NCBI GenBank assembly: GCA_965285935.1
Contig: OZ260662.1
Location: 63,364,001-63,428,000 of the forward strand
Reading direction: 5' to 3'
Source: Ophelia neglecta
Taxonomy: Eukaryota
Length of the DNA: 64,000 nt
This document shows, in pieces, positions 1 to 64,000 of this stretch; position 1 is the first letter of the stretch; the number at the start of each line of letters is the position of its first letter. Made by a program: the position numbers and the translations under genes. The notes under the pieces were generated by a model. The model saw only the letters and a list, made by a program, of their open reading frames with translations, did not search any database and was not told the DNA's origin.

Positions 1-3000
1 GATAAGATCAGACAGGCATCCAGCCATCATTTTGTACTGGTTGTTGCCTATTCACAACTTAACTGCTGCAATTCACTTTTCATTATGAAAGCCCGCTCAG
101 ACCAGATTTCTGTCCCAGGTGTAATGTCGTCAGGCAGATTTCTACCTTTAAACTTTGAAAAGGATGTGATCTTTGGATGAACCTTTCAAAGTGAAATGTT
201 TACTGAACGCGGAGGACATCCGCTGAAATTCAGATGATTTGTTCATAATGGACTACTTATTGTCCATCAACAGCTAATCGCCTTTTTCATGACAGGCAAC
301 TAGCTGGACAAGTTTTAGGGTAGCGGAGGTGGGGGACTCTCCATTGTAGAAAAGACTCGGGCATTGAAATCAATATATAGGAGAGATTCAATGAATGCAT
401 TCTGGCTCTATTGGTGAGTGGTGTTAGAAAAATAAAAGCTGTTCTGACTACATGGCCTTTTGAATCCTAGGTTTTTATGATAGCAGTGGGAACGTGGGGT
501 GGTGACACTCTCCCACATTTTGTCCATTTCCTATTGACCAAAATTGAAGTATATTTCAGTATTCAGGAGCAGAAGGAAGGCTTGTGACAAACAGACAGGA
601 TATCATCGTTTGTGATTTTCTCATTGCTTTAACTTTTGAACAAAGATTAAGAACTATGGAATCTTAGAGTAGAGTTATCACTAGCATTAGAACTATCTAG
701 GAAGGTTCCATACATGAACCAAATCACCAATCTGGTCGGAACTCTTTTAACTCAAGAGGCACTTTTTATCCCCTCCCTTCTGCTTTTATTCGTGATGTTT
801 ATAATGTCCCAAAGTGAAAATCCCGCAATTGTTTGTGAAGTTATGATGGCCACCGAAAATCACTTTACTACTCACGTACATGAAAACTTGATTTGGTCTA
901 TGTTTGGTTCACAGTTTTAAAAATCCGTGAATGTACATTGTTCCTTAAAAATGTTCATATCCTTGCCCAGCTATGAATTATCTTCAAATACCTCTTTTAT
1001 TATTACACCCATCTTATTGAATCATCTGTATGATATATTTAGTGTTATGATAAGCAATAATAAATTGCATTAATAGCAACTGGCTTCCCGCAATAATCTA
1101 TCAATAGAAAGAGAATACTAAAAAAAGCACAGTTTTCATTTATACACTAACATACTTGGTATATAAATAGCCTAGTATTGCATGTTATTTGTATTATTTG
1201 TTAGGTATTAACTTGTCCGGACATGAGAGGCTCCTAGAAGTTAGTATGTAAAGTTATACATGTATGTAAGAGATCTTGCTAAGTAATTGTATGTGGACAA
1301 AGAGGTGTTTAGGTAGAGACTGTGGGAGTCCTCTTTAGACAAGCAGGGATGTTATTATCTCTAAAATGATACCAGCTTAAAACTGATATTATGTCAGAGA
1401 AATACTGTTGATTGGAAATAAATCACTGAACAATTTAACAGTATTGTTCAGGATTATGGAGCAGCTTAAAGGAGCCCTCCCCAGGGCCACTCCATTTCAC
1501 ACAATCCCCATTGACAACCAAGCTGCTTAGAGTCTGTAATTGTACTGGTATTAAATAAGTTTGTCAGGACACTTCAAATTATCCTCAGTTTACATTGGTA
1601 CAGGTAATAAGTTAAAAGACAATTCAGTGTTATTGACAAGTCCATTCTTGTCAGTGTTGATTGCCTTTTTGATAGAATTTCCCCCAATTTTTAGGATTGC
1701 AGACGGGTACATGTGGTGGTTCCTGCTTAGAAACCTGCCACTCTAAATACAACCGTTGTTGATAGATCTGGCATCCCTGGCCTATTGTTCACAATCACCA
1801 TCTCCAAGTACCCCCAGGGCAATGATTTCAAGTAATTTTGTGTGAATTAAGCATGCTTCTTTCCATTTAGTTTTCACACTAATAAAACACCATCTCCTCC
1901 CCATAAAGCCGCCACCACAATGACTAAATCATCAAATTGCTGTAGCCTGGGAAATCTATGAAATTTTGTCAAATGTAGCACCAGAGTTCCCAAGTCAATG
2001 GGAAAAGGGGATCCTCTATTGTCAGTCTAGCTCAATCAGATTGTTACCTGTGATTCGTTAGCAGGAATTACTTGGTCATTTATATCCTCTAATGGTGACA
2101 TCCGCAGCTAGATTACACTTAAATTGAAAAACTTGTCTGCTAAATTGATTTTGGTCAATTTAGACAATTTATGATGTTAAGGTATTTACTAAAAGTTGCA
2201 GATATAATCAGCAGGGCACCTGTCTACTCGTGGTTACAATCTTTAACCATCCTGATTAAACACAAAGGTGCACATCTTACCTGAATGGTTCATCACTAGT
2301 TCTAAAGGTACATACATATGCTTCAGGTACATTTGGAATTATATACTTTGTTAAAGTCATGTTAAACTTTGTTTGAATCTTGGAAATAGCTCAATTGGCA
2401 TTCTTCTTTGCTTGTTTTATTTATATATATGTTTTTTTTTTCATTTTTCTATCTGTCTGGGTTGGTCTTGAGTGTTGTAATGTTGATGCTAGCTATCATT
2501 GCCAAATGGCATGGCCCCCTAGTGTGTTGGCAGACAAGGGCTTTACTCTCCCCAGCCCCTATAGTGGTTCTCCCTGGTCTGTTTGTCAGTTTAAGCTGGG
2601 AGCTGTCCACAACACCCTCTTCATGTCAGTATCCCTAGTTGCCCAGGACAATACATTTGTATTGATGGCCAAATCAGGTTGACAGAGCACACCAATGATT
2701 GTCAATGCTTCTTATCCTGCAGGTGTCCACAGCGGAAGATTCAGCACAATGTTCACTATCTTGGCTCTTCAGCCAATCAAATTTGAAGCCAGAAGAACCC
2801 TTTATGCCACTTGAAGTGACAACATTTGCTCATTTCTATCCCCCACGTGCAATCCTTTACAAATAGTTGCATGTTGTTATATGAGTGCTCAGATGCCGGG
2901 TGTGTGTGCTGGGCTGGCTTTGTCCTTGCTCAGAAAGGTCAAGTCATGAAGAGGGGTTAATAACAGAGGTTGTTGGTATTCTGCTGTGATTAATTGTTAG

Positions 3001-5626
3001 AGGCCATAGCTACTCATATCCCTCTCTAACTAAGCTGCTTTCAACACAATAAGCATCTTGGCTTTGTTTTGGGTGTATGGACCACTCGGCTTATCATTCC
3101 GTTTGACTAGCAGTTTTCCATTCCCTGCCCAGAATACGGTCAATATTACCATGATATCTCCATCAAGTGGTGAGAGAGAGCTTATTGCATAAAGATATTA
3201 ATTAACGCAATGTCATTTTGTTATCTAATGTAGCAAGATCAGTCTGTCCATTATAAGAAATTGTCGATTATTAATTTGATTGATGCATGTTTAAACTAGG
3301 AACTGCCATTTCTGTTTAATCACAATTCCACGGAAGTCTCAATAAAACAATTCAGGTGATTGATGAGCCTGCCAAGAAGTATGAAGAAAACATGGATGAA
3401 ATGCTGTCAAATTTCATATCCCCACGCAAGAATGCCAGCGAGTGGGGTTCTTAAGGCTTTGAGTATGGTGCTAGATAAAGGGGACCCCGGGGACTCTTGC
3501 TCTGCTGCCCGTTTTGATCCACACCTCTGTATGCAGCCTGAGTGATGATGTGAGCACTATTCTTCACAAAGTGATATTATTCCCTGGGCTCAGAAATCAA
3601 CACAGGCTGGCAGAGACATTGTGGTCCTTATTAATTAACTATGTGGACCAAGTGAGTTTAATACAGACCTGCCTCGTCTGTGCTGACTTCGTAATGGGGC
3701 AATATTTCTGGGGGCCAAAGGTGACGGGCGCTTAATAAAAATAACCAGAGAATTACACCTGATTTGCATGCCGTGTCAGCATCTTTTGCTATTGCGATAG
3801 ATCAGTGCAATGGGCATTTCTCATAAATTGGTGAAGGCAGAGAAATGTTATCCTCAGGGGTACAGGGGAATATGTTCATGGGGTGGGGACTGTGCCCATC
3901 CATCACCCAACAACGGCGACTGGCTGATTGCCGTGGGGATTCAGCGGGCATAGATCAGGGTGTTGAAGAGGCAGCCTCGACGGGAACACGAAGGAGGAGG
4001 GATCAGCGCTTTAGCCACAAGCCTTACACCTAGTCAAGCGTGGAACAGTCAGTTCATCAGATGTATCAAGAGAGCTTTTAGCTTTGACGGATGATCAACT
4101 GGCTTGAGACCTCCATCATATGAGTGTCAAAGGTTGTGCTCCAGCCACCAAATAACTAATCTTCCTTGGACTTCCAATCTGCACCAATCATTCATTGATG
4201 TTCATCCACCAGTGCAATCCATGTGTTCTTAGCCCAATGCACATTTCATATTTCATCTCCAAATGCCAATATTGTGTTAGGGGCAAGTTGTCTTGGGTAA
4301 TCTCGCGCAAAGGATCACGACACCTGGGCCTCTAAGTGTGCTCTCTCCCCAATAACATTGCCCTGCCTAATGCCCTGCACATCAGAAGTCAGCTCAGGCC
4401 CCCAATGCTCCAGCACAGCAGATATATTTGATGCATTTGAACCTTTTTCCGGGTGATTTCTCCCAGTCTTCACCTCCCATTCCTTATTGACTCCTGGAGC
4501 AGCATGAGGTCATAACTCAGAGACAAATATGAAATGTTCCAGCTCAGTCTTTGTCTCTCAGTCCTGTGTCCACCATACATCATCTGTCCACAACTGATCC
4601 CCATAATACATAATTATCACACTTTCACCATCAAAATTATAGGGTCTCTGAAAATTTTATGAATTACAGAAATCATGGTGACTGGTTGATTGAGTGAGTG
4701 GATGAATTCTGTGGCCTTCCACCATGCTTCAGTGGCGTCTCTATCTCAACAAATCTGTGTCTTCGTTAATATTTAACTCTATTTGAGATTGACTGGGTAC
4801 TGGTTGTAATGGCAGATCAGAGTGATATCTAGGCGTGATATATTGTTATTGATCTTAAGATGGTGTTGGCCAGAGAAAGTGTCCCTGCTAACAGAAGACA
4901 TCTGCCCACCGAGCTGTCTGCTGTGGGCTGTGTCTCCTTGACGATGTCTGCCGAGCGATTGCTCGGTTGTCTCTGATTCCTGCCAGAACAAATGATACCT
5001 GTTTGTGAAGAGTGATGACACTTCAAAAGGAATGACAGAGCGATTTCTCGGAAACCAGACCTCGGAAACTTGATCAGAATTCAAATAGAGGAGCCCCTCA
5101 AGCTTGTTTGTCTTGTAGTGGTCTGAGTGTGCCGGGAAGGTGATCAGTGACAGGGTCCAGGCCCTCTCCTCCTGTCATATCTTCTGCTGTTCTCTCCCTG
5201 ATGGGCCTCAATGCCTCAATCGCATGGAGTTCCAGATGGACAATATTGGTTATTTCTTCAAGCTTGAATCTTTTTTGTATATATTGAAGAAGTGTTTTCT
5301 TTTATCAGGTACAACAATTTTTGAGATTAATTAGCCATGTAGAAATGTAAGCCATGCTTAAATAAACAAGATGGCTATCGTACATTATATACTCTGGTGG
5401 ATTTTATGTTCAGCTACTTACATGTACAAACATCAAATGATAATCTCTCATTCAATGCAATGTGTATATAATTATATGCACCTGATTTTGACAGGACATG
5501 GTACTGCTTTTTATAAATTCCATGCCATGTTATTTCTTTCATTAGTTAAGTATTGCTTTGATATGAGTTGGTAAGTCTGGCTTTTTATGATTAAACTAAC
5601 CTGATTTAAAAATGATATATTTTCAG

Positions 5627-5761
5627 TTGGTGGATGACTTTGGCAAGGTAAAAGGCTGGATTGATGCCAGTGAGCAAGGTGCAGGCAATTGGATGAAGTA
5701 CATTCGCAGTTCACAGGAACCGGCTCAACAAAACGTCATGGCAGTTCAAGTGCAAGACCAG
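5627..5761 (+). CDS. PRDM3/16: PRDM3/16 exon: PR/SET domain ([45 protein letters not shown])
   Basis: tttcag acceptor, gtagga donor, 135 nt, phase 0/0. [14 protein letters not shown] is the PR-domain signature. Not in the supplied ORF track. Confidence 0.93.
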
Positions 5762-8700
5762 GTAGGAGGCTCATAGTGTCTTACATTGAAATACACACAC
5801 ACAAAACACCAGTAGCAAGTAAAATTAAACCTTAGAGTATACATGTACGTCTGCTGTAGTGGGGGTCCAAAACATTTGTTCTTGTGGATCTAATCAGGAC
5901 TAACTTTTTTCATTTTAAATTCTTTAGTACTAATTGTTTCCTCATTTCAATGAGAGGAAAAGAAAAGTGTACATTATGAAAGTATAGTAAGAATGCTGTA
6001 TAATAGACCCAGCATGTTTTTGTTGTTAATATAGTAGCAGACCTTGGCTGTATCTTTATTTAGTAGAGGGCCAGTCAGAAGTCATGTCAAGGCAGATGAC
6101 TTTTAATAAAACACACTGCTAAAAAAATAGTTAGATGACATTGATGTAGGTAGTCTTGTTGTTCTGACTTCACTTGTTCATCCGTCAGTGTTCAGATGTG
6201 AGTGGTGTTAGGAATCATGCTGGCTAGTTTAGGGAAATTAATTAGCCTGCCCGTGTACTTAGAAACTGATTGATATTGCTTTCTCATATCTTCTTCAAGT
6301 GACATTTTTATATTTTTGATGTTTATATTGACACTTGGTATCCAAGGAACATGAACATCCACATTCATCTGTCACCAGTTGATATCATTTATATAAAGGG
6401 CAGCCATTTAGGAGACACCCGGGACGATCCGTGGGGTCTGGGTTTACACCCTACTTTGACTTTGTATAGTAATCACCTGCTAGTTTAGGTAATTCTTATA
6501 AAATGACTACCCAAGCATGCTCAATCCTGTCTTCTCAGTCATTTTCTTTTAGGGCCAGGAAAAATAGATGCATTTTTATACTCTTGTAAAATTAAAGTTC
6601 CTTTCACAGCACATTCCAATATTTTGTTCAAGTTGCACATCAACTCTATAGGTGGTGTCATCAGGAATTGTGCACGTGTCGGCTTGCTAAGTTTCCACAA
6701 TGGTGCAAATGCTCCACGGTCATCATGTCTAATGGGCTCTATTTGAAGCCATCTTTAACAAATGCTACCAAATATCTTATTTAGCCAACTGTGAATAGCA
6801 GTCATCTGGCTGGCTTCATCTGTCAGCAGTAGCCGCTGGTCTCGGCACTAAACACCGCTTCTATACACTATCATTCCTTAGGACTTGTTTCCAAATGAAG
6901 TATTTGCAATAGTATTTAAGCCTTTATCAGGTGATTTGATAATACTAGTGATTTTGGTCATGAATTTTTGTAATTATTTAAATGTAGCCTGAAGCTTTAA
7001 ATGTTGTTCTTCCAGTTAGAAGGTTGGTGGTTGGTAACAAATAGAGCCATGGCCTCCAGGTAGTTATGGTTGCCCCCCAGTTGGAGAGTGAGATTTGGGG
7101 CTGGTATTAACAAGAGAAGACCCTGTAATTACCCTGTGTGGCCCAGCATGGTCAGGGAGAGGGGGTCCTGCACTGCCCCCAGGCAACCAATATGACCACA
7201 CCTTTGACAGTAAAACTGAATGGGCATAGAGGGAAAGTAGCCCGATGGCCAGTCAGAAATGTGATGAGCCTGAGAAGATGAGGTCTCGTGTGCTTCACAA
7301 GCCTGTCTTTGTCTCCATGTGTGGTGTGATGCTCTCACACATCAAACGAACATTCCTTTTAATTAACCTAGCACTTGACACTTTAGCATCGGCAGGTATC
7401 CAAAATTGTCATGTCTGCACATCAGTACATCCCATGTCTGCCCATGAAACCTCTCCCAATCAGAAAATCTATGAAAGGGTTTTGGCTTCTGCCAAGGCTT
7501 GAACTCAAAGGACTATACACCTAAATGTCACATCATCTCAGTGGGCAGATTTCTTCTCCGACATTGATGTTAGTTAGCCCCAAAGGAAGTGTCTAATTCA
7601 CTCCCGGTGCTGTCACACAAAGTCAGATCATGAGAAGCACAATATTTCCAGACTTCTGAAAGTACGTTGCTTGTATTTTGAGCAAATGTATCACGATCAC
7701 TGTCGTGGGTACAGGCAGGAAATGCCTTTCAGGATGGTGATGGAAAGAAGCCTGGGCAAATTGCTGAAAGGAGGGAGTAATTCTTACTGAGAGGAGGTAT
7801 TGTGGTGCATTAAACATAATTAACCTGCCCACGGTGACAAAAAGCCTGGAACATCATGTGGCGTGGCCATCGGAAAAGCCATTGTGCTTTGTTGGGAATC
7901 GGATACAGGAGACAGGCAAAGGTTGGCATGGTGGCAGGGTGACTGCCGATGATCTCCAATAGTTCATAGCTGCTGATCTGTTAGAGCTGCAGGTGGGGTA
8001 ACAGACACCACCCCCCTAGACGGACAATCATTAAAACACTCCCCACCTACTACCTCCCACCTATAGAGCACCGTATAGCCAACTCTTACCATTACAATTA
8101 GAAACTTGTATTCTTACATAACCAGGAAACTCTAAGATTTAATTGAATGTAATTATCAGTTCAGCATGTGTTAACTACTTTAACAATCAGACTTAAAATG
8201 TGTTTAAATTCCTTCCCATTTGGTGACATCTATTTTATTTTCATTTTGTAGATATTGCTGGAATTTAAATAACATTAAATCCTGAATGACTTTGCTGCAA
8301 TGTATCCATGTATATAGATGTCTCTGTGTAGAGAGAGTTCAGTTCATAAGGCCACTTTGGCCTCTCAGAATTGACACCATTTATCCAGGCCAGTTGTCTG
8401 CAACATTTGATCTAGGATTTACCCTCTGTACATGCTTTACTGACCCCATCCTAGCAACTTGATACCAACGGGAAACATCTCTCTGTCTTCTGCCTTATGG
8501 CTAGCTGTAGTTAACCATGACAGTGACATCTCTCTCCTGGTAAGACAATGGGAGCTGACATCCCTGTTTGTAACACACAATGTCCTGACACCCCCTGATG
8601 TGAGGGACCCCCCCTACTGTCCAAGGCAGATGGGGGAACCCATCAATCACCAGCAAACCAGCTCTCTCTATTGCTTTATATCCTTGAAGGTGCACAAAAT

Positions 8701-11700
8701 GGAAGCAAGTCAGGCCCGTTAAATACCCCGAATCCCTAGCAGGACAGTTACCTGATGATCATGATGTGGAAGGTCGGAATTTCAGAATAGAGATGTCATC
8801 ATTATAAATTCATTAGGCAATGATCACATTGAATGGTGTCTGCAGCATCCCACCGGGTGTTTGTCAGTCTATGGTCAGACATTTTGTTTGTGATCAAACA
8901 CCATAATCTGATAATTATTAGTTATAGTATGCAGTGTATGTCTTATTTTCATGACCAAATATTCTTTGCTGTTTTGTAAACTGGATGTAAGAGCTAGACA
9001 TTGTCTTTTCTGTTTGTAGGTGTATTACAAGTCGGTGCGTGACCTGCAGCCTGGAGAGGAGATGCTGCTCTATGCCAGAGATGCTGTCTACCCTGAGAAA
9101 GACCTAGATTGCATTAAAAATTATGTGGAAGGTAAGTGTCCAGTCCTGTAATACTACATCAAACTGACTCTAAGATTTAAAAGACATTACTTACTAACAT
9201 ACTTAAGATTGACAGCCTAAATAATTTCTGTATTTATCTTTCATATTAATAAAACTTATTGCTTAAGAATTGAAGTACATTCATTTGGTTAATTAATAAC
9301 CCACACTTTATTTCTGGGCTGACTGATTGACTTAACTACTGAGGGACTAATTGTTATGCCACTGGTTGGTATCAATCATAATCTTTTTCTATTGATTTGC
9401 CATGTTCAGTTTACTGGGGGGCAGTCACTAAACGTCCTATTAGTCAAGGCCAGAAAGTGTAAATGTGATCACTCAGACAATATTTACCAAGAAAATGACC
9501 TAACAGCGACTGTGGTGGGCACAGATTTGAATTCTTGTTTGCTGATTGTAATCCGGGGAAGTCTCCAAAACACTGTGCTGGCTGTTCAGACCCAGTCTCT
9601 TCAAGAGCAGCGTATTTATCCTAAAATATAATTGTCTTTATTATTTGTGAATCAGTAGTCCTTATGGGCTGCAATTTATATTTTTCAGAATATAACCTGA
9701 TTATCAAGATACATGTAATCCAGGTTTATTGCCATTACTGACTTATATGACATTGATTTTGGAAAAGCAACCCCCCCCCCCCCCCCCCGCCTCCAATTTT
9801 ATATGGTAATAACTACATCACTGGCTACAGGCGTAAATTTTCAAGAACTGATTCCACTTTTGATATAAGACTAAAAGTCATGGTCATTAGAAAAAGATGC
9901 TATAAACAGTTAATCCAACTCAGAGTGTATCACAAGTTCAATTAATTGATAACTTTAGTTGTAAATCTGCTTAATATGTAAACTATTCTGAACAGAGGTG
10001 TAGATAAAGTTTAATTCAAGTTAATGTTGCAAAAACCTATTCAGAATGCTGTATCATAACAATTACTTTGAAGGGATGGGAAAACAGACTCCAGGCTTGT
10101 TTGAAAGACATTCTTGCCGGTAAAATTGTATGATCTGCATTTAGTTAATACACCACTTTTTGTATAGTATTCATGTCAGATATACAACTCCCTATTGTAA
10201 AATGTCTAGGGGAGGCATAAGAATTTGAATGAACTCTTTAATTTACCATATAGTTTAATGTTAGTGTCAAAGGACAGGAAGACTACCCAGGGTAAATGCT
10301 GGTTTCACATGTCAGATGACTGATTTACATTTGTCTTAACTAACCTCCTACACAGTCAAGTGAAAAGCAGCTAGGCGTTCTCATCATTTTTTCAGTCCAT
10401 GATAGAAGTATGCCAGTGATGTTCAAAGATGTGCACGCGGGTATATCTTAGGTGCCATCAATAAGATACGGGCTCTATCTTAAACCAGCATGTTATTATA
10501 TCCTCCTCGGTACAAGTTTTTAAATTCAACTGCATAGTTAAAAACCATTATCTAGACAACATTTCAAGTATGAATTATGACATGAGCAATCTTGCCATAT
10601 TTAAACCATCATTTTATTTGGTCGACATCCTAGGACAAAGCATTAGTGGGTTGTTACAGCGGATAATGTCCTGATCTATTATTAAGTAGAGATAATTTGA
10701 TGTTTTGAGAGTAATTGTGTGTGCCAGGTTGTTGCTAGGTGTAATTCTCCCTTCCACCTGTCTTTAAGATTGTTATACATGTCTGGTGGGTGCGTTTTAC
10801 CTTGCATGACGAAGCAAACTTGACAAGACTACTCTCATTACCAGAAAATATGATGGACGCTGGCTCACATCTGGTTCATGACAATCACTCAGTTTGTCTA
10901 ATCTTTATTTTGAGGTAATTATGTTTAATAATGATAAATGTGTGAGGAAGTTTCTTTCATGCACTTACATGTACATGTAATGTGTGGCAGCTCAGCTCAG
11001 TAGCTTGTATCCAATATCAAGGTAACACTAGCCAAGATTTATGTACATCCACCACCACATCCTGGGTGTAGGGAATGTGATCGGCCCTTTTTTGTAAATG
11101 ATCATATTAAGTTTGTCAATGATGTGTGGTTTAGCCAGGTGATCCATGCAGTCAATTTCCACTTTCATTCACTGTGACTAGGACCAACATAAACCAAATT
11201 ACATTTGTCGGTTTTGCGGGTTAAATCACAGTTGTCTTCGGGGAGGATGGGTGGTAGATTCTAATGTTCTTCCCCCCACCCCACCCGCAGCACAAGCCAG
11301 GGTAGAGCCTCAACTCGCCTGGGTCTACTCGCTGTCCCTGGGGCTTGCCTGCTCCTCACCCCACCCCCTGATAAACATTACAGACATGATGCCCATATTT
11401 TTTGAAATGATTGCAAATTGTTCAGATTAGTTTCTAGAAACAATCACTATTGCAATAATTTCATGACAGGTTGCATGTGGGGGGACTGCTGGGTCATAGG
11501 TCAACTTAATTTTGCAAACAGCATGGCTAGAATAGAGCTGTTCAATTAGAAAGCATAGGCCAAAGGTAATGAATGACACCATTAGGATGATGGATGAAGG
11601 CAGACAGGATTGCTGTTATCCTACTTTGGGCAGGGGATTTCAGAAACATCAAGCGTGTACAGCTTAAAGTGTGCTGGACACTCTTTCTGTCTTCTTAACT

Positions 11701-14700
11701 ATCAATTATGAGTCGAGGGAATGCTTACTTTTATGATTAAGCCCATATGCATGACTTGTCTGCAAATTGACTGGACAACTAAATTAAAGGTGATGATTAT
11801 GATCACTGCCCATGGGTCAACCTTGTCAATTTTCGATTGCATACGAGTGAAAAAGGGGAAATAAATAAATAAATAGTTTAATTTCGAGTCTTTTGTATAG
11901 TCACACTGTCAAAGCATTCTTTTGTTAAATGATAACTGTCTGCCCCTTCTACTAGGTCCTTGTTTCCCTGGACAAAGAAATAAAGGTGAGGCTTCTGTGT
12001 TCTGATAGAAACTGATTGTGTTTGATGAGGTGGGTCTCCTTGGAGGGTAGATGGTGTCTTGAGATCTCTGTGGGTCACTGATAGACTTGTTTTGTTCCCT
12101 ATCTCAGGTACCACACATCCCTCTGTCCTCAACAGCAGGCTTCTCCGTTTGAACACCCTGTACCTCTTCCTTGTTCTGCTATAAATTAGAACCCTTCTAA
12201 ATCTTCTTAAAGAACTATCCCAGATTGCAATCAAACCTGGGGACAGTCATGTACAAACTGTGTATTGCTAACTTTCAAATGGGTCCTTAATTAGCCCACT
12301 ATAAATGAAAATTAGTAACACAATAGTGGTGCTGATGTGCTTCCAAAATTATTGTGCATGTCAGTATTCACTGAAATAAATGTGTAAACCTTTAAAGAAA
12401 TGAAACTATTTATGCTTCGAATGAAGTGCACTAGAATATGTATTCATGTGATATATAAATATGTAGTTATCTGCTATCAAGTCTGACTGGGGGCTGCTTG
12501 CATTCCTACCCCCCTCAGGCCTCTACACCCATTTTACTTTACTGGACCAGAATTAAACAATGATTAGTATTTAATGAGTTAAATCCCCTGGCCCCCAAGC
12601 CTCCAGTCTTGTTTTGTGATCCTGCTCAGGGGAAGAGGTTTGCAGCCCTGAGGCCAGTATGGCTCAGTTATACTGTTAATGACTTCTCCCTATTCATCTT
12701 TGATATCTTTCCCCCTGATTTGTACTTGAGAGCCCCAGCTGTAAAGCGTGACCAAAGCCTGATCCCTGGCAGGTACATCTCTCAGAGAACCATTCCTGGA
12801 ACTGGACAGCCCTCTCTTTGATGTACAAATACATGTTCCAGCTCCTGGCCTTCTCTGATACCCCACACAATCACAGGCTCTCCTGCCCAGACATTTGGGC
12901 CTCATAGTGTATTGAATATATATATAATATTCCAAAATCTTGAGGATTTAATATTTATTTACTTACCAATAATAAATATTAATCCAACATTGATACTAAG
13001 TTTTTATTAACTTTTCAAATTTCTTTCGTTGTTTCAAGGGACTTTACTGTCCAGATGAAATGCACTTTTCCTTCCCATCATGCACTTTGTCGTGTGATGT
13101 TGATTATTTTTCAGCTCTCAGGTAGATATACATATACAGGTAACACAGTGACGGGTTTAACATACAGGATGCTTGTATCCAAGTGTCACACTTCTTTATT
13201 TGTGATGAGCAAACAGACTCTAATATCTCCAAATCAGTTGGATCTACTGTATAATATGACTTATTCTGTACTATAAGGACCCGCTTCCTTCTTGAATACA
13301 AGTGATTTATCTGTACTATATTAGATGTCAGTCAAATGGTGCATTTATTGAACAAAGCTCAACTTTAACTGTCTGAATGTGGTAGGTATGTTGACTTCTC
13401 TACAGTTTACACTGTCATTATCTGACTAAGTGGATAGCCTGCTGGAGTGGGGATGAGCCTGTTTATCTATTTAGTTATCTGTGGGGAGCAAACACAGTGC
13501 ATCCCACTACAGCTGTCCACTCAGCCTCTTGGATTGGCTGGTGGCTGGGAAGAGGCAGGTGCCTTCTCTACCACAGATAGCTCACCTAATTATGTGTGCA
13601 TCTCATTAATTTATGATGGCACAATGTCTTCTAGGCATATTGCCCGTGTGACTGGAAACAATAGCTTTGCCCGCTCAATTCATCACTCATTATTAGCAGA
13701 GATAATCCAGAAACTGTATTCATATAGAACTGTGAGATAGAGAGAGAGAGAGAAATGGGGGGGGGGACTTGTAGTGATCATTACATATTAATGTAGTTGC
13801 TCTTCCAATGATATAAGACACTGTAATACATATTTTATATCTAATAGATTCTATTGCTTAAGTCATAGTATTGGATTATGGTAATTGGTACAAGAAGACT
13901 TGCTACCCTGACAATGTAGAAGCTAATTAGGCTGAGGCACACTTAACAGTGCTGTGTCTAATGATGGCAGTCTGCTGTGTCTGCAGGCTAATGACAGGGA
14001 CATGCAGACAAGATGATGAGCTGATGATATGGACAATTAAGAACATCTTATCTATGTTAGTAAATCACTGATAGATCACACATCTACAAGGACTGTGAGT
14101 CCAGATCCTGAGATCAGAGGGGTGCTTGGGGCTGCAGGGTGACCAGCCCTGGGGTCCAGAAATCTCTGGGCCTCATATCCCTGCTGGAGTCCCCCAGTTC
14201 TGATGCTGAGAGTCACTGTAGTAGATTGGCTGGTAATTGAGACAACTCTTGTCAGTTGTGTCATAAGGTTTTGGCTTGTTGCCTAATGGCATAATTTTGA
14301 GAAATGGCATCATAAACAAAGAATGATAACATGTAAGGCGCGGCATGATTCAACGTATAATTTGAAATACCACCTTTAATAGACAACGTGAAAAAGTAGT
14401 GAAAAAACTGTGATCAAAGTGACAAGGGAAAATATGATGGACTCCCTTTTGCAATGCAATCAGTTTTGAAATTAAAATCTTTGCCTAAAATTTCCAATGG
14501 TATGACACCTCTTTGTTTTCAGGTACTGTTTTCTATTGGTAGACTCATATTTAACAATGACATTTGTTATCCGGCTCTTTCTGCTACAACCAACCTGCAA
14601 TCTCACATACTCACTTGGATCAGTGTCACAAAACAATTCAGCCACATTTGTGACATTACATTTTTCACAGAATCAATGCCTTAATGAAATTCTTCCCAGC

Positions 14701-17700
14701 TGATGGTGTAACGAATGTGCATTGGCCTGGCACTATGTTTACTCTAATGACATTTAATTTGTGTTTGCCAACCCCGTCACTGTCTTTTCTATTGACATCC
14801 CAGCAATTTTGATTAATGTGGCTTTTTGACACTCAGTGTGGTCAATCCCCATTTAAGGACAATGGTGGTCAGAATGGCAGGTTAGATTCAATAGGGACAT
14901 TGCTCTGCAGATTTATGATGGCTTAATTTGGTGTCTTCATTATTGGCAATAAACTGCTACGGAATGTGTCCATTCACTTAATGCAATGTAATTCTGACAA
15001 CTTGGTCCAATATGGTATTCATGTAATGATACAATTAGATGTGCACCATGCAGCAGTCGTTTGTTGGAATTATACATGTTATCGCTGGCTAAGTGTCCCC
15101 TATTATCTGAGCCGGGTACCCAGGGAGAGGATTCCCCCTAGGGAGGGTTTTACTAGATAATTTGTCACATAGATGGCTTGCTTTGATTGGCCACAGGTGA
15201 ACATTGTGCTAGATGGCACGTTTCATGGTGTTCTGGGTGTAATACATTGTTGCTACCTGTGTAACTGTCTGTTTAGGTCAGCCCTTATGTCACAACCCTC
15301 AGGGTAGTTACCCAACTGGCATATTGTTGTCACATATCACCATCGCACCATCTTATCGGAGAATCACCATTGTGGTGGGGGAGACAAGTAGCATTAAAGT
15401 CTGAATCATTGTCTGAGATAGGTAGGCGTGACCAATAGATTGTCCTTTAGGGGGGCCTGACCAGATATAACAGTTTGCTTTAGTGATATAAGGCCCACTT
15501 GTATTGTGGTTGGAGATCCCCAAGTGCCCTCCTTTGGGGTGCTTAGCAGGGCATGTGCTGGTCTCCCCTCTGCTACACAGGTGCCAACGTTTGTCCCATT
15601 TGGTATTAAACCTAACAATTTAATTAGTGGAGACTGTCACCTCTCCTGATGATGGAACCTGACTGTGAACACACATTGGGTAATCAGAAATTGCTAGTAA
15701 AAGAAACTCCAACTGTGAGTGTGATTCATTGATTAAATTTGGAGACATTTAGCTGTGGAGTCAGTGCTAATCATGGCTAGGTCAGCTGGTAAGGGGACAA
15801 TACTCTATCTGAGGTGTGACTGCTATTGTCTTTAACCAAGACAGTGTGGCAAAAACTAACAGCTCTAGACCCAAAGTGTGAAGTATTCCTCAATAAAATA
15901 ACATGTCACCCATCCATAAGTGCATGGTCTCATTGAGCAGGAATTGAAATGAAAAATGGGGCATGGCATAGACTGATGACTGTATACTAGAACTTTAAAG
16001 AAACAAGCAGCTGCTGACAGCTGAACATTCAGATTGTAATCAGCAATCCAAGGGAAGGTGCTAGAAATGAATATCTAGTTCCAGCACACTCTTCGATAAA
16101 TGGTTGGGAATGTAGGTAAACAAATTATTCTGATCCCCAGTATGTTTCATCCCATGGTAAATATGGCCAGTTCTTTCCAAAGACTCATTACTATTTGATA
16201 CTTTCGTTCTCACCTTTGATTATAGCCAATAATTGCTTGCAAATAATCATTATTTATCAGTCAAACAACTTGTTCTTTGTGTGTAGATGCTGAGCCATCT
16301 CAAAGCACCGTTTAATGGTTCCAAGGAACTTTTCTTGGCATTGAAATTGACATCTGAGTAATGTATCAAATGAACAATTCCAATGATGAACAATTTGTGA
16401 TGGAGGGAAAGTCACAGAGGTATTAGATGGGATTAACTTCAATCATGTTCAGGTGGGGTAAATAAAGCTGGGGCATTTGTGGTATTGTCCGGAGAGAGTA
16501 ATGATATTTAAAGTATTATTTTCCCCAACAGTCAAGGAGAATTAGGAGGGACTTTGATGTGGGTAATCTGCTGTTAATAGCATGATTCGAAGCAAAAAGC
16601 CCCCAGCCTTCACCCTATTTGATTCAGTGCACTGGTAATGCACATTGTCTTCTTGGAGTTCAATTGAGTCAAAGGTTTTAATCACCGGTTGTGGACCTAA
16701 GGCAGGTCAATACAATATGCTCTCCTCAATGGTTGAGAGCCACAGACTTTGTCTGTTGGACCAAGAGTCTGCCCACCATTCTGTCTTTCCTCCATTTAGA
16801 ACATCTTTTGTATTGGTTGGCGGTGAGCGTCAAATAATCTCCTGCCATTGAATTCCTGCCAATATCCTCTGCACGGATGTTTCTGTGACTTTCAATCAGG
16901 AATAGATTTGATAGGTAGGTGGTCAAATTGAAAAGGTTTCTATCACACTTAGTACCAATCACGGTGTTCAATAAAATCTGCTGATGGACTCTGGAGATGG
17001 TGACAAATGGAATCTTTGTAGTTAGGTTTTAATGTGATGGGACACGAGAGTTCAGTCAGGCTTTGTATCTCTTCACTCAGCTCGTAGAACAATCCTACCT
17101 GGAAGGTGTTCTGGCTGGAGTGTCCCACCTGACAGGAACTAGTGGCCCCACTCGACTGGACTCTCCCCTACAATGACAACTAACAGCTCAACTGAGCCCT
17201 CGACCAGCTGGTCCAGAATCAGGGCTTTCTGCTGCCATTTTGTCTGACCGGTCAGTTTAGTAGTAAACTGCAATACTCTAGTCTATGACTAGTCTGACAA
17301 AATTATCTCGCCATTTTCTTTTGGGAGGATAATATTGTAGATAAGCATAGGAGACAAATTAATATGAGCTAGAGAGTGGAGTGAGCAAGGTGAGAGGACT
17401 GTGTGAGCAGAGTACTCAGGCAGGCACACTTGAACTGGGGGAAGCAAAAGCACAGCCTCAGAGATGTCACCTTGCCTACAGCGGGGCAAAGTCCCCAAGT
17501 GATGTCACAGGCTGACACCACATCTCTCACACACACCTTTGTACTCTAACTACCATCTTCTGCCTGTAGGAACCAAGGTAAGAAAGCAAATGTCTAATTA
17601 TTCAAAAACATTCTCAAGATTAATTATGATGTTTCATGGCAAGATTATTGTTTTCTGTTCTATTAATTTGCATGCCATAATATCGGTAATAAATGTTGTG

Positions 17701-20700
17701 TGAATCGCTCCGGCACATGTAAATCATGCAGATTAGCCCATGATGCTTTCCATTTTCATGATGTGCACACTTTGTTCTGAAAGTATGATCTGATCTATGG
17801 AACTGATTGATTCTATCATCCTATATTGATCTCCTCATTGAGGATGTTCCAGGCCTTGACCAGGTTTTCTATGCAGATGTACTTCCTCCAGAACCCATAA
17901 CCCTACTCAGCCATGACTGCATGCACAGGATGTTCAAAGCAGACATAAAATGATTCATCATAGTTTCCGCACTCCTTGGGAAATTTATTGAAAGCGCTTT
18001 CTCTGCATTGATAAATAAACATGATATTTGAATTTTTCTGCCTTGATGCATTATGCATGATGGTTAATGTTGTGTAGAAGTTGTCTAAAAGTTATCCAGG
18101 TGGATACAAGCCTATGAACAAGATGTCCAAACTGCTGCCCTTCCCAGGGATCCATCTATGATAAAGATGTACCTTTAACACAGTCATTTTCAATTCTCTT
18201 CGATTCATGCACACAATTTCCATAAAGAGTAGATCAGATAGGGTTTTCTGCACAGGGGGTGAATTGATAAACACAGAATGATGAAGTCTCCGGATAATAA
18301 ATTGCAGCATTAGTATGTGGGATGGAGCCAGCTGATGAGAGAGCAGTGATCTTCTCGTGTGGGTAGATTTTCCATCGGCTGCGATGAAGCCTTACCCTGT
18401 ATTTTTGCATGCACTGTTTATTACAGAATGGGACATGTACATACTTTTGTAATGTCATAAGGATGTAGAGAATTATATTTTTGTAAGTATGCAGACACAT
18501 GCCATGTAATTAAATATAGTTTAATCTACAGCTTTGTAACTTGACTTTATTCAGTTGGGAACCGTACGAAGGATTGCGCCTGACAGCCAAATGAGGCTTT
18601 ATCCATCGCATGCCCAGGATCCTTTTCCTGAATTTTGCTTTGGACCAGTGATTAAAAGCCATGAAAAACGGGCAAAAAAGCGGATGGTTGAAATGGTCTC
18701 TAGACATGGAAAGATGGTGTGTTTGTAGGAAATAGTGTCCAGAACAGATGGATTGTGGTTCCTTGATGGCAGTTTTTAAATCAACCCATCCCCTTTACAC
18801 TTTGCCCAGTGCATAAGTAATGAAGGCTTACAGTAATAGGATGTTTAAAACTTGGCAACTGCATCTCCTGTTAGCTGTCAGTAATTAGAAAAAAACATAA
18901 TCTGTGCCAAGAAAGGGACTTCCAAATTTGCCTTGATGAAGGCATTGCATTCAGGGGCTTTAATTTCCTATTACTCCAGGACCTTTGTTAGATGAAGAAA
19001 AAATAGCTCTATCAAAGACATGAAGTTAGAATAGGAAGCTCCCATGAATTCTTCACGTTGCACATTAGGAAAAAAAGGCTTGATTTATCTCGTTATGCTG
19101 TGTTTAGGAATCATTATGTTAATTATCTTTTCATTAAACAATCCATATCTGCTTCTGTTTTGGCACAATGACATGATGATTGGTGCTTTTAAAACCATTC
19201 TACACCCTGAACGCAGAGTGGATCGCATCTACAGAGTATGGCCAGTGAATTTATCACTTTGTACTAGACACTGACATAATGGAAGTCTGAATAAAAGTCT
19301 GTGTCCACATGACACAAAAGGTAAGGACCATATGAAATTGTGACAAGTTGTAATGACAAAACTCTGGCCATAATTATTAATGACAGAAACAGCATGGTTC
19401 CAAAGGCTGCATATTTAGTAATGTGTCAGTTAGGTTTTCAATGTGGCCGTTGGTGGGCACACTTGGGGTTGTAGGATTAATTACAGAGGTGCTGAGACTG
19501 GGGTCAAAGTTCAGAGGGTTTAACAAGGAGGGATGCTCAGAAGGGGCGAGAAAGATGATTTGGCCAACACCTGCCCGCTGGCTGGGAAGTTAGGGCCAAT
19601 CAGGTACCATCTTCCCCACTCCCCATTGGCCAAGGAGACAGCGATCACATCTCATTGTACAGCCAGCAGGGCAGCTTGACAAGCTTTTCATTGTTCCTCC
19701 CTATCTTGAATTTAATGACGGAAGATCATGTCGAGGCTGGAGTAAGATGAGCCTGATTTGCTAGCTCAGAACACTGCAATAGTCACCCAACTGTGTGCTG
19801 TCTTTTGTTGGCGACAAATTAAGCAGAACCTGATAAAATTGAGTTTTTGTTGATGAGGTGGAATGAATAAAGAAATGACACTCTCTGCATGATGTATCTT
19901 TTAATGATTTCCTCTCTGGTCTATACCATACTCATATCAAGGAAACTGTCACCATGGAAACAAAGATTTGAACAAAATACATCAGTTCTTCAGCTTGAGT
20001 TGAGCAGCTGTACAGATAGACAATCTATAGAGCCAGAATGTTTTGTGGCTTTTCCCTGCAGAGCACTTTATCTCATATTGGTTTTTAAGATATCTCTCAG
20101 ACACTTTGTAGCCTCCTGCTAGAAACTTTCCAGTTCTTCAAAATAACACAAGACATCTGTATACCTGGTGAGATGATCATTGTAGAATTCATGTGCTTAA
20201 TTCAATCAGTCCATTAAGTGTTATTTGAATTAAAAATCAACTGTAGAAAAATACTCCAAAAAAACAGCCTTAAACACTGAAATAAGGAGATAATGATACA
20301 TAAGACTTATTTTCACTTTTTCATTTAATGCACTCACCTGCAGCACAGTTTTCATTGAGTCTAACCACTCACTCTCATTTCCGTTTTTCACCAGTATTAT
20401 TTACATGGTAGTTTTATCCAATTAAATATTTATTTTCATTGCATCTTTTTTACAGTTTCAATGTAGCACTCTTGCATTTTACATGCAAGGTTTGAGGGAA
20501 AACGGTGTGTAAATTTGATGGTCGTTGGCACCAGTCCAAGGTGTGTGGTGTTACATTTGTACCACAAATGTTGAAAAAAGCAGAAATAAGGATAAGCTGA
20601 TGTTATAAATATGTGACCTATAAATAAGTTAATTGTAAGCCATTTTGTAACATAAATAGATTTTGTGTGATCGGCAGTAATACTTTTTCTGGGAAGAATA

Positions 20701-23700
20701 TATACAAAGTATGGATGTATTTTGTTGTGCGAATACCATTCCTTAACAACACCATATCCGACACCTACCATACTTCCTAGGAGCACATTGATGATAAAAT
20801 TATTTGACAAGTAAATTAGGTTTCTGTTTATTTCATTTTTGAATGTTTAGTCTTTATCTGAATAAAATGCCTGACAATATAATTGACATAATAAGAAAAT
20901 CGACAAAGATTTTTCTGTAAATTTAAATCTGATGTTCCAGTCATTGTTGTAGGAGATGTTGAGATAACAGATGACAATTTCTATGACAATACGGTCCCCC
21001 AGCCTGCTAAATCCCTCCCGGAAAGCCGCAACAGTTGTTTTGAATGGCTGATACATCTATCAATGCCTGGGCTCTTTATTGGCATGATTTATATAAGCTG
21101 TGAGTTTGTGGGGGCCAAGCGCACAGCCGTCCTGACAATACACTCACAGGGGGACAATATGATTCCTCCTGGAACAAGGCAGATTCCTTAGTGATTCTCT
21201 GGCAGTTTAATTTTCCCTAGCCCCATTGACAACTTTGCATTGATTTTTATGGTTTTCAGCTTGTGCAAGCAAGATAAAAGAGCATGTCTCACTTGGCTTA
21301 GCACAGCAGATAGCATCTTGTCTGATTTCTAACAATCAGCTTATACTTAATGAACAACCACTGATACATCTTCTTTAATTACATTTTTCATACAGATGAA
21401 AGTGTGCTTGTATATATTCCCATGTGACTTGTGGCAACCCTCCAGCAAAGTCTGTCTTTGTTTCTAACTATTGTGGTGACTTTTAATTTGAGAGGAATTT
21501 AGGGTGTGATATACTCATATTCTACATCTTCAAAGGCAATTTAAACTATTTAGCTTGAAATTTATGTGTATTTTCATATTGATGTGTAAATTCATGATTT
21601 TCAGACAATTAACATAATAGTTATGATAATCGCAAGTATAATAGTTTTGTGAAGCATTTTATGGAAACTGTGAAAGCCACGAAATCAGGTAGGAACAAGC
21701 AGGCTTCTCCAGTTGTCTGGGTCCTTACTTCCAGTGATAAACTAGCTGTGAAAGCTGCTTGTAGACTGAGGCTTTTCTGCCAATTAAAGGGTTTACCACA
21801 AGTGGCAAAATGTGGGAGACAGCCTAGGTGGTTTGGGAGTAGGAATTGTGTTAATAATTAACTTGTCTGTTAAACTGTCTGCTTGAATGTTTAGGCTAAA
21901 TCAGAGGTAAGGATACATGTATTTAATTGAAGTCCAATACAGGCTTGAACAAGTATTAAATTCACTATTGTTTGTGAGTGCAGATTGAAGTAAGCATTTC
22001 TATGGGTAGTTGTTAAGTTGCATCTCTGGGGCCCAGTCAATCCTCAGAGCCGAAAACACACTGTTAAGTGGAGAAAGCTTCTCCCAGCTGATTGACCAAT
22101 CACAGCTCAGTCAGTCAAAGATAGCAAGCTTCTGGTGTCTGCCCAGCTGATAGGGCCGAGAACTTTGACAGTGTCTCACTTGGGCTTCAGCAATCACCAG
22201 TATTCTCTCAGTGGTCCCTGACGGACACAAACATTTAGACTCCACATTCTGTTACAGGGCAGTTTTTCCTTTCTTACACAAACACTGTTAGGATTTAACA
22301 TTTGGCACATCTTTGCTGAGGACTGGCTTGAAATTCTGTGTTCTGCGTGCACACATTGAGTGGCACTTAGTGCCTATTGCAGTAAGCTGGTAGACTTTAG
22401 TACAGATCAGTTAGGCGTACTCCAAGCAGGTGGCAGCAGTGTATGGAGTTAAGTTGTTAGCTGGTTTGGACAGAGTCCCCTGTGGTCTGTCTGATGTCGA
22501 CCACTTGTTAGGGAGGCGCTGTGCTGTGCAGACACACTGTATCACTGTCTTCTCATCTACCCATCATATACTTCCCATCACATGGACTATTTATCTCGGA
22601 CTTCAACGGAAAATGTTAGGATGTTTTAATGTGGAGGAACATTTCTTGACGGGTATTTACTCATTTGTTCTTTTTTAACTTCAGTTCTGAAATGTTGTTA
22701 GATGTCTGTTTATAGCCATTGTCTGTATCAACGAGTTAATGATTCAAAATTGACACTTTCTATACTTAAAATGAAGTCTCCATGGTTTTTTTAAAAGATG
22801 AAAGACAGATTTTATTTCTCTATATTAATTGTTTCTCTACTCGAGGAGTTCAAAGCATGTCGGTATATGTGATGCCAAAGAATTAGGCATACCTATATTG
22901 TTCTTTCATTTCAATTGGAACTGCTCTCTTTGAAGTTGTGCCGTCTCTTTTGGTGATGTTATGAATATTCTACTAGCTTACGTTACACCAAATTCATCAA
23001 ATTCTTTCTCTCCTCTTTTTATGATACATTTTTCTTAATTATCAGTGGTACCTTGGCCAGTATGTTGGATTCCTAGGAATTCTTTGGATATTACCTCCTC
23101 TGTGACTGTTGACTCTGTCACTGGAGCCTTGTCTAATTGTTACTGTAATTTCCAATGTTTGTCTTTCAGTTTAATTTGTTTGCAATAAAAATTAGATTGG
23201 CCCACATTGAATTTATTAGTTGAACTGACAGTCTGATAGAGACATTCTTTCTAAAAATCAATTGTTGATAGTTTAGGCACTGAACAATTTGAATTTCACT
23301 TTTGTCTTGTTTGAATTGTTCATCAATATGCTGAATTAACCAATTGATCACATTAAACAAAGAATGACAGGGGATAATAATGGCAGAGGATTAAGTCCAT
23401 TGTTTCCCACCCTGTTATACGTATAAAAATTAGATATTTTATGTACAGTAAATCTTAGAATTGACAGAGAGATGTGACACTAAACTGTCAATAATTGCTT
23501 CCTTGTAGACCTGTATCTATCTACCGTTTGTTGTCATACATACAGTTGATTGATATTGAAATGCTGTTCATACATGTTGACCCTTACCTGATGGTTTGTA
23601 GAGGCTTGTATTTGGAGAAATTGCCAACATATACATGTACATACATGTACATGTACATGTATGTACTAGATATGTAAATATAGTTATGTTTGTCAATATG

Positions 23701-26700
23701 ACTCTACTGTTTAAGTTATTTTATTATATAAATTGCTGATGAGTTTTTGTTTTTTGATTTCAGAAGAGCGCCAGTACCCATGTGGCAAGTGTGGTGAAGT
23801 TTTCCGTTCCAAGGTGGCATTGAGACGACACGAAACTTACGTCTGCAACAACTCCAATGCTATTTTCTCGCAATTAAATCGAGACTTCCTTGAATCGACC
23901 AGCCAGCAAGCTGCTGAGAATAACCCAGAGAAGAAAGGGGATAGGTAAGTTCTATAAACTGTTAGTTTAGGAGGAATCAAAGAAACGAAATTATTGTCCC
24001 TAATAACTGGATGAATCTGGTTTGTTACTCAGCTAGATGCTGTAGTCTTAGGGGATTAGGTTGTTAATTATACATTTAGTTAATTGATTCAGCGTAGATT
24101 TTGTATCACCTTGACAACGGTAAAGGTATACCTGATCACACTAACCAATTCATTGTGGCTGCAGAAAGTTTATCGTAGGATCCTGATTGATTTTGACAAA
24201 CCCAATCCCAGCAATTTGCTGATAAAGGCCACAGCGGGTTGACTGGTGCTTGCCAGGGATTGGCCGTGATTGGGATTTGTCCTGTTTCCCTGACCCATGG
24301 CCACAGTCACTCTCAACAGTCAGATATGGTGCAGACGTCTATTAGACTCCATGGCTGGGGTCAAGTCATACCCCATTAACATCTCTCACTTCCTCAACTC
24401 TCCCTGACACTCCTTGTCAGGCTTAACACTTTATTTTGCTTGCCAACATATAACAGACAGTCATGATAGCCCCTGATTTAACCCCCCTCCCTCTCCTCCC
24501 CCCCCCCCCCTAAAAAGGGAAACAGCTTACATTGAAGCTTTTGATAACTGCAGTTTTCAAACAGATTAGTGATTGATTGAGTGTGTGTGACTGATAATAT
24601 TACAAAGGTCTGCATGCAAACATTTGTGTATCTTTCACATATGATTTTTTCCTCAATTTCTGAACAAAACTTATCTCTTGGGGTCTTCCTCCATCTGCTT
24701 CTGATGTCCCCCTTTTCGCTCACAGTTTTTGCTCGATGGCTCTCACATTTCAATCAATTCTCTGAATAACCCCATTGTTTGCACTTACAAAGTTTCTGTG
24801 AAATATTAAGATGACTGTTTGTGGCTGAAGTGCTCCCCCACCTGCCTTGCTTAATAAGGCCCTGCAGAGCTTTGAAGACAATTGCAGAAATCTAATTTAT
24901 TTTAAATGTTTGCAAAGCGGAGCACTTATCTTTGCCAGTGGCAGTACAACAGTTCACATCAGTGTGTGGTGAACGTTGGCATTTGAAAAAGAAACTGAAT
25001 TACAAATGTGCATCATTCATAGACAGAGGTCCATTCTGGCAGTTTTTTCTTTTGTTTGAATATCCTGATGCTCAGATCTGTCAATGAAACATTGTTCTTC
25101 CATTTCACACCATGACTGATGTAGTTTGGGTGATAATCAGACATAACGGAAGGGTGGGGGTAGATAAGAGGGGCGTGTCTATTGCCCCTCTCTCCCTGCT
25201 AGTCTGACCCTAGAGCTGACCCGTTTTGCTAACAAGCCATGACAAGGGGCTTTGTTAAAAAGCTCATAAATGACCTATCAGTGTCACAACATCATCTATA
25301 CACAATCAGCGCCAGACATGAAAAACAAGAGAAATTATCTAAGATCTGAACAAATAAAATTTATTATAGAATCTGTTAAAAGGTATCCTATACCAAAGGA
25401 TCTGTCACTGAATTTGTGCAGACTTGGAATAACCTTGCTAAACACTAATGTGAGTAAACCGTCAGAATTTCGGTACAGTTCTGGCCAATTTTTGTAATAC
25501 ATTTTTTTACCTGAGTGTGATTTATTAGGTAAGTTGATTAGTTTGAGTTTGCCACATTGTCTTAGGGGTTGTATGGTGGGGCTGAAGAGGGTGGGGAAGC
25601 TCCTGTTCACTTTGACCGGCGCCACCATGTGGAACATTGTCCACAGACAGCATAGCAGCTAGGGAGTCCATCAACATTAGAATCATTGAATGAAAGTCAA
25701 AGCCAGTCATCTTACATCACCTCCTTCTCCTCCCAGTAATGTATGACTGAGCCAGTCTTTCAAGCTGAATGTAGTTGAAAGGGTTAAAGGTGTGAAGTGT
25801 ATTTAGTCTCTATTTCTTTTAAAAGAAAAGAATGAGTGATATCCCTGTGTCCTACCTGGGATGTCCCCATATACATACTGTATAGGATTGTGACCATATA
25901 ATATGAGGCAATAAGGGTGGGGGGGGGGGGTTGGCTTCGGTCATGGTCGTGAAGCAGCATTATGAGGTACAGGCCCCGTGCTTCGTGCGGCCAGAAGTGC
26001 TAGATTGTCACACTTGAGCCAGCTCTGATGCTGCCTACCTGGTTGTTAATTACAAGCATTGTTGTCTTTTGATTGTCGCTCTGTGGCAGACCACCTCTCC
26101 CACGCTGACTTCAAGGTAAACACACTCCTCCCTCATAATACCATTGTTTATGGTTAATTGATATTGATGCCTCCCTTCACGGAGAAAGCGTGCTACCTTC
26201 ATTTCTCACCCGAGCCAATGTCGGCAGATCGATGGCTGAATTGTTTATCATCGCTGACGAGACATCATGGCAAATTACACTTCAATAAATTGCACATTCA
26301 GAATATAGTTTCCTTACTACAGATTGAAAAAGTGGCTCGGATATTTAATTGAGCATTCTTGGCTTATGGATGATCTAATTTGAATAATTTTCTGTGATGA
26401 TTTCAATAAACTGGGCAGAAATTGATGCAATTTCCGGAATAAATTCAATCAAATTTTCTTGATGGGTTATCGATGCACTGACTCCTCACTCTTGGTTGTA
26501 AGATAAGTTGGTTTGTGGCAATATTAATACAGCTTTATTGAATAGAAGATGTGGAAATATGGGAAAAATAAAGCCCCTCTCATTATTTACATGTACTCTG
26601 GAGCAGGTTTTGGTCACCACAATTATCAAAGCAACTTGATCTGTCCTCCAACACCAAAATTTTAAGGGTTTAATCCAAATATTTTTTTCAATTAATCAGT

Positions 26701-29700
26701 GTAATGGAACACCCTGGACAACAATTTCAAAAATAGAACATTGTTGCGAGCTTGTGCCCGATGATGAGCATTTTGTTGCAGGCGGCGTTGTGAATGGGAG
26801 GATCGCATGTTAGGAGCATTTCAGTTATGACGTGGAGCAGATGCATTTCATGATGATGGGTTAACGCAAGCATATATCACAGGGCCGTGAAATCCCTGAC
26901 TGTGACTGCTCACAATTATCATAAAAATGTACCCTAATATGGTTAAATTGTGGCAATTTTGTGCCCATGAACAGATGTGAACCCTTGGTGTTTGGTTTGT
27001 CCTGACAGCGTTTAAACACCAAGCTTGTGATAACTAGGGCCCATTCATTGGTCCAACTTCAAAGGGCTCAAGGGGGGCTTGGGGAGCATTGCTGGAAACT
27101 GAAGGGGTAAATAGGAGCCAAAACAGATGTTCTTTAGGGCAATGATACCCTGCCTTGTGAACAGAGGGACAATAAAGGATGTCCATCCAAGCATGGGAAC
27201 GCTGATCAGCGCATGTTTAAAGATGATTATATGTCTTAAAACATCCGCCACCTGTTTGGATTAAAAATTGTTAAAAGATGATTGATTTAGGGACATCCTA
27301 TTGGCTGCCTGGGAGCCAAGCCGACCTATTGTTTACTAGTGATAATGGCTACTCCATAGTTTGATTTGAATTTGGTCAGAGTGGGTGGGGCCAGCAGTCT
27401 GATAAATTGTCAGCAATGACAGAACTCGTTAAGGCTCTGACAGTCATCTTCATCAAATCCTTGTTCTCCTTGACACCTCTCCCTGATTTTACATGAAATT
27501 GCCATGACGACCTCAAATGCATTTCTAGTATTTTGTGGCAGCTACATAAATAACAGTGCTATAGCATAATCAGAAATACTTTTCACTTCTATTTGCAAGT
27601 ACTATATGATCATGATGTATTTAAGTAATGTGCTACAGAAGTTGACCTGCAAACTTCATTAAAATGAACTTCCACTGGCTAATTTTGGTGTTTTAATAAT
27701 GTGAAAGGTACAAAACTGAAGTTTGATGTTGGATTTACATGAGGTTGTTTTTTACATTGAAAAGAATAAAACAATGGATACATTCTGACAGAGGCTGGGT
27801 AGCATGTGGTAACAAAGATTGCCAGGCAAAATTACTGGGCCTTGTCCAAAGCATGGCTTTATTTCAGTGTGCCACTGAAAAAACTCATTGTAATATGATC
27901 CTTATCTCTCTAAGAACATCCTTTCATAAATCATTGTTTGAGGTAATGTCTGAAATTTGGATTTTTCTGAATGTACCTAAGCTAGGTGTTCTCATCAGCC
28001 AGCCCATGACCTGGTATGTTTTGCAGACTAATTTATTGAGAGACAGATACGTTTTGAAAGCCTTCAACAATGCGCTCATGCATTGTGGGCACAAAATGAA
28101 GATGTCCCATGAGATATATTAATGAGAGCTCTTCATAAAAGGAGTAGTATTAATCATCTCAAACAGGCTACCCCCTTGAAGCATTCTTTATATAATTGTG
28201 AATTCTATTGAAATCCTCCTTTGTTGTCAAGGCCATGCTTTGCTTTTCAATTTTATTTGTCCCCTTTTCATAGCATATTTTGACTTTGCCTTGAAAGCTC
28301 TTATTTCACTGATCAAAATGGTGGTCCTGTAAATACAAAGAGGATAATGAATTCCATAGCAGATGATCAGAAGTGTCAAGACCTGTTAACAGTGATGAGG
28401 ATTGTGTTCAACAAGTTTACGGAGGATCTTAGAGTATTTGATCTATCAAGTTTGCCGGAGGGGTGATTAGTGTTTGAGACCAGGATATCAGAGTTCCCTT
28501 CCACCTTATTTGGCATGCTCAGTTAGCTGGTCATAATAAGAATCTGTCTAGCTATCTTGTCATGCAGGGCCCTCCTTTGTAGTGACATGATGTAGCGGTT
28601 ACCAGTCCGGTTACCAGTCCGGTTACCAGTCTGCTGGTGGTGGTGGTGGTTTCCTACTAAATGAACCTCATATCTCGTAGACTACTCTGTGCTGGAGTCT
28701 GAACTACCTTCCTATTCATATATCTATATAACTTACCTTAACCAGAGATAAATTTATACATTTATGTGTAAATGTCGTAGGAGTTGCGGAGGACATTGAC
28801 TTTACCAGTATTTACATCTGCATGTACTTAGGCATTTAATTGGAAAACTGCATGTGCCATAAAATAAATGTTGGAAGAGGGTTTGTTTAGAATTTCTATT
28901 CAGATTATATTTTAAACCTAAGATGAAAAACTACATAGTTGTGTTAGGGGTTAATCTTAAAGTATACGATTTGCCATACAAATCAGGCTGACCAGCAATA
29001 AATGAAAGGTTAAAAACACAGTTTTACAGTATATGGAATTGAATGCTTGTGTTTTAATTTCTCTCTATATGACTCGACAAATCCATAAATTGTCCTCACT
29101 TTAAAGAAGTGCACTATTACGGTATATGTGTACATATACTTGTGTATGAATTTGACAAGCAAGTCATTCAGCCAGACCCCACTGAGGTTTGATTCAGCCA
29201 TTTACAGGTAAACATCAAGTTACAAATGAATCATATAAAATTTAATCAATTAACTGAAGCTATCTTGGGAAAATGTTTTAAGAAGCAAGTATCGCATGCG
29301 ATTGGCAATACACCCACGCTTTCTTAGTAGTATCAGTTGTTAAGTAGATAGTAAACGGATAAGGTATTATTTGGTGATTTACCGTGCTAATTATTTTGGA
29401 CATCTTTTATTGAAGTTCAGGCATATGTCATACTTGTGTGAACACAGGTGACAGACTAGTGAATCATATTATGTAAAGCCAAATAGACATCTTTGTTTCT
29501 TGGATATAGTCAATGTAGCTTAAATGATTCCATGGAGATTAGGTGTGTCAGCCCTGTGTGGTTAGGGGGTATTCAGGGAGAGATTTTCCATGTCTGATTT
29601 AGTCTGGCACCACCCTTATCTGTGGCTTTTAAGGCAGGAATTCTGTTTGTTTGTGAATCCCATCTCCATTCTCATGTCTGGAGAACTCTATACAGGTTAG

Positions 29701-32700
29701 TGTCTTGGAGTTAATATCAATTCTTTCATATCCCTGTGTACATGCTAGTTTATATTGAGATGTTTTATACTGGGGTGGTTTACTACAATACTGTTAGCCT
29801 GATACAATGTACAGGTTCCTGTATTTGAACATCTAAGGAGCTTTCTTAAGTTTTTGGCATTCCCAGATTTGGTAGGGACATGATTTATGTAACTTTTCTG
29901 GTTTCACAAACTAACTTGTAACATGCAATCGTTGTACTTTTCTGGAGTGTCTATTAAGAATATATGACACTGGTTAGGGGGTCAGAATTAGTTGTTAAGG
30001 AAATAGCTTTGTCACAATACAAGGCTTTCTATAGAATGAGGATAAATTACTGGTAGCCAGTAAAGTACCTGTAAGGGGGGAGGAACAATTATTGGAAATT
30101 GCATAATGAGCTACACTTAGCAGTTGCTTCTTTGAGAATCTTCACTGCAGTGGGATATAATTGTGAAACAGCATGCAAGCAGCGGGGAAAACACCGACTC
30201 AGGCCTGTGTGGTTTTTGTATGATTGATTGTTACCACATCTAGTCTGCCTACCACACTAGACAGCCTTAGGCCACACACACTATCACAGGTTTTATGTCC
30301 ATATTTGTTGATTCAGCCTGCATTTCATGATACAAATTGTCAAAATGTAACTAATTTAGTTTGGGTACTGTTCATATTGTACAGTTTTTATGTTGAGCAT
30401 TTAGTTTGTAGTAGTGAAGAGTTCAGGGATAAAATGATGACCTGATTTGTGGACGGTTCTGTTATACACTTGTAATAATATTCCCTTATTTATTTGTTTA
30501 TTTATCAATGTATTATCATTATATTTCTGCTGCCAACAACTGCTGTATGTGATAGATTACTTGTTACCAGTGTATTTCTGAAGACTTGACTGGGGTATTT
30601 ATTTTGATTTGATTGTATTGTTTCAGTGCCCACGGTGGTGAGATGATTCAAGAAGCTAGACATTCTGCTGACAACTCTCGCGACAGCTCCATTATAGACA
30701 ACGAAGAAGAAAGATCTGTAAGTTTTCTTTGAACTAGCTGGAAAACAGATCTAAGTGTTTTTTTAGTTTGCGTCCTTTTCATTCTGACAGTTTTTGAAGT
30801 CATTAATAATAGTCATTCCCCGAGATTGACAGTTACATTTATTTGTGGTGATGTGCATTCTGTCTGTCCTTCTTGAAGTCACAGGTGTTGCTAACCAGCT
30901 TTTTAATTTCAATTACCTGTCAAGACTCTTGTCTCTATCTAAACTATACTACCATATTAGTGTTATGAGGCTGTCTTATCTGGCCTGGTGACTTGCACAC
31001 AAGTTGTTGGCTATAAAGTTTTGAAGAGCCTTTGAGATAAAATGATTGTTTAAGTCTGTTATGATACTACAAATCCAGTTGATTCCCAAGCACACACAGC
31101 TGGCTTACGAGTGTCAGATGTGCAGGTCTTGACAACTTCGCTGAACACTTTCTAGTTTTTCTTGCATAAATTGTATCTTCGATGATTATTCATGAATACA
31201 AAGAAATCAACCATGTCTGGTTTGTTCATTAACATAGATGACAAAGGTGTAGTGCCTTGTGTCTGAAATTAGGAGTCAATGGTTGAAGTGTATGCTAATC
31301 CTGCAGCTCAGATGTGTCAAAAGTTGTGATAATAAGTGTTGGTTATCACTGGATGTTATTTGCCACAGTGTGAGCGTTATCTCCTGAGACATGATCTGAG
31401 AGTTATATGTCACCTCCCCATGTATCTGCCAAGTCCGTCAAAGATCCAGGATTGCATTTTCTGTTTGAGCTCCACTTGTCAATGGTATGACAAGCCATGA
31501 TATTTTTGTGGTTCTGTCATCCCCCAGGGGAGATAGCAAATGCCAGCAGAGTGATCAGCCAGAGATCTTGACAAGTTTTATAATGTCTCGAAGTATTGTG
31601 AGCATGAGGTATCAGGGAGCTTAGATCAAAGTGTTTGCAGCCACTTGAGATAGGTGATGATTTATTGTCTATGTAGATGATATTCTTACCATTCTGGGGC
31701 CGCGTAGAGACAGGTTAAAGTCATAGGCCACCACCTGGCCCCTCAGGTGTTGTCATCATGCCTAGAGATGCATGCCTTCTCAGCAAACTTGGATGTGATT
31801 GTCAGCGCTGCTCATGTTAATTTTTTCACGGTACTTGTAAGATTTAGTTTTGTTCTTTCGCCTCTCCGGGAATCCACATGACAGTGCTCTCTTTGATGTG
31901 GTGGCTGTTAAGGGTTCTTCTTCACTTTCATTTCTTCATGAGGCTTTCCATTGTTTTAACAGTCTTGTCTGCTGACGTGTTATGGGAACATGTCAGATAT
32001 TGTCTCCCAGCTACATATTAAGTACTATTTCTGTATTGTTGGAGCATGTCCTGTTCTACCATTGACACTCATCTCCCCATTCTTTACCTGTGACACACAG
32101 CACAACTACAATGTTTGTTAATATAAATTAGCTTTTTACCTGTTTTGCCTTATCTGTCCAATAGTATCACTCATACAATGTTCCAAATGCCATTGTGATT
32201 GGTATTCTATTTTATATATTTTGTATTCTAGCTATCTAAACTTTGGTGTATCTAAGATTTTAGAGTTTAAAATTTTAGTTTGCTAAACTTGACCAAACTG
32301 TCCTGTGCTTCTTTGACTTGTATTGTTTTATTAATGTATTGTTTTTGTTGATATTTCAGGAGGGTGGCAGCAGTGTAACTGGCCTGAAGCAGTTTCCCTG
32401 TGAGAACTGTGACAAAGTCTTCTCTGACCCCAGCAATCTGCAGCGTCACATCAGATCCACCCACGTTGGCGCCCGCTCTCACGCCTGCCACGAGTGTGGC
32501 AAGACGTTCGCAACATCTAGTGGCCTAAAGCAGCATCAGCATATCCACAGCTCAGTCAAGCCGTTCCAGTGTGAGGTTTGTTTAAAAGCATACACCCAAT
32601 TCTCCAATCTCTGCCGACACAAGAGGATGCATGCCGATTGTCGTCAGCAGATAAAGTGCAAAGACTGTGGGCAAGCCTTCAGCACGATGACCAGCCTCAG

Positions 32701-34528
32701 CAAACACAAGCGTTTCTGTGAGGGAATGCTGCGCAACGGTGCTCGTTTCTCCTTCCCGACTGCAGGACCCCAGTCGCCGGAGAAGACCCAGCCAACCAAT
32801 CCTGTGGTCAGCCAGGCCTCGGCTCTCACAGCGGCCTACATGAACTTCTACGGTCCCCGGCCACAGTTTCCTTTCTACCCGCCGCTGGGCCCAGGGTTCC
32901 CCATGTTTCCACCTGGTCATCCACTGGCTGCCATGACACACCAGGTATTACCAGAAGCAAAGTTTCCTCCAACGATGACCCCTACAAGCTCCAAGTCCCC
33001 AAGGGCAGAGCTCTCCCCTTGTACAGCTCCTTCTCCACGAGCGCCTTCCCCAGCCAAGACGGGGGAAAAACATAGACTACACATGGATGGCTCTGAGGGC
33101 TCAGATCTGTCTGATGTTAGTACGGCCCACAGCGTGAGTGTGGCAAGTGATGTGGACACAGAAGGAGGCTCTGACCTAGAGTCTGACAGCGGCTATGAGA
33201 GGAGCAGCATCATCCAAAAGAAACCCTTTCACAATATTCATCCAATGTCTCACATATCTCCAGGGATCACCTCACCAGCAAAGACCTCAACCCCAATCTA
33301 TGACTTGAAAAGAATGAAAAGGGAAAGACTGGAGTCTGATGCTAAGAGGGTAAAGAGAGAAGAGCTACCATTTGATCTGTCCAAGTCCACTAGCAGCTCA
33401 ACGGGAGACCAGCCACTTGACTTAAGTGTCAGCAAAAAGTCCCGTGAATCCCCTATCCCTGAGACAACTCCTAGGAAAACCCACATCTTTGGGAGTGAGG
33501 TTGTGAAAAAGCCCTCACCACCTACACCTCCTACAGAGATGGAGTCCCCGGAGCAGAAGTCCCCTTTACACTATGCTTACCCATTGGCAAATCCCATGTT
33601 GATGGAACAGATGTACCGCTTGGACAAGGACAAGCTGAGGACCTTTCAGGAGGCGGCTCGTATGATGGCCATGGGGCCTGCAGCTCGTTTTCCCATGCAC
33701 TCGTCACCATACGGGGCCATGCCGGGGATGCCTGGCATGATGCGCTCACCAATGGCCCTGGATCCCACCAAGGCCCTGATGAACCCCCTCCTGAAGCTGG
33801 ACCGGACTCCGGACTATCCTTATGGTGGGCAGAAGATAAAAGACCGCTACGCTTGTAAATTTTGTGGTAAAATCTTCCCACGATCTGCCAATCTGACCCG
33901 GCATCTGCGCACACACACAGGGGAGCAGCCATACAAGTGTAAATACTGCGAACGCTCCTTTTCCATCTCCTCTAATCTCCAGCGCCATGTCCGCAACATC
34001 CACAACAAAGAGAAGCCGTTTAAGTGTCCCCTTTGTGATCGCTGTTTTGGTCAGCAGACCAATCTTGATCGCCATCTCAAGAAGCATGAGACCGAAGGCC
34101 CTAATGTCATAGATTCTCCCACCAACCAGGAAGCAGATTTAGAAGACAAGGATGAATCTTACTTTGATGAGATTCGAAACTTCATCGGCAAGGCCACCAA
34201 GTCTGATCATGATGAGCGGTCTGTCAGCCCTAGAAGAGAATATGATCACATTGATGCCAACTTCTCCATTACTGCTCAGATTGAAAAACAAAACAAGATG
34301 AGCAGCGAGAAGCAGCTAGAGAAATTTGATGATAGTTTTGATGATGATCATCATGAGGATGAAGAGGAAAATGATAGTGTTGATGTTGAAGGGGTTAAAA
34401 AAGATAAACCTGACAATAATAACAGTAATGGGGAGATGATGGATCTGCCCAATGGTTACCATAGCAATGAGGAGGATGTCATCTCCAAACATGCCAGCCA
34501 CCCTCTGTCACTGGCCATCACTTCCTAA
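5627..34528 (+). CDS. PRDM3/16: PRDM3/16 (MECOM/EVI1-PRDM16, hamlet/egl-43 family) PR-domain zinc-finger transcription factor; 5'-partial, 5 exons in window
   Basis: Exons 5627-5761, 9020-9131, 23764-23944, 30627-30717 and 32360-34528 have AG/GT boundaries and matching phases (0,0,1,2,0). Translation gives a PR/SET C-half, a C2HC ZF1, EVI1-type ZF4-7 ([24 protein letters not shown]...), PFDLS/PLDLS, ZF8-10 ([24 protein letters not shown]...) and [10 protein letters not shown] plus an acidic tail. Confidence 0.95.
9020..9131 (+). CDS. PRDM3/16: PRDM3/16 exon: end of PR domain ([37 protein letters not shown])
   Basis: tgtttgtag acceptor, gtaagt donor, 112 nt, phase 0/1. YY...[11 protein letters not shown] matches the SET/PR C-terminal motif. 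Confidence 0.93.
9771..9788. repeat. poly-C run (18 nt) in PRDM intron
   Basis: Direct reading; similar C/G runs near 13757, 24497 and 25919. Confidence 0.9.
23764..23944 (+). CDS. PRDM3/16: PRDM3/16 exon: ZF1, C2HC type ([28 protein letters not shown])
   Basis: atttcag acceptor, gtaagt donor, 181 nt, phase 1/2. Resembles the EVI1 EERQYRC...C2HC first finger. Confidence 0.92.
28596..28631. repeat. perfect 12-bp tandem repeat (CGGTTACCAGTC)x3 followed by a (TGG)n tract
   Basis: Direct reading. Confidence 0.9.
30627..30717 (+). CDS. PRDM3/16: PRDM3/16 linker exon ([31 protein letters not shown])
   Basis: tgtttcag acceptor, gtaagt donor, 91 nt open, phase 2/0, which is the phase needed to join 23944 to 32360. 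No recognisable motif. Confidence 0.75.
32360..34528 (+). CDS. PRDM3/16: PRDM3/16 terminal coding exon: ZF4-7, Pro/Ser-rich region, CtBP motifs, ZF8-10, acidic tail, stop
   Basis: atttcag acceptor at 32359; 2169-nt open frame (ORF 32318-34528). PFDLS 33368-33382, PLDLS 33413-33427, PRKTHIFG, three C-terminal C2H2 fingers about 33848-34087. Confidence 0.96.
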
Positions 34529-35279
34529 GACTCTGGCCACAGCTCTGTGTTGTTATCATTATGTTTGGCAGCATCCTTCATTAAATTGTGACTTAATTGA
34601 CCTTATTATTTGAAAGGATCTGTGACTGTTGTTTTCAATGTGGTTGGCAGATATTTTGTAATTAACTGCAACTTTGGTGACGTTTGATTATTATCAGGAT
34701 GTATTATTGTGAAACTTGCCATGAGCTGACCACTGCAGCGATCTGCTTTAATATTGCCAGAATTTACCCAGTTGTAAGAGTAGGAAAATTTAATTAAACT
34801 GCTCCCCAGTGATATTATTAATATATACTTGAATATAAGGGTGGGAATGTGTCTGCACATAACTCACATGTTGATTGAATTATAGATGTAGTAAAGCCAG
34901 GATTTGTAAGATTAAATGATCTAACTGACATTATAATGTGTCTCCGTGTCAGCGATATGTTACCATTGTCTAGCATGCAAAATTGCAAACAGATTATTTT
35001 GTGAACTTCAAATGAAGAGATATAATGTAAAGAGAAGGTTGTTTCTTTTTTGTCAGCATTATTCTGTCATGAGCTGTTTGGTGAACTTATACTTTGAATA
35101 TTGAATTCAAGCTAGTCAGAGACTGCAAACTCAGACTCACATCTATGTAGTGTGCCAGCTGAACAGCCAATCAAAAAGCGGTGGTGTGATCTCTGTGTGT
35201 GAGCGGGTAAGAAGTAGTACAGGCCCGATCTGTCCTAAACATGGCTCCAGTTCTCATCGTCACTGGTTGCCATCACAGA

Positions 35280-35342
35280 CTAGTGTGTCTAGTAAGTCTA
35301 GTAAGTCTAGTAAGCCTAGTATGTCTTACTTGTCTAGTACGT
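35280..35342 (+). repeat. 9-bp degenerate tandem repeat (CTAGTAAGT-like)x7 in the probable PRDM 3' UTR
   Basis: ctagtgtgt ctagtaagt ctagtaagt ctagtaagc ctagtatgt cttacttgt ctagtacgt. Confidence 0.85.
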
Positions 35343-36465
35343 CTGGTCTCTGTCTGTATGATAGACCCTCTTAATGGCACCACTAAGCTACATGTACTTG
35401 TTCACAGGTCCACATATATATTATGTATATTTATACTAGTATTTATTCCTATTATCACAATTTACAAGCCCATGCTTGATGTAGAAGCAATGTATATGTA
35501 TTTATTGTTATTTTGTTTGATCCACTTTTCAAATTAATTTGAATCTGCACTGCAGGAAGGAGATTTTTTTTACTAAGAATGATCAGACAGGATTAGAAAG
35601 TGGTTTTGTCTTATGTAAATACTTAAATGACAACATTGTTGGTTACACAGGCATTTGTCAGGAACCCCAATCGTTAAGCCAATAGAAAATTTCAAATGAG
35701 AGTATTGTGTGAACCTGGTAAAAAAATTTCAATAGAATTTGGGCAGGAGGGGGGTTGGTCAATGGGTGTCGATTGGCAGTATAGCTGCCTGATAATGTGA
35801 CACTGTCAATAATATATTGTAGTTTATAGTCACTGATAAACACATCTACATGTAATGGTTTGTTTGCCTTGTCACGGATGTTTACAATGTACCCTGCATC
35901 CTCAAATTGATATTGATATGATGTTTGGTGATTAAAAGTTTCTATCATTTGTCTTTGATGTTAAATCTAAGTATCAGGTTGAGATCACCAACTTAATATG
36001 TGATTGGAATTGCAGTGAAAATGTGATTTGTGAATTGTCACAAACTAACTTAACAACTTGTACCTTTGAATTTAATTAAATACTCCTTTTTTACCCTCTA
36101 GTGACAAACACTACCTAAAGGCTATACCACCTCAATGCACCACACAATGGTGTTAGTTTTAATAGTGAATTTAAGGCAACTTTCTGTTGGAAAACATTGA
36201 ATGTTTATGATTCTTCAGCATAATGAATTAACAAATGTTTTCCCAGTTGAATGTACATGTTCTCCAAATCATTAAGCATTCAGAAAAGATGCATAGAAGA
36301 TTGTTTGAAGTCTGACATTAATTTAATTGACCATTTCAATGTACATCACCATCTTTATTTGAGCTATTGCATTATAACTGTAGTACCTATATTATAATAG
36401 AAAAACTTGCTCTCTTATGTTTTCTTAGGTAAAGTATTTAATGTGTAATCAACATGAAATGCTTA

Positions 36466-36471
36466 AATAAA
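36466..36471 (+). terminator. candidate polyadenylation signal of PRDM3/16
   Basis: AATAAA followed by GT/T-rich sequence (tgtgtatctgtc...tttttcttttt). An alternative AATAAA lies at 37937-37942. Confidence 0.4.
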
Positions 36472-36898
36472 GTTAACTTTGTGACAATTCCATACTGTGT
36501 ATCTGTCTATATAGTTTTTCTTTTTCTTTAACCCCAGTTAAAATGATGTTTCATTCCCCCTTCAGTAACAAGTGAGTGATTACACCTAACGGTAACCAAC
36601 AAGTCTATACAAAAGACTAGTTATATATATGTGCTATAGTATTACTGGTGATTTGAATTTGTAAAATGAGAATTATTTACAAAAAAATTAAAACTTATAA
36701 CAGCATGATTGGTTTATATTAGACTATATTTGAAAATATGAATGAAAATGAATCACAATTAAAATGTAGCCCATTGGTTTGGTCTTGGGTATCTTTTATT
36801 TATAAGTAGTACTAAAGTAATCACAATTTGTCTGTTTTTGGGTAACCTCATAGATCTAAAAAATATGTGTTCAGACATTCACAGAAGAACTTGTTTAA

Positions 36899-37568
36899 GG
36901 AGGGTCACAGGGGTAATTTTTTTTATTAAACGTATATTTTATTTTACTTTTTTAAAAATGTCGAAAAAAAAACATTTTTTTGCTGTGTCCTGTTGAATAT
37001 TCCATGAAAATAGGGGTTTGGTTCAGGTTTTATAATAGGAGTATAGGGGAAAATAGGCCCTATTGCTCAAAAAAGATTCAACAAGTCAGATTTTTTTTTT
37101 CTTATTACTTTGCTTTAGAAATATTAATCTTTCAAATGATGTATAATTTTTATATGCTTATGGCACTAATTTTTTTTTGTATTGAACAAAATTCATGGCC
37201 CAAATGTTAAAATATTGAAATTGTGATATTCAGTGACCTTTGACCTTGACATTGACAAGGTTAGGTCATGATAGTATACGATGCACTATAGTTGGTTGTC
37301 TGTATGGGGGTACATTTTTCAAAGCAATGTGCATCATACCTCTAGATATACTTCGTTTTGTTTTCTGTAAAATTTTGCTTTATGCATAGGTAACTATGGT
37401 AACAGGCCTGTTTTTGGGTGAGGCACAATCATATATTTTCAAATTCTTCCCAATTCCCATCAATGGAAAAATGACACATATTTGTTTATTGGTTTCAGCT
37501 TTCTGCTAATGTTTCAATTTTCCCCCCAATTTTCCACCATTTTGCCAATGGTACCCCAGTTACCCTCC
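36899..37568. mobile_element. non-autonomous DNA transposon (MITE), Kolobok-like
   Basis: 17-bp terminal inverted repeats GGAGGGTCACAGGGGTA (36899-36915) and TACCCCAGTTACCCTCC (37552-37568), 2 mismatches, flanked by TTAA on both sides (36895-36898, 37569-37572). Purine-purine termini with a TTAA TSD fit Kolobok rather than piggyBac. No transposase ORF. Confidence 0.8.
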
Positions 37569-39049
37569 TTAATAGTACAAGGGCCTTCGATTTAATGGTT
37601 AGATGTATCTGTGAGAAAAGACTACATTTTCCCTTCCTGCAGCATTATAAAGAAGAGTTAGCATCGAAATACTACTTACTTAAAAACATCACTATCAGAT
37701 ATACCGATACATGTATCTGTCCTATTATTTTAGCCACTTGTTAGTAGTAATGATTTATTTATTGGGAAAACTACTCTTTTACTCTTTACAGCAACAGCTT
37801 GGCAACTCATACACGTGCATGTAGTTTGTGCACTGTGAGTACAGCTGTACGCTGTAAAGTTAGTTTCATAACAGCAGACTCAATCTTTTCGATGATTGAT
37901 TCTGATATTTTTATAAAATGTTTCAGAAATTTGTTAAATAAATATTTTATGCTAGTTTAGTGCATTTTTATTCATAAGAAAATGTAGTGTACATGCTAAA
38001 AATCACAGCCTTCACCATTCATTTGTACTTTTCACCATTGACCCAAATATCTATTTAGCATTAAGTGAGCATTAAAACATTGCTATCCCCTTTATGGTAA
38101 GATGGTAATCGATACAAATTATTAAATTTTCCAGAATAAGGAAGATTCACAGTGATGCTATGTAGCACCTACAAACAGAGGTTTATTTGAAATATCAACA
38201 TACTACTTACACTGAACAGTATTGAGCCACGATTAATAATTATTAACACAAGCATGATACATCATAGCTGTTAGAAAAAATCTAGTGACAGTTCATGAAA
38301 TATATAAAATAACTTGCAAAAGTTTAGTAAATTATGTCATGGCACATTTGCAGTTGCTGATGGTAGTTTACTATAATGATTAAAACGAACCTGTTAAAGA
38401 GACATATTAGTAAATATTTCTTCGGGCCAACAAACTGAAAACATTCCAAGCCCAGTTAAATATTCAATTAGATTATTATATTTCTATGTTGATACCTATG
38501 CGCAATTAAATTGCGGTAATCACTTTAAGATTTAGACTACAAAGAGTTTCTAAACTTAATTCCGAAATTAACTTAATTATTAATTGACTAGAAATAAATA
38601 AAACAACCCCCCATTGGCAGATATCAATAAATTATTTGTTACTATCTTTATGCAAAACATTTTCATGATCAGTTTCTATATAACTATCCCCAGTTGCTAT
38701 ATAGTTTTGTTTTATAACAATTTTAATTGTCTCGTGATCTTTTCAAAATAACTGACACTTTCTCCAGTCTTTGACGATAGTGAACACTAAAAGTAGCTTA
38801 TATCTATAAATATATAGCGCCCCCTGAGATGATATGATATGATGATATGAAGCTTGACAACACACTATTTCAGAGGTTCTGTTTTATGTGGGGGTTTATT
38901 TTTAATTTTTATTATCATTATTATAATGATTATCGATTGTTTTATTTGGGGCAATTACTTTTCAAGGTATGCGTATTGTTGTTCATACTTTTACTTGTTA
39001 ATAAATGGTTAATAAATATCATAAAATGATCGAACTTGGCAACATAAAC

Positions 39050-39420
39050 AGCGGTAGACCGGCGGTAGTGAGCTTAACCCAAAATTCTCCGTTATAGTGA
39101 TTCTTTCTTCTTATTCATTTATGGGATCCATATATCAAAATCCATGTGGGTGTGAAACTCTCACCCTTAAGCATTTTTAAATATTCAAGATAGCTGCCAA
39201 GATGACCACCATAAGTTAGATATGGCTATATCTTTGTTATTAGTAGAGATAGGAAGGTGAAAGTTGTACCACATCATAGGTTTTTGGGGCCAAGCTATTC
39301 GATTATGTCATCGAAAATACTCTCAGTTTCACCAAAATTCAAAGAAAGTGGCTGCCAAGATGGCCGACAAAATAAATATGGCTATAACTTTGTTATTAGT
39401 AGAAATAGGAATGAATGTCA
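39050..39420. mobile_element. degenerate interspersed-repeat fragment with about 158-bp internal tandem unit (Helentron/Helitron-derived type)
   Basis: Two diverged copies of gctgccaagatg(a/g)cc...atatggctata.ctttgttattagtaga.atagga (about 39193 and 39351), preceded by a short ttcttcttatt tract. Family assignment is by resemblance only. Confidence 0.4.
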
Positions 39421-39514
39421 GGGATGAAAAGTGGCGTGAAAGAAATGCATACTTTAGAATATAATAACTATATCATATAATAATAAAAAAATTCAATTTA
39501 ATTTTCAAAGTTAA

Positions 39515-39520
39515 TTTATT
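39515..39520 (-). terminator. candidate polyadenylation signal of the multi-VWA gene
   Basis: AATAAA on the minus strand about 1 kb past the stop codon, followed by T-rich sequence. Confidence 0.35.
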
Positions 39521-40526
39521 CAAAATATTACAATGAAATATATTAAAAATAAACAACATATATGGTGACGTGTCCATAACATTCATTGATTAGACTCCTA
39601 TTAGGCCTACCAATATATCTATATTTATAATGGCAGTTTTTCCTCTAGTTATGTTAAAAATTATAGGCCTTTACAATTGTATCTTATACGCGTTGTTTTG
39701 CTCAACATCTGCTAAGAAATATTCAAACAATCAATATGGTGTAAACATTTTTTCATACAAATATTCCGATTGTTTCACCGCCTAAAACATTAACTACATC
39801 ATATAGGCTTATTAGACTTTCAGGCAATGGCTATTATGGGCTTGTATAAGGATCGATTGTACAGAAAGGCAGGGACACTGACCTCAAGCAATATCTAGTC
39901 AAAGGAAAACAGAACTGAAAATGATGAAAAATAATTAGGCTGAAACAGGACATGATCATATTGCATATAACGATGCTGCTTTCTATTTACAGAAAATTTA
40001 CAATGACTCATTTAACTACACGTTATACCCCTGACAAATCCATATATTGCAATTATACCACATTGTTGAGTCTCTGTTGTTTGGTATAAACACTAACGTT
40101 GTGAAACGTTGACTTAAATACTAAAATCTATATCGGAAAACAACACCGTGCTAATAATTACAGCATACAGCCATGAATAACTGACTATCTATAATTACCT
40201 ATACTTCGAATATCCTGAAAAACCTTATTAGTTGAACAATGCTGATTATGTAATTATGGTAAATTTATAGTTCCCTTCCTCACATTTATACTGAGATGTA
40301 ACGAGCAACTTCCGATTCCGTCTGTTAGCAGAGTAGTATATAAGCCTACATGATTGAATACATCGAACCGGCAATTTTCGCCATGTCACTAAGAAGTTGA
40401 CAATTTAAAGCAATTCGATGCTGCCTTTGAAGAGAGGTTTTCCCGTAAACCTCATCATCCACAGAGCAGTTAATACAGATGATTGGTACACTCTCGATCT
40501 CTTAATATGTACTGAATAAACGAGCC

Positions 40527-40814
40527 TTAGGCAGTGCAGGTCGCCTGAAGCAATGTCTCCAGGATGACATCCAGGTCGTTAAAATTGGGTGAGGTAAAGT
40601 AAGATTGGTTGATCACTTGTGGCGAAGAACTGATGTCTTTTAGAGTTTGCTCGTCGATTCGATTAGTGATGCCGACAGCGATAATCTTGATCTTTTCATT
40701 TTTAAGTCGGTTGGCCTCCGGAATGGTGTTACCGGCGTCTATGGTGGGAACGCCGTCAGTAATGACGATAGCCACGTTGGTTGCATCTCCGCGGTCAACT
40801 CTTCCTCCAAACAC
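40527..40814 (-). CDS. multi-VWA terminal exon (C-half of last VWA domain, stop)
   Basis: tttgtag acceptor, phase 0; VFGGRVDRGDATNVAIVITDGVPT...LLQATCTA*. Confidence 0.92.
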   Translation of the reverse strand: MFGGRVDRGDATNVAIVITDGVPTIDAGNTIPEANRLKNEKIKIIAVGITNRIDEQTLKDISSSPQVINQSYFTSPNFNDLDVILETLLQATCTA

Positions 40815-43800
40815 CTACAAACACAGAGCAGAATATAACCGAATCCTTATAATATGTTGAATAAAACACATTCATTAATGAAATAATATTCCTTTCTCAA
40901 TGGTATCAAACTACTGTGATTCCTTTCATCGAGTCAGGCAGGTTAGAGTCTTACCTGTGTACGGGCTTTAAGCAGGCCGTCTTGTGTGTTAGTGTTACCG
41001 CCTGGGTGGTTATTCTTCAAAGGTCTAATTGCCCCAAGAAGTGACGACTTTGACGAATATCTGTAATGATCAATACACACAACTTACTGAGAGCTTTACA
41101 GTCAACAGTTAAACGCCATTCACTTATATATTTAGTTGTGGAAACCGTCACATCTAATTAATGGGCTGCTTCAATGACGCTACTAGCATTTCTTGGCTGA
41201 ACAGAGAATAATGCATCACTATAGGAACAGTTTACTGCTAAATTTAAGTAAAAGGTTTGAAGCTCATACTGGTCCAACGCGATGGCTACTTCTCCTCTGT
41301 CATGAAATAGCACCAAAGCGACTTGGGTGTCTGTTGGCCCAATGGTCAGTGATTGGACGATGTCCTCGACAAACGTTATAGTTCTCTTCCAGTTGTTGCA
41401 AGTGCCATCCCGCTCATCGTAATCAGGGTCGTTGTCGCATATGCTCCCGGACCCATCAATAACGAATGCTATGTCCAACTTGGCCGTCTGACATGTCACT
41501 AAAGATACATTACAAGACGATGTAAACCGCATCTATCTGCGGGTATGAACAAAGTTATAGATCAACTATTCTCTATTTTAAACCGTAGATCATTATTCGA
41601 AAGAATTGAAAGTGTATGGTTAATCAACCATAATTAGTTAAATAAAGAGGGTAAGTATAACTACATTGGTATCAATGAAAAAGAGAGTATGATGTGATTC
41701 GGTTTGGACTCGGCTTCTTTTACCATTACACGCTAGGACCTTCGGAGGACCGCTGACTACTTCTAATTGCAGCAGAAAGTGATATCAATGTTGAATCATC
41801 TTTGTTATTAATTCCGTTACAAGCTTATTTACAAATTTAGAACTGGAGGTTGTTGTTTGAGGGCATGTAGCCCACGATTCCGGATGGATTCGGGGGGAAT
41901 TAATGGACAATTTCTTGTGATTTTGCACTGCCTGCCTGATATCCACCCTTTCCTCCTATTCACTACGGCCCCCCGTTTCAGCGTCACCGTAAATGACCGT
42001 CGATGCACAAACTGCATGGCATATTTAACAGTCGACTGCCTTAGGCAGCTTCTAAATACAGAATAGGACTTAGCGTTATCGTATTTTTTAATGCTAACTC
42101 TTTGTTTGCTAACAATGCTTTTTATGTGGAAGGAATTCTTGCGACCAAATTTCAACAGATGTCATGGCCCCTTACACTTATAAAAGTGAGAATTTTACGT
42201 GAAGTTTTTCCCTATTACTGAATACGGAAGAAATTCGAAATTTGGACCACGATTTATTCAATTGGAATTTCCGTTGCTCAATTCATTTCACATAGGAACC
42301 CTTGTATTAGATAGAAATGATATTGGTTAGAATTTCAGAACGAACATTCAGCTTTTTTGGCTCAATTCTGCAGACCTATATGAAAAGATGTAGTATTTCC
42401 ACCTCTAAATTATATATATGTAAGCTACTAAAATCTTAGAAAATATTATTAAACACGAGCGGATGAATGTCACTCATAGCTGGTCATGTAATAGGTATTC
42501 TTTATCATAATAATAGTATTTATCAATACAATAAACAGGCTTCAATCACGGTTCGAAATTCGATTTAACTGCACTTAATTATTGAAAATACAAGTTTTTT
42601 TTTAAACTTCTAACAGAAGCTACGTCGTGTAAGGAGAAAGCTATGTTAACTTATTTATATGATGGTTTACTTATTTTTCCACAGTTGCCCAGTACTGAGC
42701 TAATGGACATGCATTCCTATGCTTAGTTAACTCTCTTCGCAAAACCACTTCTTTTGTAACAGAAAATTACTATTTTATCTTTATCGTGTGTTACGTATGT
42801 CATAACACTACACATGTCAGCCGATCATGATTTCGGTCCCGATTCAGCCAAACTGAAAGTCCCTTCTAATAAAGCTACGTTCAAGGTATACGTACGCTGA
42901 ACTGGGGTAGTGGTAGTTGAAGTTGTACTGCTTGTCGAAGTGGCTAAGTTGAATAGTTTGGTTGAATTCACAATTTACTAACAAGTATGTTTTTTAAAAC
43001 AAATTCAGCAAAATATTGTTTTTATTGCGACAATACACGATATACAGATTGAGTACTGCTGATGACTAACTCAGCTTTAAACTGATGGATTAATCATCAG
43101 CCGAAAGCCCTTCATACTCAAGAATTTAAATCATTTTGTATATAGTTTTCTGAAAATATTTGGTACCCTTTCATATTGATGATTTCTTCACAGGTCCAGT
43201 CGAATTAAATGGACAGGAAAGTGACATGTTAACTTGCGTAAGGTGTCAAACTGGGGACATTTTGGGCGCCTACTGCTCATCTTAATGTTCGTAAAATTCG
43301 TTGTGGCTAGAGTTTTCCAAACTCGCTTCACAATATTTTACCACTTCTTTTGTAACTAAAAGTTACTATTATAACTTTATAATGTGTTACGTATGTCTTT
43401 ACACTACACATGTCAGCCGATCACGATTTCGGTCCCGATTCAGCCAGACTGAAAGTCCTTTCTAATAAAGCTACGTTCAAGGTATACTTACGCTGAACTG
43501 GGGTAGTGGTAGTTGAAGTTGCACTGCTTGTCGAAGTGGCTAAGTTGAATAGTTTGGTTGAATTCACAATTTACTAACTATTATGTTTTTTTAAACAATT
43601 TCAGAAAAATATTATGTTTTTATTGCGACAAAACACTATATACAGATTTGGTAATGCTAATGTCTTACTTAGCTCTAAACTGATAGATAAATCATCATCC
43701 GAAAGCCCTTCATACTCAAGAATTAAAACAATTTTGTATATAGTTTTCTGGAACTATTTGCTACTCTTTCATATTGATGATTTTCTTCACTGGTTCAGTC

Positions 43801-46800
43801 GAAATTAATGGGCAGGAAAGTGACATGTTAATTTGGTAAATGTGTCAAACAAAGGACATTTTGGGCGCCTAGTGCTTATTTAATTATTCATGAAATTTGT
43901 TGTGGCTGGTTTTCAACTCGGTTCGCAATATTTCACCACTTCTTCTGTCATAAAAAGTTACTTTCATATCTTTATAATGTGTTACGTATGTCCTAACACT
44001 ACACGTGTCAGCCGATTACGATTTCGGTCCCGATTCAGCCAGACTGAAAGTCCCTTCTAGTAAAGCTACGTTCAAGGTATACTTACGCGTAACTGAGGTA
44101 GTGGTAGTTGAAGTTGTACTGCTTGTCGAAGTGGCTAGGTTGAATAGTTTGGTTGAATTCACAATTTACTAACAACTATATTTTTTTAAACAAATTCAGC
44201 AAAATATTATATTTTTATAGCGACAATACATGATATACAGATTTGGTAATGCTGATGTCTAACTTAGCTTAAATCTGATGGATTAATCATCAGCCGAAAG
44301 CCCTCCATACTCAGGAATTAAACTCAATGTGCATATAGTTTTTGGAACTATTTGCTACTCTTTCATATTGATGATTTCTTCACAGGGCCAGTCAAACGTA
44401 ATGGACAGGAATGTGACATTTTAATTATCTTAATGTGTCAAACTGGGGACTATCTGGGTACCTAGTGCTAACTTTAAATGTTCATGAGATTCGTTGTGGC
44501 TTCAGTTTCCCAAACTCGATTCACAATAATTCATCGCGATACCTGTACACAACTTAACAGCCTTTTTACAAACCACCAAGGGTTGAGGGTTGATGGGTTC
44601 CCTACCTGATATCAACATAGATTTCATATATGAACATGTTGCCTGACTATAGCCATTGAATGTACCTGAATTTTACAAACCTTAACAATAAACCGTGCAC
44701 CTTAACTATTTTGGCTGCTTTTTTCAATACAGGAAACTAACCGAAATATAAATGCGGAGATCCATTGGGCGTTATATTACCGTTTAGCGTTCCAGTTTAA
44801 TATTTCACACTATTTATTTTTGCAATTAAAATTTATTTCATCGGCTGCGACAGAAATAATAGTCACCGCTATAGCAGAAAAAGCTTCCCAAGAATGTTTT
44901 ATCATCGCCATTCTTGATGTTTTTGTCTCTCGCTAGTTTGACATACCGGACTGTGTGGACGCCAGTTTGCTACAATAACGCAGACTCATTCAATTTACTA
45001 ACCTTGCGGGGGTGCAACTCCAGGTCCACAAGCACTGCGAATGAGAGTCTCCAGAACATTTTCCAACTCGGTAAAATCAGGTGAAGTGAAGTAATTCTGA
45101 TCCATTCGCTGTGGGGCTGAAGATATGTCTCGCAGCACATCCTCTCGAATAGCCTATTTGAAATTAAAAGCAATAGACCTCCAACACGCATAAGGCTGGA
45201 AATAGGTACTTGTATATACGGACGTCGCGAGGAGAAATAGGAAATTCTAACGCACGTCTACTCAAATATTATGCTATGCTGTTGGTATTTCTAACATGAC
45301 AACACATAATAGTATATTATACATTCCCTTTTAAACTTAATGTTTATCATTTTGATTATCAATTTTGTTTAAACGTTATCACAGAAAACGCCAGATTTAT
45401 AGATATGCCTGTGGACAAGGGGTTCGGTTACCCAGACTGTTTGCTGACCAGGACTTACCTGTGTGATGCCAACTGCAAACAATTGGATGCCGGCGGCCTT
45501 AGCAAGGTTGGCTTCGGGGATTGTGTTTTCGGCACGAATGGTGGGTATGCCATCGGTGATTATTATGCCTACATTTTGAGCGTCAACTCGGTCACTGATG
45601 GTAGCAAAGAACTGCGTTCTCATCATACTTATAGCTGCTTGGGTATTTGTATTGCCTCCAGGGTATCTGTTCTCTAAATCACGGATTTCTCTCAGCAGTG
45701 CGTCTTTGTCAGATATTCTGAAAACGATAATGAATCATGGTCTTAGCAACATCAAAGCAAGTTCTTATGAAAAAAAGTCCGTGGTGCGGCCTTTTGTCAC
45801 AAAGGAATTCTAATTCGACAAAAGTGGACTAAGAAAAGCTTACTGGCCAAGAGGAATTAGCCGCACCGCTTCATTCCCGAAGTAAAGCAAACCAATTTGG
45901 TTAAAATTTCGCCCAATGGTGAACTCCTGGACAATACGCTGTACAAAATCAACCACTAATATCCAATTGTTGCATATATTTCGGACCGAGTCAAATGTAG
46001 GGTCGTTGTCACAGATGCTGCCTGATCCATCTACCGCAAAGACGACGTCCAGCTTGGCTTCAGAGCATGTGGGTGGTCCTGGAGTTGGGCCACATGTGGA
46101 AGCCACCAGTGTTTCTAAAACTTGGTCTAACTCTCCAAAACTAGGCGAGGTGAAGTAGTTCTGTCCCTTTATCTGGGGCGAAGAGGACATATCTCTCAGA
46201 ATATTTTCGTCAATGAATGCGGTGATCCCGACTGGGAAGATGGCGATACCTTGTCTCTTGGCGCTGTTGGCCTCCGGTATAGTGTTTCCCGGCCTTATTG
46301 TAGGAACGCCGTCGGTGAGGATTATGGCCACATCAGGAATTTCAGCTCTGTCTCCGGCTATATTAAATATCTGGGATCTTAATACAGATAAAGCTGCTGG
46401 AGTGTTAGTATTTCCCCCTGGGTAGCGATTGACCAGGTTGTTAACCGCCTCTATCAGTTCATCCTTTTCAGAATACCTTTAATGTAAAATGATAGAAAAC
46501 TAATGATGATTCTCGGTTTATAATAATAGTAAAATATAACGAACTTAACAATAATCATGATGCAATTGGGGATACAAGTCAATCATACATGAAATGTTCA
46601 TGTTATAAATATTTTTACATATTGGTGACCATTAACTGCGGGAGGGAGTGCAAAACCTCGTGCAAGTCACCTTGTCAGACTCACAGTATACGATTCTACG
46701 AGAACCCATTTTCAGTATGAATTATTGTTCTGTTTTTGAAAATTACAGCAAAAGAGAACACCGTCGTTCCACTCAATTTCCAAAAGCAGCCTGCTGACCC

Positions 46801-49800
46801 ACCAATTTGTATTTTTCACACATAATCCAGAAACCGCGAATAATATGAATGCACAGGAAAAGATGTTAAATCCTAACCAGAAATGCACCAAACACGTCCA
46901 ACACCTATATAAATTCAACACACGCCACCTTAACCCTGGTCTTCCCGAGGAATCATTTCATATTCATTATGAAGTTCCCCTTTCTTTAGTCATTTTCTCT
47001 TTAGACCTGCATCACATTATAATTATTGCGGTACTTATAGTCTTTTCCTTTTCGCTAAGCCTTCAGCTTTATGTTGAATGATATATGAGATTTGACAGAA
47101 TGTAGTCCATGGCCATTACCCTTGAATGTTACTACAATTTCGTGACCCCTGTCTGACAATGTTGAATTTCCCCCCCTGGCAAGAAATTCCGCCTCCTTTC
47201 TTCCCGATATATTTACTTGTTATCATATATATGCAACCCCTACTTTAATTAAGATCTTCCAACAAAATCATATGAGCAAACCAAACTAATTTTGTAGCTG
47301 TTATGCACAGTATGGAGAAATCGTAATAAGGTTTTCATTTCGCTCTTACCTGTCAAGGGTCCACTCGATTGTCACTTGGTCAGCAAATATCAAGAGTCCC
47401 ACCCTTACCCCAGTATTTCGATCGATGGGGAATGCATTTACTACCTGACCAACAAAACTGATCATTGTTCTCCAGTTATTACAAATATTATTTCTGAATG
47501 AAGGGTCATTGTCACAGATACTGCCAGATCCGTCTACAGCAAACACAATGTCCAGGAGACTTGACACACAAGTTGGGGGTGGGGTCGGTCTTGGTGTTGG
47601 CCGTGGTGTCACGCAGGCTTGACCTATCAAGGCATTTAATACGTCATCCAGTTCATTGAATTCAGGTGATGTGAAATAGTTTCTGTCTTTCTGCTGAGGA
47701 GAAGATGACATCTCCCGCAAAATATTTTCATCAATAAATCTTGTAATTCCCACTGCAAAGATGGTAATACCTCTAGCCTTGGCGTCATTGGCTTGAGGTA
47801 TTGTATTTCCGGCATTTATTGTGGGCACGCCATCTGTGATAACTATGGCTATATTCAGAGCATCTGATCTGTCTCCACTTGTACTGAATATATCTGTTCG
47901 TAAAACGCTGAGCGCAGCCGGTGTGTTGGTGTTACCTCCAGGATATTGGTTATCCAAATCACGAACTGCGTTTAGCAAATCTCTTTTATCCAGATATCTA
48001 AAAATAAAATTTGTCAAGTCAAAAGAAAATCTAACGTTGGTTCATTTCTGAAGCCGGAGTTCTCCCATATTTAATTATCTTCTGAGGGATAAACACAAGG
48101 CAGGTCTCGTAAATGAATCTTTATAACACTGTTTTCTCCGAAGCGATGTCGCTTGGCATAGACATTAGCCAATGTGTCTACCTCCAATGATTGTAACTAA
48201 TGATTTTAATTGAGGTAGTACTCACTTAAAACCGGCTTTTGAAGATTATTAAAAAGTGATGAATAATGGTTTAACTTGAGATAGTATTTACTTAAAACCA
48301 GTGTTTGAAGAGACAAACAGTGCCCTTACTTTGAATATTGAGTTACTCTTAATAATGTGTCCCATAACTGTATCTTAGCACTAGATTTTCAGCACTGATG
48401 CAGAGGTTTTTGACATTTACATACAGGGAGCAATGCATTATTAGTTGAATCAAAGCCAGCGATTATACCCAATTAATCTGGAAATATTTAGGATTAGCGG
48501 CACCGGTTAAGGTTAGAGGAAGGCTATGTCTGCTATTATTGTATTTAATTATTTGAAACTAGTATTTTAAGAAAAAGGTAATGTGCATACATTTTCAAAA
48601 TATGCCACAACTTACTCTTACAAAACAAAATATTTCTCTTTAATTACTTATCAAGATCATAATTGTTTTTATGACGGTTAACCGTTGAAAACGTGTATCT
48701 CTTAAAAGGAACGCATACGAACCTGTCAAGAGTCCACTTGACCACAGCATTATCGGCAAACAGCAGCAGTCCGACCTGGGAAGCATCTCGTCCAATGCCG
48801 AGGAATTCCACCACATCCGATACAAAACTCACAATCAAATTCCAGTTGTCGCATCTATTATTCCTGAATGTAGGGTCATTGTCACATATGCTACCTGACC
48901 CATCTACTGCAAACACAATATCAAGTTTTGCGTTTGCACAAGTTGGCGGTGGTGTCACACAGGCTTGAACTATCAAGGCATTTAATACGTCATCCAGTTC
49001 ATTGAATTCAGGTGATGTGAAATAATTCCTGTCTTTCTGCTGAGGAGAAGACGACATCTCTCGCAGTATATTTTCATCAATAAATCTGGTTATTCCCACA
49101 GCAAAGATGGTAATACCCCTATTCTTGGCGTCATTAGCTTGTGGGATTGTATTTCCAGCATTTATTGTGGGCACGCCATCAGTGATAACTATGGCTATAT
49201 TCAGAGCATCTGATCTGTCTCCACTAGTACTGAATATATCTGTTTGTAAAACGCTGAGCGCAGCCGGTGTGTTGGTGTTACCTCCAGGATATTGGTTATC
49301 CAGATCCCGAACTGCGTTAAGCAAATCTCCTTTATCCAGATATCTAAAATTAAAATTTGTCAAATCAAAATTAAATCTTATATGGGTTCATTTCTGAAGC
49401 CGGAGCTCTCCCATATTTAATTAACTTCTGAGGGATAAACACAAGGCAGGTCTCGTTAATGACTCTTTATAATACTGTTTTCTCCGCAGCGACGTCGCTT
49501 GTTATAGCCATTAGCCAATGTGTCTACCTCCAATGATTGTAAATAAGGATTTAATTGAGGTAGTACTCACCTAAAACCGGCGTTTGAAGATTGTTGAAAA
49601 GTAACGAATAATGGTTTTACTTGAGGTAGTATTTACTTAAAACCAGCGTTTGAAGAGACAAACAGTGCCCTAACTTTGGATATTTAGTTCCTCTTAATAA
49701 TGAATGTGTCCCATAACTGAATTCTAACACTAGATTTTCAGCACTGATGCAGAGGCTTTTGACATTTACATACAGGGAGCAAGGCATTATTAGTTGAATC

Positions 49801-52800
49801 AAAGCCGGCGATTATACACAAATAATCTGGACAAATTTAGGATTAGCAGCACTGGTTAAGGTTCGAGGAAGGCTATGTCTGCTATTATTGTATTTAATTA
49901 TTTGAAACTAGTATCTTAAGAAAAAGGTAATGTGCATACATTTTCAAAACATGCCACAATTTACTCTTACAAAACAATTTATTTCTCTTTAATTACTTAT
50001 TATCAAGATCTTAATTGTTTTTATGACGGTTTACCGTTGAAAACGTGTATCTCTTAAAAAGAACGCATACGAACCTGTCAAGAGTCCACTTGACCACAGC
50101 ATTATCGGCAAACAGCAGCAGTCCGACCTGGGAAGCATCTCGTCCAATGCCGAGGAATTCCACCACATCCGATACAAAACTCACAATTAAATTCCAGTTG
50201 TTGCATATATTATTCCTGAATGTAGGGTCATTGTCACATATGCTACCTGACCCATCTACTGCAAACACAATATCAAGTTTTGCGTTTGCACAAGTCGGGG
50301 GTGGGGTCGGTCTTGGTGTTGGAGATGGTGTCACACAGGCTTGAACTATCAAGGCATTTAATACGTCATCCAGTTCATTGAATTCAGGTGATGTAAAATA
50401 GTTCCTGTCTTTCTGCTGAGGAGAAGACGACATCTCTCGCAAAATATTTTCATCGATAAATCTGGTGATTCCCACAGCAAAAATGGTAATACCTCTAGCC
50501 TTGGCGTCATTAGCTTGTGGGATTGTATTTCCAGCATTTATTGTGGGCACGCCATCTGTGATAACTATGGCTATATTCAGAGCATCTGATCTGTCTCCAC
50601 TTGTACTGAATATATCGGTTTGTAAAACGCTGAGCGCAGCCGGTGTGTTGGTGTTACCTCCAGGATATTGGTTATCCAGATCCCGAACTGCGTTTAGCAA
50701 ATCTCTTTTATCCAGGTATCTACAAAAATAATCAAATCCATATTAAATCTTATTGAAGGGCATTCTTGATGCCGCGGCTCCCCCATATATGATTAATTCT
50801 GGTGGAGAAACGGAACACAGTACTCACGACTGTCTCTGAACAACACTTTGTTCTGTAGCGTCGTGTCTTGTACTCTGGTAAGAGGGAATTAAGTCTACCG
50901 TCAATTACTGATGGTAATCCTTTTTAATTGAGGTGATAGTCAAATGACCGGCTTTATATAGAGTCAAACAGTGTCGTATGCTTTGAGTACAAAGTTCCTT
51001 TTACACATGTTCCTCACAAATGTAGTTCAAGAAAGGATTTCCTTCGCTGATGCAGAGATATTTATTTTAAGTTCAGTGACAAAGCTTTATATGTAGAACC
51101 AAAGCCAGCAATTATACATATCGTTTTTGGTCAATTTCAAGAATAATGTGACTGCTTTACAGTTATGGAAGGTCATACCTACTATTTATTTAAGTAATGC
51201 TTTAGGACAAGTTTAAAATACAGAAAATGTTTATAAAGGTGGCCAAGTAAGACACGTTTTAGGCCAGAAAAAAAGAATATGTATTTCCCCACCAATAAGT
51301 TGTCAAAATTTCAATGTTTTTTCATGACAGTTTGATCGTTGATCGTGTGTATCTTTTGAAATGAATGTATACGAACCTATCCAGAGTCCACTTGACTACA
51401 GCATTATCGGCAAACAGCAGCAGTCCGACCTGGGAAGCATCTCGTCCAATGCCGAGGAATTCCACCACATCCGATACAAAACTCACAATCAAATTCCAAT
51501 TGTTGCATATATTATTCCTGAATGTAGGATCATTATCACAAATGCTTCCTGACCCATCTACAGCAAATACAACATCAAGTTTTGCGTTTGCACATGTTTG
51601 CGGTGGTGTCGGTCTTGGTGTTGGAGATGGTGTCACACAGGCTTGAACTATCAAGGCATTTAATACGTCATCCAGTTCATTGAATTCAGGTGATGTAAAA
51701 TAGTTCCTGTCTTTCTGCTGAGGAGAAGACGACATCTCCCTGAGAATGTTTTCATCAATAAACCGGGTGATTCCCACGGCAAATATGGTAATACCTCTAG
51801 CCTTGGCGTCATTAGCTTGTGGAATTGTATTTCCAGCATTTATTGTGGGCACGCCATCTGTGATAACTATAGCTATATTCAGAGCATCTGATCTGTCTCC
51901 ACTTGTACTGAATATATCTGTTTGTAAAACGCTGAGCGCAGCCGGTGTGTTGGTGTTACCTCCAGGATATTGGTTATCCAGATCCCGAACTGCGTTAAGC
52001 AAATCTCCTTTATCCAGATATCTAAAATTAAAATTTGTCAAATCAAAATTAAATCTTATATGGGTTCATTTCTGAAGCCGGAGTTCTCCCACATTTAATT
52101 AACTTCTGAGGGATAAACACAAGGCAGGTCTCGTTAATGACTCTTCATAACATTGTTTTCTCCGCAGCGACGTCGCTTGTTATAGCCATTGGCCAATGTG
52201 TCTACCACCAATGATTGTAAACAAGGATTTTAATTGAGGTAGTACTCACCTAAAACCGGCGTTTGAAGATTGTTGAAAATAATGAATAATGGTTTTACTT
52301 GAGCTAGTATTTACTAAAAACCAGCGTTTGAATAGACAAACAGTGCCCTAACTTTGGATATTTAGTTACTCTTAATAATGTGTCCCATAATTGTATTCTA
52401 ACACTAGATTTTCATCACTGATGCAGAGGTTTTTGACATTTACATACAGGGAGCAAGGCATTATTAGTTGAATCAAAGCCAGCGATTATACACAAATATT
52501 CTGGACATATTTAGGATAAGCGGCACTGGTTAAGGGTCAAGGAAGGCTATGTCTGCTAGTATTGTATTTAATTATTTAAAACTAGTATTTTAAGAAAAAG
52601 GTAATGTGCATACATTTTCAAAATATGCCACAACTTACTCTTACAAAACAAAATGTTTTCTCCTAACTTATTTATCAAGATCATAATTGTTTTTATGACG
52701 GTTAACCGTTGAAAAAGTATATCTCTTTAAAGGAACGCATACGAACCTGTCAAGAGTCCACTTGACCACAGCATTATCGGCAAACAGCAGCAGCCCGACT

Positions 52801-55800
52801 TGGGAAGCATCTCGTCCAATGCCGAGGAATTCCACCACATCCGATACAAAACTCACAATCAAATTCCAATTGTTGCATATATTATTCCTGAATGTAGGGT
52901 CATTGTCACATATGCTACCTGACCCATCTACTGCAAACACAATATCAAGTTTTGCGTTTGCACAAGTTGGGGGTGGTGTCGGTCTTGGTGTTGGAGATGG
53001 TGTCACACAGGCTTGAACTATCAAGGCATTTAATACGTCATCCAGTTCATTGAATTCAGGTGATGTGAAATAGTTCCTGTCTTTCTGCTGAGGAGAAGAC
53101 GACATCTCCCGCAAAATATTTTCATCAATAAACCTGGTGATTCCCACAGCAAAAATGGTAATACCTCGTGCCTTGGCGTCATTAGCTTGTGGGATTGTAT
53201 TTCCAGGATTTATTGTGGGCACGCCATCTGTGATAACTATGGCTATATTCAGAGCATCTGATCTGTCTCCACTAGTACTGAATATATCTGTTTGTAAAAC
53301 GCTGAGCGCAGCCGGTGTGTTGGTGTTACCTCCAGGATATTGGTTATCCAGATCCCGAACTGCGTTAAGCAAATCTCCTTTATCCAGATATCTAAAATTA
53401 AAATTTGTCAAATCAAAATTAAATCTTATATGGGTTCATTTCTGAAGCCGGAGCTCTGCCACATTTAATTAACTTCTGAGGGATAAACACAAGGCAGGTC
53501 TCGTTAATGACTCTTTATAACACTCTTTTCTCCGAAGCGACGTCGCTTGTTATAGCCATTAGCCAATGTGTCTACCTCCAATGATTGTAAATAAGGATTT
53601 AATTGAGGTAGTACTCACCTTAAACCGGCGTATGAAGATTGTTGAAAAGTAATGAATAATGGTTTTACTTGAGCTAGTATTTACTTAAAACCAGCGTTTG
53701 AAGAGGCAAACAGTGCCCTAACTTTGGATATTTAGTTCCTCTTAATAATGAATGTGTCCCATAACTGTATTCTAACACTAGATTATCATCACTGATGCAG
53801 AGGTTTTTGACATTTACATACAGGGAGCAAGGCATTATTAGTTGAATCAAAACCAGCGATTATACACAAATAATCTGGACAGTTTTAGGATAAGCGGCAC
53901 TGGTTAAGGTTCGAGGAAGGCAATGTCTGCTAGTATTGTATTTAATTATTTGAAAATAGTATCTTAAGAAAAAGGTAATGTGCATACATTTTCAAAATAT
54001 GCCACAACTTACTCTTACAAAACAAAATATTTCTCTTTAATTACTTATAAAGATCATAATTGTTTTTATGACGGTTAACCGTTGAAAACGTGTATCTCTT
54101 AAAAGGAACGCATACGAACCTGTCAAGAGTCCACTTGACCACAGCATTATCGGCAAACAGCAGCAGCCCGACCTGGGAAGCATCTCGTCCAATGCCGAGG
54201 AATTCCACCACATCCGATACAAAACTCACAATCAAATTCCAGTTGTTGCATCTATTATTCCTGAATGTAGGATCATTATCACAAATGCTTCCTGACCCAT
54301 CTACAGCAAATACAACATCAAGTTTTGCGTTTGCACAAGTTTGCGGTGGTGTCGGTCTTGGCGTTGGAGATGGTGTCACGCAGGCTTGACCTATCAAGGC
54401 ATTTAATACGTCATCCAGTTCATTGAATTCAGGTGATGTGAAATAGTTTCTGTCTTTCTGCTGAGGAGAAGACGACATCTCCCTGAGAATGTTTTCATCA
54501 ATAAACCTGGTGATTCCCACCGCAAAAATGGTAATACCTCTAGCCTTGGCGTCATTAGCTTGTGGGATTGTATTTCCAGGATTTATTGTGGGCACGCCAT
54601 CTGTGATAACTATGGCTATATTCAGAGCATCTGATCTGTCTCCACTAGTACTGAATATATCTGTTTGTAAAACGCTGAGCGCAGCCGGTGTGTTGGTGTT
54701 ACCTCCAGGATATTGGTTATCCAGATCCCGAACTGCGTTTAGCAAATCTCTTTTATCCAGATATCTACAATAAATGGCTTATCATTAGAAATTTTACCGA
54801 TGACAATTGCTGATATTGCGGGTCTTCCATACAGAATGTACTTCTGGTAGATGACAGCGAGACAGTACACTTGAATTTCTCTAAATAATTCCTTGTTCTG
54901 AAGCGACTTGCCAGTTTCCCAGACAACAGCCAAATAAGATTAACATCAATGACGGATATTACTGCATTCTCATTGATGTAGTAGTCACCAAAGACCGGCA
55001 TTATCAAGAGAAAAACAACATCCTATCTTAAGATAATTATTGAGTTTCTTTCGAATATATGCCAGACAAAAGCATTCTACGATAAGATTATAAGTGGAAT
55101 CGAAGACAGTGATATACATAATATATTTGGACATCTTCAAGAATAGCATGACTGACCTAGACTTATGGAAAAGAATAACTGCTATAAATGTAGGTAATGC
55201 ATAGCAACAAGTATATAAAAAAGTATAATGTTCGGAAATTTTTAAAAATGCCTCATTATTACCCAAACAAATAAATAAATTTATTTTCCCAAAATAAACT
55301 ATCACAATTGTAACTGATTTTCGTGACAGTTTGATTGTTGAAAGGGTATATCTTTTGAAATGAATGTATACGAACCTATCCAGACTCCACTTGACTACAG
55401 CATTATCGGCAAACAACAGCAGCCCGACCTGGGAAGCATCTCGTCCAATGCTGAGGAATTCCACCACATCAGATACAAAACTCACAATCAAATTCCAATT
55501 GTTGCATATATTATTCCTGAATGTAGGGTCATTGTCACATATGCTACCTGACCCATCTACAGCAAATACAACATCAAGTTTTGCGTTTGCACATGTTGGC
55601 GGTGGGGTCGGTCTTGGCGTTGGAGATGGTGTCACGCAGGCTTGACCTATCAAGGCATTTAATACGTCATCCAGTTCATTGAATTCGGGTGATGTGAAAT
55701 AGTTCCTGTCTTTCTGCTGAGGAGAAGAAGACATCTCCCGCAAAATATTTTCATCAATAAACCTGGTGATTCCCACAGCAAAAATGGTAATACCTCGTGC

Positions 55801-58800
55801 CTTGGCGTCATTAGCTTGTGGGATTGTATTTCCAGGATTTATTGTGGGCACGCCATCTGTGATTACTATGGCTATATTCAGAGCATCTGATCTGTCTCCA
55901 CTAGTACTGAATATATCTGTTTGTAAAACGCTGAGCGCAGCCGGTGTGTTGGTGTTACCTCCAGGATATTGGTTATCCAGATCCCGAACTGCGTTTAGCA
56001 AATCTCTTTTATCCAGATATCTACAATAAATGGCTTATCATTACAAAATTTTACCGATGACAATTGCTGATGTCGCGGGTCTTCCATACAGAATGTACTT
56101 CTGGTAGATTACAGCGAGACAGTACACTTGAATTTCTCTAAATAATTCCTTGTTCTGAAGCGACTTGCCAGTTTCCCAGACAACAGCCAAATAAGATTAA
56201 CATCAATGACGGATATTACTGCATTCTCATTGATGTAGTAGTCACCAAAGACCGGCATTATCAAGAGAAAAACAACATCCTATCTTAAGATAATTAATGA
56301 GTTTCTTTCGAATATTTGCCAGACAAATGCATTCTACGATAAGATTTCCCTCACTGATGCAGATGTTTTGTTTTTCAGTTCAGTGAACAAAGCTCTATAA
56401 GTGGAATCCAAGACAGTGATACACATAATATGTTTGGACATCTTCAAGAATAGCGTGACTGACCTAGACTTATTGAAAAGGATATCTGCTATAGAAGTAG
56501 GTAATGCATAGCAACAAGTATATAAAAAAAGTATAATGTTCAGAAATTTGTTAAAAAATGCCTCATTATTACCCAAACAAATAAATAAATTTATTTTCCC
56601 AAAATAAACTATCACAATTGTAATTGATTTCCGTGACAGTTTGATTGTTGAAAGGGTTTATCTTTTGAAATGAATGTATACGAACCTATCCAGACTCCAC
56701 TTGACTACAGCATTATCAGCAAACAGCAGCAGTCCGACCTGGGAAGCATCTCGTCCAATGCCGAGGAATTCCACCACATCAGATACAAAACTCACAATCA
56801 AATTCCAATTGTTGCATTTATTATTCCTGAATGTAGGGTCATTGTCACATATGCTACCTGACCCATCTACAGCAAATACAACATCAAGTTTTGCGTTTGC
56901 ACATGTTGGCGGTGGTGTCACACAGGCTTGAACTATCAAGGCATTTAATACGTCATCCAGTTCATTGAATTCAGGTGATGTGAAATAGTTTCTGTCTTTC
57001 TGCTGAGGAGAAGACGACATCTCTCGCAGAATATTTTCATCAATAAATCTGGTTATTCCCACAGCAAAGATGGTAATACCTCTAGCCTTGGCGTCATTAG
57101 CTTGTGGGATTGTATTTCCAGGATTTATTGTGGGCACGCCATCTGTGATAACTATGGCTATATTCAGAGCATCTGATCTGTCTCCACTAGTACTGAATAT
57201 ATCTGTTTGTAAAACGCTGAGCGCAGCCGGTGTGTTGGTGTTACCTCCAGGATATTGGTTATCCAGATCCCGAACTGCGTTTAGCAAATCTCTTTTATCC
57301 AGATATCTACAAAAAAATGTCAAATCCATATTAAATCTTATTGAGGGGCATTCTTGATGCCGCGGCTCCCCCATATATGATTAATTCTGTTGGATAAATG
57401 TAACACAGTACTCACGACTGAACAACACTTTGTTCTGGAGCGTCGTGTCTTGTACTCTGGTAAGATCCAATTAAGTCTACCGTCAATTACTGATGGTAAT
57501 CCTTTTTAATTGAGGTGATAGTCAAAGGACCGGCTTTATATAGAGTCAAACAGTGTCGTATGCTTTGAGTATAAAGTTCCTTTTATACTTGTTACTCACA
57601 AATGTAGTTCAAGATAGGATTTCCTTCGCTGATGCAGAGATATTTATTTTAAGTTCAGTGACAAAGCGTTATAAGTGGAACCAAAACCAGCAATTATACA
57701 TATCGTTTTTGGTCATTTTCAGGAATAATTTGACTGCTTTACAGTTATGGAAGGTCATACCTAATATTTATTTAAGTAATGCTTTAGGACAATTTTAAAA
57801 TACAGAAAATGTTTATAAAGGTGGCCAAGTAAGACACGTTTTAGGCCAGAAAAAAAGAATATATGTATTTCCCTACCAATAAGTTGTCAAAATTTCAATG
57901 TTTTTTCATGACAGTTTGATCGTTGATAGTGTGTATCTTTTGAAATGAATGTATACGAACCTATCAAGAGTCCACTTGACTACAGCATTATCGGCAAACA
58001 GCAGCAGTCCGACCTGGGAAGCATCTCGTCCAATGCCGAGGAATTCCACCACATCCGATACAAAACTCACAATCAAATTCCAGTTGTTGCATATATTATT
58101 CCTGAATGTAGGATCATTATCACAAATGCTACCTGACCCATCTACAGCAAATACAACATCAAGTTTTGCGTTTGCACATGTTGGCGGTGGGGTCGGTCTT
58201 GGTGTTGGAGATGGTGTCACACAGGTTTGAACTATCAAGGCGTTTAATACGTCATCCAGTTCATTGAATTCAGGTGATGTAAAATAGTTCCTGTCTTTCT
58301 GCTGAGGAGAAGACGACATCTCCCGCAAAATATTTTCATCAATAAACCTGGTGATTCCCACGGCAAATATGGTAATACCTCGTGCCTTGGCGTCATTGGC
58401 TTGCGGGATTGTATTTCCAGCATTTATTGTGGGCACGCCATCTGTGATAACTATCGCTATATTCAGAGCATCTGATCTGTCTCCACTAGTACTGAATATA
58501 TCTGTTTGTAAAACGCTGAGCGCAGCCGGTGTGTTGGTGTTACCTCCAGGATATTGGTTATCCAGATCACGAACTGCGTTTAGCAAATCACTTTTATCCA
58601 GATATCTGCAATTAAATTATAAAGTAAATATTAAATCTTGTCGAGGAGGATTCAAGAAGCCGCGGCCTCTTATTGTCTGTTTCTGGAGTATGCCCGCAAG
58701 ACAGCTCTGTTAAATTTCTCTTAATTGTTTTTCTTTTACCGATTTGGTTGCTTTTTCATGGACAATAGTCAATTACGTTACGCAAAATGATTAATTTTTT

Positions 58801-61800
58801 ATTTTTAATTCAGGTAGCAGCCATTGAAAAATGGCATTATAAAGAAGGCAATAGTGCCCCAAGCTTTGGCTATTTAATTTTATTGGACATGTACCCCAGA
58901 AATGCATATAGACATAATTTTCATCTCTGACGCTGAGGTCTTGATATTTCTGTTCCGTGGATTAAGCCTGATTTGTGGAATCAAAGTCAGCGATTGTTCC
59001 TAACAATTTTGGGCATTTGCAGAAAAAGATTGACTGATAGAGAGTTAAGGAAGGACATGTATGCTAAAAACTGTAATAAAACATTTGCAACACGTTTGTT
59101 TACAAAATAACGAAAAATCGCCCAAAAATGCCACATTTATAACCGGAAAAATAAAAACAGTCACCATCAATAAGCTATCAAGTTACCAAACGTTTAATGA
59201 CGGTTTGATCGTTTAATGTGTGCATCATTGGAATGTTATGTCCATACGAACCTATCTAGAGTCCACTTGACTACAGCATTATCGGCAAACAGCAGCAGCC
59301 CGACTTGGGAAGCATCTCGTCCAATGCCGAGGAATTCCACCACATCCGATACAAAACTCACAATCAAATTCCAGTTGTTGCATATATTATTCCTGAATGT
59401 AGGGTCATTGTCACATATGCTACCTGACCCATCTACTGCAAACACAATATCAAGTTTTGCGTTTGCGCAAGTCTGGGGCGGTGTCGGTCTTGGTGTTGGA
59501 GATGGTGTCACACAGGCTTGACCTATCAAGGCACTTAATACGTCATCCAGCTCATTGAATGCTGGTGACGTGAAATAGTTTCTGTCTTTCTGCTGAGGAG
59601 AGGATGACATCTCTCGCAGAATATTTTCATCAATAAATCTTGTAATTCCCACAGCAAATATGGTTATACCTCTAGCCTTGGCGTCATTGGCTTGCGGGAT
59701 TGTATTTCCAGCATTTATTGTGGGCACGCCATCTGTGATTACTATGGCTATATTCAGAGCATCTGATCTGTCTCCACTAGTACTGAATATATCTGTTTGT
59801 AAAACGCTGAGCGCAGCCGGTGTGTTGGTGTTACCTCCAGGATACTGGTTATCTAGATCTCGAACTGCATTAAGCAAATCACTTTTATCCAGATATCTAC
59901 AAAGAAAATGTCGATTCCATATTAAATCTCATTGAGGAGCAGTTTTAATGTCGCGCCTCTCCTGTTTCTGACAAACGTCTAGTGCATTAAGGCAAGACAG
60001 TACTGATAATTTTCTCTTAATAATATTTTATTTTAGAGGGACGTGCCATTTCATGGACAACAGTCAATAACGTTTTCCATCAAGGACTGATGTTATTCAT
60101 GTACTTTTATCTTGAGGCAGTTGTCACTGAAAATAAGGCTTCTGGAGAGATAAACAATACCATACGCTTTAGATATTAAATTCCTCGTAAACATGTGTCG
60201 CACAAATGCATTTTAAGTTTTTGTTCACTGGAGAAGAAGTATTGATTATCATTTCAGTGTACAAAGCATTTTAAGCGGAATCAAAGCCAGCAATTTTAGC
60301 TGAAAGTGTGATCATTTTCAAGAGCAGCGTGACTGGTTCAGCAGGAAGGGCATATCCGTTATCTTTAAGGTATACATTGCAACAAGATAATAAAATTTAA
60401 GAAAAGAATGAAAGTTTTAATAAAGTTGTCCATTGATGACCAAAATAGCAGTGTTCCCCAATGGTAAGTTATCAAGGACGTACAGTCATTTAAATGACGG
60501 CTTTACTGTTAAAAGTGCGTATCGTTTGGTTGGAATGTATACGAACCTATCAAGAGTCCACTTGACTACAGCGTTATCAGCAAACAGTAGCAGTCCGACC
60601 TGGGAAGCATCTCGTCCAATGCCGAGGAATTCTACCACATCCGATACAAAACTCACAATCAAATTCCAATTGTTGCATATATTATTTCTGAATGTAGGGT
60701 CATTGTCACAAATGCTTCCCGACCCATCTACAGCAAACACAATATCAAGTTTTGCGTTTGCACATGTAGGAGGAGGTGTTGGTGATGGGGTAACGCATGC
60801 CTGACTTATCAGGTTATCTAATATACTGTCTAGTTCATTGAATGCTGGGGATGTGAAATAGTTTTTGTTTTTTTCGTGTGGAGACGAGGATATTTCCTTT
60901 AGGATGTCTTCGTCAATGAATCGAGTGATTCCCACAGTGAAGATGTCTATACCTTTTGCTTTTGCTTCATTAGCTTGTGGGATTGTCTTGGAAGTGTCTA
61001 TTGTTGGCACTCCATCTGTTATCACTATAGCTACGTTTCTAGCGGTTGATCTATCGCCACTGGAGCCGAAAATATTCATATGTAAAACATTGAGCGCAGC
61101 CTGTGTATTGGTGTTGCCGCCAGTATATTGATTTTCTAGACCACGAACCGCATTGAGCAAATCACCTTTGTTGGAGTATCTGAAAAGGGGAAAAATGTGA
61201 AAACATTTTAGATATTTGGTAAAAATAGAAAATTCATTTTTATTGATTTATATTCATATGATTGTGGTAGGTTAATGCAGCAATCACATTAATACTTTGG
61301 CCAACACTTTTGTAGCAAATCTAATTTAACACAATTCTTGGGAACAAGATTCTACAAGTATATTCAGTCATGATAACACTACCTCTAGAAATGAGAATTG
61401 TAAATTCATGCTTATGTCTGGAAGAACTAAGAAGGACAAATATCGCGTAGGATTGAGAAAAGATAATATTCAATTAACATGCCTACATAGCATGTTCACT
61501 GCATTGCAGCAGCAAGCCAACTTAAAGTGTTAGTGGTATGGATAGTTTTAAGATAACAAGCAAGAAAAGCATTCTCAGCTTGACATGCATTGCAAAACTA
61601 TCTCAAAAGCATAAAGCAATATTAAACAAATAAGCCAATACAACAGATGCAGAAGTATTGTCCAAATCCTCTAATGTGCGTCTGAAATTGTATGCATTCT
61701 ATTGCCGGGTTGATACTCTGAGGAAGAAACGTGCGGTTTGAATTGGCATTTTAGAGAGACTGGTTTCTAAGTATCGCATATTAAAGTAATGTTATTCGAA

Positions 61801-63982
61801 AACTTTCAGGCAAAACTAGGAAATGTTATGTAGATAAGGTGCACATGTCATGAATTTGATTAACACTAGTAGTGCTCAAGACTGGTGCCTCGGCGGTATA
61901 GTAGCTCTGTAATTACGCAGATTTTAGGCACATGAAACGACACATTAGTTTTGCTTGAACGAAATAACAAACCTATCTAGATTCCATATAACTTCTGCAC
62001 TGTCAGCAAACAGCAGGAGACCAACTCGCGTTGTACTAGGACCAATATTTAAAGCGGTTATAATATCTTGAACAAAAGAAACTATCAAATTCCAATTGTT
62101 ACATCTATTGTTACTAAATGTTGGATCGTTGTCACATATGCTACCAGATGCATCAACAGCGAATACGATATCAAGTTCAGCATCGGCACAAGTTGGCGTT
62201 GGAGTCGGTCTTGGTGTTGGAGATGGTGTTACACAGGCCTGACCAATCAAGGCATTTAATACGTCATCCAGTTCATTGAATTCAGGGGATGTGAAATAGT
62301 TTCTGTCTTTCTCCTGAGGAACAGACGACATCTCCCTGAGAATATTTTCATCAATAAATCTGGTGATTCCCACAGCAAAAATGGTAATACCTCGTGCCTT
62401 GGCGTCATTGGCTTGTGGAATTGTATTTCCAGCATTGATTGTGGGCACACCATCTGTGATTACTATGGCTATATTCAGAGCATCTGATCTGTCTCCAATA
62501 GTACTGAATATATCTGTTTGTAAAACACTGAGTGCGGCCGGTGTGTTGGTGTTGCCTCCTGGATATTGGTTTTCCAGATTCCGAACAGCATTTAACAAAT
62601 CACCTTTGTCGGGATACCTTAAAGTACAGTACAAAAGTTGGGTTATAAATTTTTCAACATCGTGCTTTCATTTTTATCAGATTCTCTTTTGTATTCCAGG
62701 TCAATACCGCGTAAAAGTAAATTAAAATAAAAGTGACCCTATTCACTCTATTCTACTCAAAAGAATCATATTAATTTAAGTTGATGAATTGAGGGAGGTT
62801 GGGATATAGCACTGGATTTGTTGGTAATGCCTGGATGCATTCTTATTTTATGATTACTTCAAACTGTTTACTCAATATTATTGATACGTTTTTTGGAACA
62901 ATTATTTACAATAGTAGACATGGCCAAGGTAGGTGGCCTCTAATCAAGTTTCAGCGGATTCAATGCCTTGGATGGATAGTAATTTTTGGTTGCCCTGCAC
63001 AAGTTGCAATTTCCACCACGAATTACAGTTTAATCGTGATACATATCAATTATAGAAACCGAATTTGGAACTAATATGACACCCTAAGGCGTTTCATTTT
63101 TCTAATAATATTTGATTAACTTTTCTTAAAACTGGTAGAGCGAAAGGATAATTGCCAACCCTTCCATTATCTGTGAGTTATTGCGTCCCTATTAAGAATA
63201 TAGAATACAGGATTGCCTTTTTTTTAAATAAAATATAGTGCATGCTCGATGATGATATTATAATCAGTGATAAAACGAATTCAACGACCTTTTGTTAGGT
63301 AGTATATTTATAAAGTTTATTACATTAGACTTACCGATCAAGAGTCCACTTTATTTCTGCATTATCGGCAAAAAGCAGCAACCCTACAAAGGAAGCATCT
63401 CTACCTATGCCAAGATATTCCACAACATCCGATACAAATTGCACCATCAAATTCCAGTTATTGCACCTGCCGTTTCTAAAAGTAGGGTCATTGTCACATA
63501 TGCTTCCTGATCCATCGACAGCAAATACAAGATCAAGTTTTGCGTTTGCACACGTTGTGGGTGGGGTCGGTTTGGGAGTTGTAGTTGTCGTTGGAATAAC
63601 TGAACATGTTTGTGTTATCAAATTTCCAATTAAGGTATCCAGTTCAGCAAAGGTTGGCGATGTAAAATACGTTAGATCCTTAATCTGTGGTGATGAGGAT
63701 ATATCCCTTAGGGTATTTTCATCAATTAATCTAGTAATGCCAACTACTAATAGTCTTATGTCTTGATTTTTTGCTAGTGTCGCCTCCGGAATGGTATTTG
63801 AAGGATTTACCGTCGGTAAACCGTCTGTTATCACCAGGGCTATATTTTGAGCATCGGATCTGTCACCTACCACTCCGAATAGCTGCGTTCTTAAAACTCT
63901 CAACGCTTCCTGTGTATTTGTGTTTCCTCCTGGGTATTTTAGGGCCGAAATGGCAGTAAATAAAGAAAGCCTGTCGGTGTAG
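40527..63982 (-). CDS. giant multi-VWA-domain protein (collagen VI/matrilin-like VWA repeats, at least 16 domains); 5'-partial
   Basis: Exon chain with consistent phases from 63982 to the TAA at 40527. Every domain has LD(I/V/L)(V/A)F(A/V)(V/I)D(G/A)SGS (MIDAS DxSxS), GGNTNT (MIDAS T), (I/L)TDG (MIDAS D) and flanking cysteines. No collagen Gly-X-Y or transmembrane segment seen in the window. Confidence 0.92.
40955..41060 (-). CDS. multi-VWA exon (YSSKSSLLGAIRPLKNNHPGGNTNTQDGLLKARTQ)
   Basis: ttacag acceptor, gtaaga donor, 106 nt, phase 2/0; PGGNTNT motif. Confidence 0.9.
41270..41498 (-). CDS. multi-VWA exon: N-third of last VWA domain (TCQTAKLDIAFVIDGSGSICDND...)
   Basis: tctttag acceptor, gtatga donor, 229 nt, phase 1/2. 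Confidence 0.9.
41724..41762 (-). CDS. candidate 39-nt micro-exon (QVVSGPPKVLACN)
   Basis: ctttctgctgcaattag acceptor, gtaaaa donor, phase 1/1, open, GC-richer than flanks. Not required for frame. Confidence 0.4.
42896..42943 (-). CDS. Ser/Thr-rich micro-exon 3 (PTSTSSTTSTTTTPVQ)
   Basis: caacttag acceptor, gtacgt donor, 48 nt, phase 1/1. Confidence 0.8.
43492..43539 (-). CDS. Ser/Thr-rich micro-exon 2 (PTSTSSATSTTTTPVQ)
   Basis: caacttag acceptor, gtaagt donor, 48 nt, phase 1/1. Confidence 0.82.
44087..44134 (-). CDS. Ser/Thr-rich micro-exon 1 (ATSTSSTTSTTTTSVT)
   Basis: caacctag acceptor, gtaagt donor, 48 nt, phase 1/1. Confidence 0.82.
45003..45153 (-). CDS. multi-VWA exon (AIREDVLRDISSAPQRMDQNYFTSPDFTELENVLETLIRSACGPGVAPPQ)
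   Basis: caaatag acceptor, gttagt donor, 151 nt, phase 0/1; homologous to the domain C-end of the repeats. Confidence 0.9.
45459..45717 (-). CDS. multi-VWA exon (ISDKDALLREIRDLENRYPGGNTNTQ...FAVGITQ)
   Basis: ttttcag acceptor, gtaagt donor, 259 nt, phase 2/0. Confidence 0.9.
45844..46476 (-). CDS. VWA repeat exon N (divergent)
   Basis: 633 nt, phase 2/2, aag acceptor, gtaagc donor; ORF 45840-46331. Confidence 0.9.
47350..47997 (-). CDS. VWA repeat exon M (5' part consensus, 3' part divergent)
   Basis: 648 nt, phase 2/2, ttttag acceptor, gtaaga donor. Confidence 0.93.
48723..49343 (-). CDS. VWA repeat exon L (short linker)
   Basis: 621 nt, phase 2/2, ttttag acceptor, gttcgt donor. Confidence 0.92.
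50075..50719 (-). CDS. VWA repeat exon K
   Basis: 645 nt, phase 2/2, tttgtag acceptor, gttcgt donor. Confidence 0.92.
51377..52021 (-). CDS. VWA repeat exon J
   Basis: 645 nt, phase 2/2, ttttag acceptor, gttcgt donor. Confidence 0.92.
52747..53391 (-). CDS. VWA repeat exon I
   Basis: 645 nt, phase 2/2, ttttag acceptor, gttcgt donor. Confidence 0.92.
54120..54764 (-). CDS. VWA repeat exon H
   Basis: 645 nt, phase 2/2, attgtag acceptor, gttcgt donor. Confidence 0.92.
55376..56020 (-). CDS. VWA repeat exon G
   Basis: 645 nt, phase 2/2, attgtag acceptor, gttcgt donor. Confidence 0.92.
56686..57306 (-). CDS. VWA repeat exon F (short linker)
   Basis: 621 nt, phase 2/2, tttgtag acceptor, gttcgt donor. 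Confidence 0.92.
57961..58605 (-). CDS. VWA repeat exon E
   Basis: 645 nt, phase 2/2, ttgcag acceptor, gttcgt donor. Confidence 0.92.
59252..59896 (-). CDS. VWA repeat exon D
   Basis: 645 nt, phase 2/2, ctttgtag acceptor, gttcgt donor. Confidence 0.92.
60547..61179 (-). CDS. VWA repeat exon C (5' part divergent, 3' part consensus)
   Basis: 633 nt, phase 2/2, ttttcag acceptor, gttcgt donor. Confidence 0.92.
61973..62617 (-). CDS. VWA repeat exon B (5' part consensus, 3' part divergent)
   Basis: 645 nt, phase 2/2, tttaag acceptor, gtttgt donor. Confidence 0.9.
63335..63982 (-). CDS. VWA repeat exon A (5' part divergent, 3' part near consensus)
   Basis: 648 nt, phase 2/2, atttcag acceptor, gtaagt donor; the upstream exon lies beyond the window. 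Confidence 0.92.
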
Positions 63983-64000
63983 CTGAAATGGTCGAATTAG

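What the first reader, a model, noticed from the sequence alone, without database searches (positions are those of the whole stretch)
47350..63982. Homogenisation follows protein domains, not exons: chimeric exons at the array edges
Seen: exon C is divergent in its 5' part (NQYTGGNTNTQAALNVLHMNIF...) but consensus after the linker; exon B is the mirror image (consensus, then ADAELDIVFAVDASGS...VQDIITALNIGPSTTRV). Exons A and M are similarly split. The switch always falls at or near the Pro/Thr linker, so domain B/C is one divergent domain between consensus-type domains. The ten homologous introns lie exactly inside the ten consensus domains C/D to L/M. The last domain keeps the same internal phase-2 intron plus a phase-1 intron before it. 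Inference: the duplicated unit is a whole domain with its internal intron, joined within coding linker DNA, which differs from classical phase-1 exon shuffling; the B/C domain may be kept distinct by selection.
Basis: partly seen in the sequence, partly recalled or inferred. Interest (0 to 1): 0.7.

Follow-up and report, generated by a model that had tools for sequence, protein, structure and literature searches.

The report
Ghost intron marks domain-array junctions
In an animal gene predicted to encode 21 tandem von Willebrand A adhesion domains, ten near-identical copies switch abruptly to divergent ones at the linker codon where related genes show the splice signals of an intron, so the domains likely began as ordinary intron-bounded modules, likely lost that intron later, and are likely still being mixed by short gene conversions.

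Summary
Exons A, B, C and M switch between core and divergent sequence at codon columns 142, 150, 148 and 150, and ten homologous phase-2 introns lie inside domains C/D to L/M. The interpretation needs revision. First, the sharp switches sit at the linker's 3' end, next to the N-terminal Cys (column 149). That is where paralogs in the same genome have a phase-1 acceptor (39 of 41 domain starts; 26 exactly 2 nt before the Cys), and a relative's ortholog of exon N appears to keep that intron. The unit is therefore likely a classical 1-1 module whose linker intron was lost, not an alternative to one. Second, inside the core, breakpoints scatter through domains with no linker hotspot. The ten introns form five families about 38% apart, while synonymous sites differ by about 18%, so conversion there is exon-limited. 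Third, two switches upstream of the window lie inside domains. Fourth, B/C looks like an older paralog (dN/dS about 0.09), and selection is unproven. This is a new variant of known concerted evolution. There is no RNA evidence.

The parts
63335..63982 (-). Exon A: C-part of divergent domain Z/A, linker, N-part of core-like domain A/B; switch at col 142 (139-149), junction codon near 63555
62618..63334 (-). Phase-2 intron A/B, not homologous to the ten core introns although the domain is core-like (91% aa)
61973..62617 (-). Exon B: core-like tract from about col 31 to col 143-150, then N-part of divergent domain B/C; N-terminal Cys codon at 62190-62188
61180..61972 (-). Phase-2 intron B/C, unique
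60547..61179 (-). Exon C: C-part and linker of divergent B/C, core sequence from col 148 (60767) on
47573..60767 (-). Core block of ten VWA units C/D to L/M (exons D-L: 59896-59252, 58605-57961, 57306-56686, 56020-55376, 54764-54120, 53391-52747, 52021-51377, 50719-50075, 49343-48723); domains 96.4-99.5% aa identical, exons 92.5-97.2% nt
59897..60546 (-). Core intron C/D, family delta (single member)
58606..59251 (-). Core intron D/E, family epsilon (single member)
57307..57960 (-). Core intron E/F, family beta (with J/K, 50720-51376; 4% apart)
54765..56685 (-). Core introns F/G (56021-56685) and G/H (54765-55375), family gamma (3% apart), flanking exon G
47998..54119 (-). Span holding family alpha introns H/I (53392-54119), I/J (52022-52746), K/L (49344-50074), L/M (47998-48722), 4-9% apart, interrupted by beta intron J/K
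47350..47997 (-). Exon M: core C-part and linker up to Cys149 (47570), then N-part of divergent domain M/N
45844..46476 (-). Exon N: fused junction here; the orthologous peptide P0099 (84% identical C-part) runs into intron-like sequence at the codon before the Cys
45003..45717 (-). Exons O (45717-45459) and P (45153-45003): rest of domain 20, extra phase-0 intron, ends in phase 1
42896..44134 (-). Three 48-nt phase 1-1 Thr/Ser-rich mini-exons (44134-44087, 43539-43492, 42943-42896)
40527..41498 (-). Last VWA domain, exons Q, R, S: phase-1 acceptor 5 nt before the Cys, phase-2 and phase-0 introns, stop codon

Best explanation
The exons look chimeric because each one joins the tail of one VWA domain to the head of the next at the codon where related genes show a phase-1 splice site, so the domains likely multiplied as intron-bounded two-exon modules, the linker introns were likely lost afterwards, and short exon-limited gene conversions likely keep mixing the ten core copies. 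Shown: the exon layout, the switch positions, the phase-1 acceptor signals in paralogs, recombination signals inside core domains, and the five intron families. Inferred, step 1: the ancestral module was [phase 1 | x-Cys, N-part | phase-2 intron | C-part, Pro/Thr linker | phase 1], and domain types diverged while the linker introns still bounded exchange. This puts the switch one codon before the Cys and keeps each linker with the upstream domain. Inferred, step 2: linker introns were lost precisely at several junctions, not only once in a founder. Inferred, step 3: unequal crossing-over built the ten-unit block, and ectopic conversion tracts of roughly 30-360 nt homogenise coding sequence across intron families. 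Tracts end anywhere among near-identical copies but stop at strong mismatch, that is at diverged introns and at the old module border. B/C is an older sister paralog that escapes because it is already about 28% divergent. The protein is predicted to be a secreted or surface adhesion or matrix protein, since its closest solved relatives by sequence are collagen VI alpha 3 and mussel PTMP1.
For: Switch columns 148, 150, 150 and 142 with Cys at 149. Paralogs in the same genome: an AG acceptor in phase 1 before the N-terminal Cys in 39 of 41 domain starts, 26 of 41 exactly 2 nt before it, against 5% by chance; their C-exons end after the Pro/Thr linker. Loci of other organisms: a phase-1 YAG within 18 nt in 47 of 48 starts that have an upstream stop, against 18% by chance (one search lists 58 starts). 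Relatives of this gene show both states: 7 peptides are fused across the linker, and 3 (P0099, P0199, P0297) run off after the linker with G-K, S-K or R-K, the translation of N|GT AAG. P0099 is the ortholog of the M/N C-part (84%, UFBoot 100) at a junction that is fused here. Domain-wise ancestry: Mantel r = 0.72-0.82 versus 0.31. Core mosaicism: 457 of 741 site pairs incompatible, minimum 16 recombination intervals, 11 of them wholly inside a domain, clustering test p = 0.0002; within a single C-part p = 0.0006, within the N-part p = 0.015. Introns differ by 0.38 between families and 0.03-0.09 within, while coding pS is 0.18 between and 0.13 within. Four peptides on one contig of another organism are 97.6-98.6% identical to each other but 67-70% to this core.
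Against: The 19 central domains form one clade (UFBoot 94), so a single founder loss followed by growth is the simpler count of events for most junctions. The ancestral intron site is also the structural start of the domain, so selection against hybrid domains predicts a similar place. The retained introns in relatives are read from peptides only; their DNA was not seen, and support for P0199 and P0297 nesting among fused forms is 55-78. Losing 18 of 18 linker introns while keeping 21 of 21 phase-2 introns needs a directed process that is not demonstrated. Upstream switches Z (col 116) and Y (col 200) are not at the site. In the core, domain pairing still correlates somewhat better than exon pairing (0.38, p = 0.06 versus 0.14, p = 0.17). 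No RNA confirms any splice site.
Confidence: 0.55

Rival explanations
1. One reading: one founder junction lost its intron, all later duplications were crossovers in coding DNA, and only those that keep divergent domains whole (in the linker) survived selection.
For: The central domains are one clade. Breakpoints scatter among near-identical core copies, where hybrids cost nothing, but sit at the border between divergent types. Even Z's switch swaps only the last predicted helix (helix 116-128 of the exon K model, mean pLDDT 64.5).
Against: It predicts switches anywhere in the 19-codon linker and on either side, yet C and M fall within 2 codons of the Cys and the linker stays with the upstream domain in B, C, M and largely in A. 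A uniform break hits cols 148-150 with probability 0.014 and the linker with 0.088. P0099 indicates a later, separate loss at junction N. Y's switch makes a hybrid domain.
Confidence: 0.3
2. The C-rich Pro/Thr linker is a mechanistic hotspot or barrier (slippage, indels that end heteroduplex), and no history or selection is needed.
For: Linkers vary in length (A, C, F, L, N, Z). Several of the longest identical tracts between core exons end at cols 144-147 or start at col 156. Site pairs across the linker at 90-180 nt are incompatible in 33 of 34 cases versus 64 of 98 within a domain.
Against: The distance-matched excess across the linker (0.10) is not beyond uniform conversion in simulations (P = 0.27-0.45 for four tract lengths), and a window at col 71 scores higher. 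B and M have core-length linkers with no indel, yet they switch after the linker.
Confidence: 0.1
3. RNA-mediated duplication: a back-spliced or partly spliced transcript of one module (internal intron retained) was reverse transcribed and recombined in, giving intron-less joins exactly at the old splice site.
For: It would explain at once the exact register, the loss of linker introns and the retention of the phase-2 intron (inference).
Against: No direct trace was found. It would have to recur at seven or more junctions between divergent types, and no RNA data could be examined.
Confidence: 0.05

Closest known systems
Abalone VERL repeat array (PMC2704960, passages read)
   Same: Internal repeats homogenised by conversion or unequal crossing-over at about 95% nucleotide identity, while edge repeats evolve independently; species-specific consensus.
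   Different: VWA domains with an intron inside every repeat. The divergent B/C domain sits between core-type domains. No positive selection is shown here.
Argiope MaSp2 silk genes with iterated introns (PMC9779670, passages read)
   Same: Exon-intron units repeated in tandem, more than one intron type within a gene, exon homology kept while introns turn over.
   Different: There, introns are homogenised (mean 97.6%) and delimit the repeat unit. Here, introns fall inside a folded domain, form five interspersed families about 38% apart, and are less homogeneous than the exons.
Class 1-1 module exon shuffling (PMC8001218, passages; sponge aggregation factors PMC5400394, passages: VWA domains on single exons, 154 of 155 introns in phase 1)
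   Same: Paralogs in this genome and loci of other organisms have phase-1 splice signals at VWA borders.
   Different: The 18 central junctions of this gene have no border intron and keep only the internal phase-2 intron.
Domain-repeat expansion survey (PMC1553488, passages read)
   Same: Repeats expand in the middle of arrays, and some families (nebulin, cadherin) have fewer exon junctions in linkers than expected.
   Different: That survey notes the duplication boundary usually cannot be placed. Here it can be placed to within about two codons.
Collagen VI alpha 3 VWA tandem and mussel PTMP1 (PDB 9han, 4cn8)
   Same: Tandem VWA domains with border cysteines (PTMP1) and a DxSxS motif.
   Different: Distant matches only (best stretches 26-44 bits). 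No collagen helix or EGF exon appears in the modelled gene, which has PAN-like exons upstream and Thr-rich spacers.

Membership tests
VWA domain (PF00092) | Pfam match above cut-off | tested here: met
   Exon K 106.1 bits, cut-off 23.8, in two stretches
VWA domain (PF00092) | MIDAS residues DxSxS...T...D (motif definition recalled) | tested here: met
   D[GAS]SGS, NTNT and TDG are present in 21 of 21 modelled domains (alignment)
VWA domain (PF00092) | Metal-dependent ligand binding | not testable with these tools
   Needs a binding assay
Class 1-1 shuffled module (present gene) | Phase-1 introns at both domain borders | tested here: not met
   0 of 18 central junctions carry an intron; phase-1 introns remain only around the Thr-rich spacers near the ends
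Class 1-1 shuffled module (ancestral state) | Phase-1 border intron in paralogs and other organisms | tested here: met
   39 of 41 paralog starts; 47 of 48 starts in other loci; splice signals only, no RNA
Class 1-1 shuffled module (ancestral state) | Border intron retained in an ortholog of this gene | tested here: inconclusive
   3 of 10 related junction peptides run into intron-like sequence; DNA not seen
VERL-type concertedly evolving repeat array | Internal repeats about 95% identical in DNA, edge repeats divergent | tested here: met
   Core exons mean 95.2% (92.5-97.2); edge domains 62-72% aa
VERL-type concertedly evolving repeat array | Repeats more alike within than between species | tested here: met
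   Four peptides of one 54-kb contig are 97.6-98.6% identical to each other and 67-70% to this core
VERL-type concertedly evolving repeat array | Positive selection on the non-homogenised repeats | tested here: inconclusive
   B/C versus core dN 0.186, dS about 2.15 (near saturation); relative-rate chi2 above 3.84 in 2 of 8 tests; no orthologs of B/C in hand
MaSp2-type homogenised iterated introns | Introns homogenised across the gene | tested here: not met
   Five families, 0.33-0.41 apart
Collagen VI / matrilin | Triple helix or EGF repeats with the VWA domains (recalled) | tested here: not met
   None in the 4,553-codon model from domain 1 to the stop; the 5' end of the gene was not fully modelled

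The most novel reading that the evidence does not exclude
Intron loss itself spreads by concerted evolution. An intron-less junction acts as a conversion donor and deletes the linker intron from sister junctions one after another (18 of 18 lost, 21 of 21 internal introns kept), so classical 1-1 modules are rewritten into phase 2-2 exons that straddle two domains, with the lost intron left as a ghost boundary. The Thr codon (ACN) before the Cys in exon N, where the ortholog has an exon-final G, would be the donor's footprint.
Probability: 0.3. Interest if true: 0.7.

Novelty: new variant of a known kind. Interest (0 to 1): 0.45.

Why it matters
Surveys of domain repeats usually cannot tell whether a duplication broke in an intron or in coding DNA. 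Here the boundary is placed to about two codons and coincides with an intron that is no longer there. So the absence of border introns is not evidence against exon shuffling. The gene is also a natural experiment. Ten near-identical copies give the background distribution of exchange points, and the edges show which exchanges persist between divergent domains. Relatives with mixed fused and unfused junctions make the order of duplication and intron loss testable. Ten adjacent domains at 96-99% identity also run against the reported pressure for neighbouring domains to diverge to avoid misfolding (PMC4660218, abstract and passages; PMC6863430, passages).

Tried and rejected
Assembly artefact: contigs of one sample bridge junctions A, B, N and Z with few or no differences, and cover all 30 bins; this may be the same sample, so it is weak independent support, and core copy number could not be checked. 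An apparent joint between the upstream contig and exon N suggested an allelic Z-N conversion, but the contig matches exon Z with 0-1 other letters, so it was rejected. No RNA holder was listed. Introns as dispersed repeats: intron F/G matches only 5 places in the genome, all in this array. Linker hotspot in the core: not significant. B/C as a member of the upstream W-Z type: rejected, it is sister to A/B plus core in the C-part tree (support 80). B/C under positive selection: no sign. The fold prediction of exon K alone was of modest confidence (mean pLDDT 64.5) and was used only to place helices; no fold search was run. The metagenome scan gave only distant VWA loci (at most 52% identity), no ortholog DNA. 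No Atlas result was obtained for the second PAN-like exon, which has no Pfam match and stays unassigned. Earlier scan notes: nothing. Literature searches with no hits: 'von Willebrand factor A' + tandem + concerted evolution + intron; intron loss, concerted evolution, exon fusion, internal repeats at 3 of 4 terms. Searches listed papers on intron loss whose titles and abstract starts did not describe spread along a domain array; they were not read further. The library lacks most subscription papers.

Full report
What is there. The region is part of a minus-strand animal gene (762-Mb genome) that continues beyond the window. Splice signals give one open model of 4,553 codons with 21 VWA domains (PF00092; model), Thr-rich spacer exons near both ends and two PAN-like exons upstream (weak PAN match for one). 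The few named relatives among the best hits are lophotrochozoan proteins and collagen VI-like proteins, so the animal is probably a lophotrochozoan; this is weak. Eighteen central exons (W-Z upstream of the window, A-N inside) are all phase 2-2, and each encodes the C-part of one domain, a Pro/Thr linker and the N-part of the next. No RNA holder was listed, so all splice sites are predictions.

The observation. Against core exons D-L, codon-level changepoints are col 148 for C, 150 for M, 150 for B and 142 for A, with the linker between Cys130 and Cys149. Synonymous sites alone give 148, 154 and 150 for C, M and B; A is not significant that way. B is method-dependent (186 on raw nucleotides; 31 and 143 in a two-break fit). 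The ten introns C/D to L/M are homologous and A/B, B/C, M/N are not. The last domain has the stated introns plus one in phase 0. Short-read contigs bridge junctions A, B, N and Z. C and M are the two ends of one tandem block and so share one register; the window holds two or three independent switches, not four.

Domain-wise ancestry is real at depth. Among divergent representatives, N- and C-part distances agree by domain (r = 0.82, 10 domains; 0.72, 7 central domains) and not by exon (0.31, 9 exons).

It is not the rule inside the core. The introns form five families (alpha H/I, I/J, K/L, L/M; beta E/F, J/K; gamma F/G, G/H; two singletons), 0.38 apart between and 0.03-0.09 within families. 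Coding pS is 0.18 between families (37 pairs) and 0.13 within (8 pairs), although synonymous sites saturate at 0.70-0.83 against other domain types. So coding DNA is more alike than its intron between families and less alike within them. Of 36 informative coding sites, 29 conflict with the intron families: 28 of 30 beyond 30 nt from a splice site and 1 of 6 within; among intron sites 15 of 145 conflict. The exon alignment needs at least 16 recombination intervals, 11 wholly inside a domain, 4 overlapping the linker and 1 starting at its last codon; incompatibility clusters by position (p = 0.0002), also within a single C-part (p = 0.0006) or N-part (p = 0.015). Recurrent mutation may inflate the count. 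A linker hotspot is not supported (P = 0.27-0.45), though a weak domain-wise trend remains (0.38 versus 0.14). Domain A/B is 91% identical to the core but has an unrelated intron, and exon B carries a core-like tract from about col 31. This is what exon-limited conversion predicts.

Upstream test. In the second sub-array, Z switches at col 116 (111-118), at the start of the last predicted helix, and Y at col 200 (197-200); W is broad (98-148). Two of three are inside domains.

The new point: the switch sits on a lost intron. Paralogous VWA arrays in the same genome match exon K as two separate exons. In five such loci, a phase-1 AG acceptor precedes the N-terminal Cys in 39 of 41 domain starts (26 at 2 nt, 12 at 8 nt, 1 at 11 nt); chance for the 2-nt position is 5%. 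Their C-exons end after the linker. Loci of other organisms agree (47 of 48, chance 18%). Two nt before the Cys is col 148. The linker stays with the upstream domain in B, C, M and largely in A, as in the ancestral two-exon module. A uniform break would hit cols 148-150 with probability 0.014. Peptides from relatives' contigs show both states: 7 fused and 3 ending after the linker in G-K, S-K or R-K, the translation of a phase-1 donor. P0099 is the ortholog of the M/N C-part (84%, UFBoot 100) and breaks exactly where exon N continues into Thr-Cys. This is read from protein only. Against late loss, the 19 central domains are one clade (UFBoot 94), which fits a single founder loss for most junctions.

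Mechanism. I put 0.55 on modules duplicating and diverging while bounded by phase-1 introns, later precise loss of those introns at more than one junction, and continuing unequal crossing-over and short conversion that stop at strong mismatch. I put 0.3 on one founder loss plus selection against hybrid domains, 0.1 on a linker hotspot or barrier alone, and 0.05 on RNA-mediated duplication. The first two can both hold in part.

B/C. It is 72% identical to the core, closer than any other non-core type except A/B, and sister to A/B plus core in the C-part tree. Its dN/dS against the core is about 0.09 (dS near saturation), against 0.095 for A/B and 0.06 within the core. Relative-rate tests exceed 3.84 in 2 of 4 comparisons with G/H and 0 of 4 with A/B. 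An older paralog shielded by its divergence is enough; selection is possible but unshown.

Comparison with what is known. Homogenised internal repeats with divergent edges are known from VERL (PMC2704960, passages), iterated intron types from Argiope MaSp2 (PMC9779670, passages), mid-array expansion and linkers poor in exon junctions from PMC1553488 (passages), class 1-1 modules from PMC8001218 and PMC5400394 (passages), and single-exon domain amplification from piccolo b (PMC3484663, abstract and outline). A relative's array has its own consensus, as concerted evolution predicts. Searches for a VWA case and for intron loss with concerted evolution and exon fusion returned nothing; two searches listed nothing evidently matching by title and abstract start. 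The library is incomplete.

Verdict. The feature is real and the processes are of known kinds. The combination of a ghost-intron register, selective loss of border introns and exons that out-homogenise their own introns is a new variant. Interest 0.45.

Noticed in passing
window 32279-34525 (+): Long open frame with seven C2H2 zinc-finger matches; it looks like a MECOM/PRDM16-type transcription factor exon (name recalled).
   Followed up: partly
window 42896-44134 (-): Three tandem 48-nt phase 1-1 Thr/Ser mini-exons with similar flanking intron DNA: a small array duplicated with its introns, in the same gene.
   Followed up: partly
L001:1265-4535 (-), just upstream of the window: A second homogenised sub-array (exons W, X, Y, Z) with short introns of 224-236 nt and switches inside domains.
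   Followed up: yes
window, linkers of exons F (56686-57306) and L (48723-49343): The same 24-nt linker deletion in two exons with different intron families on both sides; their longest identical tract spans cols 110-147 (p = 0.07).
   Followed up: partly
window 47998-60546, core introns: Introns of different families align end to end with only 10-17 gaps over about 640 columns at 31-36% mismatch, and are about as long as the exons. Not explained.
   Followed up: no
window 45844-63982: All central exons are symmetric phase 2-2 at the same domain position, so exon skipping would give in-frame hybrid domains; an exon product equals the circularly permuted central domain of a tandem swap (PMC6863430, passages).
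   Followed up: no
L007-L016 (G000:C2:63,519,001-63,569,000 and 63,596,001-63,646,000): Two paralogous multi-VWA arrays on the opposite strand, 90-220 kb away, with linker introns intact; one has near-identical domain pairs, the other its own tight clade of domains.
   Followed up: partly
L001-L002 (about G000:C2:63,432,800-63,437,500 and 63,441,300-63,444,300): Long minisatellite-like arrays inside the upstream introns of the same gene, seen as repetitive open frames.
   Followed up: no
proteins P0044, P0181, P0182, P0196 (one 54,081-base contig): An independently homogenised array of fused exons in another organism, varying mainly in linker length.
   Followed up: partly
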